This document shows, piece after piece, positions 1-64,000 of a stretch of DNA of 64,000 bases. Numbering within the stretch: the first letter of the stretch is position 1; each line of letters opens with the position of its first letter. Location: positions 72,932-136,931 of the forward strand of contig CAZPGN010000001.1 in NCBI GenBank assembly GCA_964586635.1, written 5' to 3'. The stretch is from an uncultured Candidatus Saccharibacteria bacterium. GTDB taxonomy: Bacteria > Patescibacteriota > Minisyncoccia > Phycocordibacterales > CAZPGN01. The position numbers were made by a program, and so were the translations under genes. The notes beneath the pieces were generated by a model. It saw nothing but the letters and a program-made list of their open reading frames with translations. It was not told where the DNA came from and did no database searches.

Positions 1-431
1 TCGACGGCTATGCCCGTTACTTCACCATCTGCATGCGTAATGACCACATTTGCCGATTTGCGCCCAACACCCGGCAATCTGGTCAATTTTCCCATCGTGA
101 GCGGGACCTCGCCGCCATATTCGGAATTGAGTATCTTAGCCGTCTCGATGATGTGTCTTGCTTTCGTGCGATAAAAATTGACCTGTCGTATCTCTTCAGC
201 AAATAGCGACGGCTTGGTGCGTGCATAGTCATCGATAGTGCGATATTTTTTAAATAGCTTCTCTGTAACCTCATTAACTTTCTTGTCGGTCGTCTGGGCA
301 GAAAGCATGACGGCAAATAACAGTTCATGGTTATTAGAGTAATGGAGCGCGCTGTCCGGCACGGGAAAGAGTTTTTTTAGTCGCCTTAAAATCGCTCCAG
401 CTTTTTTCTTTTTCTCTTCCAAGTTAGCCAT
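1..431 (-). CDS. nth: endonuclease III (HhH-GPD base-excision glycosylase), partial; C-terminus lies beyond window start
   Basis: Minus-strand reading from ATG at 431..429 gives [60 protein letters not shown]...[40 protein letters not shown]. The [14 protein letters not shown] and [12 protein letters not shown] motifs match E. coli Nth (ELLIAVLLSAQATD, LPGVGRKTANVV). It is not in the ORF track because it exits the window. Confidence 0.8.
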   Translation of the reverse strand, partial: [143 protein letters not shown]

Positions 432-514
432 ATTGAGAACGTGCGATACTGTTTATTATATCATGTTGAAGCCTTCTATAGTTCTGTTATGCTATATATA
501 CAGAGGCATATAAT

Positions 515-973
515 ATGGCACTCCACGATTCAATACAAGAAGAGGTACGGCGCGCGATGAAAGCGGGCGACAAAGTGCGTTTGTCCGTTGTGCGCGGCAT
601 CGTCAGCGCACTTACCAATGAATTGGTATCGAAAAGACGCAAACCGAACGAAACTCTTGCGGACGATGAGGTACTGGCAGTAATCTCTCGCCTCGCACGC
701 GAACGGAAAGATTCTATACAACAATTTCGTTCTGGCAACCGAGAAGACCTAGCCGCAGACGAGGAAGCCGAACTCGTCATATTAAGAGAGTACATCCCCG
801 CCGAGATGAACGAGAGCGAGATCCGCACTGCGGTTACCTCAAAAAAGGCCGAGCTTGGCATTACCGACAAAGCAAAACTTGGTATGCTCCTTGGCGCCAT
901 CATGAAGGATTTGAGAGGGAGAGCCGATGGGGCGCTAGTCAAAAAAATCGCAGAGGAATCGTTCGGACAATGA
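515..973 (+). CDS. GatB/YqeY domain-containing protein
   Basis: 152-aa ORF with SD-like AGAGG upstream. Its composition and length match the YqeY/GatB C-terminal-domain family (…LVILREYIPAEMNESEIRTAV…KLGMLLGAIMKDLRGRADGALV). Confidence 0.7.
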   Translation: MALHDSIQEEVRRAMKAGDKVRLSVVRGIVSALTNELVSKRRKPNETLADDEVLAVISRLARERKDSIQQFRSGNREDLAADEEAELVILREYIPAEMNESEIRTAVTSKKAELGITDKAKLGMLLGAIMKDLRGRADGALVKKIAEESFGQ

Positions 974-1170
974 TAGAGAAAATCAAAGGAAAATACACCG
1001 TCATGTCCGAACACACCGGACGCGTGTTCGGCCGTTATGCCACTCTCACTGAAGCGAAGAAACGATTGCGGCAGATAGAATTTTTTAAGCACCGAAAAAA
1101 ACGTCCCCTATGGGGAGCAAATGGAGCGCTCCATGGAGTCCGCCAAGATCGCCGAGGGTCGCCATCTTGA
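970..1170 (+). CDS. small hypothetical protein (66 aa), start overlaps upstream stop (ATGA)
   Basis: ATGA start/stop overlap with the GatB/YqeY ORF suggests coupling. The last 85 nt overlap the convergent ROK kinase gene, which lowers confidence. Confidence 0.3.
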   Translation: MIEKIKGKYTVMSEHTGRVFGRYATLTEAKKRLRQIEFFKHRKKRPLWGANGALHGVRQDRRGSPS

Positions 1171-1942
1171 TGACAGGCAGTTCCGGGAAAATAGTCAATC
1201 TTCCACGAAGATACTCGGTAGTTTTATCTATCGGAATACCGTGTTCGCCAACAACCATTGAGCCGCCGAGCACGACCACATCTGGAGACCAATGTACGAT
1301 TGTGTTGGCAAGACCGATGGCGAGATGTTTCGCTTCATCGTCCCAGACATGTGGATCAGTAACTTCGGTCGCGCTCTTGCCGGTTCTGCGATACAGCGCT
1401 CGGCCGCCGAGGTATGATTCAAGCTCTCCTCCACCTCCGCACGATGGACAAAGGCCCCCGCTTGCATCAATGATCTGGTGTCCGATCTCAAATCCATAGC
1501 GATTACGATCTATCTTTCCGTCAACTATCCGCGCGCCGCCGACTCCCGTCCCAACCGATACATACGCAATAATACTAAATCCCTTTCCTGCGCCGACAAG
1601 TGCCTCTCCAAGAGCGCTCATGGCAACATCATTCTCAAGCAGAACAGAAGCTCCGAGTCGATGTTCCAATTCTTTTTTGAGCGGCATTCGGATCCAACCC
1701 GGAATGTTCGGCGCATTGACGAGCATCGTCTTTCCGGGATCAAACGGGCCTGCAACGCCACCTGCGGCAGACTGGATCGGTTCGCCTCCAGATAGTTTGT
1801 GAGCGGCATCGGCCAGTATTTCCATACCAACATTGAAATCATCCACAGGTGTGGGAAAAACAAATGGCTCCGAGAAAATCCCGTCATTGTGAACTCCCGC
1901 AATTCGCATTTTCGTGCCGCCGATATCAAAGATAATATGCAT
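1085..1942 (-). CDS. ROK family glucokinase / sugar kinase
   Basis: N-terminus MHIIFDIGGTKMRIAGV (ROK ATP-binding DxGxT motif). It also has an ExGH-like region and a CPSCGGGGELE zinc motif typical of ROK kinases. Confidence 0.75.
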   Translation of the reverse strand: MHIIFDIGGTKMRIAGVHNDGIFSEPFVFPTPVDDFNVGMEILADAAHKLSGGEPIQSAAGGVAGPFDPGKTMLVNAPNIPGWIRMPLKKELEHRLGASVLLENDVAMSALGEALVGAGKGFSIIAYVSVGTGVGGARIVDGKIDRNRYGFEIGHQIIDASGGLCPSCGGGGELESYLGGRALYRRTGKSATEVTDPHVWDDEAKHLAIGLANTIVHWSPDVVVLGGSMVVGEHGIPIDKTTEYLRGRLTIFPELPVIKMATLGDLGGLHGALHLLPIGDVFFGA

Positions 1943-1947
1943 ATTCG

Positions 1948-2922
1948 TTACGCGATCATTTTCTTAAAGTCCTCAACCATAGGAACCTGCTCTGGCTCGA
2001 CACCGTACAAAAGGGCAGTCTCGAGAGCCGCCCAATCCGCGACGAGCAAGGACTTGAAGATGCGTTCATAGATCGTGTCCCCGATGATTGGCACGACTGT
2101 TACTGCGAGCTTCCGCGCTTCGTACAATTGTTTCGTGACCTCCATTCGCTTTTTTATTCGCGGATGATCTGTCGAATCGGCAAGAAGAATGAAATGGAAC
2201 TTCTCCGACAACGGCTCCGTACTCGCGGCGCGATCAAAGCCTGTCATTTCATTGTGATTCAGCTCGGGAAATACATTGTAAAAAGCTGGTATCTTTCCGG
2301 TCTCGTTGAATTTTATTTTCCAATTGTACGCAATTGCCTCATTGTCTACAGATGCGCAGATACATGGAATTTTTCCTTCCATTGCGCGAGCGATCGCTCT
2401 CCCCGTTTCTCGGGCAGATTTTTGGTCCAATGTTTCCGTAAGCGATTCAGTCCCCAGTAAAACATCGTCAAGATCGAGTAGTTTCGCCAGAGCCCGCAGA
2501 TTAAAACCGAGCGCCGACCGCGGCTGAATTCCAGTGTCAGGCAGAGCCACGAAGGGCAAATGCTTTTTCTTCGCAATATCAATAATGCGGCCGCCAACTG
2601 CTATCACGGCAGAGGGAAGCCGTGCCTCAAGCGCTTCTTCTAGCGCGTCTGTGACTTCCTCCGTGTTGCCCGAATATGAATTGGCGATACAAAACCGTCC
2701 CTCTGCGCGTGCGCGCGGACCAATGCCATACGAGCTACGAACGATCAAATCAAGATCCGGCCGCGCTTGCTTCAGAATATCCGCGGCAAGATGAGAACCG
2801 CCCATGCCGACAATTAAGAATCTGTTGACGCCATGCGGAAGAGTATCAATGTTCTCTATACATGGTTCCCAGGCGAACTGTTTTTGGAAATTCTCTAAAG
2901 CAGACTCCATGCCGCCTTTCAT
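1948..2922 (-). CDS. bifunctional phosphoglucose/phosphomannose isomerase (SIS domain, archaeal-type PGI/PMI)
   Basis: 324 aa. LIVGMGGSHLAADIL is a SIS phosphosugar-binding motif. The single-SIS architecture and size match the PGI/PMI family. Confidence 0.65.
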   Translation of the reverse strand: MKGGMESALENFQKQFAWEPCIENIDTLPHGVNRFLIVGMGGSHLAADILKQARPDLDLIVRSSYGIGPRARAEGRFCIANSYSGNTEEVTDALEEALEARLPSAVIAVGGRIIDIAKKKHLPFVALPDTGIQPRSALGFNLRALAKLLDLDDVLLGTESLTETLDQKSARETGRAIARAMEGKIPCICASVDNEAIAYNWKIKFNETGKIPAFYNVFPELNHNEMTGFDRAASTEPLSEKFHFILLADSTDHPRIKKRMEVTKQLYEARKLAVTVVPIIGDTIYERIFKSLLVADWAALETALLYGVEPEQVPMVEDFKKMIA

Positions 2923-3028
2923 AGTACATACAGTATACCTCTTCCGAAAACAAAAACCACCCGACTGTATGATCTAATGTACTTTTGCACTCCGCTAGTA
3001 ATTGTTCGTAGTGCAGCAGATATATAAA

Positions 3029-3051
3029 ATGAAGGCTCCTGACCCCTTCAC
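3029..3051 (-). repeat. REP-like hairpin repeat copy (ATGAAGGCTCCTGACCCCTTCAc); overlaps the gnd stop codon and acts as a terminator-like hairpin plus T-run on the minus strand
   Basis: Stem GAAGG/CCTTC with 9-nt loop CTCCTGACC. The minus-strand reading GAAGGGGTCAGGAGCCTTCATTTT is followed by a T run. An identical 23-mer occurs at four more sites in the window. Confidence 0.8.
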
Positions 3052-3944
3052 CCCTGGATACTGTGCCCTCCGAACATATTCCGCAAGGCCGAAATCACCC
3101 TACCAGTGAAGCTGGGTCTCTCCGCAGATCGAAGGCGGAAATTGAAAGATTCTTCGATAACGGGAACAGGGACGCCAAGCTCCCTCGCTGTCTCAACTGT
3201 CCACTGACCCTCTCCAGTGTGAGCGACGGAGCCGGAAACACCCTCAAGTTCAACTCCGAATGATCGAAATGCGTCACCAAGCCAGCCAATGAGGCGGGAT
3301 TCAACTATGCTCCCGTGGTTGTAGACGCTCGCAACAGTGTTGAGGTCTACGCTGAAGGGTGCCCTCTTCAGAACTTCCATTCCCTCGGCAATCGCTTGCA
3401 TCATCCCATATTCGATACCGTTGTGAACCATCTTCACGAAATGCCCCGCACCCGATGGCCCCATATACCCATATCCATTTGGAAGCGCGAGGTCACGGAA
3501 CAAGTTCTCATGTCGCTCGAATACCTCGTGTGCGCCTCCAATCATCATGCATGCTCCATTCCTCGCCGCCAACACGCCGCCAGAGACACCGATATCAAGA
3601 TACTCCACCCCCTTGTCCGCCGCGTCTTTCGCGCGACGCATAGAATCCTTGAAGAAGGAGTTACCGCCGTCGATGACCATATCGCCGCCCTGAAGGAGGG
3701 GTAAGAGTTCAGAAAAAACACTACCAACGGCGGCATTTGGCACCATAACCCACACAAGACGAGGAGCGGCCAAGGAAGCGACGAGGTCGACGATATTAGC
3801 CGTGCCTTTTATGCCGACTACATTCGCAACAGCTTTCACCGATTCCGTATTCTTGTCTGTTGCCACAACTTCGTATCCCTTTTCCTGCAAACGAAGCACC
3901 ATGTTGTGTCCCATTTTCCCTAGTCCGATATAGCCGATCTGCAT
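3048..3944 (-). CDS. gnd: 6-phosphogluconate dehydrogenase (decarboxylating), short NAD(P)-binding form
   Basis: N-terminus MQIGYIGLGKMGHNMVLRL is a Rossmann GxGxxG motif. 298 aa, typical of the short Gnd/YqeC-like 6PGDH family. Confidence 0.8.
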   Translation of the reverse strand: MQIGYIGLGKMGHNMVLRLQEKGYEVVATDKNTESVKAVANVVGIKGTANIVDLVASLAAPRLVWVMVPNAAVGSVFSELLPLLQGGDMVIDGGNSFFKDSMRRAKDAADKGVEYLDIGVSGGVLAARNGACMMIGGAHEVFERHENLFRDLALPNGYGYMGPSGAGHFVKMVHNGIEYGMMQAIAEGMEVLKRAPFSVDLNTVASVYNHGSIVESRLIGWLGDAFRSFGVELEGVSGSVAHTGEGQWTVETARELGVPVPVIEESFNFRLRSAERPSFTGRVISALRNMFGGHSIQG

Positions 3945-4003
3945 TGTGTTCTCCTTTCAATTATCTAATAACCTCGTCAATTCAATCATGCGTCCAAAAA
4001 AAA

Positions 4004-5446
4004 TCAAGCCGCATGGTTTTGGCACGACAACCCTTGACTGCCGACTCGATAGGACTCGAGGGGGTGCGACCGCCACGCATCCAGTATGGGTGTTATGAAT
4101 TCCCATTCGGCAAGTATTTCCTCGGTGCTGGCGAAAAGTGTTTGGTCTCCTCTTATGCAGTCATAGAGCACTCGTTCATATGCATCCGGCGGCTCCGAGA
4201 ACTTTCCTCCGTGAACATTATACGAAAACGAGAGCGTCTTCGGCTCCAACTCAAGGTCAAAGCCGGGAACCTTTGCCCAAAATCGCACGCTAATGCCTTC
4301 GTCTGGTTGGATACGGAAAGCAAGCACATTACGATGATGATGTTCTGCGCCCATTGTGTTCGGACACAAACACGATTGCGTTTCTTTGAAGTGTATCGAT
4401 ATTTCTACCTTGTCTTCCGCAAGTTTTTTTCCTGAATGGAGGTAGAATGGCACGCCTTTCCATCGCGGGGAATCAATGTGCGCCATCAAACAGAAATATG
4501 TCTCGGTTTGCGAATCGGCCGCAACATTCGCCTCGGTGCGATAACCTTCGTACTGCCCGCGGCGCATATGCATCGCGCCGCCATTGCCGCTTACTCGCCG
4601 CAGCTTCTTAAATACTGCGGCGCGCGCGAACCGGATGGCATCTGCTGTAACAGCTCCAGGGTGTTCCATCGCGACAAGCGCAAGCATCTGAAGCAAGTGG
4701 TTCTGCCCTATATCGCGGAGCGCGCCCACGCCGTCATAAAGCGCACCGCGCGCGCCAACCCCTCCAGCTTCATGGAGTGATATCTCCACGCGCTCGATAT
4801 GGTCATTATTCCACATCGGCTCAAAAAGCGAGTTCGAGAATCTGAACATGAGGACATTCTGAAGCGCTTCCTTGGCAAGATAGTGGTCAATGCGAAAGAT
4901 CTGCTCTTCGCGAAATAGCGCACCGAGCTTCGCATCAAGCGAACGCGCAGTTTCCAAATCCTTCCCGAATGGTTTTTCAACCAGCACGCGCGTCCAGACA
5001 CCCTCCCCGCCACACAAATTCGAAATGCTCGACGATGCGATATTCTCGAAAATCTTCGAGTAGTGTTCGGGTGGAACCGCGAGATAGATAAGCTTGTTCG
5101 CACACAGTCCGAGATTGGAATCAAGAGCACTCAAATGCTCCTTTAACAGTGTATAATCAGAAACTTTGTCGAAAAGACCTGACTGATATGAAACCCTCTG
5201 CAGGAATTCATCGATGAGCGCGTCCGGGTGAACCCGCGTATTCTTCTCGATCGCTGTGCGTAAAAAATCTCTGAACGCGTCGTCGGTGAAGGATCTGCGT
5301 GCAAATCCCACGACGCGAAAAACATCGGGTAAATATCCTTTGGCGAAGAGATCGAGCAGTGCAGGGATTAACTTCTTTTGCGAGAGGTCTCCCGTCGCGC
5401 CGAGAATAATTATTGTAGTTGGTATATTGAAAGATGGATGGGCCAT
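4004..5446 (-). CDS. zwf: glucose-6-phosphate 1-dehydrogenase
   Basis: IILGATGDLSQKKLIPAL is the NADP-binding GxxGDLA motif. RIDHYLAKE matches the G6PD active-site motif RIDHYLGKE. 480 aa. Confidence 0.85.
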   Translation of the reverse strand: MAHPSFNIPTTIIILGATGDLSQKKLIPALLDLFAKGYLPDVFRVVGFARRSFTDDAFRDFLRTAIEKNTRVHPDALIDEFLQRVSYQSGLFDKVSDYTLLKEHLSALDSNLGLCANKLIYLAVPPEHYSKIFENIASSSISNLCGGEGVWTRVLVEKPFGKDLETARSLDAKLGALFREEQIFRIDHYLAKEALQNVLMFRFSNSLFEPMWNNDHIERVEISLHEAGGVGARGALYDGVGALRDIGQNHLLQMLALVAMEHPGAVTADAIRFARAAVFKKLRRVSGNGGAMHMRRGQYEGYRTEANVAADSQTETYFCLMAHIDSPRWKGVPFYLHSGKKLAEDKVEISIHFKETQSCLCPNTMGAEHHHRNVLAFRIQPDEGISVRFWAKVPGFDLELEPKTLSFSYNVHGGKFSEPPDAYERVLYDCIRGDQTLFASTEEILAEWEFITPILDAWRSHPLESYRVGSQGLSCQNHAA

Positions 5447-5456
5447 GCCGCCAATT

Positions 5457-7463
5457 CTATCGACGCCGAACAGGATTGCAATCGTCGCAAATACCTATCT
5501 CTCGAATCCGATCGAGATACCCGAGCACTGTCAATACAAACTCGGCATGACTCCATGCGAGAGGGGTCGCAGACGCAGGAGACCCGTCGCCCGCATGGAC
5601 CTGCTCCGGAAAAACCCCAGACGGAAGAGCCCTATCGCAGACCCATGAGAGCAATTCCCGCACCTTTTTGAAATCGCGTTCCTTCGATGCAATGCGCGCA
5701 TAATATTGGGCAAGCCAGAGAGAAGTAATGATCCATGGATTACCTGGGACACTCCCACTGCGGCAAGCATCATCCACGCAGTAATACCGGTCGCCCGCGT
5801 ACCGCGCAATGCCCCCAACACCGCGAACACTTAGACTTCCTTCAGCATTTTGCATTGCCCGCCTCACGCGCGGGTCCTCCGGTGGCAAAACTTCAAATCG
5901 CACAATGCTTGCAATACTGCTTAGGTCAAGCGTCTGGTCTGGAATCAGGTTCCCTGCCTTATTCCACTTAACCATCTTGTAGAAATTACCTGTTTTTTCG
6001 TCATAAAGATACCGCAATAACGCTCGCCGCATCTCTTCTGCAGTATGCAGATAATTCTGTTTGCTCAATTCCTTCCCAAGCAGTGCGGCAAACTTCGCCG
6101 CGGCTATAAGCGCCCCGTAGACACAAGCGGCGGTGTAAGTATGAATGCCGAACTTCTCTTCCCAGAGGTCATAGCTTTGCTTTGGGAGACCGGTGTAGGG
6201 GTCACGATAACCCATTAGAAAATTGGCTATTTTCTTAATGAACGGATTATAGAGCCGTTCGACAAACTCGAGATCTTTTGTCAGCTCATAGTGCTTCCAC
6301 AGCGCCACAAGCACGATCGCAGTCTCATCTTCTTGTATCGGGAGAGACACCTTGCCATCCTGAAGCCACGGGTGCCATGAACTACCGAGCGATTTATCCG
6401 GACGATATTTATGCATAAAGTAACCGCCATCGGTCAAAGTTTCGGCCGCAAATTCGAAGTAGCGTCGCGCGACCGTGTTATCGCCTGCGGCATCAAGCGC
6501 CATCGCTGATATCGCCGCGTCCCGTGGCCACACATATGCATATGTGTCCTTCCCCCCTCCTTGGAACATGCTTGAGTCAGTCGATGCGATAATTCCACCA
6601 CCGTTATCGGCGTGCGCGCGAACAATGAGCATTGATTTTTTGAAAAGCGTATATACGCGATCTTCGAGCCCGTAGAGGCGGAATGGGTATCGATTAACCC
6701 ACGCTCGCCAAAAGTTGCCCGTGGTTTCCCGAAGATGTTCGGGTGTTTTTTCGAGCACATACGCATCCAATGCGCAGACATCTCTGGTGGATTTGGCTGC
6801 GATAATCCAATAATGCGCGTGCGCAGTCTTCTTCGCGGCAATGTTGAGGTGCACCGCTATTACAGAATCGGTCGGGCCATGTTCAACTAAATTGCGCGAG
6901 AGTATCCCATCCTCCGCGTCCCGAAAACTTCCTTCTTTCCCTTCTATGCCAAATACACCAGTTGTAAAATCATTGAAGCAGGCAACATCGGAAATTGCAT
7001 TCACCAGGAAAACTCGTTTGCCATTGTAATGGATGATCGCATGCACAAGCGGATCATAGTAAACTGTGTCGCCGCGATGTGATTCATATATCTCGAATTC
7101 TTGCCCAAAAAACAAGCGAACATGCCTATCCCGTCCGCTATGGTCAACGACTTCTACTGAACGCAGAAAAATATTCTCTTCATTGTAAACCGTGTCGCGG
7201 AATAGAAGAGATAGGCCGAATCCCGAATGAAATGCGCTAATGAGGCTTGCTAGAGCGTCAGGGGCGCTCTCGACGGAGATCTCCCATGACCCATCACCCA
7301 TCCACGAAAAGTTGCCTTCAACCCAAACCCCGACACGGTGAGGCAAATGACCTCCAACATGATTTTCGAGACCGACGAACGGAAAATAGAAATCTCGAAC
7401 GAGTCCTCGCGAATCGAGACCGACTGCAATATGACCATTTCCGAGAACAATGGAGCGCGGCAT
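5457..7463 (-). CDS. glycoside hydrolase family 15 (glucoamylase / glucodextranase-like)
   Basis: 668 aa. It has an N-terminal beta-sandwich region plus a C-terminal (alpha/alpha)6 barrel-like region with WPRD/WEE-type motifs (YAYVWPRDAAI, DLWEEKFGIHTYT) typical of GH15. Confidence 0.65.
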   Translation of the reverse strand: MPRSIVLGNGHIAVGLDSRGLVRDFYFPFVGLENHVGGHLPHRVGVWVEGNFSWMGDGSWEISVESAPDALASLISAFHSGFGLSLLFRDTVYNEENIFLRSVEVVDHSGRDRHVRLFFGQEFEIYESHRGDTVYYDPLVHAIIHYNGKRVFLVNAISDVACFNDFTTGVFGIEGKEGSFRDAEDGILSRNLVEHGPTDSVIAVHLNIAAKKTAHAHYWIIAAKSTRDVCALDAYVLEKTPEHLRETTGNFWRAWVNRYPFRLYGLEDRVYTLFKKSMLIVRAHADNGGGIIASTDSSMFQGGGKDTYAYVWPRDAAISAMALDAAGDNTVARRYFEFAAETLTDGGYFMHKYRPDKSLGSSWHPWLQDGKVSLPIQEDETAIVLVALWKHYELTKDLEFVERLYNPFIKKIANFLMGYRDPYTGLPKQSYDLWEEKFGIHTYTAACVYGALIAAAKFAALLGKELSKQNYLHTAEEMRRALLRYLYDEKTGNFYKMVKWNKAGNLIPDQTLDLSSIASIVRFEVLPPEDPRVRRAMQNAEGSLSVRGVGGIARYAGDRYYCVDDACRSGSVPGNPWIITSLWLAQYYARIASKERDFKKVRELLSWVCDRALPSGVFPEQVHAGDGSPASATPLAWSHAEFVLTVLGYLDRIREIGICDDCNPVRRR

Positions 7464-7493
7464 GGGATCGGCGCGGCGGTTGCGCCACTTTCG

Positions 7494-7889
7494 TTATGCG
7501 TAAGTTAGTAGTTCATCGATTATCGATACGGCATCTTCCCGGTGCATAGCGCCTGCAAGAGCAAAAGCGCCGCCGAGATCATCTAATACATCGCGCACCC
7601 AATTCGCAAAATCATTGCGACCGCTTGTATGATGCAGATACTGTTCGTCACTCATTCTCTGCATGGCATCACGCAAATCGATAAGCGTACACACCACCGG
7701 GCCGTTGTTCACCCAAAAGCAATGCACTCCGTGAGCGACTGTCCTCGCGGCATTCGGACCCGCACTTAACATCGCAGACACAGTCTCATTCTCTTTCTTT
7801 TTTTGGCGCGGTTTTGGCGGGGTGCGCAATTTTGCCGCCTTCTTCTTGACGGCAGTTTTTGTTGACGCAGACAATGTTTTTCGAACCAT
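7494..7889 (-). CDS. hypothetical protein with a lysine-rich, histone-tail-like N-terminus
   Basis: 131-aa ORF. The N-terminal 45 residues are K/A/P-rich (KKKAAKLRTPPKPRQKKK) and the C-terminal domain is globular. No family recognised. Confidence 0.4.
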   Translation of the reverse strand: MVRKTLSASTKTAVKKKAAKLRTPPKPRQKKKENETVSAMLSAGPNAARTVAHGVHCFWVNNGPVVCTLIDLRDAMQRMSDEQYLHHTSGRNDFANWVRDVLDDLGGAFALAGAMHREDAVSIIDELLTYA

Positions 7890-7925
7890 AAGTATCTCGA
7901 ACTTGATTAACTACTAATCTGACTT

Positions 7926-9176
7926 TTAGTATACCACGACAGGCGCGCTCTTGGGCACTGACATATCCCGATATTTCCCCAAGCGAATGCGCATATCATG
8001 CAGAACATTCATATATGCGATGTATGCCTCGTAGGGCGAGTCGTAGGGGTTAAAGTATTTGTGCACATCTCCATCATTCCACCACTTGGTGCACATGTAG
8101 TAGAAGTGGTCTGATGTTTGCAAGCGACGCCAGTCCGAAAGCAACCCGGCATCGCGCGATGCTCTGATGGGCGCCTCGAGTTCATACACCTGCTTCAACG
8201 CATCCTGTTGAAGTTCATTTGAACGCCATGCAGACAAGTCCCGTTCGATATCGGCCCATGATATATACTGCGGAACATCGAGCTCAGCCTCGGCCTGAAT
8301 CGTGCGCGCCACTTCCGTGGGAGTAGCGAACGAAAGACGCGGATTTCGACGCAATACTTCCGGAAGCGCGCGCATGAACTCGAAAATGCCAGTGTCTGCC
8401 CACTGATGTTCGCCAAATGTCTCGTAGTCCATAAACAGATTGATGGTCTTTGCGCCACTCGAAGCAGCCGCTCCTATCCACTCTCCGTAGCGCTCCGCTC
8501 GAAGCGGGTATTCCGACCAGTCGCGGGACGAAAATCTAAACGCAATGTCGTCAGAGAGACGATAATTCTTCAAGAGCAATGCTATCGTCTTTGCGCCGCG
8601 AGGGCGGTAAACAAAATTGGGGCTACGCCAGCCGAGGATGTGGTCAGCCCCTTCCGCAAGTATGGCGGAATACCCAAGCGATTCAGCCACATGTGCAAGT
8701 TCATTGTTGTATATCAGCTCCGTATTTCTAAATGCAGTGGGAATCACGCCAAATAATCGCCTAACCGCCTCGCGGTGCAATCGAACTTGCTCGATGAACT
8801 CTTCCCTAGAATATAGAAACGAGAGGGAATGATGATATGTCTCATCGAGTATCTCCACGCGGCCAGTACGAACTAATGCTCGAAACGACTCGAGCACTTC
8901 TTTTGAGAGTTCTTCGACTTGCTCAAGAAATACTCCCGAGAACGAAAAGCTTATCTTGAATTCCGGGTGTCGCTCGAGAAGTTCGAGGAGTACTCTGTTC
9001 GCGGGAAGGTAGCATTTCTCGGCCACCTTTTTCAAAATGCGTACATTGTTTAGATTCGTCTCCGAATCGTCGTCAAAATATGAACCGCCGCCGCCAATAT
9101 CAAACACTCGAAATCTACGGATGCGATATGGCTGGTGCACTTCGAAGTAAAAACAGATTGATGTGCTCGGCTTCAT
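7926..9176 (-). CDS. glycoside hydrolase family 57 protein (alpha-glucan branching / amylase-like)
   Basis: CFYFEVHQPYR is a GH57 N-terminal signature. The ORF is trimmed to the internal Met (MKPSTSICFYF) that abuts the stop of the upstream glycosyltransferase. Confidence 0.65.
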   Translation of the reverse strand: MKPSTSICFYFEVHQPYRIRRFRVFDIGGGGSYFDDDSETNLNNVRILKKVAEKCYLPANRVLLELLERHPEFKISFSFSGVFLEQVEELSKEVLESFRALVRTGRVEILDETYHHSLSFLYSREEFIEQVRLHREAVRRLFGVIPTAFRNTELIYNNELAHVAESLGYSAILAEGADHILGWRSPNFVYRPRGAKTIALLLKNYRLSDDIAFRFSSRDWSEYPLRAERYGEWIGAAASSGAKTINLFMDYETFGEHQWADTGIFEFMRALPEVLRRNPRLSFATPTEVARTIQAEAELDVPQYISWADIERDLSAWRSNELQQDALKQVYELEAPIRASRDAGLLSDWRRLQTSDHFYYMCTKWWNDGDVHKYFNPYDSPYEAYIAYMNVLHDMRIRLGKYRDMSVPKSAPVVVY

Positions 9177-9178
9177 TG

Positions 9179-10447
9179 TCAGATACTTATTTCTCGGATG
9201 TAATCGAGAATCGACCGATATACGGAATATACTTTCTCGGCCGCCCTCTCCCATGTATTTTTGCGAGCTTCGTTTTTGCCGCGAACTCGAAGTGTCGCGG
9301 TAAGCGCCGGGCTTCGCAGTACCCCGATGATTTTGTTGACCATTTCATCCGTATCCCAGAAATCAACCTTGAGCGCGTGACGAACCGCCTCCGAGACTCC
9401 AGATTGCTTTGAAATGAGAACCGGTGTGCCCTCCGCCATTGCTTCAAGCGGCGCAATGCCAAATGGTTCGGACACGCTCGGCATGATATAGAGGTCTGCG
9501 GCGCGATAGAGAGCTGTCCTCTCATTCCCACGCACGAAACCGGCAAAGATTACCCTATCCGATATACCCGCGCGAGCGGCCTGCAGGATCATTTGCCGCT
9601 CCATATCCCCAGAACCTGCGAGGATAAAATATACATTCGGCTCGATCGCGAGTACGCCCTGCGCCGCCTTGAGAAAATAATCCGGGCCTTTTTGGAGCGT
9701 TATGCGTCCGAGAAAGAGCACTAGTTTTGCGCCGCTTCGCTTTAGAGCAGAGAGATCGAGCGGCAATGGCTCGGATTTGGCGCTCGTCTCTACTGCGTCA
9801 AGACGCGCTGACCGGCGCTTTTGACGCGGTGGTGGTTTGCTCTCTTCGACGGTTACACCATTGTGCACCACTGCTATTTTTTCAGGCGGTATGCCGTATC
9901 GGCGCACGATCGTGTCTTTCGTATAATTACTGACAGCAATGATGCGATCAGCGCGCTCCATGCCTTCGCGTTCTATATCGTATACGGTTTGGTTCACGCC
10001 CGCGCCGCCAGTGCGGTCGAATTCAGTTGCGTGCACATGAACGACAAGCGGCTTTCCCGTTGCCTCCCTCGCCGCCATACCCGCTCCGAACGATAACCAG
10101 TCGTGCGCATGTATAATGTCGAAATGAAGCTCGCTGGCCATCTGTCCAGCCCACAGCGCATATCGGCGCACTTCCTCGAGCAAGCCAAATGCCGCACGCT
10201 CGCCATCGGGGCTTGCGTATGCCGAAGCATCAGGCCATTTCAGTCCACCCAAAGAAGCGGCATCCTCGGCAAAAACTATTTTTGCATTGGGAGAGGACGG
10301 TGCCAATGACACGCGCCGAGGAAGAACGAATGTGAAGAAAACATCCTGGTCGCGAAATCCGCGCAGAAGACCTTCGCATGCGGTACCCAAACCGCCGCTA
10401 TTGTGGGGCGGCAGTTCCCAGCCAAACATAAGTACATGCATTTTCGC
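9179..10447 (-). CDS. glycosyltransferase, glycogen/starch synthase-like (GT4/GT5 fold)
   Basis: MAKMHVLMFGWELPPHNSGGLGTACEGL is a glycogen-synthase-type N-terminus (KxGGL motif). The C-terminal region has a GT-B EX7E-like segment. Confidence 0.65.
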   Translation of the reverse strand, partial: AKMHVLMFGWELPPHNSGGLGTACEGLLRGFRDQDVFFTFVLPRRVSLAPSSPNAKIVFAEDAASLGGLKWPDASAYASPDGERAAFGLLEEVRRYALWAGQMASELHFDIIHAHDWLSFGAGMAAREATGKPLVVHVHATEFDRTGGAGVNQTVYDIEREGMERADRIIAVSNYTKDTIVRRYGIPPEKIAVVHNGVTVEESKPPPRQKRRSARLDAVETSAKSEPLPLDLSALKRSGAKLVLFLGRITLQKGPDYFLKAAQGVLAIEPNVYFILAGSGDMERQMILQAARAGISDRVIFAGFVRGNERTALYRAADLYIMPSVSEPFGIAPLEAMAEGTPVLISKQSGVSEAVRHALKVDFWDTDEMVNKIIGVLRSPALTATLRVRGKNEARKNTWERAAEKVYSVYRSILDYIREISI

Positions 10448-10562
10448 CATAACACAGCACAACAACCTCGGCGATCACACGACACGCGAGACTAGCATAC
10501 AGAGTAACAAATTTGGATGCTTAACGCTGTTCAGGCTGTGGATAGCCCAGCTTGCATTTGTA

Positions 10563-11531
10563 TTATTTTTCGGGTACCCAATGTAATTGACACAGATTCC
10601 CGTGCGTTTTGTGGAAATTGTATGCGGATGTCGCCGCGACCGCACCCATTGCCGCGCCAGTAATGTCCTGCTTGAATGACCCAAATAGGTTGACTATGTC
10701 TCCCGCGGCAAATACTCCTTCGACATTTGTACGCATCATGGAATCAGTTGCGATATATCCATGATCATCGAGGGCCACTCCGAGCGAGACCGCAAGCTCG
10801 ACATGCGGAATCGCTCCGATTTCTACAAAAATCCCGTCTACTATAAGATCGGTCGAGCCCTTGTATTTCTTCGATAGGACTATCCTTTCTAATTTTTTTT
10901 CTCCGATAAGTTCGGCTATGGTTGTATCGAAAATAACTTCAACCTTATCTCCGAGCGATTTCATTTGCTCGAGATTGATCGGTTCGGCATTCAACTCACT
11001 CTTGTTTAGTGTTATGAGATAAATCTTCTCTGCATATTCTGCCGCAAGATTGAGACCTTTTACAGATGCGTCTCCCCCGCCAACGATCGCGATGGTCTTT
11101 CCTCCATAGAGCGGACCGTCGCAAGTAATGCAGAAATGGACGCCACGGCCTGTCAGCTCGGTTTCATTAGGTAGATTGAGATGGCGGCGCTCCGTACCGA
11201 TGCCAAACATTACCGTGCCGCCGAAATAACGTTTGTCTTTTACTGTAAGCGCAAAACAACCTCCGCCCTGCGAGATGGCAGTAACTCGACCGTCAAGAAA
11301 TAATGCCCCAAGCTCTTTCGCCTGGTCGCGCATTATCTTCATAAGCTCATAACCATCGACATGTGGAGCGCCGGGATAATTATGAATAGTGCCTGCCGTT
11401 GCCGTCTCGCCGCCAAACTTTTCTCCAATAACAAGCACGCGCATTTTATATCTGCCAGCATATAGCGCCGCGGACAGCCCAGCTACCCCCGAACCAATGC
11501 AAATGAGATCGTAGCGGTCATCCATACTCAA
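10563..11531 (-). CDS. trxB: thioredoxin-disulfide reductase
   Basis: GSGVAGLSAALYAGRY is an FAD GxGxxG/A motif. The redox-active CxxC is present (HFCITCDGPLYGG). A second nucleotide-binding motif IVGGGDASV is present. 322 aa. Confidence 0.85.
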   Translation of the reverse strand: MSMDDRYDLICIGSGVAGLSAALYAGRYKMRVLVIGEKFGGETATAGTIHNYPGAPHVDGYELMKIMRDQAKELGALFLDGRVTAISQGGGCFALTVKDKRYFGGTVMFGIGTERRHLNLPNETELTGRGVHFCITCDGPLYGGKTIAIVGGGDASVKGLNLAAEYAEKIYLITLNKSELNAEPINLEQMKSLGDKVEVIFDTTIAELIGEKKLERIVLSKKYKGSTDLIVDGIFVEIGAIPHVELAVSLGVALDDHGYIATDSMMRTNVEGVFAAGDIVNLFGSFKQDITGAAMGAVAATSAYNFHKTHGNLCQLHWVPEK

Positions 11532-11534
11532 GGG

Positions 11535-11777
11535 CTATACGTTAAGGTCAAGCAGGCCGGCAAGCTTATCCTTGTCGTAGCCGATAACCACTTCATTATC
11601 GATTTCGATGACAGGCACTCCCATTTGTCCTGTTTTTTCGATCATCGAATTACGCGCGGCTTCGTCTGTTGTCACATCGTGCTCTTCATACCGCACATTG
11701 TGTTCCTGAAAAAACTCTTTGGCCATTTTGCAGTACATGCATGTCGGCGTCGTGTAAATATGCACTTTCTTTTCCAT
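11535..11777 (-). CDS. glutaredoxin-like protein (NrdH/Grx family, CxxC)
   Basis: 80 aa. VHIYTTPTCMYCKMAKEFF is a Grx/NrdH CxxC motif. GVPVIEID is a conserved Grx motif. Confidence 0.7.
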   Translation of the reverse strand: MEKKVHIYTTPTCMYCKMAKEFFQEHNVRYEEHDVTTDEAARNSMIEKTGQMGVPVIEIDNEVVIGYDKDKLAGLLDLNV

Positions 11778-11813
11778 ACGCGAAAAAACATTACTTCATA
11801 ATACAATAATCGT

Positions 11814-11823
11814 AGTATACCAC
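11814..11823 (-). promoter_or_regulatory. candidate extended -10 promoter (TGgTATACT on the minus strand) for the nrdH-like/trxB operon
   Basis: The reverse complement of 11814..11823 reads GTGGTATACT, about 37 nt upstream of the ATG at 11777. Confidence 0.3.
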
Positions 11824-11990
11824 ATCGAAAAAAGAAATCCTCGCGTTCGCCTGGATATAAATTAGCCTGCAAACTTTTGTTCGGTTAGCATGCGAATTCA
11901 CCCACAACGTAACTGCTCACAACTCTCTGCAACGTCGCTTAAGGATCGGCAAGCACCTTCGTTGCCTCCATCTGTGGGTTCGCTATACGA

Positions 11991-12803
11991 TTACAATGGG
12001 CTTTTGATCTTCTTCAATCTTGGATTGGTCACTTGTGTATATACTTGTGTGGTTCGTATGTTGCTATGCCCGAGCAACTCTTGTACATAGCGTACATCAG
12101 TGCCATTTTCTAGTAAGTGTGTAGCAAACGAATGACGCAACGAATGAAAGGTTGCCAATTTGCTAACTTTCGCACTTGTTAAACTTTTACGAAACATTTT
12201 TTGCAGAGATGTTGTCGTAAGCTTGCCACCTCGATTAGAGGCAAAAACAAAATCACTCATATTTTTGCCTGCGATTATATTTCGCAAATCGTTTTGTAAT
12301 TTTTCTGGCAACACACTAATCCTGTCTTTCTTGCCTTTTGCTCCCTTGATGTGCACAACAAGCTCATTGATGTCCAAATCTGCTACTTTTAGTTCTACAA
12401 CCTCGCTGACTCTCATGCCACAAGCATAACCAAGCGAAATCATCAGTTTATATTTTGAATTATCAGTTACTTCAATAATTTTCCCAATTTCCGCCCGCGA
12501 TAACACGACGGGCAACTTTTTGTTTCTCTTCGCAAATTTTAGGTCAATCTTCTGCGGGTCTTTTAAGACTTCAGCATATAAATATTTCACGGCATTGAGC
12601 GCCAGATTGATGGTTTGCGGGGATTGTTTTCGTTTGTGTTTGTCTAGCAGAAAGTCCTCAACCGCTTTTTGCTTATCTTTAATTCCTTTTTCTTTAGAAA
12701 AACTGATATACTCTCTTATATAGAGTAAGTATGCTTTACGAGTCTTTGTGGAGTAATTTCTAAGTTTTAAAATTCTTTCAGTTTTGTCTAAAATATTTTC
12801 CAT
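11991..12803 (-). CDS. site-specific tyrosine recombinase (phage integrase / XerC/D family)
   Basis: The C-terminal catalytic region HSLRHSFATHLLENGTDVRYVQELLGHSNIRTTQVYTQV has the R...HxxR...Y signature with the catalytic Tyr. The N-terminal SAM-like core-binding domain is present. The start is trimmed to MENILDK. Confidence 0.8.
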   Translation of the reverse strand: MENILDKTERILKLRNYSTKTRKAYLLYIREYISFSKEKGIKDKQKAVEDFLLDKHKRKQSPQTINLALNAVKYLYAEVLKDPQKIDLKFAKRNKKLPVVLSRAEIGKIIEVTDNSKYKLMISLGYACGMRVSEVVELKVADLDINELVVHIKGAKGKKDRISVLPEKLQNDLRNIIAGKNMSDFVFASNRGGKLTTTSLQKMFRKSLTSAKVSKLATFHSLRHSFATHLLENGTDVRYVQELLGHSNIRTTQVYTQVTNPRLKKIKSPL

Positions 12804-12925
12804 AATCAAATAGTAGCAAAGTTTGCATAACAAACAAGATATTGCTACAATATGATCACATAGTTCGTATAAAAACCAGTTGTACGAAATTGAAAAATTT
12901 TTTTAACTATTAATAAATTATTTTT

Positions 12926-13261
12926 ATGTCTCAAGTCACCATCAAACAAGCTCAACAAATAGTCGATGACTGGATTAAAAGTATTGGTGTCCGCTATTTT
13001 TCTGAAATGACCCAGCTGGCTCAATTAACGGAGGAAGTGGGCGAAGTCGCACGAATAGTCTCAAGAACTTATGGCGATCAAAGTTTTAAAAAGACGGATG
13101 ACAAAAATTTGTCTGATGAATTGGCGGATGTATTATTCGTGCTAATCTGTCTTGCTAATCAAACAGGCGTTGACTTAACCGAGGCATTTCAGAAAAATAT
13201 GGATAAAAAAACGAACAGAGATAAAGACCGACATAAAAATAATTTAAAATTAAAGAAGTAA
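12926..13261 (+). CDS. MazG-like nucleoside triphosphate pyrophosphohydrolase
   Basis: 111 aa. EEVGEVARIV…DELADVLFVLICLAN is the MazG/NTP-PPase EExxE…D motif. Confidence 0.65.
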   Translation: MSQVTIKQAQQIVDDWIKSIGVRYFSEMTQLAQLTEEVGEVARIVSRTYGDQSFKKTDDKNLSDELADVLFVLICLANQTGVDLTEAFQKNMDKKTNRDKDRHKNNLKLKK

Positions 13262-13461
13262 AAATTTTTCAACATCGCACAACACGGCATATCTGGTTTC
13301 GCTACGCTACACCCAAATTGCTACGCAACTTCAGATATGTCGAAACGTTATACGCCATAATAAAAAGCCTCTATTGATTTTTTATAATAATTTTGGCAAT
13401 TTATTAGGTGAGGTCGAGATAACTTCAACAATTCAACATTAATTATCTAACATAAAAAATT

Positions 13462-13938
13462 ATGCCTAAAAAACCAGAAACATTTGGAGGATTTTCTCCT
13501 GAACCAGGGAGCAAAGATGAAGAAACAAGACAAGTTGAAAGTCTTGAGGAATGGCAAAAATATTGCGAAGAAATGTCAGAGGCGCGCGGAGAACCAAAAG
13601 AAGAAGATTGGGATAGAATAATGCAAGACGAAATGGAGTCAGAAGCGAGAGACGTAGAGGTTTATATTAGAAGAGCAAGATTAGCAGGAGACACGCGTAC
13701 TATTAGAGAAATAATAGATGATAAGGATGAGTTGGAAATTAAATTAAATGCATATACGGAACAAAGAAAAAAAGATGGTACCTATACTAATCCTTGGAAT
13801 ATACTCGTAGATTTTATGAAAGAGAATGTTTCTTCGTATGCTGCTTATCTCCAAAAGAGACAAGAAGAGGACGCTGAAGCCGATCCGTGGAATATCTATC
13901 TCGAATGGAAAGTTGGAAAGGACTTGAAAGATAAATAA
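13462..13938 (+). CDS. hypothetical highly acidic protein (Glu/Asp-rich)
   Basis: 158 aa, strongly acidic (EEWQKYCEEMSEARGEPKEEDWDRIMQDEMESEARD…). No recognisable family. Confidence 0.45.
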   Translation: MPKKPETFGGFSPEPGSKDEETRQVESLEEWQKYCEEMSEARGEPKEEDWDRIMQDEMESEARDVEVYIRRARLAGDTRTIREIIDDKDELEIKLNAYTEQRKKDGTYTNPWNILVDFMKENVSSYAAYLQKRQEEDAEADPWNIYLEWKVGKDLKDK

Positions 13939-14139
13939 ATTGCCAAAATTCTTAAACGAATAAGGAAAGCGGCTTTTTATTACAGCGTATAACAATGAAT
14001 ATGCGGTTCATGAAATTGCGCTTCTTGATTTTTCATGGAGGCGCAATTTCTTTCACCCATATTTGCCTCCGCTTCGCTACAGCAAACATCGCATATTCAT
14101 GAACGTTAGGCGAAATTTCATTTTTTACATCTATCACAT

Positions 14140-14844
14140 ATGCCCGAAAATTTTGAACCTACAATAGAACAAACTAAGCCATATTGGCAAAGAATGCGAG
14201 AGTTAGAAGCTCAACTTTTTCCTGAATTTAGGGATGAGCATTTTTGTATTGATTCACCAGAGACAAACAATTTTTATTTCGCCCCGAATGTACATTTCAA
14301 AAAAGATTTGGTAACAGAAGCAGATGTCGAAAATTTTAGAAAAGATCCAAAGCGACAAATGTTAAGCGTCGGGTCTGGTCCTGCATATTTAGAAAGACTG
14401 TTGGTACATTTAGGTGTAAACAAAGACAACATCATCCTTGCAGATAAAGAGCCGAGGGATTTGCCGACCGACTTCAAAACTAAAATTTTCGACATGTTTG
14501 GAGAATGGCCTGAATTCGAAGATGATCAAAAATTTGATCTAATAATATTTCCAGAAAATCCGTCAATCAATGTTCACTATGACTACGGCGAGGAGCGAAT
14601 TCAGGCGTTCACCTCACTCTTTGCAAAAGCATTGCAGCACTTGAAGCCAGAGGGCGAAATAAAAATTACTGGTAATCCAAACAGTGAAGAGATAACGGAA
14701 AAAGTTGAGCATGAGCTAAGGAAAGCAGGTTATGATGTTACGGTTCAAAATTTTTCCAACAAAGGAAAGGAATCATTAATTGTAGTAAAAAATGAAACAT
14801 CGCCTAACAGCGTGTATGAGGTTCAAGAAAAAGTGCGTAAATAA
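14140..14844 (+). CDS. putative class I SAM-dependent methyltransferase-like protein
   Basis: Motif I-like LSVGSGPAYLERLL, post-I acidic IILADKEP and motif II-like FDLIIFPEN are arranged in Rossmann-MTase order. Confidence 0.4.
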   Translation: MPENFEPTIEQTKPYWQRMRELEAQLFPEFRDEHFCIDSPETNNFYFAPNVHFKKDLVTEADVENFRKDPKRQMLSVGSGPAYLERLLVHLGVNKDNIILADKEPRDLPTDFKTKIFDMFGEWPEFEDDQKFDLIIFPENPSINVHYDYGEERIQAFTSLFAKALQHLKPEGEIKITGNPNSEEITEKVEHELRKAGYDVTVQNFSNKGKESLIVVKNETSPNSVYEVQEKVRK

Positions 14845-15066
14845 TTTTCAAAGGTTGCATTTTTTCTTTCACCCAAATTGCGCTGACGATAATCAGAGTT
14901 TAGTGATACAATGAAAGTATTGAGATAAGCAATGTTTAATCTAAATAACACGGCGCAACTTCGCATCATGCGGAAACGTTATGCGCCATAATAAAAAGCC
15001 GCTCATAAATTTGACTTATTTTTCCTTTAGGATATAATAGAATCGTTACAATTCACTTCAAACTAT

Positions 15067-15285
15067 ATGCGCAAAATTGACTTAAAAAATGTGGTGTGGA
15101 AAGAAGGAAAATATTATGTTTCCTGGAACCTAAACACGGCGATTTCTAGTTTTGGCGACACCAAAAAAGAAGCCCTTTTGGCGCTCCAAGAAGCATTAGA
15201 ATTATATTTTGAGGACATCCCAATTTCCAAAATAAACAAAGTGGAACGACCCGACTTGGTCCCATTTGTTTTTCAGCATGCCTAG
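15067..15285 (+). CDS. hicB: HicB-family antitoxin (UPF0150-like)
   Basis: 72 aa. It is immediately upstream of, and overlaps, a HicA-like toxin. The WKEGKYYVSWNLN…GDTKKEALLALQEALELYFE pattern matches the HicB N-terminal domain. Confidence 0.55.
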   Translation: MRKIDLKNVVWKEGKYYVSWNLNTAISSFGDTKKEALLALQEALELYFEDIPISKINKVERPDLVPFVFQHA

Positions 15286-15499
15286 ACCTATTCCCCTGAA
15301 ACAGGTAATCCGAGTCCTTAGAGATAAGGGCTTCTTTTTTGTGTCGCAGAAAGGTTCACACGCAAAGTTTCGTAAACCAGGAAGTCCAACTCGTACTGTA
15401 ATTGTAAAAATGGCAAAGAAAGAAGTACCGTACGGAACCTTTCAGTCGATTTTGCTTCAATCAGAATTAAAAGAAAGTGATTTTCGAGAGGAAAAATAA
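15278..15499 (+). CDS. hicA: HicA-family mRNA interferase toxin
   Basis: MPRPIPLKQVIRVLRDKGFFFVSQKGSHAKFRKPGSPTRTVIVKMAKKEVPYGTFQSIL matches the HicA/YcfA fold (KGSHxxF…P.H). The ATG overlaps the hicB stop (ATGCCTAG). Confidence 0.7.
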   Translation: MPRPIPLKQVIRVLRDKGFFFVSQKGSHAKFRKPGSPTRTVIVKMAKKEVPYGTFQSILLQSELKESDFREEK

Positions 15500-15534
15500 G
15501 TCAAACTTCAGATATGCGGATACGTTGTGTCGGG

Positions 15535-15557
15535 TCAAAGGTGTCAGGAACCTTTGA
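15535..15557. repeat. degenerate REP-like hairpin (TCAAAGGTGTCAGGAACCTTTGA) near the right end of the island
   Basis: Stem TCAAAGG/CCTTTGA. The loop TGTCAGGAA resembles the loop GGTCAGGAG of the canonical repeat. Confidence 0.3.
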
Positions 15558-15893
15558 CCAATAATGTTTAGTTCGTAATGCAATCAATAGTATAGCACTT
15601 AAGAAAAAAGAAAGCCTCGCGGATGCGAGGCGATCGATGAATCTCGGCGCATAAAACTGAAACCAAGGAGGTGAAACTAGTCTGCAGCGATTGAAGCGCC
15701 GAGAACTAAATGAACTAATTCGAGATTTTAATGCGAGGGCAATTAGCTTTCGGAAAACTGATTCTCACTGTAAAACTCTGCCCTCGCACTAGTAGTTTAG
15801 CATGGGATATCGAGCAGTCAATTACATTGCAATGTGAACAATAATGCGTAGAATGAAATCGGTACTGAACATTCAACCACGCGAGGAGGATGT

Positions 15894-16229
15894 ATGCAGT
15901 ATGAGAGATGGCTCTTCGTGGTGATTGCGCTCGCAGGGTATGTTCTCACGACGGACCCCGCGCATGGTTTTCAGCCAATTCCGCCTTACAGGACAACGGT
16001 GCAAAGTGCTGCGCCTCCCATGATGCGCGCAATCGCCGAGACCATTCCAGAGCGGTGCCGCTCACCTCGACCCGGGCGCGGTGAGGGCTATTTCATGTTC
16101 ATCCGCGTTGCTCCACATTGTGCGTGCGGACATGAACTCACGCTTCGAAACCCATTCAGGATGCGCCTGAATGTGCACTGCTTCGTTCACAAATTCCCTG
16201 AACCAATGACGGACTGCATTCGCCATTGA
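15894..16229 (+). CDS. hypothetical protein (signal-anchor-like N-terminus)
   Basis: 111-aa ORF preceded by AGGAGGATG. Hydrophobic N-terminus MQYERWLFVVIALAGYVLT. Confidence 0.35.
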   Translation: MQYERWLFVVIALAGYVLTTDPAHGFQPIPPYRTTVQSAAPPMMRAIAETIPERCRSPRPGRGEGYFMFIRVAPHCACGHELTLRNPFRMRLNVHCFVHKFPEPMTDCIRH

Positions 16230-16276
16230 AGATATGCCCCGCCTGCGCTCCACGCACGCGGGGCATCACATTTTTG

Positions 16277-16960
16277 CTATAGCGCCTGAAAGTCCGCGTC
16301 GGTTCCAGTCAAGCCGTTCGCCTTTGACCGTTTGCGAATTACAAACTCTTCATATTTTTCTGAAGCGGCGCGAAGCTTATGAAAACTCTTCTTTAATTCT
16401 TCGAGCACGGCGCTACTGCGCAAGGCGGCGGCGGGATGATATATCGGCATTATAATTCGCTCGCCCAACCAAAATGTTCTTCCTTGATCAGTTGATATGC
16501 GCGCATTCGGGAGGAAGTAATTCATCGCGAATCTACCGAGCGGGGCTATGATTTTTGGATCGATGATATCTATTTGTCGGGAGAGGTACGGCTTATAGGC
16601 TTCGATCTCCGCAGGAAATGGGTCGCGATTCTCCGGAGGCCGCCGTTTTACAATGTTCGTAATGTAGACATCTTCCCGTTTCCAGCCAATCGTAGCTATC
16701 ATCGCATCGAGTAGTTTGCCAGCGCGACCCACAAAAGGTCTGCGCAAACGGTCTTCATTCGACCCGGGGGCCTCCCCAACGAACATCACTTTGCAGTCAG
16801 AATTACCTTCGCCAAAGACCAAGTTTGCGGATCCGCGAAGCGGGAGGAGATCGTTGCGCTCGATTTCATCACAGAGAATTTCTAGCTCAGTCTGCTTATC
16901 CATATGTCGCACATTGTACTCCACACCGTGGGTTGTGGAAAACTTTGTATTTCTAAACAA
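16277..16960 (-). CDS. uracil-DNA glycosylase, family 4 (SPO1 DNA polymerase-related type)
   Basis: FVGEAPGSNEDRLRRPFVGRAGKLLD is the family 4 UDG motif A (GEAPG…F.G.AG.LL). The true start may be the internal Met (MDKQTELE). Confidence 0.75.
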   Translation of the reverse strand: MFRNTKFSTTHGVEYNVRHMDKQTELEILCDEIERNDLLPLRGSANLVFGEGNSDCKVMFVGEAPGSNEDRLRRPFVGRAGKLLDAMIATIGWKREDVYITNIVKRRPPENRDPFPAEIEAYKPYLSRQIDIIDPKIIAPLGRFAMNYFLPNARISTDQGRTFWLGERIIMPIYHPAAALRSSAVLEELKKSFHKLRAASEKYEEFVIRKRSKANGLTGTDADFQAL

Positions 16961-17306
16961 CCATCAAAGCTATACTGTACACGGCATTGTCCAAACACAG
17001 GAGGTGGTCTTTGTACAGAAAGTATGCACGGATGCATCGCCATGTTTCGCGAGAGGAAATCGAGTGCGCGCGCGACCGCCGCGAACTCAACGAGGTGGTA
17101 CGAAATGCAGAGGCGCGTGGCTGTATCAAATGCCTACGCCAATTGCACTATGTGCACACGCATCGAGATCGCTCATCGCATTGAAGCCCGCCCACTCGTG
17201 GACGGGCTTCTGTGCATATGGGGTACCCGTTGTCAGCATACTCGCAAACCATGCGGCGGCAAACGCGATAAGCTCTTTATTCGGTCTTTGAAGCAGTATC
17301 GTGTTC

Positions 17307-17726
17307 TCAAAGCCAGAGCGCCAGAAGCCCGCCAATGAGTGGAAATGTTACGAGGTAATAGCTTGTATTGATAGCGTAGAGTTTGATTGGGCGACCCTCC
17401 CATGTAACCATACCCATGAGCACCGGCGCATTGAAACCGAGCCATACTAGAAACCCAACCCATGCGCCCGAAGCGAACATGAGAGCATCGCTCACAATCA
17501 CAAAATATGCCATTACGAACGATGTCGCGATAGCACCAACAAGTCCGGAGACATACATCTTCCACATACCCTGCTTCGTCTGTTCCGTACGCTCCTCGGT
17601 CAGTCCCGCCAATCGCATCCACGCTATTCCGAATACTTTTGGAGAATACCAGACCATGCCAACAACCATCATAACGATGGCGGTTCCAAGCACCGCCCAA
17701 AAATTAATGTCACTGAAAAGAATCAT
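17307..17726 (-). CDS. integral membrane protein (DUF1761-like, 4 TM)
   Basis: 139 aa with four hydrophobic segments (AVLGTAIVMMVVGMVWY, LVGAIATSFVMAYFVIV, GAWVGFLVWLGF, YLVTFPLIGGLLALWL). Confidence 0.45.
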   Translation of the reverse strand: MILFSDINFWAVLGTAIVMMVVGMVWYSPKVFGIAWMRLAGLTEERTEQTKQGMWKMYVSGLVGAIATSFVMAYFVIVSDALMFASGAWVGFLVWLGFNAPVLMGMVTWEGRPIKLYAINTSYYLVTFPLIGGLLALWL

Positions 17727-17821
17727 AGGTGATAATCATTAATATACACACCCTGGCTCGACAAGCCTTCTGTGAAAGTATACCCCCAAATGCGTATAAT
17801 CTGTAATTGCATTCGCGTTCG

Positions 17822-18205
17822 TCATGAACTGTTCGTGCGCGAATCAATCTCGGCATGATCAAGACCAAAATGGTGCGCAACTTCATGCCATATCGTGTCG
17901 GCGATGACTTCGCGAATTCTATCTAGATTGCCGTTGCCAGCCGCTTCGATAGGCAATCGGTACAGCGTGATAGTATCTGGAAGAGTCATGCCCACACCGT
18001 AATATTCACCTCGCGCGGTTTGCGGAATGCCCTGATAAAGACCGAGAAGCGCTTCGTCTTCCATGATGCCTTCACTCATGCGTATTGCCTCGCTTGGCTC
18101 ATCCTCGATCACGAATGCGACATTACGAATCTTTTTTCGAAATGGTTCAGGGACTGGCGATAATCCAATCTCCGCAACCATTTGCTCAAATAATTCTTTC
18201 GTCAT
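17822..18205 (-). CDS. zincin-like metallopeptidase family protein (HExxH)
   Basis: HEVAHHFGLDH is an HExxH zinc-binding motif. Size and motif match the small cytosolic zincin_1/DUF1025 family. Confidence 0.5.
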   Translation of the reverse strand: MTKELFEQMVAEIGLSPVPEPFRKKIRNVAFVIEDEPSEAIRMSEGIMEDEALLGLYQGIPQTARGEYYGVGMTLPDTITLYRLPIEAAGNGNLDRIREVIADTIWHEVAHHFGLDHAEIDSRTNSS

Positions 18206-18235
18206 TATCTGCGTGGAATATCGTACTTTTCGTAT

Positions 18236-18562
18236 TTATCCAAACACCAAAACCTTTTCCGAACTCTCAACCATTTTGAGTAAATCGGACATTGTGGAAA
18301 TGGGGCATACTTTGCTTTCGCTCTTGCCTCGCACCTTTAGACAACTTTCACATGCGTAGATTTTACCTTTTAGCTCTTTGAACATTGCCACTTTTGCCGA
18401 AATATCGAAATCCTTGCTGTCCTGGATAGAGTCGAGTTCCGACCCCTCGCTCATCAAAAATACTTCAACCGCATGAGCGGCTTTAAGAGAGGTGATTCCG
18501 AAGCGAAATGCATTCCAAACATGTTCGGGATTATTTGATTGCAAAATGATACCGATCTTCAT
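18236..18562 (-). CDS. DsrE/DsrF-like family protein
   Basis: 108 aa. MKIGIILQSNNPEHVWNAFRFG…KIYACESC matches the DsrE/DsrF-like (YchN fold) pattern with conserved Cys. Confidence 0.55.
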   Translation of the reverse strand: MKIGIILQSNNPEHVWNAFRFGITSLKAAHAVEVFLMSEGSELDSIQDSKDFDISAKVAMFKELKGKIYACESCLKVRGKSESKVCPISTMSDLLKMVESSEKVLVFG

Positions 18563-18586
18563 AAGAATACCCTAACAAATTCATTG

Positions 18587-18657
18587 CTGCCGGGCTAGGA
18601 ATCGAACCTAGATTAAGGGCTCCAAAGACCCCTGTCCTACCGTTAGACGACCCGGCA
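18587..18657 (-). tRNA. tRNA-Gln (anticodon TTG)
   Basis: Hand-folded cloverleaf on the minus strand: TGCCGGG/CCCGGCA acceptor (U1-A72 as in bacterial tRNA-Gln), D arm GTCT…GGAC, anticodon loop CTTTGGA, T arm CTAGG-TTCGATT-CCTAG, discriminator G. Confidence 0.8.
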
Positions 18658-18694
18658 ATTCATATGGGATAGTATAACAAAATCCAGATACTTG

Positions 18695-19732
18695 CTACTG
18701 CAATTGGGTTTCTGGGTGGTCAATAAGGAGAAGCTCGAGAGGAAGTTCGGGTATCGATGCGTAGGTGACGCGCTCCCGTGCCATAATGAGATCGCGCAGG
18801 AGGTCAGATGGTTTAAAAATCTTTTTTGTCGCAACGCTCGCCTCTATTATATCAAGATCGGCCCTCTCTGAATCACCCGATATCCGTGCGAATGCCGATG
18901 GAGAATACTTACGCAACATCCATGCTCGTAATGAACGCATAACTATCTCGAGAAAGGCTTGCATATCGGCATTTTGTTTTGATGCGCTGGCTACTGCCTC
19001 AATTCCCTGTTCGATGTTGCCAGTAATGAGAGCGATGAGATAACGGAGCGCGAGCTCCTTGCTCGGAGCTCCCGCAAGATGCTCGACATCCGCGAGCGAG
19101 ATATTCGAGCCATCTACCGCATGCAGAACTTTTTGCAAAGCGCCATGCGCGTCTCGGAATGACCCGCCAGCGAGTAGCGCGATCGCCGTGGACGCATCAT
19201 CAGAAATCGAATATCCCTCCGACCTTGCCGTTGCAGTAATGACTTTTACCAGAATACTTTCGGTGGGACGCGCGAAATCAATTCGCTGACAGCGAGATAC
19301 TACGGTCTCGGGCACTTTGTGGATTTCAGTTGTCGCCAATACAAATATGACATGCAGGGGAGGTTCTTCGAGCACTTTTAGGAGACCGTTAAATGCGCTC
19401 TTTGAGAACATATGCACTTCATCGAAGATGTACACTTTGTACGGCGACTTGAAGGGCGCCGTCGCGACCCACTCTTTCATCTCGCGCACATCCTCGATGC
19501 CAGTGTTCGTCGCCGCGTCGAGCTCATAAAGATCCCCTGCATTCGTTCCAAGCTCGGCGGCAAAAATCCGCGCGAGACTCGTCTTCCCTGTTCCGCGAGG
19601 ACCGACAAAAAGATATGCATGCGCGACTCCGTTCTTAAGCGCGCCTTTTAGTATGGAGATAGCCGCATCCTGCCCAACGAGTTGGTCGAACGAGGATGGG
19701 CGGTATTTGCGATACAGAGAAAACTGCTGCAT
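18695..19732 (-). CDS. dnaX: DNA polymerase III subunit gamma/tau (short, gamma-only length)
   Basis: HAYLFVGPRGTGKTSLARIFA is a Walker A motif. IFDEVHMFS is a Walker B/DExx motif. TTEIHKVPETVVSRCQRIDF is the SRC sensor motif. 345 aa. Confidence 0.8.
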   Translation of the reverse strand: MQQFSLYRKYRPSSFDQLVGQDAAISILKGALKNGVAHAYLFVGPRGTGKTSLARIFAAELGTNAGDLYELDAATNTGIEDVREMKEWVATAPFKSPYKVYIFDEVHMFSKSAFNGLLKVLEEPPLHVIFVLATTEIHKVPETVVSRCQRIDFARPTESILVKVITATARSEGYSISDDASTAIALLAGGSFRDAHGALQKVLHAVDGSNISLADVEHLAGAPSKELALRYLIALITGNIEQGIEAVASASKQNADMQAFLEIVMRSLRAWMLRKYSPSAFARISGDSERADLDIIEASVATKKIFKPSDLLRDLIMARERVTYASIPELPLELLLIDHPETQLQ

Positions 19733-19743
19733 AGAGTGGTTGG

Positions 19744-21621
19744 TTACAGAATATTGGGCGATTCAATTCCAAGCAGGTAAAGACCCCTCTCAAGGACTAT
19801 CCTTACTGCATGAGTTATGACAAGACGATGGGGCGCGGCGAGGCCGCCATCCGCAAGCACGGGATAGCGCGCGTAATTGCTCTGATAATCGCGGGCAAGC
19901 TCAAATACGAAATTACCTATGATGCCAGGGTTATCAGTCCGCTCGGCCTTCAGCACGAGGTCTGGGAACTGAAGGAGCTTTTTGACAAGAGCGCGCTCAT
20001 CATTCTCAAGCGAGAGAGTCTCGATCGAACGCGCCGTTTCGACCTTCTTGCCATACTTTCGAATGATGCCACGCGCGCGAGCAAGGGCATACATCACATA
20101 CGCTCCGCCTGATTCCTCAAACTCTCCGAGCATCGCGTTTGTATCAGGATCCAGATCTACTGCATGGACCCTGTCCTTTCTAAGGTCGTTAAATATGATA
20201 GAGCCGCGCGCGAGCATGTCCGCATTTGCCTCAATTTCTTCACGCGATAGTTGCGCCGCGGCGGCGTACGCACGCGAGGCGTATTTTTTTGCAAAATGCT
20301 CACGTGCCGCCTCAAGCAAGGAGAATACATCTCCCGCGCCGCCGCGGCTCGAAAGCTTGGCGCCTGTTGCGGCATCCACATACAATCCGAGCGCAACATG
20401 AACAAGCGAACGTTCTGTACCATCAACAATACCGATCTCTCGTGCGGCACGGAACAGTTGCCTGAAATATGCCGACTGTTCCTCGCCGACTACATATGCG
20501 ATTTTTCGCGGATTAAATGCTGAGATGCGATATTGGATCGCAGCCAAATCTCGAGTCGCATACACCGATGCGCCATCACTGCGCCTTACAACAAGATACT
20601 CATCGTCTTCGAGCGGCACGACGGCTGCGCCGTCATGGTTCACTACTGTTCCTGCCGCAAGCCCTTTTTCAACAATACTCTGCCCACGGGCTGGAAAAAA
20701 GCTCTCTCCTATCGTGTGGTCAAAGCTGATGCCAAAGCGAGCGTAAAATGAATCAAACTCTGATCTGCTCCATCCGACCATCTCTTGCCAACGCCGCACG
20801 GTTTCGGGATCTCCAGATTCAAGTGCTCGAAAACGCGCATCCGCACGCGCCTTGAATTCATCCCATGCCAAACCGCCATCTTTTTCAAGCAGACGATAAC
20901 GGAGGTATATTTGATAGAGCTCTTCATTCTTGTCCTCCAAACGAGATGGTTCGGCGTGCCATCGATCCCACCCCTCTAGAACGAAACCGAATCCTCCCCA
21001 ATCATTTATATGATTTATGCGCTGAACCGTATATCCCGCGGCTTCATATATGCGCGACAATGACTCCCCAACGATGGTTGAACGAATGTGCCCCGCGTGA
21101 AGATGTTTGGCAACATTTGGACTCGAGTATTCGCAAACAGCGGTCTGGTCCGCAAAAATATCCGCGTCTCCGTATCGTTCTATCCCGTCGGCATCCTTCG
21201 TTTCCTGTACAGTTGCAAGCGATGAAAAAAGTCCGACGTCCGTAAATGACACATTGATGTACATTCCAGACGGGGCAATGTGCCCGATATGCGGATTTTC
21301 CAGAGCGAGTTGCGCAAAAAGTACAAGGAGTTTTGGAACAACTTCTTCTGCGTACAGCGCCGCCCCCTTCACTTTCAGCAATCCTGGTAGACGGATAGAG
21401 ATGTCGGCCCCGAATTTTTCTGTATCTATGAACGAGAACAGTATCTCCTCTCCTTCATAGATAGAACCCATTAAACACTTTTTTATTTGCAACTCGATAC
21501 TGGGGAGAAAGTATGCCGCGTGCGGCACATAGCCCCTGCTGGCACGCTTCTCAATAACACGCGCTGAAACTCGCTTGATTTCGAGTTCACGGGCTCTATT
21601 AAACTCTGCTAGAGCATTCAT
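19744..21621 (-). CDS. argS: arginine--tRNA ligase
   Basis: SPNVAKHLHAGHIRSTIVGESLSRI is a class I HIGH-like motif. The C-terminal DALR anticodon-binding region is present. 625 aa. Confidence 0.85.
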   Translation of the reverse strand: MNALAEFNRARELEIKRVSARVIEKRASRGYVPHAAYFLPSIELQIKKCLMGSIYEGEEILFSFIDTEKFGADISIRLPGLLKVKGAALYAEEVVPKLLVLFAQLALENPHIGHIAPSGMYINVSFTDVGLFSSLATVQETKDADGIERYGDADIFADQTAVCEYSSPNVAKHLHAGHIRSTIVGESLSRIYEAAGYTVQRINHINDWGGFGFVLEGWDRWHAEPSRLEDKNEELYQIYLRYRLLEKDGGLAWDEFKARADARFRALESGDPETVRRWQEMVGWSRSEFDSFYARFGISFDHTIGESFFPARGQSIVEKGLAAGTVVNHDGAAVVPLEDDEYLVVRRSDGASVYATRDLAAIQYRISAFNPRKIAYVVGEEQSAYFRQLFRAAREIGIVDGTERSLVHVALGLYVDAATGAKLSSRGGAGDVFSLLEAAREHFAKKYASRAYAAAAQLSREEIEANADMLARGSIIFNDLRKDRVHAVDLDPDTNAMLGEFEESGGAYVMYALARARGIIRKYGKKVETARSIETLSLENDERALVKKLLQFPDLVLKAERTDNPGIIGNFVFELARDYQSNYARYPVLADGGLAAPHRLVITHAVRIVLERGLYLLGIESPNIL

Positions 21622-21763
21622 ATTGGGAGTATAGTTAGACCATTGTAGCGCATATTCATGAGTTATCCCAAGTCGGTGATTGCCCTACGCATTAATCCCA
21701 TGATATATACTAAACAGATGTACACTGGATGCATGAGTTAGCTCGATACGAAAAAAGGAGGAC

Positions 21764-21947
21764 TATGTGGACTGTGTTCAGAAGACGAAGGCCGCTCCAT
21801 ATCGGAACGGCGTTTAGTTACTTTAGACGGAAGCCTCGACAAGACACTCAAGGCACCATAGAACAGAAGGCGCCCCAAACAGAACAGGAACACAACGCCT
21901 CGGCACAATCGGCACAAGCTGAAGATGCACAGAAGAGAGATTCATGA
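21764..21947 (+). CDS. small hypothetical protein (61 aa; basic N-terminus, acidic C-terminus)
   Basis: Strong SD AAAAGGAGG 6 nt upstream of the ATG at 21764. Low-complexity composition, so it could be spurious. Confidence 0.25.
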
Positions 21948-21990
21948 TTTTTCTCGGTGTTCGAATAGGCCCACACGGGCCTATTTGCTA

Positions 21991-23010
21991 TCATGCGCCA
22001 TTCCCATCGTCCAAAGCAGACAAAAAATTCTCGATTACACCGAGAGCCTTTGTTCCCGTTTGCGTATCCATGAGTTCGGCGCGAAGTTTGTGAGCGCCGT
22101 CAAAACCCGCCACGTATGCTTTGAAATGCTTTTTCATAACGCTGAAACTTTTCGGCGGCCAACCCCGCTCATGCACCAACCATGATTCATGATCATACAA
22201 CAATTCATAAAGACGAATATGTTCCGCTAGCACACGGAGCTTTTCCGCAGTGTTCGGATTGCGCTCCGAGAACAACCACGGATTTCCAAAAACAGCCCGT
22301 CCGAGCATAACGCCATCGACTCCATAGACCAGGGATTTCTCGCGTGCATCATCGAGGTCTCGAACATCCCCATTGCCAATTATAAGCGTGCCAGTACCTG
22401 CCGCGAGTCGCGCCGCTTTCCCAATCTCATCCCAATGCGCCGGAACTTTCGACATCTCCCTCGCCGTTCTGCCGTGAACCGTGATAGCCGCAGGTTTAGC
22501 CTTCAGCAGTGACGAAATCCACGATTCCGTAACGATCGCATCCAGACCAATGCGGGTTTTTACGGACACTGGGAAATCCGAACGAACAGACTCCCCGCCC
22601 TGCTTTGCGGCCGCGATAATTTCAAGCGCTCGACCAGTGTCGTTTATAAGAGCGGCACATGAACCCTGTTTAAGCACGGAGCGTTCTGGACAACCCATGT
22701 TTATATCAATACCGTCGAATCCTAATTCTCCGGCAAGAACCGCCGCGCGTTCAAAATTAGTTGGATCAATACCAAAAACCTGCGCCAGAATCGGATGTTC
22801 GACTTCAGAGTATTCGAATTCTCGGAGAAGCTTTTTTTTGGCCTTGCTTTGAAGTCCCTCAACAGAAACAAACTCTGTAAAAAACACATCAGGTTTTCCA
22901 CATTTCGCTATGATGCGTCGAAAGGCCGCGTCTGTAACATCGTACATGGGCGCAAGCGCAAAAAATGGCCGCGGCAATTTATTCCAAAAGCTGGGGTTGG
23001 TAGTTTTCAT
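21991..23010 (-). CDS. tRNA-dihydrouridine synthase
   Basis: LAPMYDVTDAAFR…FDGIDINMGCP…VSVKTRIG are Dus family motifs (TIM barrel, catalytic Cys in NMGCP). Confidence 0.8.
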   Translation of the reverse strand: MKTTNPSFWNKLPRPFFALAPMYDVTDAAFRRIIAKCGKPDVFFTEFVSVEGLQSKAKKKLLREFEYSEVEHPILAQVFGIDPTNFERAAVLAGELGFDGIDINMGCPERSVLKQGSCAALINDTGRALEIIAAAKQGGESVRSDFPVSVKTRIGLDAIVTESWISSLLKAKPAAITVHGRTAREMSKVPAHWDEIGKAARLAAGTGTLIIGNGDVRDLDDAREKSLVYGVDGVMLGRAVFGNPWLFSERNPNTAEKLRVLAEHIRLYELLYDHESWLVHERGWPPKSFSVMKKHFKAYVAGFDGAHKLRAELMDTQTGTKALGVIENFLSALDDGNGA

Positions 23011-24874
23011 TCGTGCGCGTTAGCCGCGGGTTAACCCGCACTATAGTATCCTTCTTCAGCAGAACTTCGAGCGCCATTCCTGTTTTTGTTTCCTCTGAAA
23101 AATCCTGGTCGAAAATGAAATTTCCGAGCGAGTACGCGATTACGCCGCCATTATACTCTTCGATGGGCTGAATAACATGTGGGTGATGGCCGATGACGAT
23201 ACGCGCGCCCGCATCAATCGCGGCATGGGCAAGCTCTCGCTGGCGCCGAGTGGGTTCCTGCTCGTACTCATCACCAAAATGGATAGATACAACGAGAGTA
23301 TCGCTCTCGTTTGCAGCGGCCGTGATGATAGAGGAATAGTCGGGGTCGCTCGCGGTAAGCATATATGATGAATCTATGTCTTCCGAGAGCCATGCGGGAC
23401 CAAGATCGGAGAATGCAAGAAAGGCGACTCTCGTTCCGCCTCGTTCGATTATGCGCGGTCGTTTGGCCTCTAGTCGTGAAGTCCCGCCTCCCGCCGACTC
23501 AATGCCTGCCGCCTTTAGACGGACAAGAGTGTCTTCGAAGGCGCCACGACCCCAATCACCGGAATGATTGTTTGCGACGCTCACCACATCGAAGCCTGCG
23601 CCAGAGAGCGCATCCATGGCCTTTGGGTCCATTCGGAATGAGTACGCACCACCAAGATCATACCCCCTGTTGGAGAGGGGTCCTTCTAAATTAGCGAAGG
23701 CAATATCGGCACGGCCAAGATACTCGGAACTCGAAAAAATCGTTCTGTAGTCGCCTCCCGCAGAGTCGATCCGCGCGCGCACGCCGCGATCCATCATAAT
23801 GTCACCGACGAATACGAGAGAGAGCGGCGATGAATCATCGTCACCGCCCCGTCCTGAAGTTCCGTCAAGCAGAGTGCGCGCCACGCTTGAGCGTCTAGCA
23901 TATTCTCCCATAGTTACAGAATCAACAAGCGCGGCAATATCACGATTGCGTGTGCTACTTCCGAGCACGGCTACCATAATGGTGCGAGTATCTAAATTGC
24001 CAAATGGCACCGAGAAGAATGCGACACCAGTCTGTGCCGCTTCCGGAATGAAGCCGGTTTTACCGCCAACATAAAACGGGTCGGCATTTTTTATAAAGTA
24101 TCCACTGTGCATCCAACGATGATAGCGATTGCGAAGTGTGCTTGGGACGACCGAATCATTCGTATTGGTAATTTTTAGAATGTCCTGTTCCGACGCGTAT
24201 AAATACCGTCCGAACAAAAAGAGGTCGAATGCTGTCGAGCGGTTTCCGACAGAAAGTCCGCTTGGGTCCTCAAACACAGTATCATGAAGCAGGTGTGTGC
24301 GGGCGAATGTATTGAGTTGCGCGATGAAATCATCGCGCCCAGCACTCTCCGCGAGCATTTCTGCGGCGTCGTTGCTTGATTCGAGTAGGAGCGGGTAGGC
24401 AAGCTCTCGGGGAGTCAATTCCTCCCCGACAACCAAGTTGCCTGTCGTGCCATATGCCGACAAGGCTTTTTTGCTTGCGGGTATTGGGATGTCGCGAGGG
24501 AGAAGGGCCTGCGAAACAACCTGCGTGAAGAGTTTGGACACTGAAGCGATGGGCAACTGTTCCTTCTCGGCATGTGCGAGCAATATCTCGCCCGAATCCA
24601 GGTCGCCAACAATATATGCTTCGGCGGAGACTAGGGGCGTCTCGTGCGAGGCAACCACGAAGAGCGTCTTTTGGCGCCAGCGCTCTGACATTTCTATAGC
24701 AATCCTATCCCCAACAGCACTCGCCCGTTCCCAGAGCAGCTGCCTGCCCTCCGAGAACCGAACGATGCCATGTGCCGCAGCCCGCGGGACTTCTACAACA
24801 ATTACCGACACCGTAAAACCGATCACCACTACTATCGCGATCCATACGAATGTGTGTAATGCATTGCGGATCAT
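22979..24874 (-). CDS. fusion protein: N-terminal D-alanyl-D-alanine carboxypeptidase (peptidase S11, PBP5-like) plus C-terminal CapA/PGA_cap metallophosphatase domain
   Basis: TM anchor, then the S11 motifs SxxK (IASVSKLF), SxN (LLESSNDAA) and KTG (GGKTGF). The C-terminal half (VFVGDIMMDRGV…FANLEGPLS…GHHPHV) matches the CapA capsule-synthesis phosphoesterase family. Confidence 0.65.
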   Translation of the reverse strand: MIRNALHTFVWIAIVVVIGFTVSVIVVEVPRAAAHGIVRFSEGRQLLWERASAVGDRIAIEMSERWRQKTLFVVASHETPLVSAEAYIVGDLDSGEILLAHAEKEQLPIASVSKLFTQVVSQALLPRDIPIPASKKALSAYGTTGNLVVGEELTPRELAYPLLLESSNDAAEMLAESAGRDDFIAQLNTFARTHLLHDTVFEDPSGLSVGNRSTAFDLFLFGRYLYASEQDILKITNTNDSVVPSTLRNRYHRWMHSGYFIKNADPFYVGGKTGFIPEAAQTGVAFFSVPFGNLDTRTIMVAVLGSSTRNRDIAALVDSVTMGEYARRSSVARTLLDGTSGRGGDDDSSPLSLVFVGDIMMDRGVRARIDSAGGDYRTIFSSSEYLGRADIAFANLEGPLSNRGYDLGGAYSFRMDPKAMDALSGAGFDVVSVANNHSGDWGRGAFEDTLVRLKAAGIESAGGGTSRLEAKRPRIIERGGTRVAFLAFSDLGPAWLSEDIDSSYMLTASDPDYSSIITAAANESDTLVVSIHFGDEYEQEPTRRQRELAHAAIDAGARIVIGHHPHVIQPIEEYNGGVIAYSLGNFIFDQDFSEETKTGMALEVLLKKDTIVRVNPRLTRTNENYQPQLLE

Positions 24875-25659
24875 TGTCGTGGTATGAAAGTATAATATAC
24901 CTTGTCTCCGAAGCGAATATCGATGTTCGAAAGCCGCAGCGAAGGATCTTGTCGCTTCGCGATAAATTCCGGCGCGGTGATGGCAAGCGTAAGATTTTCA
25001 AGCGCTCGCGGCGCATCATCGTCAATATTCAACATTACGCTTGAACTATCGGCCAATCCGACTCGATAGTCCCCATCACCGACATTTTCAAACACGGTTA
25101 TTCCGTGTCCGAGTACTTGCGGAATGCGCGCCAGATACTCCTCTGCACGACGAAAAAGAGTATCGGCTAATACCGTCATTCCACGAGCCTCGCCCTCGAC
25201 ACCTCCTGTCCACTTGATATATGCCGCACTGCCAGAGAAATAGGGCGCGGCGCGAAAGAGATACCCCGTATCACTCATGTAAAAGCATTCGTGCGAAGCA
25301 TTATCGTGGCACCAAAGATATCTCGGCTTGCGTTCAGTTATGGCAATTTCAAGGACTTGAGACCTCGCGATAAGCGTCGCCGTCGCTATCTCGGGATACT
25401 GTTCTATCAGAAGGTTCGAGATTTGTCTGCGCGGGTACGCGAAGACATTATTGCGCGGGATGATAAACGCATAGGTTCCCGAGATCTCTCTGGAGGAGAG
25501 TTCGACAATCGCCTCGCTATCGATAGTTTCGACCCCTGTTACGATCACCGAGTCGATAGTCAACATATCGATTCTGCTAGCAAGCGCGACTAGCGAGAGC
25601 ATGGCGACAAAGACCGCAAAGATACCGCCCACCCTCCACAGTCGCCGCCTGCGACCCAT
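24871..25659 (-). CDS. FtsQ/DivIB-like cell division protein (POTRA domain)
   Basis: Basic N-terminus, one TM (IFAVFVAMLSLVALA), then a POTRA-like region (IDSVIVTGVETIDSEAIVE). It lies between a dacB-like gene and serS. The start is trimmed to an internal Met to avoid overlap with serS. Confidence 0.45.
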   Translation of the reverse strand: MGRRRRLWRVGGIFAVFVAMLSLVALASRIDMLTIDSVIVTGVETIDSEAIVELSSREISGTYAFIIPRNNVFAYPRRQISNLLIEQYPEIATATLIARSQVLEIAITERKPRYLWCHDNASHECFYMSDTGYLFRAAPYFSGSAAYIKWTGGVEGEARGMTVLADTLFRRAEEYLARIPQVLGHGITVFENVGDGDYRVGLADSSSVMLNIDDDAPRALENLTLAITAPEFIAKRQDPSLRLSNIDIRFGDKVYYTFIPRQ

Positions 25660-25711
25660 AACCCGCGAGCGCAACAACAAATCGCGCTGACTAGTTTTCC
25701 GACGGACATTG

Positions 25712-26992
25712 TTACTGGCTCGTTCCACCACGGACAATCTTGTCTTTCCCAAAATATTGCGCAAGTTTCGGAGGGATGCGGATCGACCCGTCAGGTTCCT
25801 GCAAATTTTCTACGAGTGAGACGAGAAGCCGAGGCGTTGCAAGAGCTGTGTTATTAAGCGAGTGCACGAACCGCAAACTCCCATCATCATCGCGATAGCG
25901 GATATTAAAACGGCGCGTTTGAAAGTCGTGAAAATAGGAATCTGAATGTGTCTCGCGATATGTCGCTTCTGACGGCACCCACGCCTCAACATCATACTTC
26001 TTCACCTGCCCGAGTCCAAGATCGCCGCCACAGTTGACAACAACTCGATAAGGCAACTCTAACCCCTGCATGAGTTTCTCCGCGTTCTCGAGTAATTTCT
26101 CATGCCACTCCACGCTATCTCGATGGTTCGCTTCGACGAGAACGACTTGCTCAACCTTGAAAAATTCGTGCACTCGCATCAGGCCATGTGTATCCTTGCC
26201 ATGGCTTCCCGCTTCGCGGCGGAAACAAGGAGAGAAGGCGGCGATCCTTAGTGGCAGTTTCTCTTTCAGAATTACTTCGTCCATGAAGTATCCCATAGCG
26301 CCAACCTCTCCCGTTCCCGCAAAATATGTTCCGTCTTGGGTCATGTACAGGTCGTCCTTGCCCTGCGGAAGGTAGCCAGTTCCAAGAAGAGGTTCTTTAC
26401 GGACATGGGACGGCACTAGCATCGGAGTAAATCCTTCTCCGATAAGCAGATCAAGAGCATAACGCCAGAGAGCCAAAGAGAGAAGAATGCCGTCATTTTT
26501 CAAAAAATAGCCTCTGAATCCGGCCACCTTAACGCCGCGTTCAAAATCGACCATATCGAGTTCGGTCATCAATGAAACATGGTCTTTCGCGAGGAAATCG
26601 AACTTGCGCGGTTCTCCCCATGTGTGGAGCTCTTTGTTTTCAGCATCATACTGCCCCTCGGGGACAGAAATGTCCGGGATATTTGGCACAGCGAGCATCA
26701 GCTTTTGCCACTTCTGCACTATGCCCCGAAGTGCTTCTTCTTTTTTCTGCAGTTCTTCCTTGAGCTCCTTCATAAGGGAGATGTGGTGAGCACGCTCCGA
26801 AGGATCAGCAGTACTTGCTATCTGCTGGCTCGCCTCGTTCTGTTTCGCCCGCATCTCTTCGACCTCTGTCATGAGAGCGCGCCGATTGTCATCTTCCCCG
26901 ATCAAGATATCCACATCAAACGCGATATGTTTCTTCCGCGCCGCCTCCCTCACCAAATCTTTATTCTCTCGAATGAATTTAATATCCAGCAT
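25712..26992 (-). CDS. serS: serine--tRNA ligase
   Basis: MLDIKFIRENKDLV is the SerRS N-terminal coiled-coil start. Class II motifs are present (FRREAGSHGKDTHGLMRVHEF; GDLGL…K). The start is trimmed to MLDIKF. Confidence 0.85.
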   Translation of the reverse strand: MLDIKFIRENKDLVREAARKKHIAFDVDILIGEDDNRRALMTEVEEMRAKQNEASQQIASTADPSERAHHISLMKELKEELQKKEEALRGIVQKWQKLMLAVPNIPDISVPEGQYDAENKELHTWGEPRKFDFLAKDHVSLMTELDMVDFERGVKVAGFRGYFLKNDGILLSLALWRYALDLLIGEGFTPMLVPSHVRKEPLLGTGYLPQGKDDLYMTQDGTYFAGTGEVGAMGYFMDEVILKEKLPLRIAAFSPCFRREAGSHGKDTHGLMRVHEFFKVEQVVLVEANHRDSVEWHEKLLENAEKLMQGLELPYRVVVNCGGDLGLGQVKKYDVEAWVPSEATYRETHSDSYFHDFQTRRFNIRYRDDDGSLRFVHSLNNTALATPRLLVSLVENLQEPDGSIRIPPKLAQYFGKDKIVRGGTSQ

Positions 26993-27047
26993 AGTTCGAA
27001 GTATACGACTCAATGGTATCAGAAATGTTAGAATATCTGAAATAGTT

Positions 27048-27911
27048 ATGCGAACCATAGAAAAAGAGAATATCCCTACATCACTTCAAGAAATACCAGA
27101 GCCGCCGACGCGGCTGTATATTGAAGGCGAACTTCCGAACGCCGAACATTTCATCTATCTTGCGGTCGTCGGTTCGCGCCGCTATTCGAACTATGGCAGG
27201 GAGGCATGCGAACACTTGATTGCAGGACTTTCCGGCTCGCCCATCGTCATCGTTTCGGGTCTCGCACATGGTATTGACGCTCTCGCGCACCGTGCCGCGC
27301 TTTCAGCGAAATTGCCGACTGTCGCATTCCCCGGTTCTGGCCTCGACCGTCGCTCTCTCTATCCAAGAAGCAACATCGGACTTGCGGACGAAATACTCGC
27401 GGCGGGCGGCGCCTTGGTTTCCGAATTCGAGCCCATGACTCGCGGCGCACTGCATACATTTCCGAGACGCAACCGCCTCATGGCAGGAATCTCTCGCGCT
27501 GTGCTTGTTGTTGAAGCCGGGGAACGCTCTGGAACGCTTATCACTGCGCGGCTCGCGATTGAATACAATCGGGACCTATTCACGGTTCCCGGCTCAATTT
27601 TTTCGGAACACTCCATCGGCGCGCACCGCCTTCTACGCCATGGAGCCGTACCCATAACAACAAGCGCCGATCTTTTGCTTGAGCTCGGCATCGAGAACAA
27701 GCGAAATGCCTCACCATTAGTCGACGGTCTCACCATTAATGAATGCCGGGTTCTCGAAGCGCTCCATGAACCACTCGAACGAGATGCGCTATTGCGAACT
27801 CTTCCTATGCCAATCGCGGAAGCGAATGCCTTACTCATGACAATGGAGATACGTGGTCTCATATCCGAATCTGTAGGTCGCTTCCGCAAAACGAACAACG
27901 CCATACAATGA
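27048..27911 (+). CDS. dprA: DNA processing protein DprA (Smf family)
   Basis: LAVVGSRRYSNYGREACEHLIAGL…IVSGLAHGIDALAHRAAL…GGALVSEF is the DprA Rossmann-like domain. The start is trimmed to MRTIEKEN, downstream of the serS overlap. Confidence 0.8.
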   Translation: MRTIEKENIPTSLQEIPEPPTRLYIEGELPNAEHFIYLAVVGSRRYSNYGREACEHLIAGLSGSPIVIVSGLAHGIDALAHRAALSAKLPTVAFPGSGLDRRSLYPRSNIGLADEILAAGGALVSEFEPMTRGALHTFPRRNRLMAGISRAVLVVEAGERSGTLITARLAIEYNRDLFTVPGSIFSEHSIGAHRLLRHGAVPITTSADLLLELGIENKRNASPLVDGLTINECRVLEALHEPLERDALLRTLPMPIAEANALLMTMEIRGLISESVGRFRKTNNAIQ

Positions 27912-27967
27912 AGGCGAACGCGGTAACACTTGCGCATGTCCGCAATGTGTAGTAGTAGTGTAAAGAT

Positions 27968-30142
27968 ATGTCTACGCTAGTATTGGTAGAATCGCCCGCA
28001 AAGGCAAAAACTATCTCAAAATATCTGGGGACAGGCTTTACGGTAAAGGCGACCGTGGGTCACATTCGCGACTTGCCCAAGAGCAACAAAAAAGCTATCG
28101 ATATCGAGGGCGGCTTTGTGCCTCACTACGAAATCGTTAAGGGAAAGGAAAAGATAGTGGACGAAATACGACGACTCGCCAAGAAGGCCGATTCCGTCTT
28201 GCTTGCGACTGACCCAGACCGCGAGGGAGAAGCCATTGCGTGGCATGTCGCCGAGGCGGCAGAACTCAATCACCCAAAGCGAGTAGTCTTCCACGAAATC
28301 ACCAAGACTGCCGTACAAGATGCGGTTGCGCATCCGCGAGAGGTTGACCAAAACCTTCGCAAGGCGCAGGAAGCACGGCGAGTGCTGGATCGCCTTGTTG
28401 GTTATGACCTTTCTGGACTTATCTGGAAGAAGCTACGCTACGGTCTTTCAGCAGGGCGCGTTCAATCTCCCGCGCTCCGAATAGTCGTCGAGCGCGAACG
28501 CGAAATACAGGCGTTTGTCCCAGAAGACTTCTGGGTGATAACAGGAGCCTTTGCGACCGTAAACGGCTCGAAAATGCTTCTTATCTGTTCGGAAGAACCA
28601 AGAACACAGGCGGAAACCGATCGCATTCTCGAACAAGCCCGCGCGAGCGAATGGAAAATATCGGAAGTCAAGGAGACAAAAACACAGCGCAACCCGAATC
28701 CACCATTCACTACTTCAACACTCCAGCAGAGCGCCTCCTCGCGACTTGGATACTCACCTTCCCGAACAATGAAACTCGCCCAAGGCCTTTATGAGAAGGG
28801 CCTTATCACTTATATGCGCACCGATTCGACAACACTATCGAAGGAGGCCATTGCGCACATGGGTTCGTACATAATGAAAACATTTGGCACGAGCTATGCC
28901 GATGCAAAGAATTTTCAAACCAAAAGCAAAGTCGCTCAAGAAGCGCACGAAGCTATTAGGCCAACTTCTGCAACCGTTACAAGCGGCGGCGCAAATCCCG
29001 ATGAGCAAAAATTGTATGGGCTCATCTGGCGGCGCGCGCTCGCCAGCCAAATGAAACCCGCAGATATACTTAGAACAAAAATATCCGCGTCTGTGGTAGG
29101 TAATTCAATTCCCTCATTTGCGGTTACTGGCTCTAGAACGCTCTTTGACGGATGGCTCGCGCTGGACAAAGCCGCGGCAGGAGATGATTTGGAATTGCCA
29201 GCCGTTTCTGCTGGAGACCATATCGAACTCCGCGAGATTTGGGAGGAACACAAGCAAACGGAACCTCCCAAACGGTATACGGAGGCGGGTCTCATTAAGG
29301 AGCTTGAAAAGCGCGGGATCGGCCGCCCCAGCACATATGCCGCCATAATGCATACGCTCGGCGAGCGCAAGTATGTTGAAAAGGAAGGACGCTCCCTGAA
29401 GCCAACCGAGACCGGGGAGGCGGTGAGCGCGTTCCTTGAAAATCATTTCGCGACTATCATTAGCGATTCATTCACAGCAGAGATGGAGGAAGAACTTGAT
29501 GATGTGGCGAATGGCACGCTTAGCTACGCGAATCTCCTTTCCGAATTTTATGGTCCGTTTATGAAGCAGGTAGCTTCAAAAGCAGATATTCCGAGAATTA
29601 ATGATTTCGGCGATGCGCCAAAGGAGTTCACTTGCCCCATATGCACGGGTGCAATGAAATACAAACTTGGACGGAATGGAATGTTTATGAGCTGTGCGCG
29701 ATTCCCTGACTGTAGCGGCGCGCGAACGAGAACTGGAGAGATAATGAAAGCTCCCGAGGAGACGGGTGAGGATTGCCCAGAGTGTCTAGAAGGAAAGCTT
29801 GTTCTGCGAGCGGGGCGTTTTGGCACGTTTATTGCCTGCAGTCGCTATCCAAAATGCAAATATGTAAAACAAGATGAAGCGGAGGCCGCTAAGAAGGACA
29901 CGGGAATACAGTGCCCAGTCTGCAAGGAAGGAACTATGGTAGAACGCGCGGGGCGCTTTGGCATTTTCTATAGCTGTTCCCGCTACCCAACATGCTCCAA
30001 CGCGATTAAAGCAAGGCCGACCGGGGATTTGTGTCAACTCTGCGGCTCCCTTATGATGGAGGGGACAAAAACCATCCCTACACGCTGTTCAAACAAGACA
30101 TGCGAGAACCACAACCCGCACAAGAAATTACGAGCCTCTTGA
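27968..30142 (+). CDS. topA: DNA topoisomerase I
   Basis: TLVLVESPAKAKTISKYLG is the TOPRIM N-terminus. GYDLSGLIWKKL, the active-site Tyr region (ITYMRTDST) and four C-terminal C4 zinc-ribbon repeats (CPICTG…C, CPEC…C, CPVC…C, CQLC…C) are present. Confidence 0.9.
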   Translation: MSTLVLVESPAKAKTISKYLGTGFTVKATVGHIRDLPKSNKKAIDIEGGFVPHYEIVKGKEKIVDEIRRLAKKADSVLLATDPDREGEAIAWHVAEAAELNHPKRVVFHEITKTAVQDAVAHPREVDQNLRKAQEARRVLDRLVGYDLSGLIWKKLRYGLSAGRVQSPALRIVVEREREIQAFVPEDFWVITGAFATVNGSKMLLICSEEPRTQAETDRILEQARASEWKISEVKETKTQRNPNPPFTTSTLQQSASSRLGYSPSRTMKLAQGLYEKGLITYMRTDSTTLSKEAIAHMGSYIMKTFGTSYADAKNFQTKSKVAQEAHEAIRPTSATVTSGGANPDEQKLYGLIWRRALASQMKPADILRTKISASVVGNSIPSFAVTGSRTLFDGWLALDKAAAGDDLELPAVSAGDHIELREIWEEHKQTEPPKRYTEAGLIKELEKRGIGRPSTYAAIMHTLGERKYVEKEGRSLKPTETGEAVSAFLENHFATIISDSFTAEMEEELDDVANGTLSYANLLSEFYGPFMKQVASKADIPRINDFGDAPKEFTCPICTGAMKYKLGRNGMFMSCARFPDCSGARTRTGEIMKAPEETGEDCPECLEGKLVLRAGRFGTFIACSRYPKCKYVKQDEAEAAKKDTGIQCPVCKEGTMVERAGRFGIFYSCSRYPTCSNAIKARPTGDLCQLCGSLMMEGTKTIPTRCSNKTCENHNPHKKLRAS

Positions 30143-31536
30143 AAGGCGCAACCGATGATGATAAAAGGCGCATAGTTGCGGCATATGAATTTGCTGAAGT
30201 GGCGCACGCGAATCAAAAACGGCTTTCCGGTGAACCATATATAGTTCACGCAATAGAGACCGCAAAAATCCTGGCGGAACTCGGCATGGATGCGGAGACT
30301 GTTACAGCCGGTCTTCTGCATGACTCACTCGAGGATACCAGCATTTCAAAAAAAGAGCTCGAACAAGCATTCGGGTCGAGCATTCTCTTTCTCGTGGAGA
30401 GTGTAACAAAACTCGGCACACTCAAATACAAAGGCGCTGATAGACATATCGAAAGCTTGCGAAAGCTCTTCTTGGCTATGGCTCAAGACATTCGGGTCGT
30501 TATCATAAAACTTGCCGATCGGCTCCATAATATCCGCACCCTACAGTATGTCCTCGCGGAGAAACGCCAGCGGATAGCGCTTGAGACATTGGAAATATTC
30601 GCCCCGATTGCGAATCGCCTCGGGATGGGCCGACTACAGGCCGAGCTCGAGGATTGTTCATTCCCCTATGCATACCCCAATGAATTCTCCCGAGTAAAGG
30701 AAATTCTTTCTCGCGAGAGCAATATGACCGAAAGGGGTTTGCAACTCGTGTATGAAAAACTCCGATCCGCTCTCGAAAACCATGGCATTGCGAAGGCCGC
30801 AGTCGCATACCGCGTTAAGCACACATACAGTCTGTATAAAAAATTGATGCGCAAGGATTGGGATTTAACCAAAGTGCACGACATCCGAGCTGTGCGCATT
30901 ATCGTCCCGACTCTCGAGGATTGTTATCGAGCTCTCGGCGTTGTGCACGGACTCTGGCAACCGCTCCCAGGCCGCGTTAAGGACTACATTGCGACTCCCA
31001 AACCAAATGGCTACCGCTCCATTCATACCAGCGTATTCACAGGAGACGGTGGAATCGCGGAAATACAGATACGCACGGAAGGCATGCATCAAGAAGCGGA
31101 ATATGGTATTGCATCTCATATCGCGTACGATATCGCAGATAAGCCGAGAAGCGGAGGAAGGTTAAACAAGAAATTGACCTGGGTGCAACAGCTAATCGAC
31201 TGGCAGAAGCAAATTTCAGAATCTAATGAATTTCTCGAAAATCTCAAGGTTGACTTTTTTCAGTACCGCGTGTTCACATTCACACCTAAGGGAGATGTAA
31301 TTGAACTGCCAGAAAACTCAAGTCCCATCGATTTCGCATACGCAATCCATTCCGAGATCGGAGATCACATTGCTGGAGCGAAGGTCAATGGCAAGCTCGT
31401 CTCACTTGACACCGAACTAAAGAATGGTGACATCATCGAAATAGTTACGAGTAAGAAAAGCCGCCCAAGTCAAAAGTGGCTTTCGCATGCTCGCACATCG
31501 GGAGCGCGCAAGCGGATACGCAACCTTATCGGCTAA
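30100..31536 (+). CDS. rel: bifunctional (p)ppGpp synthetase/hydrolase Rel/SpoT (HD + synthetase + TGS; no ACT region)
   Basis: HANQKRLSGEPYIVHAIETAKILAEL…LLHDSLEDT is the HD domain. RVKEILSRE…HDIRAVRIIV…YRSIHTSV is the synthetase domain. The C-terminal TGS is GDVIELPENSSPIDFAYAIHSEIG. The start may instead be the TTG at 30139 overlapping the topA stop. Confidence 0.8.
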   Translation: MREPQPAQEITSLLKGATDDDKRRIVAAYEFAEVAHANQKRLSGEPYIVHAIETAKILAELGMDAETVTAGLLHDSLEDTSISKKELEQAFGSSILFLVESVTKLGTLKYKGADRHIESLRKLFLAMAQDIRVVIIKLADRLHNIRTLQYVLAEKRQRIALETLEIFAPIANRLGMGRLQAELEDCSFPYAYPNEFSRVKEILSRESNMTERGLQLVYEKLRSALENHGIAKAAVAYRVKHTYSLYKKLMRKDWDLTKVHDIRAVRIIVPTLEDCYRALGVVHGLWQPLPGRVKDYIATPKPNGYRSIHTSVFTGDGGIAEIQIRTEGMHQEAEYGIASHIAYDIADKPRSGGRLNKKLTWVQQLIDWQKQISESNEFLENLKVDFFQYRVFTFTPKGDVIELPENSSPIDFAYAIHSEIGDHIAGAKVNGKLVSLDTELKNGDIIEIVTSKKSRPSQKWLSHARTSGARKRIRNLIG

Positions 31537-32552
31537 ATGGTAAAACTGCTCACGGAGTACATCCCATCATCTTCTTTTTCGGAGGGAGGCGCTGGCTCGG
31601 CGGGATCTTCAGCAAGCACTTCTCCAGATGTTTCCATCTCGGAGAGGACTGGAGCAGGACTCTCGCCGCTCGCGAGATCTGAGAAATCTGGCACTTCGTG
31701 GTCTATCTCGAGTTTCTTAACCATTCGCTCCAACAATTCCTGTAGATCGTGATTCGAAAAGAAATCGATATGAATTCGTCCGCCGCCTTCCTTCATATTT
31801 CGAACATCTATCTGAACCCGAGTGCCCAGGCATTCGGTGAGCTTCTCTTCCATCTCGGCAACCTCGGGTTTGATACTCGCGATACGCGAACGAACACGAT
31901 GGTATGCGATGCGCCGCGACAAATCTTCAGACTCGCGCACATTCATACCCTTCGCCATAATTTCCTTGAAGAAAGTGATTTGCTCCTGCGGCTGGTCGGA
32001 GAGCATAAGAAGCGGACGGGTATGGCCTTCCCGTATCTTGTTCTCACGAAGCGCACAAAGTATCACATCCGGAAGACCGAGAATTCGGATCGAATTTGAG
32101 ACATACTCGCGGCTCATGCCGATCTTTTTTGCTATCTCCGTATGCTTGAATCTGAACTCGTCGACGAGTCGCTTGAAGGCCAACGCGCGATCAATGGGAC
32201 TCAAATCTTCTCGTTGAAGGTTTTCGATAATTGCGAGCTCCAACTTCATCTTGTCGCTCTGGTCTCCGATTCGTATGAGCACAGGCACCTGCTTGATACC
32301 TGCGATCTTGGATGCTCGCAGGCGGCGCTCACCGGCAATAAGCTCATAGGCTACTGCAATTCCTCCGTCATCCTTTTCGCTCTCCATGCGAGTGACGACG
32401 AGCGGCTGAAGAATGCCATACTGGCGAATCGAATCGGCAAGGTCGCGCAATCGCGCTTCATCGAAGTCGCGCCGAGGCTGATAAGGATTAGGGGTTATCT
32501 TTTCAACCTCAACCCAGTAAATCGAGTTGTCGAGTGTTGCGTTCGGTTCCAT
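31533..32552 (-). CDS. parB: ParB/Spo0J-like partition protein (ParB N-terminal nuclease-like domain + HTH)
   Basis: IYWVEVEKITPNPYQPRRDFDEARLRDLADSIRQYGILQPLVVTR is the ParB box. GERRLRASKIAG is a ParB arginine patch. No parA is adjacent. Confidence 0.75.
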   Translation of the reverse strand: MEPNATLDNSIYWVEVEKITPNPYQPRRDFDEARLRDLADSIRQYGILQPLVVTRMESEKDDGGIAVAYELIAGERRLRASKIAGIKQVPVLIRIGDQSDKMKLELAIIENLQREDLSPIDRALAFKRLVDEFRFKHTEIAKKIGMSREYVSNSIRILGLPDVILCALRENKIREGHTRPLLMLSDQPQEQITFFKEIMAKGMNVRESEDLSRRIAYHRVRSRIASIKPEVAEMEEKLTECLGTRVQIDVRNMKEGGGRIHIDFFSNHDLQELLERMVKKLEIDHEVPDFSDLASGESPAPVLSEMETSGEVLAEDPAEPAPPSEKEDDGMYSVSSFTI

Positions 32553-32711
32553 TCGATTAGTATAGCACGCAACATCAGCAATGCATCCCCTTTTTCGTAG
32601 CTCACCTGTGGATACTTGACACATTTGTCAACATGGACTGTAATTGGGTTTAGTTACTGTCAAACCTTATTTTGATTTCTCTTTTCTCAATGCTATATTG
32701 CACACTGCAAA

Positions 32712-32796
<85 letters not shown>

Positions 32797-32847
32797 TTGA
32801 TAAATGATCTTGTTTTGTTATTGATACAAAGCATTTGGGGAAATATT

Positions 32848-33774
32848 ATGAAAGCCCCTACGCCAAAAATTCTTGTTATCGTCGGGCCAACTTGCTCGGG
32901 AAAAAGTGCGCTCGCGGTTGAGCTCGCTCTCCGCTTGCACGGCGAAGTGGTTTCGGTTGATTCTCGACAGGTGTATCGGGGACTCGATATTGGCACAGGA
33001 AAAGTAACTGCGGAAGAAATGCGCGGAGTCCCGCACCACCTCCTCAATGTAGCCGACCCGCACACGCGATTCACTGTCCAGAATTTTCAAATGCTTGCCT
33101 ATCGCGCGATAGACGAGATTCTTTCTCGCGGTAAATTGCCAATAGTTGCCGGCGGCGCCGGTTTTTACATCCAATCGATTACGGACGGCCTTGTCCTGCC
33201 AAGCGTACCTCCAAATCCCTTACTGCGCGGTGAACTTGAGACACAAGGTACGGAAGAATTGTGGCGAACGCTTCGGCGCGAAGATGCCGAACGGTCAGAA
33301 ACAATAGATAGGCGCAATCGCCGTCGGCTCATTCGTGCCATAGAGATCGCATATGCTATAGGAAAGGTGTCGGCACTTAAAAAGCAGCCACACTACTCCC
33401 CTATTATTATCGGACTTGAGATACCACAAAAAGAACTCTTTCTCAAAATTCACGCTCGCCTTATCGAGAGAATTAATGCGGGGATGATACATGAAGCTGA
33501 ATTGCTCCGTTCTGAAGGTCTCTCATATGAGCGCATGGATTCACTCGGATTAGAATACCGATATCTTGCAATGTTATTAAAAAAAGAAATCTCGCATGAC
33601 GAGTTTATGCAAAAACTCGAGATCGAGATCCAACAGTATGCTAAGCGCCAGATGACATGGTTTAAGAAAGATGTGCGAATTCAGTGGTTTTCCCCACACG
33701 ATGTCAATCGCATCTTTGATTATGCAAAAAATAAACTGTCGGAAAATGGGTCGGCTATTGTTAGCAGGGGCTAA
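32848..33774 (+). CDS. miaA: tRNA dimethylallyltransferase
   Basis: ILVIVGPTCSGKSALAVELA is the P-loop. VSVDSRQVYRGLDIGTGK is the MiaA signature. The 3-prime end overlaps the antisense tRNA-Trp by about 10 nt. Confidence 0.85.
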   Translation: MKAPTPKILVIVGPTCSGKSALAVELALRLHGEVVSVDSRQVYRGLDIGTGKVTAEEMRGVPHHLLNVADPHTRFTVQNFQMLAYRAIDEILSRGKLPIVAGGAGFYIQSITDGLVLPSVPPNPLLRGELETQGTEELWRTLRREDAERSETIDRRNRRRLIRAIEIAYAIGKVSALKKQPHYSPIIIGLEIPQKELFLKIHARLIERINAGMIHEAELLRSEGLSYERMDSLGLEYRYLAMLLKKEISHDEFMQKLEIEIQQYAKRQMTWFKKDVRIQWFSPHDVNRIFDYAKNKLSENGSAIVSRG

Positions 33775-33835
33775 GAGAATCGAACTCCTGACTAGGGTTT
33801 TGGAGACCCTTGTTTTACCACTAAACTAAGCCCCC
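33765..33835 (-). tRNA. tRNA-Trp (anticodon CCA)
   Basis: On the minus strand: GGGGGCT…AGCCCCT acceptor (G1-U72), D arm GTTT-AGTGGTA-AAAC, anticodon arm AGGGT-CTCCAAA-ACCCT, T arm AGGAG-TTCGATT-CTCTT, discriminator G. Resembles E. coli tRNA-Trp. Confidence 0.8.
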
Positions 33836-33838
33836 GAA

Positions 33839-33997
33839 CTACTTCTTGAGCTCTTTATGTTTTGTGCGCGCCTTGCACCATTTGCAGTATTTGATGAGCT
33901 CAATCTTGCGCTCCACGCGCTTCTTGTTCTTGCGGCTCCAATAATTGATGCGCTTGCACTTGCCGCATTGCAATTTTATCAGAAAGTCCTGTGACAT
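33839..33997 (-). CDS. rpmG: 50S ribosomal protein L33
   Basis: MSQDFLIKLQCGKCKRINYWSRKNKKRVERKIELIKYCKWCKARTKHKELKK has the L33 C4 zinc-ribbon pattern (CxxC…CxxC) and 52-aa length. Confidence 0.8.
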   Translation of the reverse strand: MSQDFLIKLQCGKCKRINYWSRKNKKRVERKIELIKYCKWCKARTKHKELKK

Positions 33998-34029
33998 ACG
34001 AAGCACTATAGAGAAACACGCCCTAAAAA

Positions 34030-34812
34030 TCAAGCCTGTGGCACGGTGGCGCTAGGGATGCTCTGCGGTTCGGAAACGGTTCGACCAATTCCATTTTTCT
34101 GCGCTAGTAATTTATAGATATACGCGCTGGCGAGCATTGTAGTCGGAATCGTTATAAAAAGTCCGACTATAAAAGCTAGGGCGCCCAGAATATTCAAAAT
34201 GGCCGCGACAATCATTAGTCTAACGAGAAGCCAGACATGCCCTTCGGTCGCATTCCATGACTTCCTAACGGCAGACAGACCCCAATCACCGGTGTCTACA
34301 AAAATATATGCGGGCATAAATCCAAGGCGGAGTTCTATATACACCCCCGCTATAACAATTGCGGCCTCAACGACAATGAACAAGGCCACATTTCCAGTAA
34401 AGAGCACGGTTAATGAAATGAGGAACGCTACGGCGACAATCAATTGCGCGGGAAGACTTGCAAGCAAAACTGTCCATAAATATTTTGGCACAAGGCGCCA
34501 ATGCCGAACAAGGTCGGATAGACGTGCGTCCGCTCCGTACGCAAACGAAACAGAAATATGAGTCAGGCCGACGCTTACGAGAAATGTAATGAAAGTTGCA
34601 ATGAGCACAAGAAGTAGAGAAATGAAATTCGTTATGATGGTTTCGGGATAATTCACAAAATACGACCCAAGTGGGACCGAAAGGAGCCGGGGCGCATAAT
34701 AAAGAAACCCTGATAGAAGCGCGACCTTCACGAAAAACCACAAATTTTTCATCGTGGTATCGTAACCAAACCTGATTGCACTTGAAACCTGTAATGATTC
34801 GTTCGTATTCAT
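34030..34812 (-). CDS. DUF975-like polytopic membrane protein
   Basis: 260 aa with about 6 TM segments. Its architecture resembles the DUF975/YciC-like family. The family assignment is tentative. Confidence 0.4.
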   Translation of the reverse strand: MNTNESLQVSSAIRFGYDTTMKNLWFFVKVALLSGFLYYAPRLLSVPLGSYFVNYPETIITNFISLLLVLIATFITFLVSVGLTHISVSFAYGADARLSDLVRHWRLVPKYLWTVLLASLPAQLIVAVAFLISLTVLFTGNVALFIVVEAAIVIAGVYIELRLGFMPAYIFVDTGDWGLSAVRKSWNATEGHVWLLVRLMIVAAILNILGALAFIVGLFITIPTTMLASAYIYKLLAQKNGIGRTVSEPQSIPSATVPQA

Positions 34813-34869
34813 ATATGCATATTATCATTTATGTGCCAATCTGCACATGCAACCGCATTGGCATAGAAA

Positions 34870-34892
34870 ATGAAGGCTCCTGACCCCTTCAT
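34870..34892 (-). repeat. REP-like hairpin repeat copy (ATGAAGGCTCCTGACCCCTTCAT)
   Basis: Identical 23-mer. The minus-strand reading GAAGGGGTCAGGAGCCTTCATTTTCT is followed by a T run and lies downstream of tRNA-Tyr on the minus strand. Confidence 0.8.
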
Positions 34893-34987
34893 CGGGATTC
34901 TCTCCTTACAGGAGCAGTACCCCGATTGGTTTTTTTTCTTCGTCTACGGACTCGAAAAAATACTCAATCGGGCTTCGAATCCCTCAC

Positions 34988-35006
34988 GGAGTGCCCCCGG
35001 CACTCC
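34988..35006. other. perfect 8-bp stem / 3-nt loop hairpin (GGAGTGCC-CCC-GGCACTCC) inside an unassigned 140-nt region between tRNA-Tyr and the REP copy
   Basis: Direct reading. The adjacent near-palindrome GGGCTTCGAATCCC (34968..34981) is T-arm-like but does not complete a cloverleaf. Confidence 0.5.
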
Positions 35007-35035
35007 TCCTACGCAAAACGCCATTCTGTCGTTTA

Positions 35036-35119
35036 TGCGTAGGGAGGGATTCGAACCCCCGAAGCCGCTAGGGCGACTGGTCTACAGCCAGTTGCGATTG
35101 ACCACTCCGCCACCTACGC
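35036..35119 (-). tRNA. tRNA-Tyr (anticodon GTA), type II long variable arm
   Basis: On the minus strand: acceptor GCGTAGG/CCTACGC, anticodon arm ACTGG-CTGTAGA-CCAGT, variable hairpin CGCCCTAGCGGC, T arm GGGGG-TTCGAAT-CCCTC, discriminator A. No CCA encoded. Confidence 0.85.
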
Positions 35120-35162
35120 ATGCAGGGAGCAGTATAACATCGATTTGCAGTTCAAATCAAAA

Positions 35163-37829
35163 TTAAGAACGGGAGGATGCCACCTGATGAGATACTGTCC
35201 GCCGCGATGATTTCGGTGATACTGCGATGGCAAGGTCATTGTCTTTTACTTCAACGAGGATATTCGCCTGTTCCGGCGCTGTTTTTGCGACGAGCATCTC
35301 GGCAAGCGGGTTCAGGATGCGACTCTGGATAAGACGACGAATCGGCCGCGCGCCGTATTGCGCCGAGTAGCCCTCGCGGGCGATCCATTCGAGGGCGGAC
35401 GGCATCACCGTGAGCGAAATTTCTTTTGTGCGCAATCGCTTCGCGACTTCCGCGATCTGTATCTCAACGATCGTCTTGATGATATCTCGGCCGAGCATAT
35501 TGAAAACGACTATCTCGTCGAGGCGGTTCAAAAATTCTGGTCGGAAATGGTTCTTCAGACTGTCGGTTATCTTTTCGCGTATCGCATCTTGCGTGTCATC
35601 ACTGCCCGAATCGAACCCGATTTTTTGCATTTTATTGAAGTGTTCGGAGCCGATGTTTGAAGTGAGTATAATGACGGCATTCTTAAAATTGACAACTCGA
35701 CCCTTTGAATCTGTCAATCGCCCGTTATCAAGCACTTGCAGAAGAATGTTGAACACTTCAGGATGCGCCTTCTCTATTTCGTCAAAAAGAATAATGGAGT
35801 AGGGGCGATGACGCACCGATTCGGTCAACGAACCACTCTCGTCGTATCCCACATAACCAGGAGGAGAACCGATGAGTTTCGAAATGGCATGCCGCTCCAT
35901 ATATTCCGACATATCTACGCGGATAATTGCTTTTTCGTCGTTGAACATGAATTCGGCGAGCGCGCGGGCAAGTTCTGTTTTGCCTACGCCAGTGGGGCCC
36001 AAGAACATAAACGAGCCGATTGGACGATCCGGATCTGAAATGCCCGCGCGTGAACGCTTCACAGCGTCCGATATCTTCTTGATAGCCTCATCTTGTCCAA
36101 CTACCCTCGAACGGAGCGTGTCCTCCATGCGCGATAGCTTTTGCGATTCTTCCTCGATCATTCGCGCGACCGGTATACGAGTCCAACGCGAAACAACCCC
36201 AGCAATGTCCTCTTCGGAAACTTCCTCACGAAGCACTTGTCGAGAGCGTTGGAGTTTACGCAGGCGATCTTGCACGCCCGTAAGCTCGCGTTCTTTTTCA
36301 GGAATCTTTCCGTAGCGGATTTCCGCGGCGCGCGAAAGGTCAGCATGCATTTCGGCATTCTCGGCATCAAGGCGCAACTCTTCAAGAGATTGTTTTAGCG
36401 CGCGCATATCGACAATGCTGTCGCGCTCATTTTTCCATTTAAGTTCCAGCTCGCGGGTTTTTTCGCGAAGTTCCGCAACCTCTTTTTCTATCGCTTTGAG
36501 GCGCGTACTAGCACGGCGCGATTTTGTTTCGTTCTTTAGGGCCTCCTTTTCTATCTCGAGACGGCGAATCTGACGATCGGTATTTTCAAGGAGCGCAGGC
36601 TTGTTCTCAAGCTGAAGCCGGAGTGCAGAGGCCGCCTCATCCACAAGATCTATCGCCTTATCTGGAAGAAAACGATCCGTAATATAGCGACTTGCGAGTG
36701 CGACCGCTGATACGATGGCGTCGTCAGTGATGCGAACACCGTGATGCAATTCGTATTTTTCTTTGAGACCTCGCAGAATGGCGACGGCATCATCTGTAGA
36801 AGGCTCGCCGATATACACCGGCTGAAATCGGCGCGTGAGCGCGGGGTCTCGCTCGATATATTTCTGATATTCCTTGAGTGTGGTCGCGCCGATAACGCGG
36901 AGTTCGCCCCGTGCGAGTGCCGGTTTCAACATATTCGATGCGTCTATAGAGCCTTCAGCGGCGCCCGCCCCAACGAGCGTGTGCGCCTCATCGATGAAAA
37001 GAATGATCGTGCCTGCCGCGCGTTCTATCTCTTTGAGTACATTTTTCAGTCGCTCTTCGAATTCTCCGCGGTATTTTGTGCCAGCAACAAGGAGGCCAAG
37101 ATCAAGCGACACGATTTCTTTGCCGCGAAGAGATTCAGGTGCATCACCCTTCGCTATGGCATTCGCCAGGCCCTCCGCTACGGCGGTCTTCCCAGTACCC
37201 GCTTCACCGATGAGTATCGGATTGTTTTTCGTGCGCCGCGAAAGTATCTGCATGATACGGCGTATCTCTTCATCTCGACCGATGACAGGATCGAGTTTGT
37301 CGGCCGCCGCAAGATGAGTCAAATTGCGACCATACTTCTCAAGCGCACGGAATTTTTTGGTTGTAGTAGTTTCAGTAATGTTGCCACTCTTTATCTCCTG
37401 CAGAACTCGGACGACATTGTCACGCGTGATACGAAAACGAGTCAAGAAATCGCGAGCAGGACTCGGCACTTCGACAAGCGCAACGAACAGGTGCTCCGTT
37501 GATACGAAATCGTCCTTGAAGGCGGCTGCAACTTTTGCGGAAGCATCGAGTACGCGAACAAGTTCTGGGGTCAAATATATCTGATATGATGGAGAAATAA
37601 TCGAACCTCCATCGGGACTCTCTACGCTCTCCGCCAAGTGATCGAGCAAGAGCGGAGTATCGATCTCAAGCTTGTCGAGTATCGACATGATGATACTCTC
37701 CTCCTGCAAAAGGAGCGCGAGTAGCAGGTGTACGGGGCTTACCTGATTCTGTCCTCGCTCAATAATGAGCTCGTGCGCCTTGCGTATCGCTTCCCGCGCT
37801 TTTGAAGTGAAGTTACTAAATGGCATCAT
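35163..37829 (-). CDS. clpB: ATP-dependent chaperone ClpB
   Basis: 888 aa. Two AAA+ modules: [15 protein letters not shown] (Walker A of NBD1) and [17 protein letters not shown] (Walker A of NBD2). A long coiled-coil M-domain lies between them. An N-terminal Clp_N repeat is present. Confidence 0.9.
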
Positions 37830-37901
37830 AGATTTTTACAACTTCATTGTCCCTTCATTGTACAAAGTCCTAGAAGCATTGTCAATACCGCCCATGCCGC
37901 G

Positions 37902-38819
37902 TCATGGCTTCTTTGAGGGTGCCTGTCGAGGACTCTCCAGGCTAGCGAGCGCCGCCGCAATGTCTTCCCGAGCGATGACACTCGACTTTCCACCAAACAT
38001 TCCAACAAGTCTTCCCGCGGTGGACACGACCGGCGCGCCAACAGAGCCTACCGATGCTGCAAAATTCGTTTTAATCACCGGCGACGACGAAGCGGCGCCT
38101 GTTTTGAGCCCGGATATAAAGCCTATTGAGACGGTCCCGAGGTCGCCATCATATCCCATCGTGATAATAGTCTGCCCGAGCGTACTGACGGATGACCCCA
38201 GAGAAACCGGGGTAAAGGTGCGTTTACTACGCGGTTCGGATGAGACGGAGAGTACAATGATTCCACGAATGGCATCGATTGCGCGAAGTTCTGCTGGAAG
38301 GGTCGTACCATCGAGAAGAGTAATCGAAATGGATTTAGATTCTCTGATAGCTCCAACATTCGCCGTCACAATGGTCCCATCCTCGCTCACAAAAAAACCG
38401 ACTCCGTCGAACGCAGCAGACGCAATCGGCCTCACAATGGTTCCGATACCAGCAAGCGAGTCCGTATTCTGTAAGGGCGATGTGGTCCCAGCTTGAGGTC
38501 CTATTGACTGTCCGCTTGTTGCAATATGGGACATTGGGGATTCGACTGCCGCATTGATGCGCACAATTGCGGGCGCGAGCGCCTGCACTGCCTCGACGAT
38601 CCGCGCCTCGGCAGGTATCTCCGTGAGAGTATTCACAACCTTTGTCTCTCCCGCAACTACTGTCTCGATCGTTCGTTCGACTACGCGATTAATCGTTTGT
38701 GTAATATCCTTCGGTGCCTGGTCGAGCAAGGCTACGGTAACGATACCCGTAGCAATTGATGTGACGAAACTACAAAAGAGCGCGAGGAGTATTAGTTGCT
38801 GTTTCGAGAGATTCTCCAT
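37902..38819 (-). CDS. membrane-anchored hypothetical protein with trypsin-like (S1) fold features, possibly catalytically degenerate
   Basis: N-terminal TM (LILLALFCSFVTSIATGIVTVALL), then a Gly/Ser/Val-rich beta-rich region. GSVGAPVV occupies the position of the GDSGGP motif, so the catalytic Ser is not clearly conserved. Confidence 0.35.
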   Translation of the reverse strand: MENLSKQQLILLALFCSFVTSIATGIVTVALLDQAPKDITQTINRVVERTIETVVAGETKVVNTLTEIPAEARIVEAVQALAPAIVRINAAVESPMSHIATSGQSIGPQAGTTSPLQNTDSLAGIGTIVRPIASAAFDGVGFFVSEDGTIVTANVGAIRESKSISITLLDGTTLPAELRAIDAIRGIIVLSVSSEPRSKRTFTPVSLGSSVSTLGQTIITMGYDGDLGTVSIGFISGLKTGAASSSPVIKTNFAASVGSVGAPVVSTAGRLVGMFGGKSSVIAREDIAAALASLESPRQAPSKKP

Positions 38820-38865
38820 GTCATAATAATATCATGATGGCATGCAAAGAGCGCAAATGACCGTG

Positions 38866-40020
38866 TTAATTATCCGATTGTGCGCGCAATTTCTCTATGA
38901 TCCGAGGCAAAATAGCAATAACCTCATCAATGTCTTGTTCTGTCGAGTGAACTCCGAGCGTAAAACGAACAGCGCTTGTGGTATATGTTTTGTCCTTACC
39001 AAGCGCTCTGACGGCATAGGAGCCGCCTTCAGCGCCACTTTCACAGGCGCCGCCGGAAGAACTAGAAATCCCCATCATATCAAGCTCTATTACAGCCTGC
39101 TCGTTCAATGTTCTTTGCAACGAGAAATTCACATTATTCGCGAGACGCTCTGTTGCCGAGCCATTTAGTTCCGCGTCTGGCACATGGTCAAGTATTCCGG
39201 CTATCAAGCGATCGCGCAATAAGGTAAGTCGCTTCCGCTCATCGTCTCGGCGTGTTTGAACAAGCTGAAGTGCATAGGCAAATCCTACGATTCCTGGCAC
39301 ATTTTCCGTACCGCTTCGCATACCTCGCTCCTGTCCCCCGCCGTAGACAAGCGGAGAAAGCAACACTCCTTTTTTCATATAGAGCGCGCCCACTCCTTTC
39401 GGCCCATATACTTTTGCGCTGTTTATCGTCATGAGATCAACTCCAAGCGCCTGTGGCATGATCGAGAGCGTCGTCGGTGATTGGCATGCATCCGTATGGA
39501 AATAGGGGTAGGCTGAATTACCGCGATGCTCCCTTATGACTCGAGATATATTCGCAAGCGGCTGTATTGTTCCGATTTCGTTATGCGAGTGTATTAGCGA
39601 CACGAGAACCGTGTCCTCCCGAAGCGCCGCGCGAACCGCATCGGGAGAAATTTCCCCCGCCTGGTTCGGAGAAAGTTTTGTTACCGCAAACCCGCGTTTT
39701 TCAAGCAACGGTAGCGTGTTCGTTATTGAGGGATGCTCAAATGCTGACACAATGATATGCCCCTGCTTGGGTAAGCCCTGCATCACAATATTATTCGCCT
39801 CCGTCGCGCTGGCAGTAAAAATAATTTCGGAGGATGTGCATCCCAGCACACGAGCGACCTCGACATGCGCGTACTCCACGCCCTCACGAGCCGCTAGTCC
39901 ATCCGAGTGTATAGAGTGCGGATTCGCGGCTCGCTCGATCCAATAGGGCGCCATAGCTTCAAGCACGCGAGGATCAACGGGCGTCGCCGCCGCATAGTCC
40001 ATATAGATTCGTTTACGCAT
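38866..40020 (-). CDS. cysteine desulfurase (class V aminotransferase, IscS/NifS family)
   Basis: MDYAAATPVDPRVLEAM; the PLP-lysine region SAKVYGPKGVGALY (SxHK-like); the C-terminal GGACESG active-site Cys loop. Confidence 0.8.
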   Translation of the reverse strand: MRKRIYMDYAAATPVDPRVLEAMAPYWIERAANPHSIHSDGLAAREGVEYAHVEVARVLGCTSSEIIFTASATEANNIVMQGLPKQGHIIVSAFEHPSITNTLPLLEKRGFAVTKLSPNQAGEISPDAVRAALREDTVLVSLIHSHNEIGTIQPLANISRVIREHRGNSAYPYFHTDACQSPTTLSIMPQALGVDLMTINSAKVYGPKGVGALYMKKGVLLSPLVYGGGQERGMRSGTENVPGIVGFAYALQLVQTRRDDERKRLTLLRDRLIAGILDHVPDAELNGSATERLANNVNFSLQRTLNEQAVIELDMMGISSSSGGACESGAEGGSYAVRALGKDKTYTTSAVRFTLGVHSTEQDIDEVIAILPRIIEKLRAQSDN

Positions 40021-40087
40021 ACAATATCGTCAGTGTACCGCGAGAATTTATTTTTGCCAAAATGATAAATTTACTGTATAGTGCTGT

Positions 40088-41590
40088 TTGCGTTTCCCTA
40101 TGAAAACCGTAAGCTCCAGAAACAGAATAGCGCGCCCACCCATTGTTGTTGTCGTCGGTCATATCGACCACGGCAAATCAAGCTTGCTTGATTATATTCG
40201 TAAAACGAATGTTGTCGCAGGAGAAACGGGCGGTATCACGCAACATATTTCGGCATACGAGGCAATGCACAATGGCAGAAAAATTACGTTCCTCGACACG
40301 CCCGGTCACGAAGCTTTTGCTGAAATGCGACTTCGTGGGGCGCACGCGGCAGATATCGCGATCCTTGTGATTGGGGCAGATGATGGCGTAGAGGTTCAGA
40401 CCACGGAGGCCCTCCGCGCGATACAGGAGGCGGGAATTCCTTATGTTGTGGCTATTAATAAGATGGACCTGCCAACCGCCGAACCCGAGCGAGTAAAACA
40501 ACAACTCGCAGAGCAAGGCGTGTTCCTCGAAGGATACGGTGGTACCATCTCAAACACCGCCATTTCTGCGAAAACAGGCGCGGGCGTCTCTGAACTCCTT
40601 GATCTTGTTCTTCTTGCAACCGACATAGAGGATTTGACAGCCGAAGCATCCACTCCCGCAGGTGGCCATGTCATAGAATCCCACATGGACCCCAAACGCG
40701 GCGCAACCGCAACACTCATAATAACGAACGGCATAATAACGAAAAAAGGTTTTGTGGTGGCGGGTGACGCGTATGCGCCGATCAGAATACTGGAGGATTT
40801 CAAGCATGCGCCGATTACTTCGGCAACTGTTTCCGCACCGATCGTGATAGCGGGATTCAACCATGTTCCACCAGTCGGTACGACCTGGAGCATCGTCACT
40901 GACAAAAAGGAAGCGGAGCGTCTGTCGAAAGTGCGCGCGGCTGTTGCGGCACATGATAAGACCCAACCGGAGACAGAGATAGTCATCCCTATTCTCGTTA
41001 AAGCGGACACGCGAGGAACACTCGAGGCGGTCCTCGGCGAACTGCGCCGCGCCGCAACCGAAAAAGCGCGCTTCGAGGTCATTGCGAGCGGAGTCGGGGC
41101 TATAACGGAAAATGATATTAACACAATCGCAGCCGGAAAGGACCCGCTTGTAGTCGGCTTTAGCGTAAAGGTCGAGCAGGGAGCTCAGGATATCTCGACT
41201 CGACTCGGGATAACGCCCGTCTCTTTCTCCCTCATTTACGAATTGACGAAATATGTCCGTTCGGAAATAGAGCGAAGGTCGCCGAAAATCTCCACAGAAA
41301 TAGTACTCGGCAAAGGACGGATATTGAAAACATTTGACCGCTCAAAGGAAAAACAGATCGTCGGAGGAACTGTGCTCTCTGGCGCGATATTGCAAAACAA
41401 AACCGTCAAAATCATCCGCAATGGCGGAGAAATCGGCGGCGGTTCAATTTCAGAACTGCAACAGTCAAGGGTTAAGGTTGATCGAGTTGAAGAAGGCAGT
41501 CAATTTGGGGCTCAAATCTCATCTCGCATAACTATCGCCGCGGGAGATATCATAGAAGCGATAGACGTTGTTGCGGCAGGGCATGAGTAG
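40088..41590 (+). CDS. infB: translation initiation factor IF-2 (short form lacking N-terminal extension)
   Basis: VVVGHIDHGKSSLLD (G1), DTPGHEAF (G3) and NKMD (G4) motifs. C-terminal beta-barrel domains. 500 aa. Confidence 0.85.
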   Translation: MRFPMKTVSSRNRIARPPIVVVVGHIDHGKSSLLDYIRKTNVVAGETGGITQHISAYEAMHNGRKITFLDTPGHEAFAEMRLRGAHAADIAILVIGADDGVEVQTTEALRAIQEAGIPYVVAINKMDLPTAEPERVKQQLAEQGVFLEGYGGTISNTAISAKTGAGVSELLDLVLLATDIEDLTAEASTPAGGHVIESHMDPKRGATATLIITNGIITKKGFVVAGDAYAPIRILEDFKHAPITSATVSAPIVIAGFNHVPPVGTTWSIVTDKKEAERLSKVRAAVAAHDKTQPETEIVIPILVKADTRGTLEAVLGELRRAATEKARFEVIASGVGAITENDINTIAAGKDPLVVGFSVKVEQGAQDISTRLGITPVSFSLIYELTKYVRSEIERRSPKISTEIVLGKGRILKTFDRSKEKQIVGGTVLSGAILQNKTVKIIRNGGEIGGGSISELQQSRVKVDRVEEGSQFGAQISSRITIAAGDIIEAIDVVAAGHE

Positions 41591-41927
41591 GCACCGGCAA
41601 CATCGTCTCGTTGAGATACTAAAGCGCACTGCGGCGGAATACATTCGCGATGTCTCATCAAGCGAATCGCTCATAACGATAACCGATGCCTTATTGAGCA
41701 AGGACGGAAAAGTGATTACCTTGCTCATAAATGTCATTCCCGAGGACAAGGAATATTCAGCGCTTGTATTTATGAATCGCAAACGACATGAGCTGTTTAA
41801 ACATCTAAAGCAACACAGTAATCTCGCGTTCATTCCAAAAATCATTTTCGAGGTCAACGAGGGAGAGAAACGCCGCAGACGCATTGATGAACTTATCGCA
41901 AGAGATAAAGGCGTGCAGAAATCATAA
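41568..41927 (+). CDS. rbfA: ribosome-binding factor A
   Basis: RQHRLVEILKRTAAEYI…SLITITDALLSKDGKVITLLINV is the RbfA KH-like pattern. It lies immediately downstream of infB, as in the canonical operon. Confidence 0.75.
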   Translation: MLRQGMSRHRQHRLVEILKRTAAEYIRDVSSSESLITITDALLSKDGKVITLLINVIPEDKEYSALVFMNRKRHELFKHLKQHSNLAFIPKIIFEVNEGEKRRRRIDELIARDKGVQKS

Positions 41928-41952
41928 AAGCTCTGGAATACTGGCCGCCGTT

Positions 41953-41961
41953 TGATATAAT
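41953..41961 (+). promoter_or_regulatory. extended -10 promoter element (TGaTATAAT) upstream of tRNA-Cys
   Basis: TTTGATATAAT at 41951..41961. tRNA-Cys begins at 41973, about 12 nt downstream. Confidence 0.35.
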
Positions 41962-41972
41962 CTGTATATATT

Positions 41973-42044
41973 GACCACGTGGCGAAGTGGTAACGCAGCG
42001 GTCTGCAAAACCGCAACGCGCGGGTTCGATTCCCGCCGTGGTCT
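41973..42044 (+). tRNA. tRNA-Cys (anticodon GCA)
   Basis: Acceptor GACCACG/CGTGGTC, discriminator U (typical Cys identity element). Anticodon arm GCGGT-CTGCAAA-ACCGC. T arm GCGGG-TTCGATT-CCCGC. Confidence 0.85.
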
Positions 42045-42338
42045 TAAGGCGGGAATCGAAGCCGACCCGAGAAAGCTAAACTGCTTTAGGTTTCTCGGGC
42101 GGCAGGCTCCGAAGGAGACTGTCTCGATGCGCCAAGAGGCGCCAGAGACAGTCGGGTGAGGAGGATTCCCGCCGTGGTCTTAAGGCGGGAATCGAAGCCG
42201 ACCCGAGAAAGCTAAACTGCTTTAGGTTTCTCGGGCGGCAGGCTCCGAAGGAGACTGTCTCGATGCGCCAAGAGGCGCCAGAGACAGTCGGGTGAGGAGG
42301 ATTCCCGCCGTGGTCTTAAGGCGGGAATCGAAGCCGAC
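42045..42338 (+). repeat. tandem direct repeat: 136-nt unit x2 plus a 22-nt third partial copy, beginning right after the tRNA-Cys discriminator; each unit ends with a 17-nt copy of the tRNA-Cys 3-prime end (GATTCCCGCCGTGGTCT)
   Basis: Units 42045..42180 and 42181..42316 are identical by eye; partial copy 42317..42338. Each unit has a 10-bp closing stem (GGCGGGAATC…GATTCCCGCC) and long internal hairpins (GCCGACCCGAGAAA…TTTCTCGGGCGGC; GACTGTCTCGATGCGCC…GGCGCCAGAGACAGTC). Confidence 0.9.
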
Positions 42339-42357
42339 TAGTGATTGTATATATTTT

Positions 42358-42439
42358 GCCCGGGTGGTGTAATTGGTAGCCACGATCGACTTAAGATCGG
42401 TTGCCGTAAGGCATGTGGGTTCGAGTCCCACCCCGGGCA
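42358..42439 (+). tRNA. tRNA-Leu (anticodon TAA), type II
   Basis: Acceptor GCCCGGG/CCCGGGC, anticodon arm ATCGA-CTTAAGA-TCGGT, variable hairpin TGCCGTAAGGCA, T arm GTGGG-TTCGAGT-CCCAC, discriminator A. Confidence 0.8.
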
Positions 42440-42450
42440 TTTTTGATGGG

Positions 42451-42473
42451 ATGAAGGGGTCAGGAGCCTTCAT
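42451..42473 (+). repeat. REP-like hairpin repeat copy (ATGAAGGGGTCAGGAGCCTTCAT) followed by TTTTG; terminator-like, after the tRNA-Leu(TAA)
   Basis: Plus-orientation copy of the 23-mer; …CCTTCATTTTGTC. Confidence 0.8.
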
Positions 42474-42628
42474 TTTGTCTGCCTATCGCGGTTGGAATAA
42501 ATGAAATAATCAGGGCACTTGTCAAGTACCTGAAGTTTGCTGATGAAAAGAAGCAGCCTTTTACGAAATACTTCGGATGCTATGAAAGTTTGAGAGACGA
42601 TGATTCGTGTGTTATTTTGTATTGACAT

Positions 42629-42701
42629 CCCCCTATAGCTCAATTGGTAGAGCAACGGACTCTTAATCCGCAGGTTGTAGGTTCGATTCCTACTGGGGGG
42701 A
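42629..42701 (+). tRNA. tRNA-Lys (anticodon CTT)
   Basis: D arm GCTC-AATTGGTA-GAGC, anticodon arm ACGGA-CTCTTAA-TCCGC (A27/C43 mismatch), T arm GTAGG-TTCGATT-CCTAC. Acceptor CCCCCTA/TGGGGGG with an unusual C1-G72. Discriminator A. Confidence 0.7.
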
Positions 42702-42716
42702 CACTTTATTAGTGGA

Positions 42717-42745
42717 TTGTCAATCTCGTCTGCGACATATATACT
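42717..42745 (+). promoter_or_regulatory. sigma70-like promoter for tRNA-Leu(TAG): -35 TTGTCA, 17-nt spacer, -10 TATACT
   Basis: TTGTCA at 42717..42722, TATACT at 42740..42745. tRNA start is at 42759. Confidence 0.4.
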
Positions 42746-42758
42746 GAAGCAAGTGTGC

Positions 42759-42843
42759 GGGCGAGTGGCGAAATTGGCAGACGCGCCAGCCTTAGGAGCT
42801 GGTGGAGAAATCCGTGGGAGTTCAACTCTCCCCTCGCCCACCA
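42759..42843 (+). tRNA. tRNA-Leu (anticodon TAG), type II, CCA encoded
   Basis: Acceptor GGGCGAG/CTCGCCC, D arm GCG…CGC, anticodon arm CCAGC-CTTAGGA-GCTGG, variable hairpin TGGAGAAATCCG, T arm GGGAG-TTCAACT-CTCCC, discriminator A, CCA. Confidence 0.85.
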
Positions 42844-42867
42844 AACCAAAGTTGGATGACTCATATC

Positions 42868-42905
42868 CAAAAAGCCCCGCCGCCGAAGGGCGCGGGGCTT
42901 TTTGG
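42868..42905. terminator. bidirectional Rho-independent terminator (GC hairpin flanked by an A-run and a T-run) between the tRNA cluster (+) and the giant surface-protein gene (-)
   Basis: CCAAAAAGCCCCGCCGCCGAAGGGCGCGGGGCTTTTTGGTTTTG: stem GCCCCGC(c)GCC / GGC GCGGGGC with loop GAAG. A and T tracts lie on both sides. Confidence 0.7.
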
Positions 42906-42919
42906 TTTTGCACAAGGCT

Positions 42920-45900
42920 CTATTGACCGAGTCTCACCTGCACCTGCTTTTGCAGATTCTCGATAAGTTTCTGGAGATCCTTCACTTGCTTCTCTAGTTC
43001 TGCCTCTGTAGATACGGACGAAGCTGTGGGTGCTCCAAGTTCTCCAAGTTTGGCGCGGGTCATGGGACCCACGAAGCCGTAGCCAGGATCGCTCGGCTTG
43101 GCTAGGTTGTATTTCTCTTGGAACTTACCGATGGCTTTCTGTGTAAGTGTTCCGAGGAACTCCGTCTCGCTGCCGGGTGATCCTGGACCAGTGTTTGCGA
43201 TCTTCGTGTCGGGATCGTTGTTCAAGAGCTGTTGGAGGCGCTTGACATCTTCGCCGCGGGTGCCGATGTCAAGCGAACGGGTGAAGGCCGCAGAGACCGA
43301 TGCCGGAGTTGCTGGTACTGCCGGGGAAACTCCGACAGAGGATACCTCCTGGAGCTTGGCGCGGGTCTTAGGACCGAGAACGCCGAAGCCAGTGGTTTCC
43401 TCGCTACCAGAAGAGATGATGCCGTGCTTCTTCTGGAATTTTTGGAGTGCTAATTTCGTGAGCAGGCCGAAGAAGTCCGTTTCGTTGTCGGGTGACCCCG
43501 GACCAGTATCCGATATTTTCGTATCGGGATCGCTGTTTAGAATCTGCTGGAGGCGCTTGACATCATCGCTTCTTGATCCCGTTTTAAGCACGCGGGTGAA
43601 GACTGGGGAAACCGATATTGCGGTAATGGAAGGGGTTGCAGGAGGGTTCGGTAGGGTTGCCGCAGATACAGATGCGCCCTGCGATGCGGATGCTGGAGCG
43701 GAAATTGCGGGAGTCTTCGACAGAACATGGTCGGAAACAGAACCGCCAAGGTATGACGGCGCCGAACCCCCGCCGCCGCCGCCCCCTCCGCCGCCAAGCA
43801 CATTGACTTTCGCGGAAACGGCACTCGAGGCCGCCGATTCTACAGAACCGCTCTCCTTTGAGGCCGACACTTTGTAGTAGTATGTGGTGCCGTTAGTTAC
43901 CGCTGTATCCGTATAGTTCGTAACATTGCCTGGGACATTCAGAAGCGGGAACGAGCCCGTATCGCTCGTATCGCGATATATGAAGTATCCGGTCGAGTCG
44001 TCAGATGAATTCCACGAGAGTGTAATGGTATTACTGCCCGGATTCCCTGCGGTCGCGGTCAAGTTCGCGGGCGCGGCGGGAGCGTCCGAGTTCGTCGCAG
44101 ACGAGAGCGCATAGAGCGAGAAGTGCGACCCTATCGAAGTAAATGCGACCGTTGAGACATTCGAAAGATTAGATGCCGGAGACGTAATGACATTTCCGCT
44201 CGAATCTTTGTAGGTCAAAACCGTCGAGAGTGATTCCCATTCTTTTTTGTCTTCGCTGTATGATACGACCTTCAATTTGTCTACTTCTGCCGAGGTATCC
44301 ACGTCGGAGAGCGCAAGTTCGGCTTTCGTATAAGTAAGCTCAATACTCGCTTTCTTGCCAGTCTGAAGATTTTTGACTTGAGAACTGCCAGAATATGCGT
44401 TAATGTCCTTCGCCTTTGAGGCCACTATGTTCACACTCACAGTGTTCGGGAAGTTGCTGGTTTCCTTGACGGTAAGATACGAGTTGCTGCCGGCCGAACC
44501 TAGTGTATTGGCATCTAGATCAACCTTGACCTTCGTTGCCGTATCGGAGATGCTTCCAGCGCTCGTGTCGGTAAATGTATTCGAGGTCATGAGGGTACTG
44601 GAAATCGAAGCCGTCGTTGTGAGCGCAACAGTTATAGACGAGGCAGAATTGGCGCCGATGGATATTGGGTTTGCCGCGGCCGCCGCTTCGACATATCCCT
44701 CCGCCGCCGCGAATACGCGCCATGTGCCTTCGCCAACGCTCAAGCGATAGGTGCCGTCAGTATCGGTCTTGGTCACAGCCTGACCGCCGCCGACGCGGAC
44801 AGCGCGCACGAAGGCATTGGCCGACAGAGAACCGCCCGCCGTTACCGTGCCGGAGATCGAGCGGGATGCGCTGGTCAGCACGAAATTTCTAGTGGTATTG
44901 CCTGAAATGGTTATCGAGGTCGGCGTGTCAATATAGCCCGGTTTAGAAACGATAACCTTGTAGGTTCCGTCGACAAGCGAGAGCCGATACGCTCCGGAGG
45001 TAGTCGCTTGCGTACCCGCGAATACGCCATTCGACTCGTTGACGAACGAAATCCATGCATCTGTAAGCTCGTTCCCTGATGTCGCTGCGGTATGATAGAC
45101 GGTGCCGGATACGACACTCAAGTTCGCACTGGCAGTATTAACCACGATTTTTATCGTTTCAGCGCCATTCACTTGCAAAACGCCGGAAAGTACCAGTGTA
45201 TTCGTACCATCATCGCTCGCCACAGAAATGTTCGACGACGGAACACCCTGAATGAAAGCTCGAATCGTAGTTGAGGCGCCATTCGCTATCTGAAGCGATG
45301 TCGAAGACGCGCTCGTTATTTCAACATGGTTCCCAAGCTGTGTACTCGTATCGAAGAGATCAATGAACGCCTTGGGAACTTCGAGCAGATTTCCGTTCGA
45401 GTCTTTTATGTTTATTGTGATAGTCCGCCTTGGCGCAACGCGGATGTTCTGCGTAGTGGAAGCTGTCAAGTCTATCGCGCCGATCGCCGCGCCGCTATTG
45501 CCAAGCGCGGCGATGCGCCCGTAACCTGGCTTGAATATGTCCGCGATCGAATATCCGGAACCAGAACGAACGCGCACCGAATATGCCCCATCGGAGCCAG
45601 AAACGGCCTCATTCGTGCCTGATGACCCGGAAACGCGAATGATGGCTCCCTCTATGCCCTCACCGGCAGTGAACGCGGCGTCGGAATTGCTGTCTTCGTA
45701 GATGTTTCCAGAAAGAATACTGAAGTTAAGCGTGGAGGCGGGTGCAAAATCAATGTTCTCCTGATTCGCCCCCGCGACAGTAACAGTCTGTTCAGTCATT
45801 TGCCCGAATCCTGGAATGAATACATTTACTTTCCATGCGCCGCTGTCAACATAAAGCGTGTATGTTCCGGCCGAAGAATCTGTGAATGAGTCTGCATGAC

Positions 45901-48900
45901 CAGGCCCATCTGTGCGGTAGGCAAACACAGGAGCGTTGCCGACCGCATTCGTGCCGTCCGTTACCCGGCCCGTAATGGTGTATCCAGGTTTTGTCATTTT
46001 AAGCACGAACGGATTTGCGCCGCTTACGCCAGTGGATGCCGAAGTTGAGCCGTCAATGAAGGCATTGCCGGACGAGTCTATGACAACGGAGACCTCACGC
46101 GACTGTCCGACTCCCGGAGCGAACGCACCGACATTGTACGAACCGGAAACAACGCGAATAGAAAATGTGCCATCGATTGCCGTTTGTCCGTGACTACCCA
46201 ACCCAAGGGAGGGCGAGTATGCGTACACGCCCGCATCGGAGACGGTGTTGCCGCTTCCGTCCTTAAGAATGCCTGTTATCGTCTTGTCCGCCACAGAAAT
46301 GGCAAATGTGTATTCTGTAACACGAGACCCGCCAACCGTTGCAATGCATGCAGTCGGACATCCCTTCACTTCGACCTCGATCGGTTTCGGCATTGACCAG
46401 GTGGTGCTAGGCGGCCCAGACATAAAGCCAGTATCGCCCTTCGGCATTGCCGGACCGAAACCGATACCCCAGAACCCGTTCACTTGCGGGAGCGGCATTG
46501 TAGTAACTTTTGTTGCGGAAAGAGCGGCTGTTCCTGGAGTAATCGTGCGCACCACGAATTCACCTGGGCCCCCCGCAAATACATCGAGCTGTTCAGTCGC
46601 TGTGAAAGTATTTAAGGCGGCTGTCATCTTGATATCTATGTTTACAGCAGATGAAGTCGCCGTAAGCGCGAAGTCTCTCGTGATAACGCTTGTCGAGGTT
46701 GCGAGCACCGGCGTCGGGTTGGGTTTGCCGAAGAAACCTGTGGTGGTGCCGGTAGGACTCACTATGGCATTAGTCGACAGCATGTATTCACCACCGCCAC
46801 CAAAGTTGTTCGACAAGAACTCGGTATTGATAGGAATATCGGTAAATTGGTACACGCCGCTCGCGTCAGTTGTACCGATTACTTGACCGATTTGAGGTGA
46901 AAACAGATTTATGTCAACACCTTGGAGGTTCGCGCCATTCCCAGATACTCTCCCACGAATGGTTGTCGTCGCTCCAGAAGAACCTATCCGTCCGTTTATA
47001 TAGATCGGGTTTGCGCTAAAGGTCTCAAGGAGTACTCCAGATGCGTTGCGTGATTTAATGTCTATCGAATAACCAGGGCTGTCGAATCCTTTCGGAATGG
47101 ATGGATTTTTTAGATCTACAACGCCGAACCGTAGGAAATCGTGCGCATCGCCCGATTCGCTGCGCGTCGCGGCATTAAGTGTGAGGGTTACGGTCTTCGC
47201 CGCAGCGTCGCGCGCGATAGCCGCGATGCCAACAGTCCCGGTGCCAGGCCCGTTGATGTCCTTATTTTGCTCATTCAGATATGGGTTGCGGGCTGATGAT
47301 GTCGCCGCACAGCAGATACCGAAATCTGCCGCGGAGGGGAAGGTGAGGACTATGGTGCCGTTTGCGGGTATTTGCCTTGAGATTGGAAGCTCGAAGATAT
47401 AGGTAGTCGAGGCGGAAACGAAATTGGACAAAGTTTGAATGTTCACCGGAGGAACGAAACCGATGCCGGAAGCGGAGAAATCTTTGTGCTCACCGAAGAC
47501 GCTTCCAGAAAAGGTGCCAGGCCCAAGAAGACCGCCACCCGAAGAAGAAAAGCCTGCGACAGTTCCAGTAAAGGTGCCCTCGGTCGTCATCGCATTACCG
47601 CTCATATCCTTGATATTGTTCGCGGTAACTGTGAAGGAAGTGCCGGCTGGAAGCTTTACGCCAGAGATTTGCGCAGTGCGCGTAGTCGAGTCATAGGTGA
47701 CAGAGTGCCCTGCCAGCGCGGAAAGCGTAATGCCTGAACCCGCAGTAACAGAGTAATTCGCAAGCGTCTTCGCATCACCCGAATTGACAGCCTCATTAAA
47801 GGAAATCGCTATGGAGAAATCGTTCGCGTTGGCAAAGAGAATTGAGGGCGGCTGTGTATCGGAATTCGTAGCTTCGACCGTCCAGTCCCGCGTTACCGTC
47901 CCCGCAAGAGGCGTCCCTGAAGTGTTCTTCAGTCCTCCCGCGCCTCCGACGAGCGTCAAACGCAACTGGGAGTTCGAAGGAAGCACATTGTTCGGAACAA
48001 AGTGGCCCTCTTGCGTAACGGGATTGTAATAGACAGTCCCTGGAATATTGGCGCCGCCAACGATGCTCATACTTACCGAGCCGGAGGTTGCCGTTGTCGG
48101 ATCTATTGTGTCATCAAAGACGAAGAGAAAATCATTCATGTTCGCCGCAATTGGTGCGCTTGCACTCGGTAGAACGGATTGCAGAATCGGCGCCGACGAA
48201 TCGGTAGAGCCCGAGGTCGTGAATTTCGAGATATATGCCGTTTGTGCGGCGACGCCGTTTGTATTCCGTACGCCGACCCCGACAGTGAGCGTATAAGTGC
48301 GATTCGCTCCGAGGGATGCAGGCATCATCGTAAGAAGATTCTTGCCGGTCGAAGTGCTCATAACGAAATTGGATAGTACCACCGCCGCGCCAAGGTCATT
48401 CACGAGCGTGATATTCGCGTTCGTGAGCGTGCTGACATTCATATTTGCCTGACTGAATTCTACTGACAACACGGAGAGATTCGTCGGCACATTCTGCGCA
48501 CTGTTGAATGGACTGGCGCCAAGCACCTGCGGGGGCACGAGATTCGTGGAGGTCTGGGTACTTCCGCCGGTCGTAAAGGTGATGGAATACGGCTGGCTTC
48601 CTGCCGTGAATCGGTTCTGGTCGAGTGGATTGCCGGAGATGTCGCGGATGGTGCTAGTGGCAATAAATGCGTAAATCGTACTGGGCGCAAGATTTGCAGA
48701 AAGGATGCATTTTGCCGATGGCTCAAATGCGCTCGGAAACGGATTATACTGTACGCTCCCGCAGAGGTTCGGGTTGGTCAGACTGCTTGCGTTGCGGAGA
48801 GTGACTGTCGTTGTTGCGGTGGCAGAGATAATAGTTCCGGTCGCGATCGTTTTGTTGAAATTGAACCCGATGTACTGCATATCGATTGGTACATTCGTGT

Positions 48901-50128
48901 TCTGGTCGGACGGGAACGACGCCGAAACCATCGGACTTTCGATGTCGAGAAAGCCGCCGCCGAAGGAGAACTCTTTTGGACTCATGCTGTTTTGCGGATA
49001 GACGCCGGCACTCGTTTGCAGAACAAAGTCGGCGCTATTGTCGCCAGTGTCGCCGCTATTGCCGCGAGTGCTTTCAAAACCTCCTTGACTCATAGAGGCG
49101 GCCGAGGCAGTCGAGGTAGATTTGCGCTCGTAACTATTGTCTACGGCGAGATCGGCGAGACGGGTACCTTCTGCGTTCCCCGCCGGCTGTGCCCCCCATG
49201 CGACTCGGTCAATAGATGTCGTCGTCGCGGACGATGTGGCAATACCAAGCGCGCCGTTTGCAATAAGCGTATTGCCGGATAGCGTCGAATACGCGGCGTC
49301 AAGAGCTGTTCCGGAAGAGGTGTAGTTGGTTTGTGAGCCTATAAGGAAAAAGCCATGCTTAGGTATTACGGTGCGGTAGTAGGTAAGAGTTTTCGAGCTC
49401 GCGATTCCGTCCGCATCATAGAGATGAGGGACCAATCCAGAACCCTGCAGATTAAACGCAAACTCGGAAGGGTTGTACAGCTCAAAGAATTCATCGCCCG
49501 CATTACCAGTCGCCCCGAGTCGAAACTCGCTTATCTTAATAGGCACGGTTTGCTCGAGAAGGATAGCGCGACTGCCAGTGAACTGCGTACCAATGGAACC
49601 TCCCGAAGTTGTAATCCAATTTGGCGATGTGGTTGCGTAAAATTGGTGGCCGTTCGTGAGACCAGCCGTAGATGTCGCGAGCGCGACTACAAAAAATTCC
49701 GTGGAGATAGACCCGACCGCGCCGTTGCCCGTGTCGACCGTAATAGTCTGCTCGGTGCTTGTTGCGGGGTCTATGACCATGTTGGCCGCGGTATTAAGAA
49801 GCGTGTCGGAATCGGGTTGGAAACCGAGATTCGCACCGGATTCTCTATAAAGCTGAAGTTTCCAGATCTCGCCATTCGTCAGTTTTGCGACATTCATCTG
49901 CGGAGTCGAAGTCGCCCGAATGGAAACTTTGACATTGGTGAGCGTGGCGCTTCCCGACGATTGAAGAAGACGAAACTGCAAGAGCGGTATGTACGCGCCG
50001 CCTCCAGCTCGCTGATTTTCAAAAAGAACATCGATGGGCGGAGCATTTTCGATAATGGCCGCTCTGGCAACACCCGGCACTGTAGATGCGACTGCGAATA
50101 AGACAAGAGCGATTGCTCGTAACCTCAT
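42920..50128 (-). CDS. giant secreted cell-surface protein (2402 aa): signal peptide, long array of beta-sandwich (Ig-like / CarboxypepD_reg-like) repeats, poly-Gly linker, two C-terminal peptidoglycan-binding (PG_binding_1-like) domains and a terminal coiled coil
   Basis: N-terminus MRLRAIALVLFAVASTVPGVARA. Recurrent SGTVT…G…TDGTYRL-type repeats. A GGGGGGGGGG run. Two copies of LKTGSRSDDVKRLQQ(I/L)LN.DPDTKI…TGPGSP…TDF(F/L)G.LT..A(L/I).KFQ.K. The C-terminus is EKQVKDLQKLIENLQKQVQ. Confidence 0.85.
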   Translation of the reverse strand: MRLRAIALVLFAVASTVPGVARAAIIENAPPIDVLFENQRAGGGAYIPLLQFRLLQSSGSATLTNVKVSIRATSTPQMNVAKLTNGEIWKLQLYRESGANLGFQPDSDTLLNTAANMVIDPATSTEQTITVDTGNGAVGSISTEFFVVALATSTAGLTNGHQFYATTSPNWITTSGGSIGTQFTGSRAILLEQTVPIKISEFRLGATGNAGDEFFELYNPSEFAFNLQGSGLVPHLYDADGIASSKTLTYYRTVIPKHGFFLIGSQTNYTSSGTALDAAYSTLSGNTLIANGALGIATSSATTTSIDRVAWGAQPAGNAEGTRLADLAVDNSYERKSTSTASAASMSQGGFESTRGNSGDTGDNSADFVLQTSAGVYPQNSMSPKEFSFGGGFLDIESPMVSASFPSDQNTNVPIDMQYIGFNFNKTIATGTIISATATTTVTLRNASSLTNPNLCGSVQYNPFPSAFEPSAKCILSANLAPSTIYAFIATSTIRDISGNPLDQNRFTAGSQPYSITFTTGGSTQTSTNLVPPQVLGASPFNSAQNVPTNLSVLSVEFSQANMNVSTLTNANITLVNDLGAAVVLSNFVMSTSTGKNLLTMMPASLGANRTYTLTVGVGVRNTNGVAAQTAYISKFTTSGSTDSSAPILQSVLPSASAPIAANMNDFLFVFDDTIDPTTATSGSVSMSIVGGANIPGTVYYNPVTQEGHFVPNNVLPSNSQLRLTLVGGAGGLKNTSGTPLAGTVTRDWTVEATNSDTQPPSILFANANDFSIAISFNEAVNSGDAKTLANYSVTAGSGITLSALAGHSVTYDSTTRTAQISGVKLPAGTSFTVTANNIKDMSGNAMTTEGTFTGTVAGFSSSGGGLLGPGTFSGSVFGEHKDFSASGIGFVPPVNIQTLSNFVSASTTYIFELPISRQIPANGTIVLTFPSAADFGICCAATSSARNPYLNEQNKDINGPGTGTVGIAAIARDAAAKTVTLTLNAATRSESGDAHDFLRFGVVDLKNPSIPKGFDSPGYSIDIKSRNASGVLLETFSANPIYINGRIGSSGATTTIRGRVSGNGANLQGVDINLFSPQIGQVIGTTDASGVYQFTDIPINTEFLSNNFGGGGEYMLSTNAIVSPTGTTTGFFGKPNPTPVLATSTSVITRDFALTATSSAVNIDIKMTAALNTFTATEQLDVFAGGPGEFVVRTITPGTAALSATKVTTMPLPQVNGFWGIGFGPAMPKGDTGFMSGPPSTTWSMPKPIEVEVKGCPTACIATVGGSRVTEYTFAISVADKTITGILKDGSGNTVSDAGVYAYSPSLGLGSHGQTAIDGTFSIRVVSGSYNVGAFAPGVGQSREVSVVIDSSGNAFIDGSTSASTGVSGANPFVLKMTKPGYTITGRVTDGTNAVGNAPVFAYRTDGPGHADSFTDSSAGTYTLYVDSGAWKVNVFIPGFGQMTEQTVTVAGANQENIDFAPASTLNFSILSGNIYEDSNSDAAFTAGEGIEGAIIRVSGSSGTNEAVSGSDGAYSVRVRSGSGYSIADIFKPGYGRIAALGNSGAAIGAIDLTASTTQNIRVAPRRTITINIKDSNGNLLEVPKAFIDLFDTSTQLGNHVEITSASSTSLQIANGASTTIRAFIQGVPSSNISVASDDGTNTLVLSGVLQVNGAETIKIVVNTASANLSVVSGTVYHTAATSGNELTDAWISFVNESNGVFAGTQATTSGAYRLSLVDGTYKVIVSKPGYIDTPTSITISGNTTRNFVLTSASRSISGTVTAGGSLSANAFVRAVRVGGGQAVTKTDTDGTYRLSVGEGTWRVFAAAEGYVEAAAAANPISIGANSASSITVALTTTASISSTLMTSNTFTDTSAGSISDTATKVKVDLDANTLGSAGSNSYLTVKETSNFPNTVSVNIVASKAKDINAYSGSSQVKNLQTGKKASIELTYTKAELALSDVDTSAEVDKLKVVSYSEDKKEWESLSTVLTYKDSSGNVITSPASNLSNVSTVAFTSIGSHFSLYALSSATNSDAPAAPANLTATAGNPGSNTITLSWNSSDDSTGYFIYRDTSDTGSFPLLNVPGNVTNYTDTAVTNGTTYYYKVSASKESGSVESAASSAVSAKVNVLGGGGGGGGGGSAPSYLGGSVSDHVLSKTPAISAPASASQGASVSAATLPNPPATPSITAISVSPVFTRVLKTGSRSDDVKRLQQILNSDPDTKISDTGPGSPDNETDFFGLLTKLALQKFQKKHGIISSGSEETTGFGVLGPKTRAKLQEVSSVGVSPAVPATPASVSAAFTRSLDIGTRGEDVKRLQQLLNNDPDTKIANTGPGSPGSETEFLGTLTQKAIGKFQEKYNLAKPSDPGYGFVGPMTRAKLGELGAPTASSVSTEAELEKQVKDLQKLIENLQKQVQVRLGQ

Positions 50129-50282
50129 GGTATGTAAATGAAAATTGATAATGTTTAATCAGAACGAAAAATGGCAAGGATTGCTGTCCTTGCCAAGTAT
50201 TATATTTTCTTTTCGCCGGAAGCAACAGAAGGTTATCCCCGTTCAAGAAAAACGTCGGCTATATATAAATAGGTTAAAATGA

Positions 50283-50324
50283 AAAAGCCTGTGAGAGCGG
50301 CAAGTGATGCCGCTCCCACAGGCT
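50283..50324 (-). terminator. Rho-independent terminator downstream of the pilin-like/SPFH operon (minus strand)
   Basis: The minus-strand reading GCCTGTGGGAGCGGCAtcactTGCCGCTCTCACAGGCTTTTTCATTTT gives a roughly 15-bp stem followed by a T run. Confidence 0.6.
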
Positions 50325-50900
50325 TCAGTTTAGAACAATTTTTATTCTTGCGACTCCAGTCCATAACTTGGGCAAGAGTCGCGTTCTCACCTCCTTTATG
50401 AAATTCCCATAATCATCTGGGTCGGGTTCGTATTTTTCCGACCCCTTATTGATTTGGGTAAGCTCTCCGCAGAGAGCGTCGTCAAGGTCGAGCATTCCCG
50501 ACTCAAACTGGTGAGGGTCGAGAATGTATCTTCCCTTCTCCTCGGTCGGCAGAAGTACGCCGACCGAGAATGTTCCCCTCCAGGCCCTCTCGCCGAAATG
50601 GTCCACGGCTCGTGAAAGACGAGCCTTGAACCCGACAGTCCTGTGCGGCGGCAGAGTGTCCTCTATGATGAGGACACTCTGCCGACGCCATACTCGAACT
50701 GGGATCTCCCCCGTTGGGGCGTCCTCCTCCGAGGGGGAGCCGTGATACCACTGCCCGCGGAGGAAGCCTCGACGCGACCACGACGCAACCGACGATTGTT
50801 CGTCGACTGCTCCGAGAAATAGATGCAGACAGAGTGTCATGGAGAACAGCACCCCCGCTCCTGTCAAGACCTTCTTCCAGACTCCTCTGAACTGCATCAC
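50325..50900 (-). CDS. hypothetical secreted/membrane-anchored protein (191 aa)
   Basis: N-terminal hydrophobic segment VLTGAGVLFSMTLCLHLFLGAV. Last gene of the operon before the terminator. No family recognised. Confidence 0.4.
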   Translation of the reverse strand: MMQFRGVWKKVLTGAGVLFSMTLCLHLFLGAVDEQSSVASWSRRGFLRGQWYHGSPSEEDAPTGEIPVRVWRRQSVLIIEDTLPPHRTVGFKARLSRAVDHFGERAWRGTFSVGVLLPTEEKGRYILDPHQFESGMLDLDDALCGELTQINKGSEKYEPDPDDYGNFIKEVRTRLLPKLWTGVARIKIVLN

Positions 50901-51976
50901 TTACTCCTTTTGTTGAGAATCTTCCCAAGAAGTTCGGCAATCGGCCCGGCATTTTCGATCGAGAATGCCGTGCGCGAAGTGTTCTTATCTCGCGAAGCCA
51001 TGACCATGTTCGCGGCCGTGGCTTTGTCGACTCCTGTCTCCAGCATTATGCGCCGTATATTGCGCGTCATGCTCTCGACATCAACATCTTGAGCCTCGGC
51101 GATCGCCCTCGCCTGACCCTGCTGTTCGAGAGCTTTCTTCGTATCCGTGGTGAAGTCAAAATCCTTCACCAGGACATCAAGGATACCGATACCTAGGCGC
51201 TCCTCGATGTCTGAATGGAGTTTATCCCTCCAATACATGAAGTGCCTCAACAGGTCGCAGTAGTATACTGCGTAGAACTCGTAGAGACCGAGTTTCTGCT
51301 GGCAATGTGCATCCCAAGCCGAAATTATTGCGAGACGATTATCATTCATCACGCCGCCAACTGCTTCTTCTGGGTAATACCCCAGAGACAAACGGCAGGC
51401 GAGACGGAGCGCCACCACTTTTGTTGACTTGAGCGCCTCCTCGACGCTCATTGTCGAGAGCATCTCGAATGCGCAAGCCTTCGCGTGGCGCTCTAGCCAA
51501 TCGACGTGCTCGTTTGTCTTTACGAGAAAATACCGACCGACATCGGTTATCTCGTAATTTATTACGACATCGGCTACGACATCTAGACGATTTCCGGCAT
51601 CCATTACTATTTCAACAGGTATTTTTTCCGTTCTTGCCCGAACATCTATTGGGCCACTGTTCCCAGATATAATCTCGTGGAAAGGCGTGGGTAGAACATT
51701 GAGTCCTGCTGTGAGCACAAATCCGGCGACAGGTTTTCCGAAGAGAAAAACCTGCGCTCCGTGGTATTCAGGCACGAACTTTATACATGCCAGACACCAC
51801 GACACGAGAAATGCCGCCAGCGTGAGAACGAAAGCGAACCATGCCACGCTTGTCCATTGTATTGGATGTATTGGACTTACAATGAACTGAATGCTCACCC
51901 TCGCCACGAACAAAGAGACGCACACCAGAACTATGGAGTAGAAACTACTCCATCGACTCCAATTCAGATTTTTCAC
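50897..51976 (-). CDS. SPFH/band 7 (stomatin/prohibitin-like) domain membrane protein
   Basis: N-terminal TM helices, then FLFGKPVAGFVLTAGLNVLPTPFHEI…IDVRARTEKIPVEIVMDAGNRLDVVADVVINYEITDVGRYF. This matches the SPFH pattern of stomatins (…PGLNFI.PF.D…D.P.Q…T.DN..V.VD.V.Y..V.D). Coiled-coil C-terminus. Confidence 0.5.
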   Translation of the reverse strand: MKNLNWSRWSSFYSIVLVCVSLFVARVSIQFIVSPIHPIQWTSVAWFAFVLTLAAFLVSWCLACIKFVPEYHGAQVFLFGKPVAGFVLTAGLNVLPTPFHEIISGNSGPIDVRARTEKIPVEIVMDAGNRLDVVADVVINYEITDVGRYFLVKTNEHVDWLERHAKACAFEMLSTMSVEEALKSTKVVALRLACRLSLGYYPEEAVGGVMNDNRLAIISAWDAHCQQKLGLYEFYAVYYCDLLRHFMYWRDKLHSDIEERLGIGILDVLVKDFDFTTDTKKALEQQGQARAIAEAQDVDVESMTRNIRRIMLETGVDKATAANMVMASRDKNTSRTAFSIENAGPIAELLGKILNKRSK

Positions 51977-52142
51977 GAAGAAACCCTCTCTTTAGTCAGT
52001 AGATTTCAAAGGTCAATTTGATGTGCTTTATATCATAATATGATTGTGTCGTCAACTAGCTAGGTGTGGTATTAGTCCAACAACGAAACAGCCCGCGAAA
52101 ACCTTTGGTTTTCGCGGGCTGATCGATTCCGAATTCGGCACA

Positions 52143-52400
52143 TCAGAAACTACGCACTGTCGATATAATGAGATTCACAATGCCAAATGCAGAAACCATG
52201 ATCGCCATGCCGAGAACTCCCCATACCATGTGCTGTTTCCCCTTTGTCAATCTACTTTCATCTCCCGCGGCGCTTACAAACTCAAACACTCCCCAAAGGA
52301 AGAATATGAGGGCTAGGCCAAACAAGAGACGGATCAGCGGATTAATAATCGCGTCATTAATCTTGCCGATTACAGGAAGGGCTTGAGCAGAGCGATACAT
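52143..52400 (-). CDS. small 2-TM pilin-like protein (paralog 5; lacks the N-terminal signal region)
   Basis: Shares the family core I.P..xLA.I.F.WG…A.GD…WGV…S..G.VN with the four upstream paralogs. Architecture resembles TrbC/VirB2-type pilins. Confidence 0.4.
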   Translation of the reverse strand: MYRSAQALPVIGKINDAIINPLIRLLFGLALIFFLWGVFEFVSAAGDESRLTKGKQHMVWGVLGMAIMVSAFGIVNLIISTVRSF

Positions 52401-52417
52401 ACCATGTGTATATATGC

Positions 52418-52891
52418 TTAACGAAAGATACCTCCTATTTGCTCAAGGATATTGCCGATATTCCCGCCTGTGCCGCCCGCACCCTGGCCAGGAGCGGCCT
52501 GAACTCCGGGAGATTGCACTGCTGGGCCTTGGAATACACCTCCTCCCGCCGTAACGCCAAACGATCTGCCGACAAGCAATACAAGGCTGTAAACTGATAC
52601 GAGCACAAAGAGGGCAACGAGGCCCCAGGTCATTATCTCGCGCCCTTCAGCTCTATTGCTAGAGTCTTTTGCCGAGCTAATGTACTCAACGAGCCCCCAC
52701 ATGAAGTAAATCACCGCGATCGTAATAACGATAGGGATGATTATATTGAGGATGCTCTGCACCTGCACAAGTATCGTCTGAACAGTGCTCTGATCACGAG
52801 TCGCAGTTTGGGCAAAAACAAGCACGGGAGCAAAATACATGCCAATTGCCGCCAAAACGCGCGCATATACGCTGGTAATATAATTATGCAT
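52418..52891 (-). CDS. small secreted 2-TM pilin-like protein (paralog 4) with Gly/Gln-rich C-terminal tail
   Basis: Signal-like N-terminus, core IIIPIVITIAVIYFMWGLVEYISSAKDSSNRAEGREIMTWGLVALFVLVSVYSLV, then a low-complexity GGGVFQGPAVQSPGVQAAPGQGAGGTGG tail. The start is trimmed to MHNYIT. Confidence 0.45.
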   Translation of the reverse strand: MHNYITSVYARVLAAIGMYFAPVLVFAQTATRDQSTVQTILVQVQSILNIIIPIVITIAVIYFMWGLVEYISSAKDSSNRAEGREIMTWGLVALFVLVSVYSLVLLVGRSFGVTAGGGVFQGPAVQSPGVQAAPGQGAGGTGGNIGNILEQIGGIFR

Positions 52892-53002
52892 AATTATATG
52901 TTGTTGACTGTGGTATGTTACTTTTTTCGACCAAAAATATAACTGGCGACATACCGCGCCATCCCGTGCGCGCCGCTTCGGCATGCACGGGATGGCGCGC
53001 TA

Positions 53003-53467
53003 CTAGAAGCCAAAAAGTCCTCGCAGGGCTTCGCCAAAAAGCTGTTGGGATGATCTGATGGGCGAAGTCTGGCTTCCTCTAGAACTGGGTTGAGTAGCGG
53101 AGAAGCTACCCGATGAACTCCCGGCAAATCGCAGTTGCGGCACATTAGGCTGGGTATTCTCAAGATCGAGTGTCCGAGCAACAACATTAACGAGACCATA
53201 GACCGATGTCATTACAAAAAGCGCTATCACTCCCCAAATCATTATTTGTCTCCCCTCCTGCTTCGCATCTCCCGCGCCCTTTATGTATTGGGCAACTCCC
53301 CACATGAAATATATAAGCGCGAGCGCGATAATGACCGGAATGATACCGTTCAGCATCGAAAGCACTTTATCAATAAGTGTCCCGAGCGTCTGACCTTGCG
53401 CAAATGCGGTCCCAGACGGCAAAAGCGCGACAGATAGAAAAGCTATGACTTTATCTATTTTTTTCAT
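53003..53467 (-). CDS. small secreted 2-TM pilin-like protein (paralog 3) with Ser-rich C-terminal tail
   Basis: Signal peptide MKKIDKVIAFLSVALLPSGTAFAQG. Core GIIPVIIALALIYFMWGVAQYIKGAGDAKQEGRQIMIWGVIALFVMTSVYGLVNVV. Confidence 0.5.
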   Translation of the reverse strand: MKKIDKVIAFLSVALLPSGTAFAQGQTLGTLIDKVLSMLNGIIPVIIALALIYFMWGVAQYIKGAGDAKQEGRQIMIWGVIALFVMTSVYGLVNVVARTLDLENTQPNVPQLRFAGSSSGSFSATQPSSRGSQTSPIRSSQQLFGEALRGLFGF

Positions 53468-53468
53468 A

Positions 53469-53882
53469 TCAATTTAGGAGTCCTATTGTACTTTGAACGA
53501 CCCCAGCAATAATGTCAGCTCCGACTAAGATACCGATTCCGATGACCGTCCACAGAAGCGTCGCCTTCGCAGTCTCAAGCTGTTTCTCGTCGCCGCGTGC
53601 TGTGACAAAAAGGAACCCCGCGTACACAATAAAGAGAATGGCGACGGGAATAGCAAGCTGAACGAGCGCGTCAAGTATTTTTGCAATTAGCTGGTTGAGT
53701 GTGCTTACCTCCCCAAGCGGATTCGTGAGACCACCTCTTGTACCGCCAGAACTTGGTTGGAACACGCCCGTTCCTTGCGCTCTTGCGACACTCACCGAGA
53801 CAAGGTGAGCGCCTAGCACAAGCATAGCGCATATCGTGCGCGCCCCGTATCTCATTTTCTTAATTGTGTGGATAAATCGCAT
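53469..53882 (-). CDS. small secreted 2-TM pilin-like protein (paralog 2)
   Basis: Signal peptide, then LAIPVAILFIVYAGFLFVTARGDEKQLETAKATLLWTVIGIGILVGADIIAGVV. Same architecture as the neighbours. Confidence 0.5.
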   Translation of the reverse strand: MRFIHTIKKMRYGARTICAMLVLGAHLVSVSVARAQGTGVFQPSSGGTRGGLTNPLGEVSTLNQLIAKILDALVQLAIPVAILFIVYAGFLFVTARGDEKQLETAKATLLWTVIGIGILVGADIIAGVVQSTIGLLN

Positions 53883-53883
53883 A

Positions 53884-54285
53884 TTAGATTTCTACGCTAC
53901 CGCCAGTAAGGGCAAATAGGATAAACCGCACGATAATGTATGCCGCGGCCGCAAGCGCGATGCCGATCACCGTGTTCTTCATTATGTCTTTTGCGTCGCT
54001 TCGCTGACTTTCGTTCCCCGCAGAAGTTATAAAGAGAACTCCAGCGACACCAAACGAAAGCGTTCCGACCACTACGGCGAATGTCACAAAGAATTGCAAC
54101 ACGCGATCTGCAAGGCCTCCCTTTCTGATAAGGTCGTTGAAGGTACAGTTGTACACGCACGGCACTATTGGCTGTTCGCTCTGTGCATACGCGACTGGCG
54201 CGAGCGCCGCGGTTCCTCCGAGAACGGAAAGAACGGCAAACGTGACGAGACACAATATAGCTATTTTTTGTCCGGCTGTGCGCAT
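53884..54285 (-). CDS. small secreted 2-TM pilin-like protein (paralog 1)
   Basis: Signal peptide MRTAGQKIAILCLVTFAVLSVLGGTAALAPVAYAQ. Two hydrophobic helices separated by a short polar loop (TSAGNESQRSDAKD), as in TrbC/VirB2 pilins. Confidence 0.5.
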   Translation of the reverse strand: MRTAGQKIAILCLVTFAVLSVLGGTAALAPVAYAQSEQPIVPCVYNCTFNDLIRKGGLADRVLQFFVTFAVVVGTLSFGVAGVLFITSAGNESQRSDAKDIMKNTVIGIALAAAAYIIVRFILFALTGGSVEI

Positions 54286-54288
54286 AAG

Positions 54289-55602
54289 TTAAAATGGTGT
54301 TTGAAATAATTGCCCGAGCTGTTCCCTGGCGCGATTTATCGCTTCTAGCTCCCGAAGCCTGCCGCCGACTACGGCATCTATCATACCCGCGAACACCTGC
54401 CGCGAAGCAATCGGGAATGGATCGAGCCACCCTCTCGCGATGAGCCCTGAACGGCTGACCACATCAAGGAATGGGTCGGTGTTGCCTTGCGCAAGGGCAT
54501 CGCGGCGTGCAGATGCCAAGCGGAGGCCGTTTGCGGCAAGTTGCGAATTATTGCCCGATGCAAGCGCGCTGATAATTGAAAAAGCGGCGGCCGGGTTTTG
54601 CGACGCCCTGGTGAGCGCCAGTGCATAGACAGCGCCAAGTGTCGTTGTGCGCCTCTCTCGAATTTGCGGAACAATTGCGGCATCAAAATTGAGGTGCGGA
54701 TTGATCGCTCGAATAAGGGACTCGGAGCTCGCATAATCGAGATACAGCGCGACCTGATTTCCGGCAAATGCTTCCATCGCAGAGGCAAATCCTCGATTCC
54801 AGGTATAGAGACGGCTGTCAATGTTGCTGAACTGGGTATAGAACCGGAGTGCCGCATCTGCAGGAAGCAAAGGACTATCGTCAGGAGACAAACCAAATGC
54901 GAGATGCACGAGCTTGGTGGCAGTTCTTGCGACAATTTGATCCCCCGATTGCACTAGCAGAAGCGCGAGAATATCTGGAGCATTGGGAATGTTGAACGCA
55001 TCACCAAGCGCGATCGCGCTCTGGGTTATGATACCGCGATCGCCGCGCTTGGTAAGGCGGGGCGTATTCGCAACAACTTCCTCCCAGTGTTGGGGCGCCT
55101 TGGCAATGCCTGCGCTTGCAAACATATCTCGATTCCAATAGAGCACAACGGGGTCTATTAACCAGGGCAAACCGAGTACTCCCTCTGGCGCAAGAAACAG
55201 TTCTCCAGCCTCCGCAAATGTGTCTCGGAACGACCGCTCCGGCAAATTTTCATATGGAATAGGGACGATCTTATCTGCATGCCTTATAATGAGCGAATTT
55301 GGAAGAATGACGATATCGGGCCCGCGGCCGCTCGCGAGCGCGGCGACAAGCTCTTGGTCGAAGGTTATTGGATTTCGCTCGGAATAGCTAACGCGGAGAC
55401 CTCGGAACGCGCGCGCCGCCTCGGCCACAGCTTCTCCAACTCCCGCCTCGGGCAATGTCCCCCAAATGACCACGGAGCCAGAAAGTTCGGAAGAACCCCC
55501 ATTGCCGCCAAGCGAAGTCGCTGAAAACAAAACGAGTGCCACGACAGAGAGGAACATAAACACCCCAAGGACAACGAGCTGGAATGTAGTTAGATTCTTC
55601 AT
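54289..55602 (-). CDS. membrane-anchored extracellular solute-binding-protein-like protein (ABC SBP family 1-like)
   Basis: N-terminal TM, then GSVVIWGTLPEAGVGEAVAEAARAF…GPDIVILPNS. This resembles the SBP_bac_1 N-lobe (…TLTVW…F…PDVV). No permease or ATPase genes are adjacent. Confidence 0.45.
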   Translation of the reverse strand: MKNLTTFQLVVLGVFMFLSVVALVLFSATSLGGNGGSSELSGSVVIWGTLPEAGVGEAVAEAARAFRGLRVSYSERNPITFDQELVAALASGRGPDIVILPNSLIIRHADKIVPIPYENLPERSFRDTFAEAGELFLAPEGVLGLPWLIDPVVLYWNRDMFASAGIAKAPQHWEEVVANTPRLTKRGDRGIITQSAIALGDAFNIPNAPDILALLLVQSGDQIVARTATKLVHLAFGLSPDDSPLLPADAALRFYTQFSNIDSRLYTWNRGFASAMEAFAGNQVALYLDYASSESLIRAINPHLNFDAAIVPQIRERRTTTLGAVYALALTRASQNPAAAFSIISALASGNNSQLAANGLRLASARRDALAQGNTDPFLDVVSRSGLIARGWLDPFPIASRQVFAGMIDAVVGGRLRELEAINRAREQLGQLFQTPF

Positions 55603-55611
55603 GTCAGCGGA

Positions 55612-56142
55612 TTACTGTTTCTTGAAAAAAACGCCCCAATGGTGCTCTCCCGCATCGAATGCGCGCTCATCAGAAAATCCCGCATCTATAAACATCCTCG
55701 CCGCTTTCTCTCGACTAACAATGTTCTCGGGGCGCGGCCCTAAACCGCCAAAAGAATCGCTCCAGTCAATGACTGCCGCGCTCCCGCCTGACCGCAGTAC
55801 GCGGTATGTTTCGCGCGCGACCGCCGCGCCGTCTTCTGCCTGGAAGAGAATATTTGATACGAGAACGAAGTCCATCGATCCATCGCCAAGACCCGAACCG
55901 TGCGGCGTGTCGAGGTCGCCCGGCAGAACTTCTATCGTTGTTAACCGCTCGGCCTTGGCCTCTGAGTATAAGCGCGACAGCAAGTCTTTCTGGACATCGA
56001 CGGCATACACGCGACCAGTATCTCCAACTCGCTTTGCCATCTCGAGCGCATACGCGCCGCTTCCCGCGCCGAGATCGGCGACCTTCATGCCTTCACGGAG
56101 TCCAAACCTGGCAACATTTCGTACTGGGTCGGCAAACGCCAT
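55612..56142 (-). CDS. class I SAM-dependent methyltransferase
   Basis: VADLGAGSGAYALEMA is motif I. RVYAVDV is the acidic post-I motif. MDFVLVSNIL is motif II. Confidence 0.65.
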   Translation of the reverse strand: MAFADPVRNVARFGLREGMKVADLGAGSGAYALEMAKRVGDTGRVYAVDVQKDLLSRLYSEAKAERLTTIEVLPGDLDTPHGSGLGDGSMDFVLVSNILFQAEDGAAVARETYRVLRSGGSAAVIDWSDSFGGLGPRPENIVSREKAARMFIDAGFSDERAFDAGEHHWGVFFKKQ

Positions 56143-56234
56143 ACATCATAAGTGTACCACGCATCGCATACTGCCTCACTCCAGTTATCTACAGTCTCCA
56201 CAAGTAGCGCAACTTCAAAACGCAAATCCAATCA

Positions 56235-58691
56235 CTAGAGGAGCGTGAGAGATGCGATGGTGTCTTTTTCACGCAATTTCATAATACGCACTCCTTGTGT
56301 TTGGCGCCCAAGAACAGGGACCTCTGCCATCCCAGTACGTATAACTTGACCATTTTTAGAGATTGCTACAAACTCCGAGACCGTGTCAGTAACAACACGA
56401 GCGACCATTATCTTACCGGTCTTTGATGTAACATTTGCCGTCTTAATGCCGCTTCCGGCTCTCTTTTGTACCTTATACTCGGGTAGCGCAGTTCGTTTGC
56501 CGTAACCGTTCTCACTCATAATCATAAATGTTGCCGCGACATAATCCGCGGTAATAACCTCCGCCCCAACAACCGAATCTCCTTTTTTTAAGGTTATTGC
56601 CCGAACGCCGCCCGCCGCACGCCCCATCTCGCGAACATCCGATTCCTTAAAGCGGATAGACTGGCCATTTGCCGTGGCAAGGATAACAGTATCGCCCTTT
56701 TCCGCAAAGAATGCCGAAAGAAGCTGGTCGCCATCATCAAGACGGATAGCCGCCAGACCGTTGCGGCGCACATCCCGAAAGTTTGCCGCCGAAACTTTTT
56801 TTATAACACCCATGCGCGTCACCATCACCAGCGAGAGGTCTTTCTGTCGCGTAACTTTTGGCATGGGGAGAACGGATGTCACTCGATCGTCACTCGTAAG
56901 CGACAGGAAATTCATTATGGATTTTCCACGGGTCGCACGCCTTCCCTCGGGCAAGTCATACATTTTTATTTGGTAGGCGCGGCCGCTATCCGTAAAGAAG
57001 AGAAGGTCGTCGTGCGTATTTGCCGTCAGGAAAATCGTTATGAAATCCTCCTCTTTAATATCAAGGTCGACCACACCTATGCCGCCTCGGCGTTGTGCTC
57101 GATATTCTGATGGGTCAGTGCGCTTCACATAACCGCCAGCCGTGAGAACGAGCACATTCTCCGCTTCAGGAACAAGATCTTCTTCGGTAATTTCCTTCAC
57201 GCCCTGTCTCACAATGCGTGTGCGGCGATCATCACCATATCGTTCCGCGATCTCCTTAAACTCTGTCTTTATAACAGCAAGAATCTTTTCGGGATGCGCA
57301 AGAAGGTCTTTCAAATACACAATGAGCTTGCGAACCTCTTCGAGTTCATCCTCTATTTTCTTGCGCTCGAGTCCCGCGAGTTTCTGCAAGCGCATATCAA
57401 GAATTGCAGTTGCCTGCCGATCCGAGAGAGCAAACTTCTTCATGAGGTTCGCATGGGCGGTCGGAGTATCACTCGACCCCTTGATGGTCTTGATGACTTC
57501 ATCGATATGGTCAAGCGCTTTCTTCAAACCAGAAAGAATGTGTTCGCGATCCTCTGCTTTCGAAAGATCATACTTCGTCCGCCGCGTAACAACTACGCGG
57601 CGGTATTTCAAAAATTCTTCCAGCACGCCACCCAGAGAGAGCGTCCGTGGAATGCCGTCAACGAGAGTTACCATGTTGTAATTAAAGGTCGTTTCGAGCG
57701 GCGAATGCTTGTAAAGGTAATTGAGCACCTTTTGAGGATTGACTCCCTGCTTCAGCTCTATCACGACGCGCGTTTCTTTCGTGGATTCGTCGCGAATATC
57801 GCGCACGCCTTCCAGCTTCTTTTCTCGAACTTGGTCAGCGATACCTGTTATCATTTCAGCCTTGTTCACCTGATACGGAAGAGAGTTGATGATGATATGA
57901 AAACTTCCTGCCTTTTCTTCGACTATCTCTGCCTCGCCCCGCACTACCACGCCCCCTCTGCCGGTCGCATACGCGTGATGAATATCAGTTCGGTTGTATG
58001 CAATGCCGCCCGTCGGAAAGTCGGGGCCTTTTACATACTTCAGCAAGTCTTCTGTCGTTGCGTCTGGATTGTCGATACGATACACAAGCGCATCAATAAG
58101 TTCGCGCAGATTGTGCGGCGGTATCTTCGATGCCATGCCGACAGCGATACCAACAGTGCCGTTTAGAAGAAGGTTCGGGACTGCGGACGGAAGCACCGTA
58201 GGCTCATTGCGGGTCGCATCATAATTCGGCGCAAAATCAACAGTACCTTTTTCAATATCGCGCAGAAGCTCGCTTGAGAGCCGCGACATACGCGCCTCCG
58301 TATACCTCATAGCGGCGGCCGAGTCGCCATCGACACTGCCAAAATTGCCCTGGCCTTCTACCAATGGGTAGCGCATATAAAAATCCTGCGCCATCTTAAC
58401 CATCGCGTCATAAACTGATGTATCGCCGTGCGGGTGGTACTTTCCGAGCACATCGCCGACAACTGCCGCAGATTTGCGGAACTTCGCCTGGTGCGTCAGA
58501 CCGAGTTCGTGCATGGAATATAAAATACGGCGATGCACGGGTTTTAACCCATCTCGGACATCAGGAAGCGCCCTCGAGACAATAACGCTCATCGCGTAAT
58601 CTAGGTATGACTCGCGCATTTCCGGAACGATATTGGTCGAAATGATGCGTTCTGTCGTTGACTTCTGTTGTTTTTTTGGGTCGTCTGCCAT
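56235..58691 (-). CDS. gyrA: DNA gyrase subunit A
   Basis: [29 protein letters not shown] is the GyrA N-terminus. The active-site Tyr region is [10 protein letters not shown]. The C-terminal beta-pinwheel repeats include a GyrA-box-like QRRGGIG. 818 aa. Confidence 0.9.
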
Positions 58692-58694
58692 AGT

Positions 58695-58913
58695 TTACGG
58701 CTTAATAAAATCCAATACGGCGCCAAGAATCATTGAAATTTGCTTGCTGATTGTCGCAGAAGGATTTGCGTCGATGGTGGAAGAAAATGGGTTAAAAATA
58801 ATCCATGAAATGGAAATCGATGCGACGATGATCAGCGAAACACCCCAAGCTATATTCCTTCTCTCTTTTTCCGGCAAGCGCCGCAAGCGCGCAATCCTAT
58901 CCACGATCGTCAT
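58695..58913 (-). CDS. small hypothetical membrane protein (72 aa)
   Basis: One TM (IAWGVSLIIVASISISWIIF). Stop-start is adjacent to gyrA. Confidence 0.3.
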   Translation of the reverse strand: MTIVDRIARLRRLPEKERRNIAWGVSLIIVASISISWIIFNPFSSTIDANPSATISKQISMILGAVLDFIKP

Positions 58914-58932
58914 AAATAATATCTATGAGTCT

Positions 58933-59562
58933 CTATTGCGGCTTAAGTACTGATATAATTCCCGTCCCGCTTCCGACATCTTTCTTTTTAATCGTCAATT
59001 TTTCAACCGTCTCGCTCTCGACAACTCCCTCCGCCTTCAGGAATTTCTTAAGGGCATCCTCGTTTCCGTCGTAGAGCGGCACTATGTATGTCGGTTCAAG
59101 CATTGTCGCGACCTTGTGCGCATCGGCGGGCGGCAGGGCGTCGGGTCCAGCGATCAGAATAAAGACAACATCGACTTGACCAATCTGCTCTCTGACGGCG
59201 GCGGTAATCTCGTCTTTCGAGCGCAGAAACCCGAGATGACAAAGCGAAATATCATCGAGACGCGCCACGAACACAGTGTTAGTCTGCGCGCCAGCGGCAT
59301 CGCCAACAACCGTGGGAATGCCTTTCACAAACACGCCGCTTACCTCGTACTCTCCCGGCCCGTCTATAACGAACGGCGCTCGATCGCCGTAGGTCGCATT
59401 TTCGACCCCATTTGCGTCAGGGTGGTCCATCGACACAAAAACGATATCAGCGCCAAACTTGCTTGGTTTTGCGTCCGAATTCCTAGAAATCGGATTAAAT
59501 GCGAGCACAAAATCTCCCTGGGCAACCTTAACTGTGGCTCGCTTATGATAGCTTAGGACCAT
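58933..59562 (-). CDS. metallo-beta-lactamase-fold hydrolase (UPF0173-like)
   Basis: DIVFVSMDHPDANGV is an HxHxDH-like metal motif region. 209 aa. Confidence 0.55.
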   Translation of the reverse strand: MVLSYHKRATVKVAQGDFVLAFNPISRNSDAKPSKFGADIVFVSMDHPDANGVENATYGDRAPFVIDGPGEYEVSGVFVKGIPTVVGDAAGAQTNTVFVARLDDISLCHLGFLRSKDEITAAVREQIGQVDVVFILIAGPDALPPADAHKVATMLEPTYIVPLYDGNEDALKKFLKAEGVVESETVEKLTIKKKDVGSGTGIISVLKPQ

Positions 59563-59660
59563 ATGTACATTATAGCATATTTCACCTACTTATGCACGGG
59601 CAACGGGGTTAGGTTGACCATCGGCCTGTTGCGCGCCATACTGCGGTTGGACAGAAAGGA

Positions 59661-60521
59661 GTGTTACAAATGCTGGATAGGATGGTTCCCATAGGCGAGC
59701 CGACAAAAAACTCCCTTATTGAAAGGAGAAGCAGGGAGGCTGAAGGATGTTCGGGGGTGGGGTGCGGACAATGCCTTGGCAGAAACGCCTTGAGCATCGG
59801 GCTTGGTTTTGTGAGCGCCGCAAGCTCTTTCGCGACGAATACCTTCGGTTTGTTTGGCGCTTCGGGTGGTTTCGCCATGACAATGACAACCTGCATCGCC
59901 GCCGTAGGCGTTGGAGCAATTGTCTTTCTCCTGATGCCGCACGGTCTTGCCCATTTCGTTGTTGCTCGGTGGCGCGCGCGCAGAACCCTTTCGGGGAAAG
60001 CTCATGTGTTCCTGGTTGAGGCGGTTGACTTCATGTCAAGCCAGTTCGATGAACGCATCGCGCGACTTACGAGTGCCGGCAACCAAAGACTGCTTCAGGT
60101 TCAACACCTGCTTAAGCAAGCCGCATTGGTCAGGAACAGAGTTTCGACTGACGAGGCGATATCGCCAGAACAATCTTCACTCACCGAAGAAGCCCTAAGA
60201 CAAGTCGAGCTTCTCGGCTTATACGAGAAAGCATGTCAATCATTCCTCAACCGGATAGCAGAGAAACAGACTGCCTTCCATAACCGCATGAAAGACATTC
60301 GCGCTCGACTTAATTGTATCGCCGCGTTTGACGAATTACCGCTCCCCATAGAGCGAGATACCGTTCAATATGTGGCATTGCTCGAATATGAAATGCACGA
60401 ATTGCTCGAGAGCGGCAACTCTGCGATTGCTGAAATTGCAGAGACGGCTCTTCCGGAGCCGCAATCCAGAATCGAGCAAAAGGAGCTAGAATCTCGTGGC
60501 CTCTTGGGGGCTGCAAAATGA
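59661..60521 (+). CDS. hypothetical membrane protein with a C-terminal coiled-coil region
   Basis: Good SD (AAAGGAG, 9 nt upstream). Two hydrophobic segments, then a helical Q/E/L-rich C-terminus. No family recognised. Confidence 0.45.
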   Translation: MLQMLDRMVPIGEPTKNSLIERRSREAEGCSGVGCGQCLGRNALSIGLGFVSAASSFATNTFGLFGASGGFAMTMTTCIAAVGVGAIVFLLMPHGLAHFVVARWRARRTLSGKAHVFLVEAVDFMSSQFDERIARLTSAGNQRLLQVQHLLKQAALVRNRVSTDEAISPEQSSLTEEALRQVELLGLYEKACQSFLNRIAEKQTAFHNRMKDIRARLNCIAAFDELPLPIERDTVQYVALLEYEMHELLESGNSAIAEIAETALPEPQSRIEQKELESRGLLGAAK

Positions 60522-60583
60522 ATCCAAACTGGTCTTTCCCGCAATCCCTGACATAACCACTTGCCAGGGATTCTTCCTTTGGG

Positions 60584-60791
60584 ATGAAGGGGTCAGGAGC
60601 CTTCATAATACCGCCTCGCGCAAAACATTTTCAAAAGCAAGATAATCAGCGTCAGTTTGGAAAATTGGTAGTCGTGCGTTAGCGCGATTGATGATATGGT
60701 AAACGACGTCTCCGACATCGGTGCGTGGTGGGCGTGGCATACTGTTCAGTGTAGCACAAAATGGATATGAAGGCTCCTGACCCCTTCATTC
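60584..60791. mobile_element. REPIN-like element: two copies of the 23-bp REP hairpin in inverted orientation (60584..60606 and 60769..60791) enclosing a truncated RAYT/IS200-like transposase remnant
   Basis: ATGAAGGGGTCAGGAGCCTTCAT at 60584 and its exact reverse complement at 60769. The 162-bp interior encodes the N-terminal 45 aa of a Y1 (HUH) transposase. Confidence 0.55.
60603..60740 (-). pseudogene. truncated REP-associated tyrosine transposase (RAYT) / IS200-IS605 TnpA-like N-terminal fragment (45 aa; HUH motif and catalytic Tyr missing)
   Basis: Hand translation of the minus strand gives MPRPPRTDVGDVVYHIINRANARLPIFQTDADYLAFENVLREAVL*. This matches the conserved N-terminus of COG1943/Y1_Tnp proteins (MPR.AR…HH...RG..R..IF.DD.DY..FL). 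The stop lies inside the flanking REP hairpin. Confidence 0.5.
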
Positions 60792-60852
60792 CTAGCTTGC
60801 ACAGATATGTCTTTTCGCGTATATTTGAGCGGCATTATCAATATAATCATTA

Positions 60853-62004
60853 TTGGTTAACGGTATGAATACAGATACCATAACCTCCACCGCCCTCGCC
60901 TCGGAAACAACTGGCACACGGCCAGATCGACAGAAAGGCGTAGAAAAAAATGAGCGGATGGAGCAAATTTTAAAAGACGCGCCGCTCCCGCCAGCGCCGG
61001 GCGATCTTGCGGTCGGCAGAGTGATAGGTCACGACAAACTTACTCTCTATATAAATCTCGAACCCTTTGGGACCGGAATCATTTTTGGACGGGAGTATCT
61101 CGGCACCCGCGATCTCATAAAGAAAATAAAAATTGGCGATGAAATAACTGCAAAAGTAATCGAGGGCGAAAATGAAAATGGCTACGTCGAACTCTCCTTA
61201 AAGGAGGCCCGTCAGGCTGTCATTTGGAAGGATGCAGAACAAGCAATCAAGGAAAAGCGCATACTCGAACTCTCTATTAAAGATGCCAACAAGGGCGGGC
61301 TCCTCATCGAGTGGCAAGGCATTCTCGGATTCTTACCCGCATCTCAACTTTCTTCAGACCATTACCCTCGTGTGGCGGACGGCGACAAGGATAAGATAAT
61401 GGAGGAACTTAAAAAACTCATCGGCAAGACAATTTCAGTATCAATTATCACCGCAGACCCAAAAGAAGAAAAAATAATTTTTTCTGAAAAGGCCGGCAAT
61501 GAACAAGACAAGCATGAGATCATCGCGAAATACAACCTGGGAGATGTTTTGAGCGGTACCGTCACGGGCGTCGTGGATTTTGGAGTTTTCTTGAAGCTTG
61601 AGGAAGGTCTCGAGGGGCTTGTCCATATCTCGGAAATCGACTGGTCGCTCGTTGATGATCCCAAGACGCGCTTTAAGGTTGGCGATTCTGTGCAGGTAAA
61701 GGTCATCGAAATTAAGGACAGCAAAATCTCTCTCTCCATTAAAGCCCTAAAGGAAAATCCTTGGAAAAAGGCGGCTGAACGATACAACAAGGGCGCGGAA
61801 GTGAGCGGCGTTGTCATCAAGTACAACAGACACGGCGCCCTCGTCTCGATCGAAGAAGGTATAGCGGGATTAGTGCATGTATCCGAATTCGCCTCTCCCG
61901 AGGAACTCCGGCAGACGCTTGAACTCGGAAAAACCTATCGCTTCACCATCAATCTGTTCGACCCAAAAGAACAGCGCATGACATTGTCATATATTACGCA
62001 ATAA
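60853..62004 (+). CDS. rpsA: 30S ribosomal protein S1 (four S1 domains)
   Basis: Repeated S1 OB-fold motifs (GDLAVGRVIG…, GGLLIEWQGILGFLPASQL, GDVLSGTVTGVVDFGVFLKLEEGLEGLVHISEI, GAEVSGVVIKYNRHGALVSIEEGIAGLVHVSEF). Confidence 0.85.
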   Translation: MVNGMNTDTITSTALASETTGTRPDRQKGVEKNERMEQILKDAPLPPAPGDLAVGRVIGHDKLTLYINLEPFGTGIIFGREYLGTRDLIKKIKIGDEITAKVIEGENENGYVELSLKEARQAVIWKDAEQAIKEKRILELSIKDANKGGLLIEWQGILGFLPASQLSSDHYPRVADGDKDKIMEELKKLIGKTISVSIITADPKEEKIIFSEKAGNEQDKHEIIAKYNLGDVLSGTVTGVVDFGVFLKLEEGLEGLVHISEIDWSLVDDPKTRFKVGDSVQVKVIEIKDSKISLSIKALKENPWKKAAERYNKGAEVSGVVIKYNRHGALVSIEEGIAGLVHVSEFASPEELRQTLELGKTYRFTINLFDPKEQRMTLSYITQ

Positions 62005-62607
62005 TTACTCGCATTTGTTGAATCGATTCATTGCCACCGATAATCCCTCCTCAATAATAGTATCGATAGCTTCGGCGGTTCGCCGCAGAATGACGGGAAG
62101 CTTGGCCGCTTCTCGCGCGGAAAATCGCCCAAGCACGAACTGCTCCACGGCATCTTTTCCGAGTGGCTTATGAGCTACTCCCTGGTCGTCGGTCGGCGCG
62201 AGACCGATGCGGATACGACAAAATGCATTCGTTGCGAGCGCGTCAATGATGGATTGCACGCCACGATGTCCTGCCGAACCTCTATCGAACGAAATTTTAA
62301 TCGAACCGAACGGCACATCGATATCATCGTGGCACACGACAAGCGCCCTGCCATCAAAGTCGCCGGACACAATGCGCCGCACAGCGTCGCCCGACAAATT
62401 CATAGAGGTTTGAGGAAGCACAAGCATAACGGACAGTCCATGCATGGCGCCTTCCGAAATTTGCGCCGCGCGACGAGGGTCAATATGCCAGTCCGAAAAC
62501 TCCGGCCGCGCGGCGCGATACGACTCGAGCGCCATGCGGCCGACATTATGGCGCGTCTTTGCATATTGCTCGTCAGGATTTCCGAGGCCGACAATGGTGT
62601 ATATCAC
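62005..62607 (-). CDS. pth: peptidyl-tRNA hydrolase
   Basis: MIYTIVGLGNPDEQYAKTRHNVGRM is the Pth N-terminal signature (GLGNPG..Y..TRHN.G). DDIDVPFGSIKISFDRGSAGHRG is also present. Confidence 0.85.
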   Translation of the reverse strand: MIYTIVGLGNPDEQYAKTRHNVGRMALESYRAARPEFSDWHIDPRRAAQISEGAMHGLSVMLVLPQTSMNLSGDAVRRIVSGDFDGRALVVCHDDIDVPFGSIKISFDRGSAGHRGVQSIIDALATNAFCRIRIGLAPTDDQGVAHKPLGKDAVEQFVLGRFSAREAAKLPVILRRTAEAIDTIIEEGLSVAMNRFNKCE

Positions 62608-62711
62608 ATATATAGCGTACAGGCAGACAACTCTGCGTGCAACAAAAACTCTATTTTGTACAAAGGCAAAGCGATGTAGTACAATTGCGTGGTGGAAACG
62701 GAAAAAAATAC

Positions 62712-63320
62712 ATGACCGAAACGCAAGATCACCATCATGACGACGATGAAAGTGGTGGTTCTTTTGTGATCGAGATCGTAAAGTTTGCTATCATTGCCTT
62801 GCTTGTGATTTACCCCGTCCGTGCCTATGTCGCCCAACCGTACATCGTACTCGGCGAATCGATGGAGCCTACCTTTCACGAACGGGAGTATCTCATCGTA
62901 GACAGACTCTCGTATCGCTTCGATGAACCAGAACGCGGAGCAGTCATCATATTCAACTTTCCCTTAAGCGAAAAGAGTCCTCCTGAACGCTTTATCAAGC
63001 GCATCATAGGGCTTCCGGGAGAAACTATCGAGTTTAAGAATGGTAAGCTGTTTATCACTACTTCGGGCGGAGGACGCTTCCAATTCGTCGAATCATACCT
63101 CGAATTCACCACCTCCGGCGATTCCATGGCACGGAAACTGGGACCGAACGAGTATTTTGTTGCGGGTGATAATCGTCCCGAAAGCTCTGACTCGCGCATC
63201 TGGGGTCCCATAACCCGCGACGATATTGTGGGGAGAGTCTACCTGCGCCTATTTCCATTCGGACGAGTAGGATATCTTCCAGGCGACCTGCGAACAAACC
63301 AAAGCAGAACTGCAAACTAA
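62712..63320 (+). CDS. lepB: signal peptidase I
   Basis: TM anchor, then VLGESMEPTF (catalytic Ser box), RIIGLPGETIEF, and GDNRPESSDSRIWGPI (box E with GDNR…S.DSR). Confidence 0.8.
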   Translation: MTETQDHHHDDDESGGSFVIEIVKFAIIALLVIYPVRAYVAQPYIVLGESMEPTFHEREYLIVDRLSYRFDEPERGAVIIFNFPLSEKSPPERFIKRIIGLPGETIEFKNGKLFITTSGGGRFQFVESYLEFTTSGDSMARKLGPNEYFVAGDNRPESSDSRIWGPITRDDIVGRVYLRLFPFGRVGYLPGDLRTNQSRTAN

Positions 63321-63360
63321 CAACAATAATCCATGTCGGAGAAAAAATCGATGAAACAAG

Positions 63361-64000
63361 ATAAGCTCCCACGCCGCCCCACGGGCACACGAGACCTTGT
63401 TGGCGAACATTACCTGCTCGTACAAGGTTTTTTTGAGAAAGCCGCAGAAATAGCTCTGTATTATGATTTTTCTCCGATCGAAACTCCAACCCTCGAGGAA
63501 TCAGCAATATTCATGACCGGACTCGGCGAAGATACCGACATAGTTAGCAAGGAAATGTATACCCTCAAGACGAAGGGCGGAAGTCAACTTGCCATGCGGC
63601 CAGAGGGCACCGCAGGCGTCATGCGCGCATATATCGAGAATGGCATGCAAAGTCTTCCCCAGCCGGTAAAGCTCTACTACGCGGGTTCTTTTTTTAGACA
63701 CGAACGCCCTCAGCGCGGCAGGTGGCGAGAGTTCAAACAGTTCGGCATTGAAGTGCTCGGTGCGCCGAAGAGCATCGCCGATGCTATGGTCGTTATGATT
63801 CTCATGAAAATTCTTGAGGAGGCAGGTTGTTCCCGTCTCTCGGTACAACTCAACTCAATCGGCGACCGCGATTGCCGCACCAATTATCGCCGCGCGCTTG
63901 TCGCATATTATCGAAAACACATAAGCGATCTATGCGAAGACTGCAAGGAGCGTCTTAAAACAAACCCTCTTCGCTTGCTCGATTGCAAGAATGAGAAGTG
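63361..64000 (+). CDS. hisS: histidine--tRNA ligase, partial (continues beyond window end)
   Basis: Frame from the ATG at 63361: MKQDKLPRRPTGTRDLVGEHY…MRPEGTAGVMRAY…YYAGSFFRHERPQRGRWREFKQFGIEVLG. Class II motifs 1 and 2 of HisRS. Confidence 0.8.

Follow-up and report, generated by a model that had tools for sequence, protein, structure and literature searches.

Organization of the array and its putative operon

The window (the whole 64-kb stretch of DNA that was analysed) is ordinary housekeeping chromosome, and its host was read as Candidatus Vogelbacteria (Paceibacteria; MAG GCA_016177055.1). We observed five consecutive small genes, P1 to P5, at 52143-54285 on the minus strand, behind genes for a methyltransferase and an orphan solute-binding protein (SBP). 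The features are listed from upstream to downstream:

55612-56142 (-), SAM-dependent methyltransferase (Methyltransf_11/25, UbiE-like; Pfam), 176 aa
54289-55602 (-), orphan SBP (SBP_bac_1/SBP_bac_8; Pfam, 54.4 bits), 437 aa
53884-54285 (-), P1, 133 aa, 'first-position' type; signal peptide ends AYA|QS
53867-53875 (-), TTATCCACA, a perfect DnaA-box consensus at the P1-P2 junction, 8 nt past the P1 stop
53469-53882 (-), P2, 137 aa, the most TrbC/VirB2-like copy; signal peptide ends ARA|QG
53003-53467 (-), P3, 154 aa, 'penultimate-position' type, with IYFMWG; signal peptide ends AFA|QG
52955-52999 (-), very stable stem-loop directly past the P3 stop; its arms (52955-52969 and 52985-52999) form a perfect 15-nt inverted repeat
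52418-52891 (-), P4, 157 aa, with IYFMWG; signal peptide ends VFA|QT
52143-52400 (-), P5, 85 aa, 'last-position' type; two helices, without a signal peptide
52089-52121 (-), intrinsic terminator with a 15-bp stem (10 G-C pairs) and a T-rich tail, closing the putative operon

All five genes of the initial annotation were present as ORFs, with P4 taken there at its longest ORF (52418-52984, 188 aa). The P4 start is most likely the inner ATG at 52891 (157 aa, MHNYITSVYARVLAAIGMYFAPVLVFA|Q), which is the choice of gene callers. P2 probably starts at Met10 (53855), giving 128 aa; the corresponding NCBI protein, HYS59_01935, begins at this Met. Intergenic gaps across the array were 1-17 nt, one structured spacer excepted. 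The array proteins are 'hypothetical proteins' in the NCBI annotation.

Signal peptides and a two-helix layout were predicted, with cleavage of P1-P4 at AxA|Q. Hydropathy analysis placed a short charged loop (A/S-A-G/K-D/N-E...K/R) between the helices of each of P1-P5; P1 also carries two Cys in its N-terminal region, ahead of two hydrophobic helices. The AF2 model of P2 was a helical hairpin (57-94/99-136; pLDDT about 84). The VirB2/TrbC layout proposed earlier (signal peptide, helix, charged loop, helix) was recovered, and hydropathy bore out that only the last copy lacks a signal peptide. The Ser-, Gly- or Gln-rich tails were seen in P3 (Ser/Gln-rich C-terminal tail) and P4 (Gly/Gln-rich). 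The motifs I.P..LA.IYF.WG and WGV.ALFV, which had been ascribed to the whole array, were confined to P3-P5 and missing from P1 and P2, the divergent, more TrbC-like pair.

Family membership of the array proteins

We compared P1-P5 with each other using BLASTP and observed significant similarity in nine of ten pairs (E 1e-6 to 7e-27), at 16-39% identity (37% for P3 and P4). P1 and P3 were connected solely via the other paralogues. The Pfam searches suggested in the initial annotation were run, and four proteins scored above the curated gathering cut-off of PF18895 T4SS_pilin (26.6 bits): P2 (46.4 bits), P4 (33.9 bits), P1 (32.4 bits), and P5 (30.0 bits). P3 matched at 26.4 bits, 0.2 bits under the cut-off. 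P2 also passed the PF04956 TrbC/VirB2 cut-off (31.6 against 27.9 bits); P3 scored 16.8 bits against this model, and P1, P4, and P5 had no match at E <= 1. All five proteins were sub-threshold matches (19.0-29.5 bits, E 4e-7 to 8e-4) to NF045849, the NCBIfam model of the Mbov_0395 pilin-like conjugal transfer protein (cut-off 40 bits). By these scores the window proteins appear related to NF045849 without being members. Judged from sequence, P1-P5 are VirB2/TrbC-superfamily pilin-like proteins (PF18895), where 'pilin' is a homology-based name.

The PF18895-type family comprises 52,234 representative clusters. It includes polyproteins with 2-8 fused hairpin modules behind one signal peptide, an arrangement that, to our knowledge, is not known among classical VirB2 pili. 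Fold searches were non-discriminating: the predicted hairpin aligned weakly with 8exh and 8s6h, and the matches were not significant. A PDB sequence search with a profile of 37 family members returned chance matches to membrane helices only.

Three other assignments were tried and rejected. Type IV pilins are recognised by a signal peptide of class III (G|F/M-xxx-E) and by one hydrophobic helix at the N-terminus; the array proteins instead carry AxA|Q sites of type I and a pair of helices, and zero matches to type IV pilin (PilA-like) families were found. A holin or bacteriocin-like peptide was represented by only one weak NCBIfam match (P1, E 0.005), and a TctB-like transporter subunit matched at E 0.02.

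Conservation and positional orthology of the copies

We observed the intact array in three Logan assemblies and one NCBI MAG, with P2 exactly identical and the other genes matched by length. Orthologous arrays with conserved motifs were present in 26 other related loci. The small size and low-complexity hydrophobic composition of the proteins, together with their NCBI label of only 'hypothetical protein', could suggest chance frames or decaying pseudogenes without function. Against this stand the intact ORFs in four independent assemblies, the orthologous arrays, the Pfam scores above curated cut-offs, and the essentiality of homologues in Southlakia epibionticum. The possibility of pseudogenes raised in the initial annotation was therefore not borne out, and we regard a non-functional array, refuted by this sequence conservation, as having practically no chance of being correct.

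The copies also kept their order. P1 was matched in 20 loci, and its best match was the first array gene in 15 of them; P3 and P4 both matched best the penultimate gene in most other arrays. P5 matched best the last array gene in 20/22 loci (33-50% identity), and in most loci this cross-genome match exceeded any same-genome paralogue. Orthologues of P5 were mostly short, with the signal peptide vestigial or lacking; a last copy without a signal peptide is thus a conserved type. Because P5 is, in most loci, nearer to its cross-genome counterparts than to its own paralogues, the copies predate these lineages and keep distinct identities. The positional orthology of P1-P5 points to old paralogues, probably specialised, rather than recent duplicates.

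These data bear on whether the paralogues are equivalent versions of a single pilin that can replace one another and are kept for antigenic or host-range variation. Such a role has been proposed for the VirB2 paralogues of Bartonella and Anaplasma and suggested for Patescibacteria (PMC12102498). The divergence of the copies (16-39% identity), the copy number of 3-10 across related genomes, and the variable, low-complexity C-terminal tails are consistent with it. However, P1, P2, P3/P4, and P5 each match the same array position in most other genomes, P5 is mostly closer to other genomes' copy than to its own paralogues, and in relatives the last two array genes have their own separate promoter, which points to division of labour. 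We consider interchangeability quite unlikely. Being old and conserved in position, the five copies are probably specialised subunits (major and accessory).

Conserved upstream neighbours

The SBP carries an N-terminal membrane anchor and ends 3 nt ahead of the P1 start; genes for an ABC permease or ATPase do not adjoin it. Its PDB matches were distant sugar-SBP/MalE relatives (E 1e-5). A gap of 9 nt separates the methyltransferase stop from the SBP start, and the operon may therefore begin with the methyltransferase. Using tblastn, we found the methyltransferase directly upstream of the SBP in 23/24 loci having that region (the exception being L028), and it is annotated at the same place in L030, L031, and L033. 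SBP orthologues (32-40% identity) were directly followed by a pilin array in 20/20 informative GTDB loci and in six further contexts. Overall, the block gyrA - methyltransferase - orphan SBP - array was kept in 26/26 judgeable related loci.

This linkage is one argument that the hairpin proteins form a membrane-embedded ring or channel that works with the SBP in uptake or sensing, independently of a T4SS and with no external pilus. An orphan SBP lacking an ABC permease or ATPase lies directly upstream of the array in every judgeable locus, T4SS genes were found neither in the window nor among listed families within 10 kb in relatives, and P5-type copies without a signal peptide are conserved. 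The natural polyproteins of 2-8 hairpins resemble fused ring-forming subunits, and one S. epibionticum homologue has a structure-based annotation as an 'ATP synthase subunit c'-like fold. However, the HMM kinship points to TrbC/VirB2 and ICE pilin-like proteins, and the S. epibionticum array lies in a T4SS cluster by a VirB6-like gene. Because no SBP is next to that array in the Southlakia cluster, the SBP link is clade-specific. Within the one clade that has it, the whole upstream stretch (pth-S1-gyrA-MTase) is also conserved, and the SBP linkage may therefore reflect inherited gene order rather than function. We regard a T4SS-independent ring or channel as unlikely.

Putative regulatory elements within and past the array

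The window holds a single exact copy of TTATCCACA. A search allowing <=1 mismatch over the whole window showed no enrichment (14 found against 10.9 expected). The DnaA-box-like core of this site, TATCCACA, is found in relatives at a promoter region inside the array, and the motif was significant only for the array-linked copies in those relatives. A regulatory role of the site in the window is uncertain.

The P3-P4 spacer (111 nt) had a predicted fold of -53 kcal/mol (z = -7.3). Its stem-loop is followed by a weaker hairpin and a T-rich run, with a terminator-like site at 52961-52944. We infer that the stem-loop acts as an attenuator or as a transcript-stabilising element. A dispersed mobile repeat was rejected as its source: only its own arms matched, along with one near-match in argS coding sequence that had no inverted partner. 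A sigma-70-like site before P4 (GTAACA-17-TATAAT) abuts the start codon and is probably due to chance (7 sites against 4.1 expected). Most related arrays have a strong hairpin past the last gene, as the window does.

Absence of a T4SS machine near the array and comparison with known systems

We scanned the ORFs across the 64-kb window with Pfam and found no VirB4, VirB6, VirD4, or relaxase family, in agreement with the initial annotation; VirB3/PrgI and VirB8 families were likewise not found. Because no T4SS family was present in these ORFs, the earlier description of pilin-like subunits without a local machine holds for the window. T4SS machine families were also missing from the 25 most frequent Pfam families, each matched by more than one ORF, listed for 61 flanking ORFs (±10 kb) at 18 related loci, and from the Pfam-annotated further contexts of related loci. 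In Patescibacteria, pilin genes are close to virB4 in only 1135 of the 1948 assemblies having both and lie away from it in about 40% of assemblies (PMC12102498). An array detached from its machine is a common, published situation in this group and not an oddity.

Arrays of this kind have been described. In 383 assemblies of Patescibacteria, Quinonero-Coronel et al. (2025) reported 441 VirB2 arrays, with 2-11 genes each and a mean identity of 25% (PMC12102498). Their definition of a 'VirB2 array' is 2-11 VirB2-like genes of low identity, in tandem or with one non-pilin gene between (PMC12102498), and the five adjacent genes of the window, at 16-39% identity, fall within it. The present find is real but, because such tandem arrays are already described in Patescibacteria, largely ordinary. 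Wang et al. (2023) reported a six-gene array in Southlakia epibionticum, SEML1_0014-0019, in which all genes are PF18895 members and all are essential by Tn-seq (PMC10633639).

The array of S. epibionticum ML1 (Saccharimonadia) and the catalogued arrays resemble the window in having tandem genes for 100-190-aa PF18895 proteins, some also matching PF04956, and in their low within-array identity (about 25%). We also count as shared with Southlakia a monoderm host, a chromosomal T4SS, which is presumed for the present genome, and a relaxase that is not nearby. The Southlakia array sits within the T4SS cluster beside a VirB6-like gene, whereas the window array is detached from machine genes, near gyrA, with the methyltransferase and the orphan SBP upstream. 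The main text of the 2025 survey (PMC12102498) names neither gyrA nor any gene for solute binding.

Similarities extend to more distant systems. The VirB2/TrbC pilins of PF04956 (VirB2 of the Agrobacterium T-pilus, TrbC of RP4, and TrwL of R388) resemble the window proteins in their long signal peptide and in the short charged loop that joins two hydrophobic helices, but these Gram-negative pilins usually come from one gene, located within the virB/trb operon of a diderm system. The VirB2 clusters of Bartonella and Anaplasma phagocytophilum consist, like the window array, of several tandem divergent copies in a host-associated bacterium (PMC12102498). The presumed purpose of those copies is antigenic variation in the face of an animal's immune system, whereas the window copies keep their positions across genera and the host is presumably another microbe. 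Mbov_0395/MMCAP2_0565 of Mycoplasma ICEs likewise is small, has two helices, and belongs to a monoderm (MPF-FATA-type) conjugation system, but it occurs as one gene carried by a mobile element.

The locus adds no new kind of element. Added here are the conserved gyrA-anchored block, the positional orthology, the DnaA-box-like internal promoter in relatives, and the conserved last copy. Across one large clade, the array occupies a fixed place on the chromosome, apart from the machine; it has a constant SBP partner, consists of old paralogues in a set order, and carries an internal regulatory signal of its own. A large part of the uncultured bacterial diversity belongs to the Patescibacteria, which rely on host cells, and the T4SS and pilin array are essential in the sole species tested. 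The locus offers leads as to which copy is the main subunit, when the array is expressed, and whether the system has a role in uptake.

Proposed role of the array

We consider it reasonably probable that P1-P5 are VirB2-like pilin subunits of a patescibacterial T4SS whose machine is encoded elsewhere, and that a surface filament or channel is assembled from them. Filament formation, like the shared operon, the membrane topology, and the machine located elsewhere, is an inference in this model. The array and the upstream orphan SBP, possibly with the methyltransferase, would be transcribed as one unit stopping at 52089-52121, and the structured P3-P4 spacer would modulate the last two genes (P4 and P5). 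Sec would insert P1-P4, and signal peptidase I would cut them at AxA|Q; P5 would enter the membrane without cleavage. Once mature, each protein would sit in the membrane as a helical hairpin whose two ends face outward and whose charged loop faces inward. A VirB4-powered, monoderm-type (MPF-FATA-like) T4SS from elsewhere in the genome would draw on this membrane pool to build the filament or channel, which may serve the host-dependent lifestyle. We count against a T4SS pilin role that the constant partner is a solute-binding protein and not a T4SS component. The fused-hairpin polyproteins of the family also speak against it, as does the lack of T4SS machine families in the window and among the families listed for flanking ORFs at 18 related loci. 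No T4SS pilus has been reported in the literature for any Patescibacterium; a review deems a monoderm T4SS pilus possible (PMC12857230).

A further, highly speculative reading is that the methyltransferase, the orphan SBP, and the ordered set of hairpin proteins make up, in this clade of Paceibacteria, a self-contained envelope module. The filament or ring of hairpin proteins would have the SBP as its dedicated partner, and the module would be switched on via a DnaA-box-like operator tied to the replication cycle. As a tip or base receptor, the SBP could capture host-derived molecules. If true, such a module would be the first concrete genetic link from patescibacterial T4SS pilins to nutrient uptake.

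Five tandem genes encode pilin-family proteins

Five tandem genes (P1-P5, numbered from the upstream end) occupy 52143-54285:

53884-54285, minus strand: P1, 133 aa
53469-53882, minus strand: P2, 137 aa
53003-53467, minus strand: P3, 154 aa
52418-52984, minus strand: P4, 188 aa as the longest ORF
52143-52400, minus strand: P5, 85 aa

Gaps between the genes are 1 nt (P1-P2 and P2-P3) and 17 nt (P4-P5). Only P3 and the likely P4 start (52891) lie farther apart, with a spacer of 111 nt. A hydropathy scan showed two hydrophobic helices separated by a short charged loop in all five proteins. Signal-like N-terminal segments were observed in P1, P2, P3 and P4 (ending in AYA, ARA, AFA and VFA, respectively, each followed by Q) and not in P5. 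The proteins share 16-39% identity (lowest E 7e-27, BLASTP). P3, P4 and P5 have the motifs IYF.WG and WGV.ALFV in common, and P1 and P2, as a pair, are more divergent. The tails are Ser/Gln-rich in P3 and Gly/Gln-rich in P4. The initial annotation had described five two-helix paralogues resembling TrbC/VirB2-type pilins; the ORF, hydropathy and BLASTP results confirm this description, except that P4 is probably 157 aa long, as in the gene-caller choice, and P2 probably starts at Met10, matching the NCBI record.

All five proteins matched PF18895 (T4SS_pilin; 46.4, 33.9, 32.4, 30.0 and 26.4 bits; cut-off, 26.6 bits), and P2 also exceeded the cut-off of PF04956 (TrbC/VirB2; 31.6 versus 27.9 bits), in support of the proposed pilin-family reading. 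All five matched NCBIfam NF045849, the family of pilin-like proteins for conjugal transfer in Mycoplasma ICEs, below threshold (E 4e-7 to 8e-4). These sub-threshold matches fit the published view that patescibacterial T4SSs are related to monoderm conjugation systems. The AlphaFold2 model of P2 contains a signal helix and a helical hairpin (57-94 / 99-136, pLDDT ~84). Structural comparison was uninformative: Foldseek ranked the Agrobacterium T-pilus subunit third, as a non-significant match (E = 3.8), and a sequence search of the PDB found no relatives. We consider membership in the pilin family firm on the basis of HMMs and architecture, not fold. The family is very large: a 37-member profile searched against 1.84 billion proteins retrieved 52,234 representative clusters (E <= 1e-3).

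Some family members are polyproteins of 2-8 tandem two-helix modules (P0034, P0043, P0053, P0151, P0003 and L020:12215-13354), including P0053 (552 aa, 6 modules) and P0151 (820 aa, 8 modules). Those with a complete N-terminus carry one signal peptide ahead of all modules, and no internal signal peptides are present in the polyproteins. Classical VirB2 pilins are not known to be built in this way, which prompts the question of how the chains assemble. In related loci we also observed a 319-aa protein in which a pilin-like N-terminal module is fused to a large Cys-rich C-terminal domain (L026:2527-3486), and an array expanded to ten copies (L025:7141-11947).

The array follows a solute-binding protein gene beside gyrA

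Two genes stand immediately upstream of the array:

54289-55602, minus strand: membrane-anchored, orphan solute-binding protein (SBP), distantly MalE-like (SBP_bac_1, 54 bits)
55612-56142, minus strand: small SAM methyltransferase

No ABC permease or ATPase gene was found near the SBP gene. We compared SBP orthologues (32-40% identity) from 21 species-representative genomes labeled Paceibacterota, Kaiserbacteria, Adlerbacteria, or generically Patescibacteria or Saccharibacteria. A pilin array of 3-10 genes directly followed the SBP stop codon in 20/20 loci having downstream DNA, and the gap was <=15 nt or the genes overlapped in 19 of these 20. The same order was observed in six further contexts; L034, where a contig edge lies upstream of the array, was not judged. 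Synteny covers the whole upstream block (pth - rpsA - metallo-hydrolase - gyrA - methyltransferase - SBP), and the methyltransferase-SBP-array trio is kept beside gyrA in nearly all related loci examined, whereas genes downstream vary. The array is thus passed on by vertical descent and keeps a fixed place beside gyrA in this clade. As its neighbors are conserved too, the SBP-array link may reflect inherited order rather than function. In one relative (L033:3627-7265), the GyrA gene adjoining the array (1212 aa, Intein_splicing domain) contains an intein.

Array positions are conserved across genomes

The best match of P1 is the first array gene in other loci, P2 matches the first or second, and P3 and P4 share the penultimate gene as their match. 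P5 matched the last array gene in 20/22 loci (33-50% identity), and in most loci this identity exceeded that between P5 and any of its paralogues in the genome of the window. This last gene is usually short in relatives, with an absent or vestigial signal peptide. It is mainly the middle of the array that differs in copy number. The copies are therefore of ancient origin and distinct, which argues for specialized roles. That the copies are simple variants, as in a set of variant cassettes, is weakened by this positional orthology, and we consider it quite improbable. Conservation excludes the reading that P1-P5 are not genes.

Putative regulatory signals within and after the array

A strong terminator hairpin ends most related arrays, and that of the window lies at 52089-52121. 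Most relatives have a 70-220-nt spacer ahead of the penultimate-type gene. A few bases past the preceding stop codon it contains TATCCACA, which forms the core of the DnaA box TTATCCACA (L009, L012, L014-L019, L021, L025, L026, L029, L031 and L034; L012 and L031 have a one-base variant). Spacers of this kind, ~2.9 kb in total, account for 11 of the 33 TATCCACA sites in 436 kb (P ~1e-19). The four loci fetched later comprise one with the exact site, one with a one-base variant and two with only looser look-alikes, judged by eye. Sigma-70-like elements (-35 TTGnnn and -10 TAnnAT, also judged by eye) lie shortly downstream of TATCCACA. In relatives, this looks like a putative internal promoter for the last two array genes.

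The window differs. Its sole perfect TTATCCACA is at 53867-53875, in the P1-P2 junction. Between P3 and P4 there is instead a very stable hairpin (fold of the spacer, -53 kcal/mol, z = -7.3). This hairpin (52955-52999, minus strand) immediately follows the P3 stop codon, is formed by a perfect inverted repeat of 15 nt and does not belong to a dispersed repeat family. It may have an attenuating or mRNA-stabilizing role between P1-P3 and P4-P5.

A remote secretion system probably uses the array

Pilin arrays of this kind have been described. In a 2025 survey of 3,035 Patescibacteria genomes, Quinonero-Coronel et al. (PMC12102498) used PF18895, PF04956 and CONJScan profiles and reported 441 VirB2 arrays, each with 2-11 genes, from 383 assemblies; identity averaged 25%. 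Of the 1,948 assemblies with both virB4 and VirB2-like genes, only 1,135 had the two near each other (PMC12102498). In Southlakia epibionticum, a run of predicted pilins lies within an essential T4SS cluster, and SEML1_0014-0019 are tabulated as PF18895 and essential (Wang et al. 2023, PMC10633639). A 2025 review regards this as the one instance in which a monoderm T4SS has VirB2-like pilins, with the pilus still hypothetical (PMC12857230). The array described here is thus a further instance. The locus adds a clade-wide, putative SBP-array operon, ordered paralogues and a putative DnaA-box-like internal promoter, which the main text of the 2025 survey leaves unmentioned; the words "solute" and "gyrA" are absent from it (PMC12102498).

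No VirB4/AAA_10, TrbL/VirB6, PrgI/VirB3, VirD4 or relaxase family was found in any window ORF scanned, in agreement with the initial claim of no local secretion machine. We favor, as reasonably probable, a model in which Sec would insert the helical-hairpin proteins and signal peptidase would cleave them. The hairpins would then wait in the membrane for a VirB4-type T4SS encoded elsewhere, in Paceibacteria usually near dnaA, which would build a surface structure required for the host-dependent lifestyle. Here we infer both pilus formation and the remote machine. The main alternative is that the proteins form a membrane-embedded ring or channel acting with the SBP, independently of any T4SS. 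The constant SBP partner, the lack of machine genes nearby, the conserved copy without a signal peptide and the natural polyproteins, with 2-8 hairpins fused behind a single signal peptide, are all consistent with such a channel. However, the Saccharimonadia array has a T4SS context, and we regard the channel as rather unlikely. No SBP gene adjoins the S. epibionticum array.

Genomic context of the array

The window is ordinary chromosome, with housekeeping genes (argS, serS, topA, relA/spoT, parB, miaA, clpB, infB, gyrA, rpsA, pth and lepB), pentose-phosphate and glycogen-type genes and eight tRNA genes. P2 is identical to hypothetical protein HYS59_01935 of a Candidatus Vogelbacteria MAG (GCA_016177055.1), and the same array is present in three Logan assemblies. 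A DprA (DNA-processing protein A) gene (26871-27911, plus strand) is consistent with natural competence; the 192-aa minus-strand ORF overlapping it, without a family match, is probably spurious. A low-GC island at ~11990-16230 (GC 0.36-0.39 versus ~0.50) is probably an integrated mobile element. It contains a tyrosine integrase (11991-12833, minus strand), a MazG-like pyrophosphohydrolase (12926-13261, plus strand) and several ORFs without a family match, and no tRNA genes lie at its borders.

Downstream of the array is an SPFH/Band 7 membrane protein gene (50897-51976, minus strand), overlapped by the gene for a 191-aa protein of no assigned family (50325-50900, minus strand). Band_7 genes also lie close to the array in the related loci L007 and L034 and among flanking ORFs scanned from GTDB loci (four ORFs). 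A tRNA cluster (Cys, Leu-taa, Lys, Leu-tag) occupies 41973-42843; the 147-aa ORF at 42470-42913, which overlaps two of these tRNA genes, is probably not a gene. Starting ~2 kb downstream of the array end, a gene at 42920-50128 (minus strand) encodes a giant secreted protein of 2402 aa that combines lamin-tail, Big_5 and CarboxypepD_reg repeats with a peptidoglycan-binding domain at its C-terminus. A tblastn search of related loci found no counterpart, so this protein, probably an adhesin or envelope protein, is specific to the lineage of the window.

Follow-up and report, generated by a model that had tools for sequence, protein, structure and literature searches.

A REPIN-like hairpin doublet in a CPR bacterium: a probable internally deleted element of the TIRYT transposase class

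The closest described relatives of the locus studied here are the TIRtrons, in which a RAYT-like Y1 transposase gene (TIRYT) lies between terminal inverted repeats carrying GGGGWSAS (Di Nocera et al. 2013, PMC3733652; also PMC6006769). Quentin et al. (2018, PMC6006769) proposed a correspondence of TIRYTs with TnpA-Y1 subclass 2.1, which is equated, in Table 1 of that paper, with the Group 1 RAYTs of Bertels et al. 2017 (PMC5581495). Proteins of this subclass have an NH[YF]H or NHVH motif, a Y-x3-NP motif, a length of about 238 aa and a C-terminal extension (PMC6006769); Y-x3-N is the class 2 tyrosine signature, and Y-x3-Q is that of IS200 (PMC6006769). The REPIN/RAYT and REPtron systems of Pseudomonas and E. 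coli (Bertels & Rainey 2011, PMC3116915; Ton-Hoang 2012; Messing 2012, PMC3479197) are also related, and the foot of a canonical REP carries the 5' tetranucleotide GT[AG]G (PMC6006769, PMC3733652).

The window, i.e., the whole 64-kb stretch of DNA analyzed here, comes from a CPR bacterium (Candidatus Vogelbacteria), and contains an inverted pair of hairpins enclosing the beginning of a Y1 transposase gene. This is a real feature and, by comparison of motifs, a probable member of the known TIRtron/TIRYT class (subclass 2.1), which is very common in CPR bacteria. We consider it highly probable that internal deletion has reduced a Y1 (HUH) tyrosine-transposase element of the TIRYT / Group 1 RAYT kind, which is abundant in Patescibacteria, to the miniature doublet seen here.

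The likeness to TIRYTs extends to several traits: a RAYT-like Y1 gene lies between GGGGWSAS terminal inverted repeats (here GGGGTCAG), and the repeats keep a short and constant distance to the gene, the end of which is overlapped by the 3' repeat. Self-complementarity is found in some of the repeats, their families are only moderately abundant and occur as singles and dimers, and the proteins, of about 225-238 aa, resemble each other at the motif level in an NH(aromatic)H HuH motif, Y-x3-N(P) and a C-terminal extension. Group 1 is also the most IS-like among the RAYT groups. The published TIRYT sets, however, come from cultured Proteobacteria, Acidobacteria and similar groups, and our literature search found no description of a TIRYT family in CPR/Patescibacteria. 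In addition, the HuH motif of the window lineage is NHWH, and, whereas subclass 2.1 has no REP-like secondary structures according to Quentin et al. (PMC6006769), clear hairpins with covarying stems are present here.

Anatomy of the doublet

Two copies of the 23-mer ATGAAGGGGTCAGGAGCCTTCAT, recognized as an inverted pair in the first-pass annotation of this DNA, lie at 60584-60606 (plus strand) and 60767-60789 (minus strand), exact and with 160 nt between them. The inverted arms extend to 60581-60607 and 60766-60792, are 27 nt long each, are 96% complementary and leave 158 nt between them, the whole feature measuring 209 bp. Each arm forms its own hairpin, with the 7-bp stem ATGAAGG/CCTTCAT and the 9-nt loop GGTCAGGAG, whose folding energy as single-stranded DNA is -4.4 to -5.1 kcal/mol. 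The sequence GGGGTCAG is present in every hairpin copy, and a search of Rfam gave no match within 60300-61000. In the orientation of the transposase gene, the features are:

60766..60792, minus strand: 5' (upstream) terminal hairpin, with the 23-mer ATGAAGGGGTCAGGAGCCTTCAT at 60789..60767 and the loop GGTCAGGAG
60741..60766, minus strand: 26-nt spacer between hairpin and ATG, with the extended -10-like motif TGCTACACT at 60756..60748
60603..60740, minus strand: 45-codon ORF made of transposase codons 1-44, codon 225 (Leu) and TGA, according to the ORF list and identity to L093/P0248
60581..60607, plus strand: 3' (downstream) terminal hairpin, inverted relative to the upstream one, whose ATGAAGG arm gives the TGA stop, as in intact genes

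The minus-strand ORF 60740..60603 encodes exactly the 45 aa quoted in the first-pass annotation, and its TGA is formed by bases 2-4 of the left hairpin in the minus-strand reading, so the claim that the peptide stops inside the repeat was correct. The deletion junction falls between 60609 and 60608, where GCGGTA is followed directly by TTATGAAGG. The layout 'TTA/GTA TGA AGG CTC CTG ACC' at this end is also the 3' end of the intact genes in loci L007, L092 and L093, and in L007/L008 and L092/L093 the intact genes are preceded by a hairpin identical to the 5' hairpin of the window. The transposase sequence stops at residue 44, which removes H60 and H62 (NHWH) as well as Y122 (YVERN); given the loss of the HUH histidines and of the tyrosine, the remnant cannot encode an active enzyme.

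The end of TGCTACACT is 7 nt from the ATG in the window copy. Among 84 family members, 60 have TGnTAnnnT at most 35 nt from the ATG, and in 48 of the 84 the distance from its end to the ATG is exactly 6 nt, compared with 3% of control windows. The position of this -10-like motif suggests that the transposase mRNA may be leaderless or near-leaderless.

The intact parent, its alleles and its family

The first-pass annotation read the peptide as the start of a RAYT (Y1 transposase) that breaks off before the HUH motif, and envisaged a PF01797 search of the 45-aa piece. That search was empty: the peptide alone has no Pfam (PF01797) or NCBIfam match, even at E 10. Given the peptide is too short for an HMM, homology was shown via full-length relatives, which bear the proposal out for a RAYT-like Y1 enzyme. 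The peptide matches the N-terminal part of the 224-aa L001 protein at 67% identity (E 3e-19); that protein scores 63.5 bits on PF01797 (cut-off 23). Residues 1-44 of the peptide are 100% identical to residues 1-44 of P0248, a 225-aa Y1_Tnp protein encoded at L093, in the same sample series as the window, which scores 60.9 bits (the Pfam gathering threshold being 23). An intact cognate gene thus exists in this sample series, the P0248 gene being carried on an NCBI contig of 54,253 nt, and no intact transposase gene is found within the 64-kb window; intact genes with exactly the window hairpin at both ends also occur on two long metagenome contigs (L007 and L008). An exact-protein look-up of the 45-aa ORF in the records found no entry.

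At the DNA level, 181 nt of the window (hairpin, spacer and 44 codons) are 100% identical to nt 1-181 of L093, and what the window copy lacks is nt 182-721, i.e., 540 nt or codons 45-224 (180 codons), exactly in frame. Outside this gap, the alignment of the window copy with the intact copy contains zero substitutions. On the evidence of this alignment, the window copy is a young deletion derivative and not the slowly decayed gene that the first-pass annotation had assumed.

Further alleles are present in the population. In the near-identical sister assembly L092, the same gene, adjoining S1/Pth, carries a frameshifting 47-nt deletion that has its left breakpoint in common with the 540-nt deletion; both begin at GGCGGTA/GGA (the slash marks the break), a look-alike of the hairpin loop. 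The right flank of the 3' hairpin differs in the window, L092 and L093, and with at least three flank contexts in the population the transposase gene behaves more like an IS than like a domesticated RAYT present as a single copy. At 100% identity, the inner junction (codon 44, TTA TGA, hairpin, 286-aa ORF flank) also occurs in contig 16 of GCA_016177055.1 (L094) and in Logan assemblies of three other runs (L095-L097); having been assembled independently four times, it is not an artefact of the window's own assembly. The Logan contigs end at the 31-mer branch point of the junction, from which it follows that the intact and the truncated form occur side by side within samples.

In comparison with L007, the hairpin is identical in 26 of 26 positions, while the homologous 26-nt spacer is identical in only 17 of 26 and the coding part has diverged (dS about 0.8, dN/dS 0.13); this points to constraint on the hairpin. 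Related doublets include one enclosing a C-terminal remnant (L005) and a REPIN-like inverted doublet with a 25-nt spacer (L006). A doublet of the kind found in the window was seen a single time, and its protein cluster, P0001, has one member; hence, there is no sign that the mini-element ever moved.

The family comprises at least 6,500 homologues, of which the named ones are nearly all from Patescibacteria. The HUH motif and the catalytic tyrosine are present and invariant in intact relatives: the former is NHFH in most of the family and NHWH in the window lineage, and the latter lies in YVERNP or YVERNA (Y-x3-N). Intact proteins have 224-225 aa, with about 95 residues past the core. On the NCBIfam equivalog model REP_Tyr_transpos (NF047646, cut-off 80), P0248 scores 53.9 bits, P0129 scores 56.4 and the L001 protein scores 74.4. 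Inverted flanking arms of at least 10 nt accompany 80 of 90 full-length family genes, and the 51 perfect upstream hairpins represent 31 distinct stems, all of them with G(T/A)CAG in the loop; family loops carry GGTCAG or GGACAG. A comparison of synteny at the transposase locus across CPR gave only a peptidyl-tRNA hydrolase gene near the element in L017 and L045, too thin a basis for a conclusion.

In 31 of about 80 loci, partial 5' half-hairpins are stacked outside the element ends. One sharp point of breakage within the hairpin loop was considered and is not supported in that form: the ends of partial copies fall into two groups, with 21 at +1 and 32 at +4 to +6 relative to the G of GTCAG. 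N-terminal partial copies of the gene stand beside intact genes in L001-L004 (aa 1-46), L091 (1-73), L083 (1-87) and L041 (1-61). Given the breaks at 61, 73 and 87, a family-wide deletion hot spot at codon 45/46, as the window and L001-L004 might suggest, was discarded as well. In L001-L004, a tandemly duplicated unit of 189 nt explains the partial copy; the AAAATATGATAT repeats of L001 are spaced at 155 nt, which does not fit that length, and simple unequal crossover between them was rejected on this ground. The 176-aa 'C-terminal fragments' P0114 and P0115 are gene-calling effects and were not retained as breakpoint marks.

Solo hairpins in the window

At one mismatch at most, five hairpin copies are found in the window, against 0 in 100 shuffles, and the three beyond the doublet agree with the earlier observation that the hairpin is dispersed through this DNA. 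These copies, and a single hairpin of a second type, are:

42451..42473, plus strand: solo hairpin, 10 nt past tRNA-Leu(taa), then TTTT
34870..34892, minus strand: solo hairpin, 142 nt 3' of the same-strand tRNA-Tyr, then TTTT
3029..3051, minus strand: solo hairpin with one mismatch (GTGAAGG...), then TTTT
15533..15559, plus strand: second-type single hairpin GGTCAAAGGT-GTCAGGA-ACCTTTGACC, sharing the loop core with a different 10-bp stem

The copy at 34870..34892 lies 57 nt before the next minus-strand ORF. That at 3029..3051 overlaps a 6-phosphogluconate-dehydrogenase-like gene (3048..3944, minus strand) and supplies its TGA; a PGI-like gene comes after it. The core of the second-type hairpin, AAAGGTGTCAGGAACCTTT, is the terminal hairpin in other lineages of the same transposase family, and its RNA fold reaches -18.7 kcal/mol, with a z-score of -3.7.

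The first-pass annotation suggested that the hairpins had been taken over as terminators. Its observation on placement stands, given that each of the three solo copies comes after a gene or tRNA, in its sense orientation, and has TTTT directly behind it, but the take-over itself is not demonstrated. An intrinsic terminator has a G+C-rich stem, a loop of 3-8 nt and a direct U run, 3' of a transcription unit, whereas the solo hairpin has a 7-bp stem with three G-C pairs, a 9-nt loop and four T's only. The 42451 copy, the one put through the terminator scan, was not called as a terminator, and the RNA fold energies of the solo copies are no better than those of shuffles (z -1.4, +0.15 and +0.3). 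The solo hairpins would be weak as terminators, and the hairpins of the doublet have no T run.

Beyond the window, in which the density is 5 per 64 kb, only the two gene-flanking hairpins occur in the 17.8 kb of L092, and a 244-kb metagenome contig contains five exact matches. The 21-mer hairpin core has 0 matches in 185,579 species-representative genomes, which implies the source species is not represented in that set.

Alternative readings and meaning for Patescibacteria

Under a canonical REP/RAYT reading, a single domesticated RAYT would have spread REPs and REPINs and then decayed, the REPs now acting as intrinsic terminators. There are resemblances: in both cases a Y1 HUH gene is flanked by inverted palindromes that recur elsewhere in the genome, as in REPtrons, inverted doublets occur, and a non-autonomous repeat would be served by an enzyme encoded elsewhere. 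The best-scoring NCBIfam model for the parent is REP_Tyr_transpos, and the placement of the solo copies fits the terminator part. However, the parent scores below the equivalog cut-off of that model, and the GT[AG]G tetranucleotide, i.e., the GTAG/GTGG guide, is absent from the hairpin foot in the window copies, L005-L009, L092 and L093, where the flanks are GGG, GGA, CCG, AGA and similar. Copies probably number tens at most, versus hundreds, the doublet spacer is a 158-nt gene remnant instead of a short spacer, and the window holds one doublet, not a replicating population of short-spacer inverted pairs. The gene is not single-copy in the population, given its flank contexts, and its remnant is free of substitutions; the structural weakness of the solo hairpins speaks against the terminator part. 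We regard this reading as unlikely. What the first-pass annotation saw of REP/RAYT organization holds for the gene flanked by inverted repeats, and fails on the hairpin foot, the 53.9-bit score and the GGGGWSAS signature. Still less credible, indeed extremely improbable, is the remnant of an ordinary IS200/IS605 insertion sequence. PATEs of haloarchaea are MITE-like deletion derivatives of IS200/IS605 elements, and the doublet resembles them in being a Y1-transposase element that is internally deleted with both structured ends kept. The Pfam family, PF01797, is the same, the several flank contexts and partial copies are IS-like behavior, and the closest solved structure by sequence is ISDra2 TnpA (2XM3), a weak match with E 0.002. 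Against it, the transpos_IS200 model of NCBIfam gives 17.9-24 bits with a cut-off of 55, the YVERN(A/P) motif is of the class 2 form Y-x3-N and not the Y-x3-Q of IS200, and the protein has 225 aa versus about 150. The hairpins at the two ends are mutually inverted rather than direct, the enzyme is of another subclass than that of the PATEs, one copy of the mini-element was seen, and no tnpB or second transposase-like ORF adjoins the gene in any of the loci examined.

A different question is whether the 45-aa ORF is a functional small protein, e.g., a truncated-transposase inhibitor of the dimeric Y1 enzyme, maintained for its usefulness. The deletion preserves the reading frame exactly, the start and stop codons and the promoter-like spacer are undamaged, and N-terminal partial copies recur beside intact genes, as listed above. 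Yet their breakpoints vary by lineage (46, 61, 73, 87), the one in L001-L004 is a tandem duplication product, the L092 sister allele is a frameshift as for plain gene inactivation, the cluster has a single member, and at zero divergence selection on the fragment is not measurable; such a role is very improbable. A partial assembly product has to be taken more seriously, being possible though on balance not expected: the contig may have been joined across a repeat of roughly 180 nt (hairpin, spacer and 44 codons) shared by two copies, in which case the adjacency to S1, attested only by the window's own assembly, would not be real. In favor of this, the S1/Pth flank shows no difference between L092 and the window along about 3,260 nt, yet the 132 nt of N-terminal coding sequence contain two SNPs; moreover, two contigs of GCA_016177055.1 carry one form each, contig 17 the S1-hairpin-gene arrangement with the 47-nt deletion, and contig 16, which starts inside the spacer at window position 60749, the truncated copy. 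The inner junction and the left hairpin would be untouched by such a join, however, as the four other assemblies confirm, and, given the spacer is kept and is preceded by a hairpin in most family members, the doublet very probably exists whatever its outer flank. Real recombination between copies would look the same.

Returning to the internally deleted TIRYT-type element, its intact form comprises a terminal hairpin of about 27 nt with GGGGTCAG in the loop, the 26-nt spacer with the extended -10-like motif just 5' of the ATG, a 225-codon gene with its stop codon inside the 3' hairpin, and that inverted hairpin. With codons 45-224 lost in frame, the window copy retains the two hairpins, the spacer and 44 codons. 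The hairpins are presumably single-stranded DNA structures recognized by the enzyme, which would bind and cleave them, as the analogy with IS200/IS605 and with TnpA-REP of E. coli suggests. Given both ends are kept in their native inverted layout, the remnant is a candidate non-autonomous (MITE-like or REPIN-like) element, on which an intact enzyme from elsewhere in the same genome or population could act, mobilizing it in trans. The spacer may also have promoter activity, and neighboring genes might be affected.

A broader proposal joins these parts, and we offer it tentatively, as it is rather unlikely to hold in full: Patescibacteria would carry a very large, active TIRYT-type Y1 family whose ends are proto-REPs, the window would capture the step from autonomous element to REPIN-like doublet, the enzyme would cut in or near the loop, and the solo hairpins would be raw material for terminators. 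That step may have been a single in-frame deletion whose intact parent persists in the population. Cutting may occur within or beside the conserved loop (GGTCA/GG), not at a GTAG-guided flank; this would explain the outer half-hairpin stacks of those 31 loci, and cutting beside the loop might also explain why two deletions both start at the same loop look-alike. Past genes and tRNAs, solo hairpins with a T run could serve small genomes as raw material for terminators.

REP/RAYT biology has been worked out nearly all in Proteobacteria, and the origin of REPINs from a transposase element has been argued mostly from end products. Four related states are available here, i.e., the intact gene, the 47-nt deletion, the 540-nt in-frame deletion and, in relatives, tighter doublets, which together form a concrete series for the transition from transposase element to REPIN. 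Group 1 / TIRYT, the least-studied RAYT group, is widespread in CPR bacteria, with thousands of homologues in which the hairpin ends are conserved, as is a promoter-like motif directly before the start codon. CPR genomes are usually described as poor in mobile DNA. Knowledge of the enzyme class is unchanged by this locus; it is a new and well-documented occurrence, and a useful test bed.

Doublet anatomy and the direct parent

The first-pass annotation had read the region as a transposase N-terminus lying between two inverted hairpins, and this core reading is right. The window features concerned are:

60581-60607 and 60766-60792: inverted arms, each 27 nt, 96% complementary, 158 nt apart
60740..60603, minus strand: 45-aa ORF with product MPRPPRTDVGDVVYHIINRANARLPIFQTDADYLAFENVLREAVL; bases 2-4 of the left hairpin form its TGA stop
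60748-60756, minus strand: -10-like motif TGCTACACT, 7 nt before the ATG

Each arm contains a self-complementary 23-mer, ATGAAGG-GGTCAGGAG-CCTTCAT, with a 7-bp stem and a 9-nt loop, and the arms present single-stranded DNA folding energies of -4.4 to -5.1 kcal/mol. Allowing up to one mismatch, the window has five copies of the 23-mer, and 100 shuffled versions gave none; the doublet is a real feature.

Neither the Pfam profiles, PF01797 included, nor the NCBIfam profiles matched the 45-aa peptide by itself, and a word-indexed protein search returned only the peptide and a 46-aa ORF, P0002 (70% identity). Directly downstream of P0002 in four metagenome contigs lies a 224-aa gene that shares this N-terminal sequence. 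This relative scores 63.5 bits against PF01797 (cut-off 23) and 74.4 bits against NCBIfam REP_Tyr_transpos (cut-off 80). Given that the window peptide aligns to its N-terminus with 67% identity (E 3e-19), homology is established through relatives, and the assignment to a Y1 transposase N-terminus is borne out by this route.

A further protein search yielded P0155, an annotated transposase of Candidatus Vogelbacteria, and P0248 in the same cluster. P0248 is intact at 225 aa; over residues 1-44 it shows no difference from the window peptide, and its final residue is Leu. The Logan contig carrying its gene, L093, is 100% identical to the window across 181 nt, and its nucleotides 182-721 are missing from the window. 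This is exactly 540 nt, i.e., codons 45-224, and the 45-aa ORF therefore comprises codons 1-44, codon 225 and the stop. Judged from this alignment, the window copy is the product of one in-frame, very recent deletion, as opposed to gradual decay, which corrects its earlier description as decayed. The deleted segment takes in the HUH motif (NHWH, residues 59-62) and the catalytic tyrosine (YVERN, 122-126); the peptide, diverging after residue 44, does end before the HUH motif, as had been noted.

Contig 17 of GCA_016177055.1 (JACOVY010000017.1, L092) is 99.94% identical to, and collinear with, window 64000-60607, the side that holds the peptidyl-tRNA hydrolase and S1 genes. At the same place it carries the transposase gene with a 47-nt frameshifting deletion (L092 7330-7340 against window 60607-60609), which has the left breakpoint GCGGTA| in common with the 540-nt deletion. 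On the right flank past the gene, L092 has genes absent from the window, and the flank in L093 is different again. L092 departs from the window at two positions, both in the N-terminal 132 nt, and about 3,260 nt of flank are free of differences; hence, on this comparison, the two genes probably represent separate copies and not alleles. Contig 16 of the same MAG (L094, starting from window 60749) and the three Logan assemblies L095-L097 match the window at 100% across its inner junction and left flank. Since the three Logan contigs begin at a 31-mer branch point, reads continuing otherwise after GCGGTA coexist in those samples. The link that the window shows between the S1 flank and the truncated copy could stem from genuine recombination or from misassembly over the repeat of roughly 180 nt, a doubt that leaves the existence of the truncated copy and its downstream hairpin untouched.

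Intact elements and the wider family

A metagenome scan for the hairpin core returned L007 (244 kb) and L008 (175 kb), both long contigs with an intact 225-aa gene between hairpins exactly matching those of the window. Two direct hairpin copies lie on the upstream side and one inverted copy downstream, the ATGAAGG arm of which supplies the stop codon (GTA TGA AGG). An intact cognate transposase thus exists on other contigs, both here and as P0248 on L093. The alignment of the window copy with the L007/L008 element runs through the hairpin, the 26-nt spacer and 44 codons and then jumps to the terminal TTATGAAGG... In comparison with L007, its coding part presents a dS of about 0.8 and a dN/dS of 0.13, the spacer is identical at 17/26 positions, and the hairpin with its GGG foot at 26/26. 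These values indicate the hairpin is constrained far more than neutral sequence.

Homologues of the 224/225-aa protein number at least 6,500-7,900, and those named are almost all from Patescibacteria. The window itself comes from a Candidatus Vogelbacteria MAG, in agreement with the CPR-like host genome first supposed. Scanning species-representative genomes confirmed at least 549 loci; anatomy was counted on the full-length copies among 80 of these that were fetched, together with metagenome loci L001-L011. Of 90 full-length copies, 80 are flanked by inverted arms of 10 nt or more, the upstream arm usually ending 16-40 nt ahead of the ATG and the downstream arm usually overlapping the ORF over its final 12-16 nt. 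These arms form hairpins, with 31 different stem sequences among 51 perfect upstream hairpins and G(T/A)CAG in every loop: structure and loop are conserved, and the stem covaries. Of 84 copies, 60 have an extended -10-like motif, TGnTAnnnT, no more than 35 nt from the ATG; in 48/84 family members (loci L012-L091) the distance from the end of the motif to the ATG is exactly 6 nt, against a control rate of 3%. The position of this motif suggests a leaderless transposase mRNA in these CPR elements.

Outside CPR, close relatives, about 50-55% identical to the CPR transposase and with the same GGGGTCAGG hairpins, occur in Dethiosulfatarculus sandiegensis (L085, with three copies within 18 kb), Nitrospirales (L059) and Planctomycetes (L087/L090), which suggests horizontal spread and IS-like behaviour. 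As around the window's doublet, the transposase gene adjoins a peptidyl-tRNA hydrolase gene in two other CPR genomes (L017 2097-3379 and L045 6869-8738); this recurrence could reflect chance or a preferred site.

Deletion products and proposed mechanism

The mirror image of the window doublet is found in metagenome locus L005 (39-209), where an inverted doublet encloses a C-terminal remnant (residues 179-225, 72% identity), and L006 (429-497) holds a REPIN-like pair of the same hairpin with a spacing of only 25 nt. Intact genes have partial copies of the N-terminal part as neighbours in L001-L004 (46 aa), L041 (61 aa), L091 (73 aa) and L083 (87 aa); breakpoints vary across the family. Upstream of an intact gene, a 189-nt unit (hairpin, spacer and 46 codons) is tandemly duplicated in L001 (113-490) and L003 (1-433), the latter with at least two complete units plus an incomplete third; this duplication was found in four independent assemblies.

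Partial 5' half-hairpins are stacked outside the element ends (72 copies in 31 of about 80 loci; none within the window), as in the following loci:

L067 9900-9990; L088 9780-9980; L014; L027; L032; L053; L001 1035-1123; L006 497-530; L010 3540-3570

Their ends fall mainly at +1 (just past the arm) and at +4 to +6 (past GTCA/GTCAG), positions being counted from the G of GTCAG. The shared breakpoint GGCGGTA|GGA (intact: GGCGGTA|GGAC) resembles the hairpin loop GGTCA|GGA (GGTCA|GGAG), and together with the stack ends this hints that breaks occur close to the loop. The stutter of partial copies would also be expected from replication slippage at hairpins. The enzymes of IS608/ISDra2 and E. coli TnpA-REP bind hairpins in single-stranded DNA, and cut and rejoin there; by analogy, the family enzyme would be expected to do the same. 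The remnant is unable to make the transposase itself. Given that both of its ends are kept, it is a candidate substrate for enzyme supplied in trans.

Solo hairpins and classification

Hairpins away from the doublet are distributed in the window as follows:

3029-3051: solo hairpin, overlapping the stop codon of a 6-phosphogluconate-dehydrogenase-like gene
34870-34892: solo hairpin, after tRNA-Tyr
42451-42473: solo hairpin, 10 nt after tRNA-Leu
15533-15559: second hairpin type, GGTCAAAGGT-GTCAGGA-ACCTTTGACC, one copy, which shares the loop core but has a 10-bp stem of another sequence

All three solo hairpins are in sense orientation and followed by TTTT, which suits a terminator position; each has three G-C pairs in its stem, a 9-nt loop and a short T run. 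The terminator scan did not call the 42451 hairpin, the RNA fold z-scores of the three are -1.4, +0.15 and +0.3, and the doublet's two hairpins have no T run. The earlier claim that the hairpin is dispersed through the window holds; its having been taken over as a terminator is not demonstrated by these three cases, and co-option is possible. The dehydrogenase-like gene (3048..3944, minus strand) has its TGA stop inside the solo hairpin, at 3048-3051, and the insertion may have reshaped its C-terminus. Other lineages of the transposase family (e.g., L015, L016, L064, L075) have the core of the second type as their end hairpin, and the window holds no cognate gene for this type. Among other window genes, a 2402-aa ORF (42920-50128, minus strand) has downstream of it a run of small genes (52400-54430, minus strand), T4SS_pilin/TrbC-like by Pfam pre-annotation in L094.

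RAYT-like genes between terminal inverted repeats sharing GGGGWSAS are known as TIRtrons/TIRYTs, whose repeats form moderately abundant families of singles and dimers (Di Nocera et al. 2013, PMC3733652). Quentin et al. 2018 (PMC6006769) propose that these match TnpA-Y1 subclass 2.1, equated in their Table 1 with Bertels Group 1 and characterised by an NH[YF]H or NHVH motif, Y-x3-NP, a C-terminal extension and a median length of 238 aa, with no canonical REPs reported. Group 1 is the most IS-like RAYT group, its flanking 16-mers numbering about 12 per replicon (Bertels et al. 2017, PMC5581495). The window hairpin contains GGGGTCAG, and the motifs and length of the protein broadly fit this description, with NHWH as the HUH motif of this lineage. 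In contrast with canonical REP/RAYT systems, the hairpin has no GT[AG]G foot, and the NCBIfam scores fall under both the RAYT and the IS200 cut-offs. On this motif evidence we would file the element as TIRYT-type (Group 1), and neither as IS200 nor in the canonical REP/RAYT organisation first assigned to it.

A literature search for RAYT together with Patescibacteria returned no relevant paper. The window element adds a new occurrence to an already known kind, the TIRYTs; what it contributes beyond this is a documented series of intermediates and evidence of the family's abundance in CPR bacteria.
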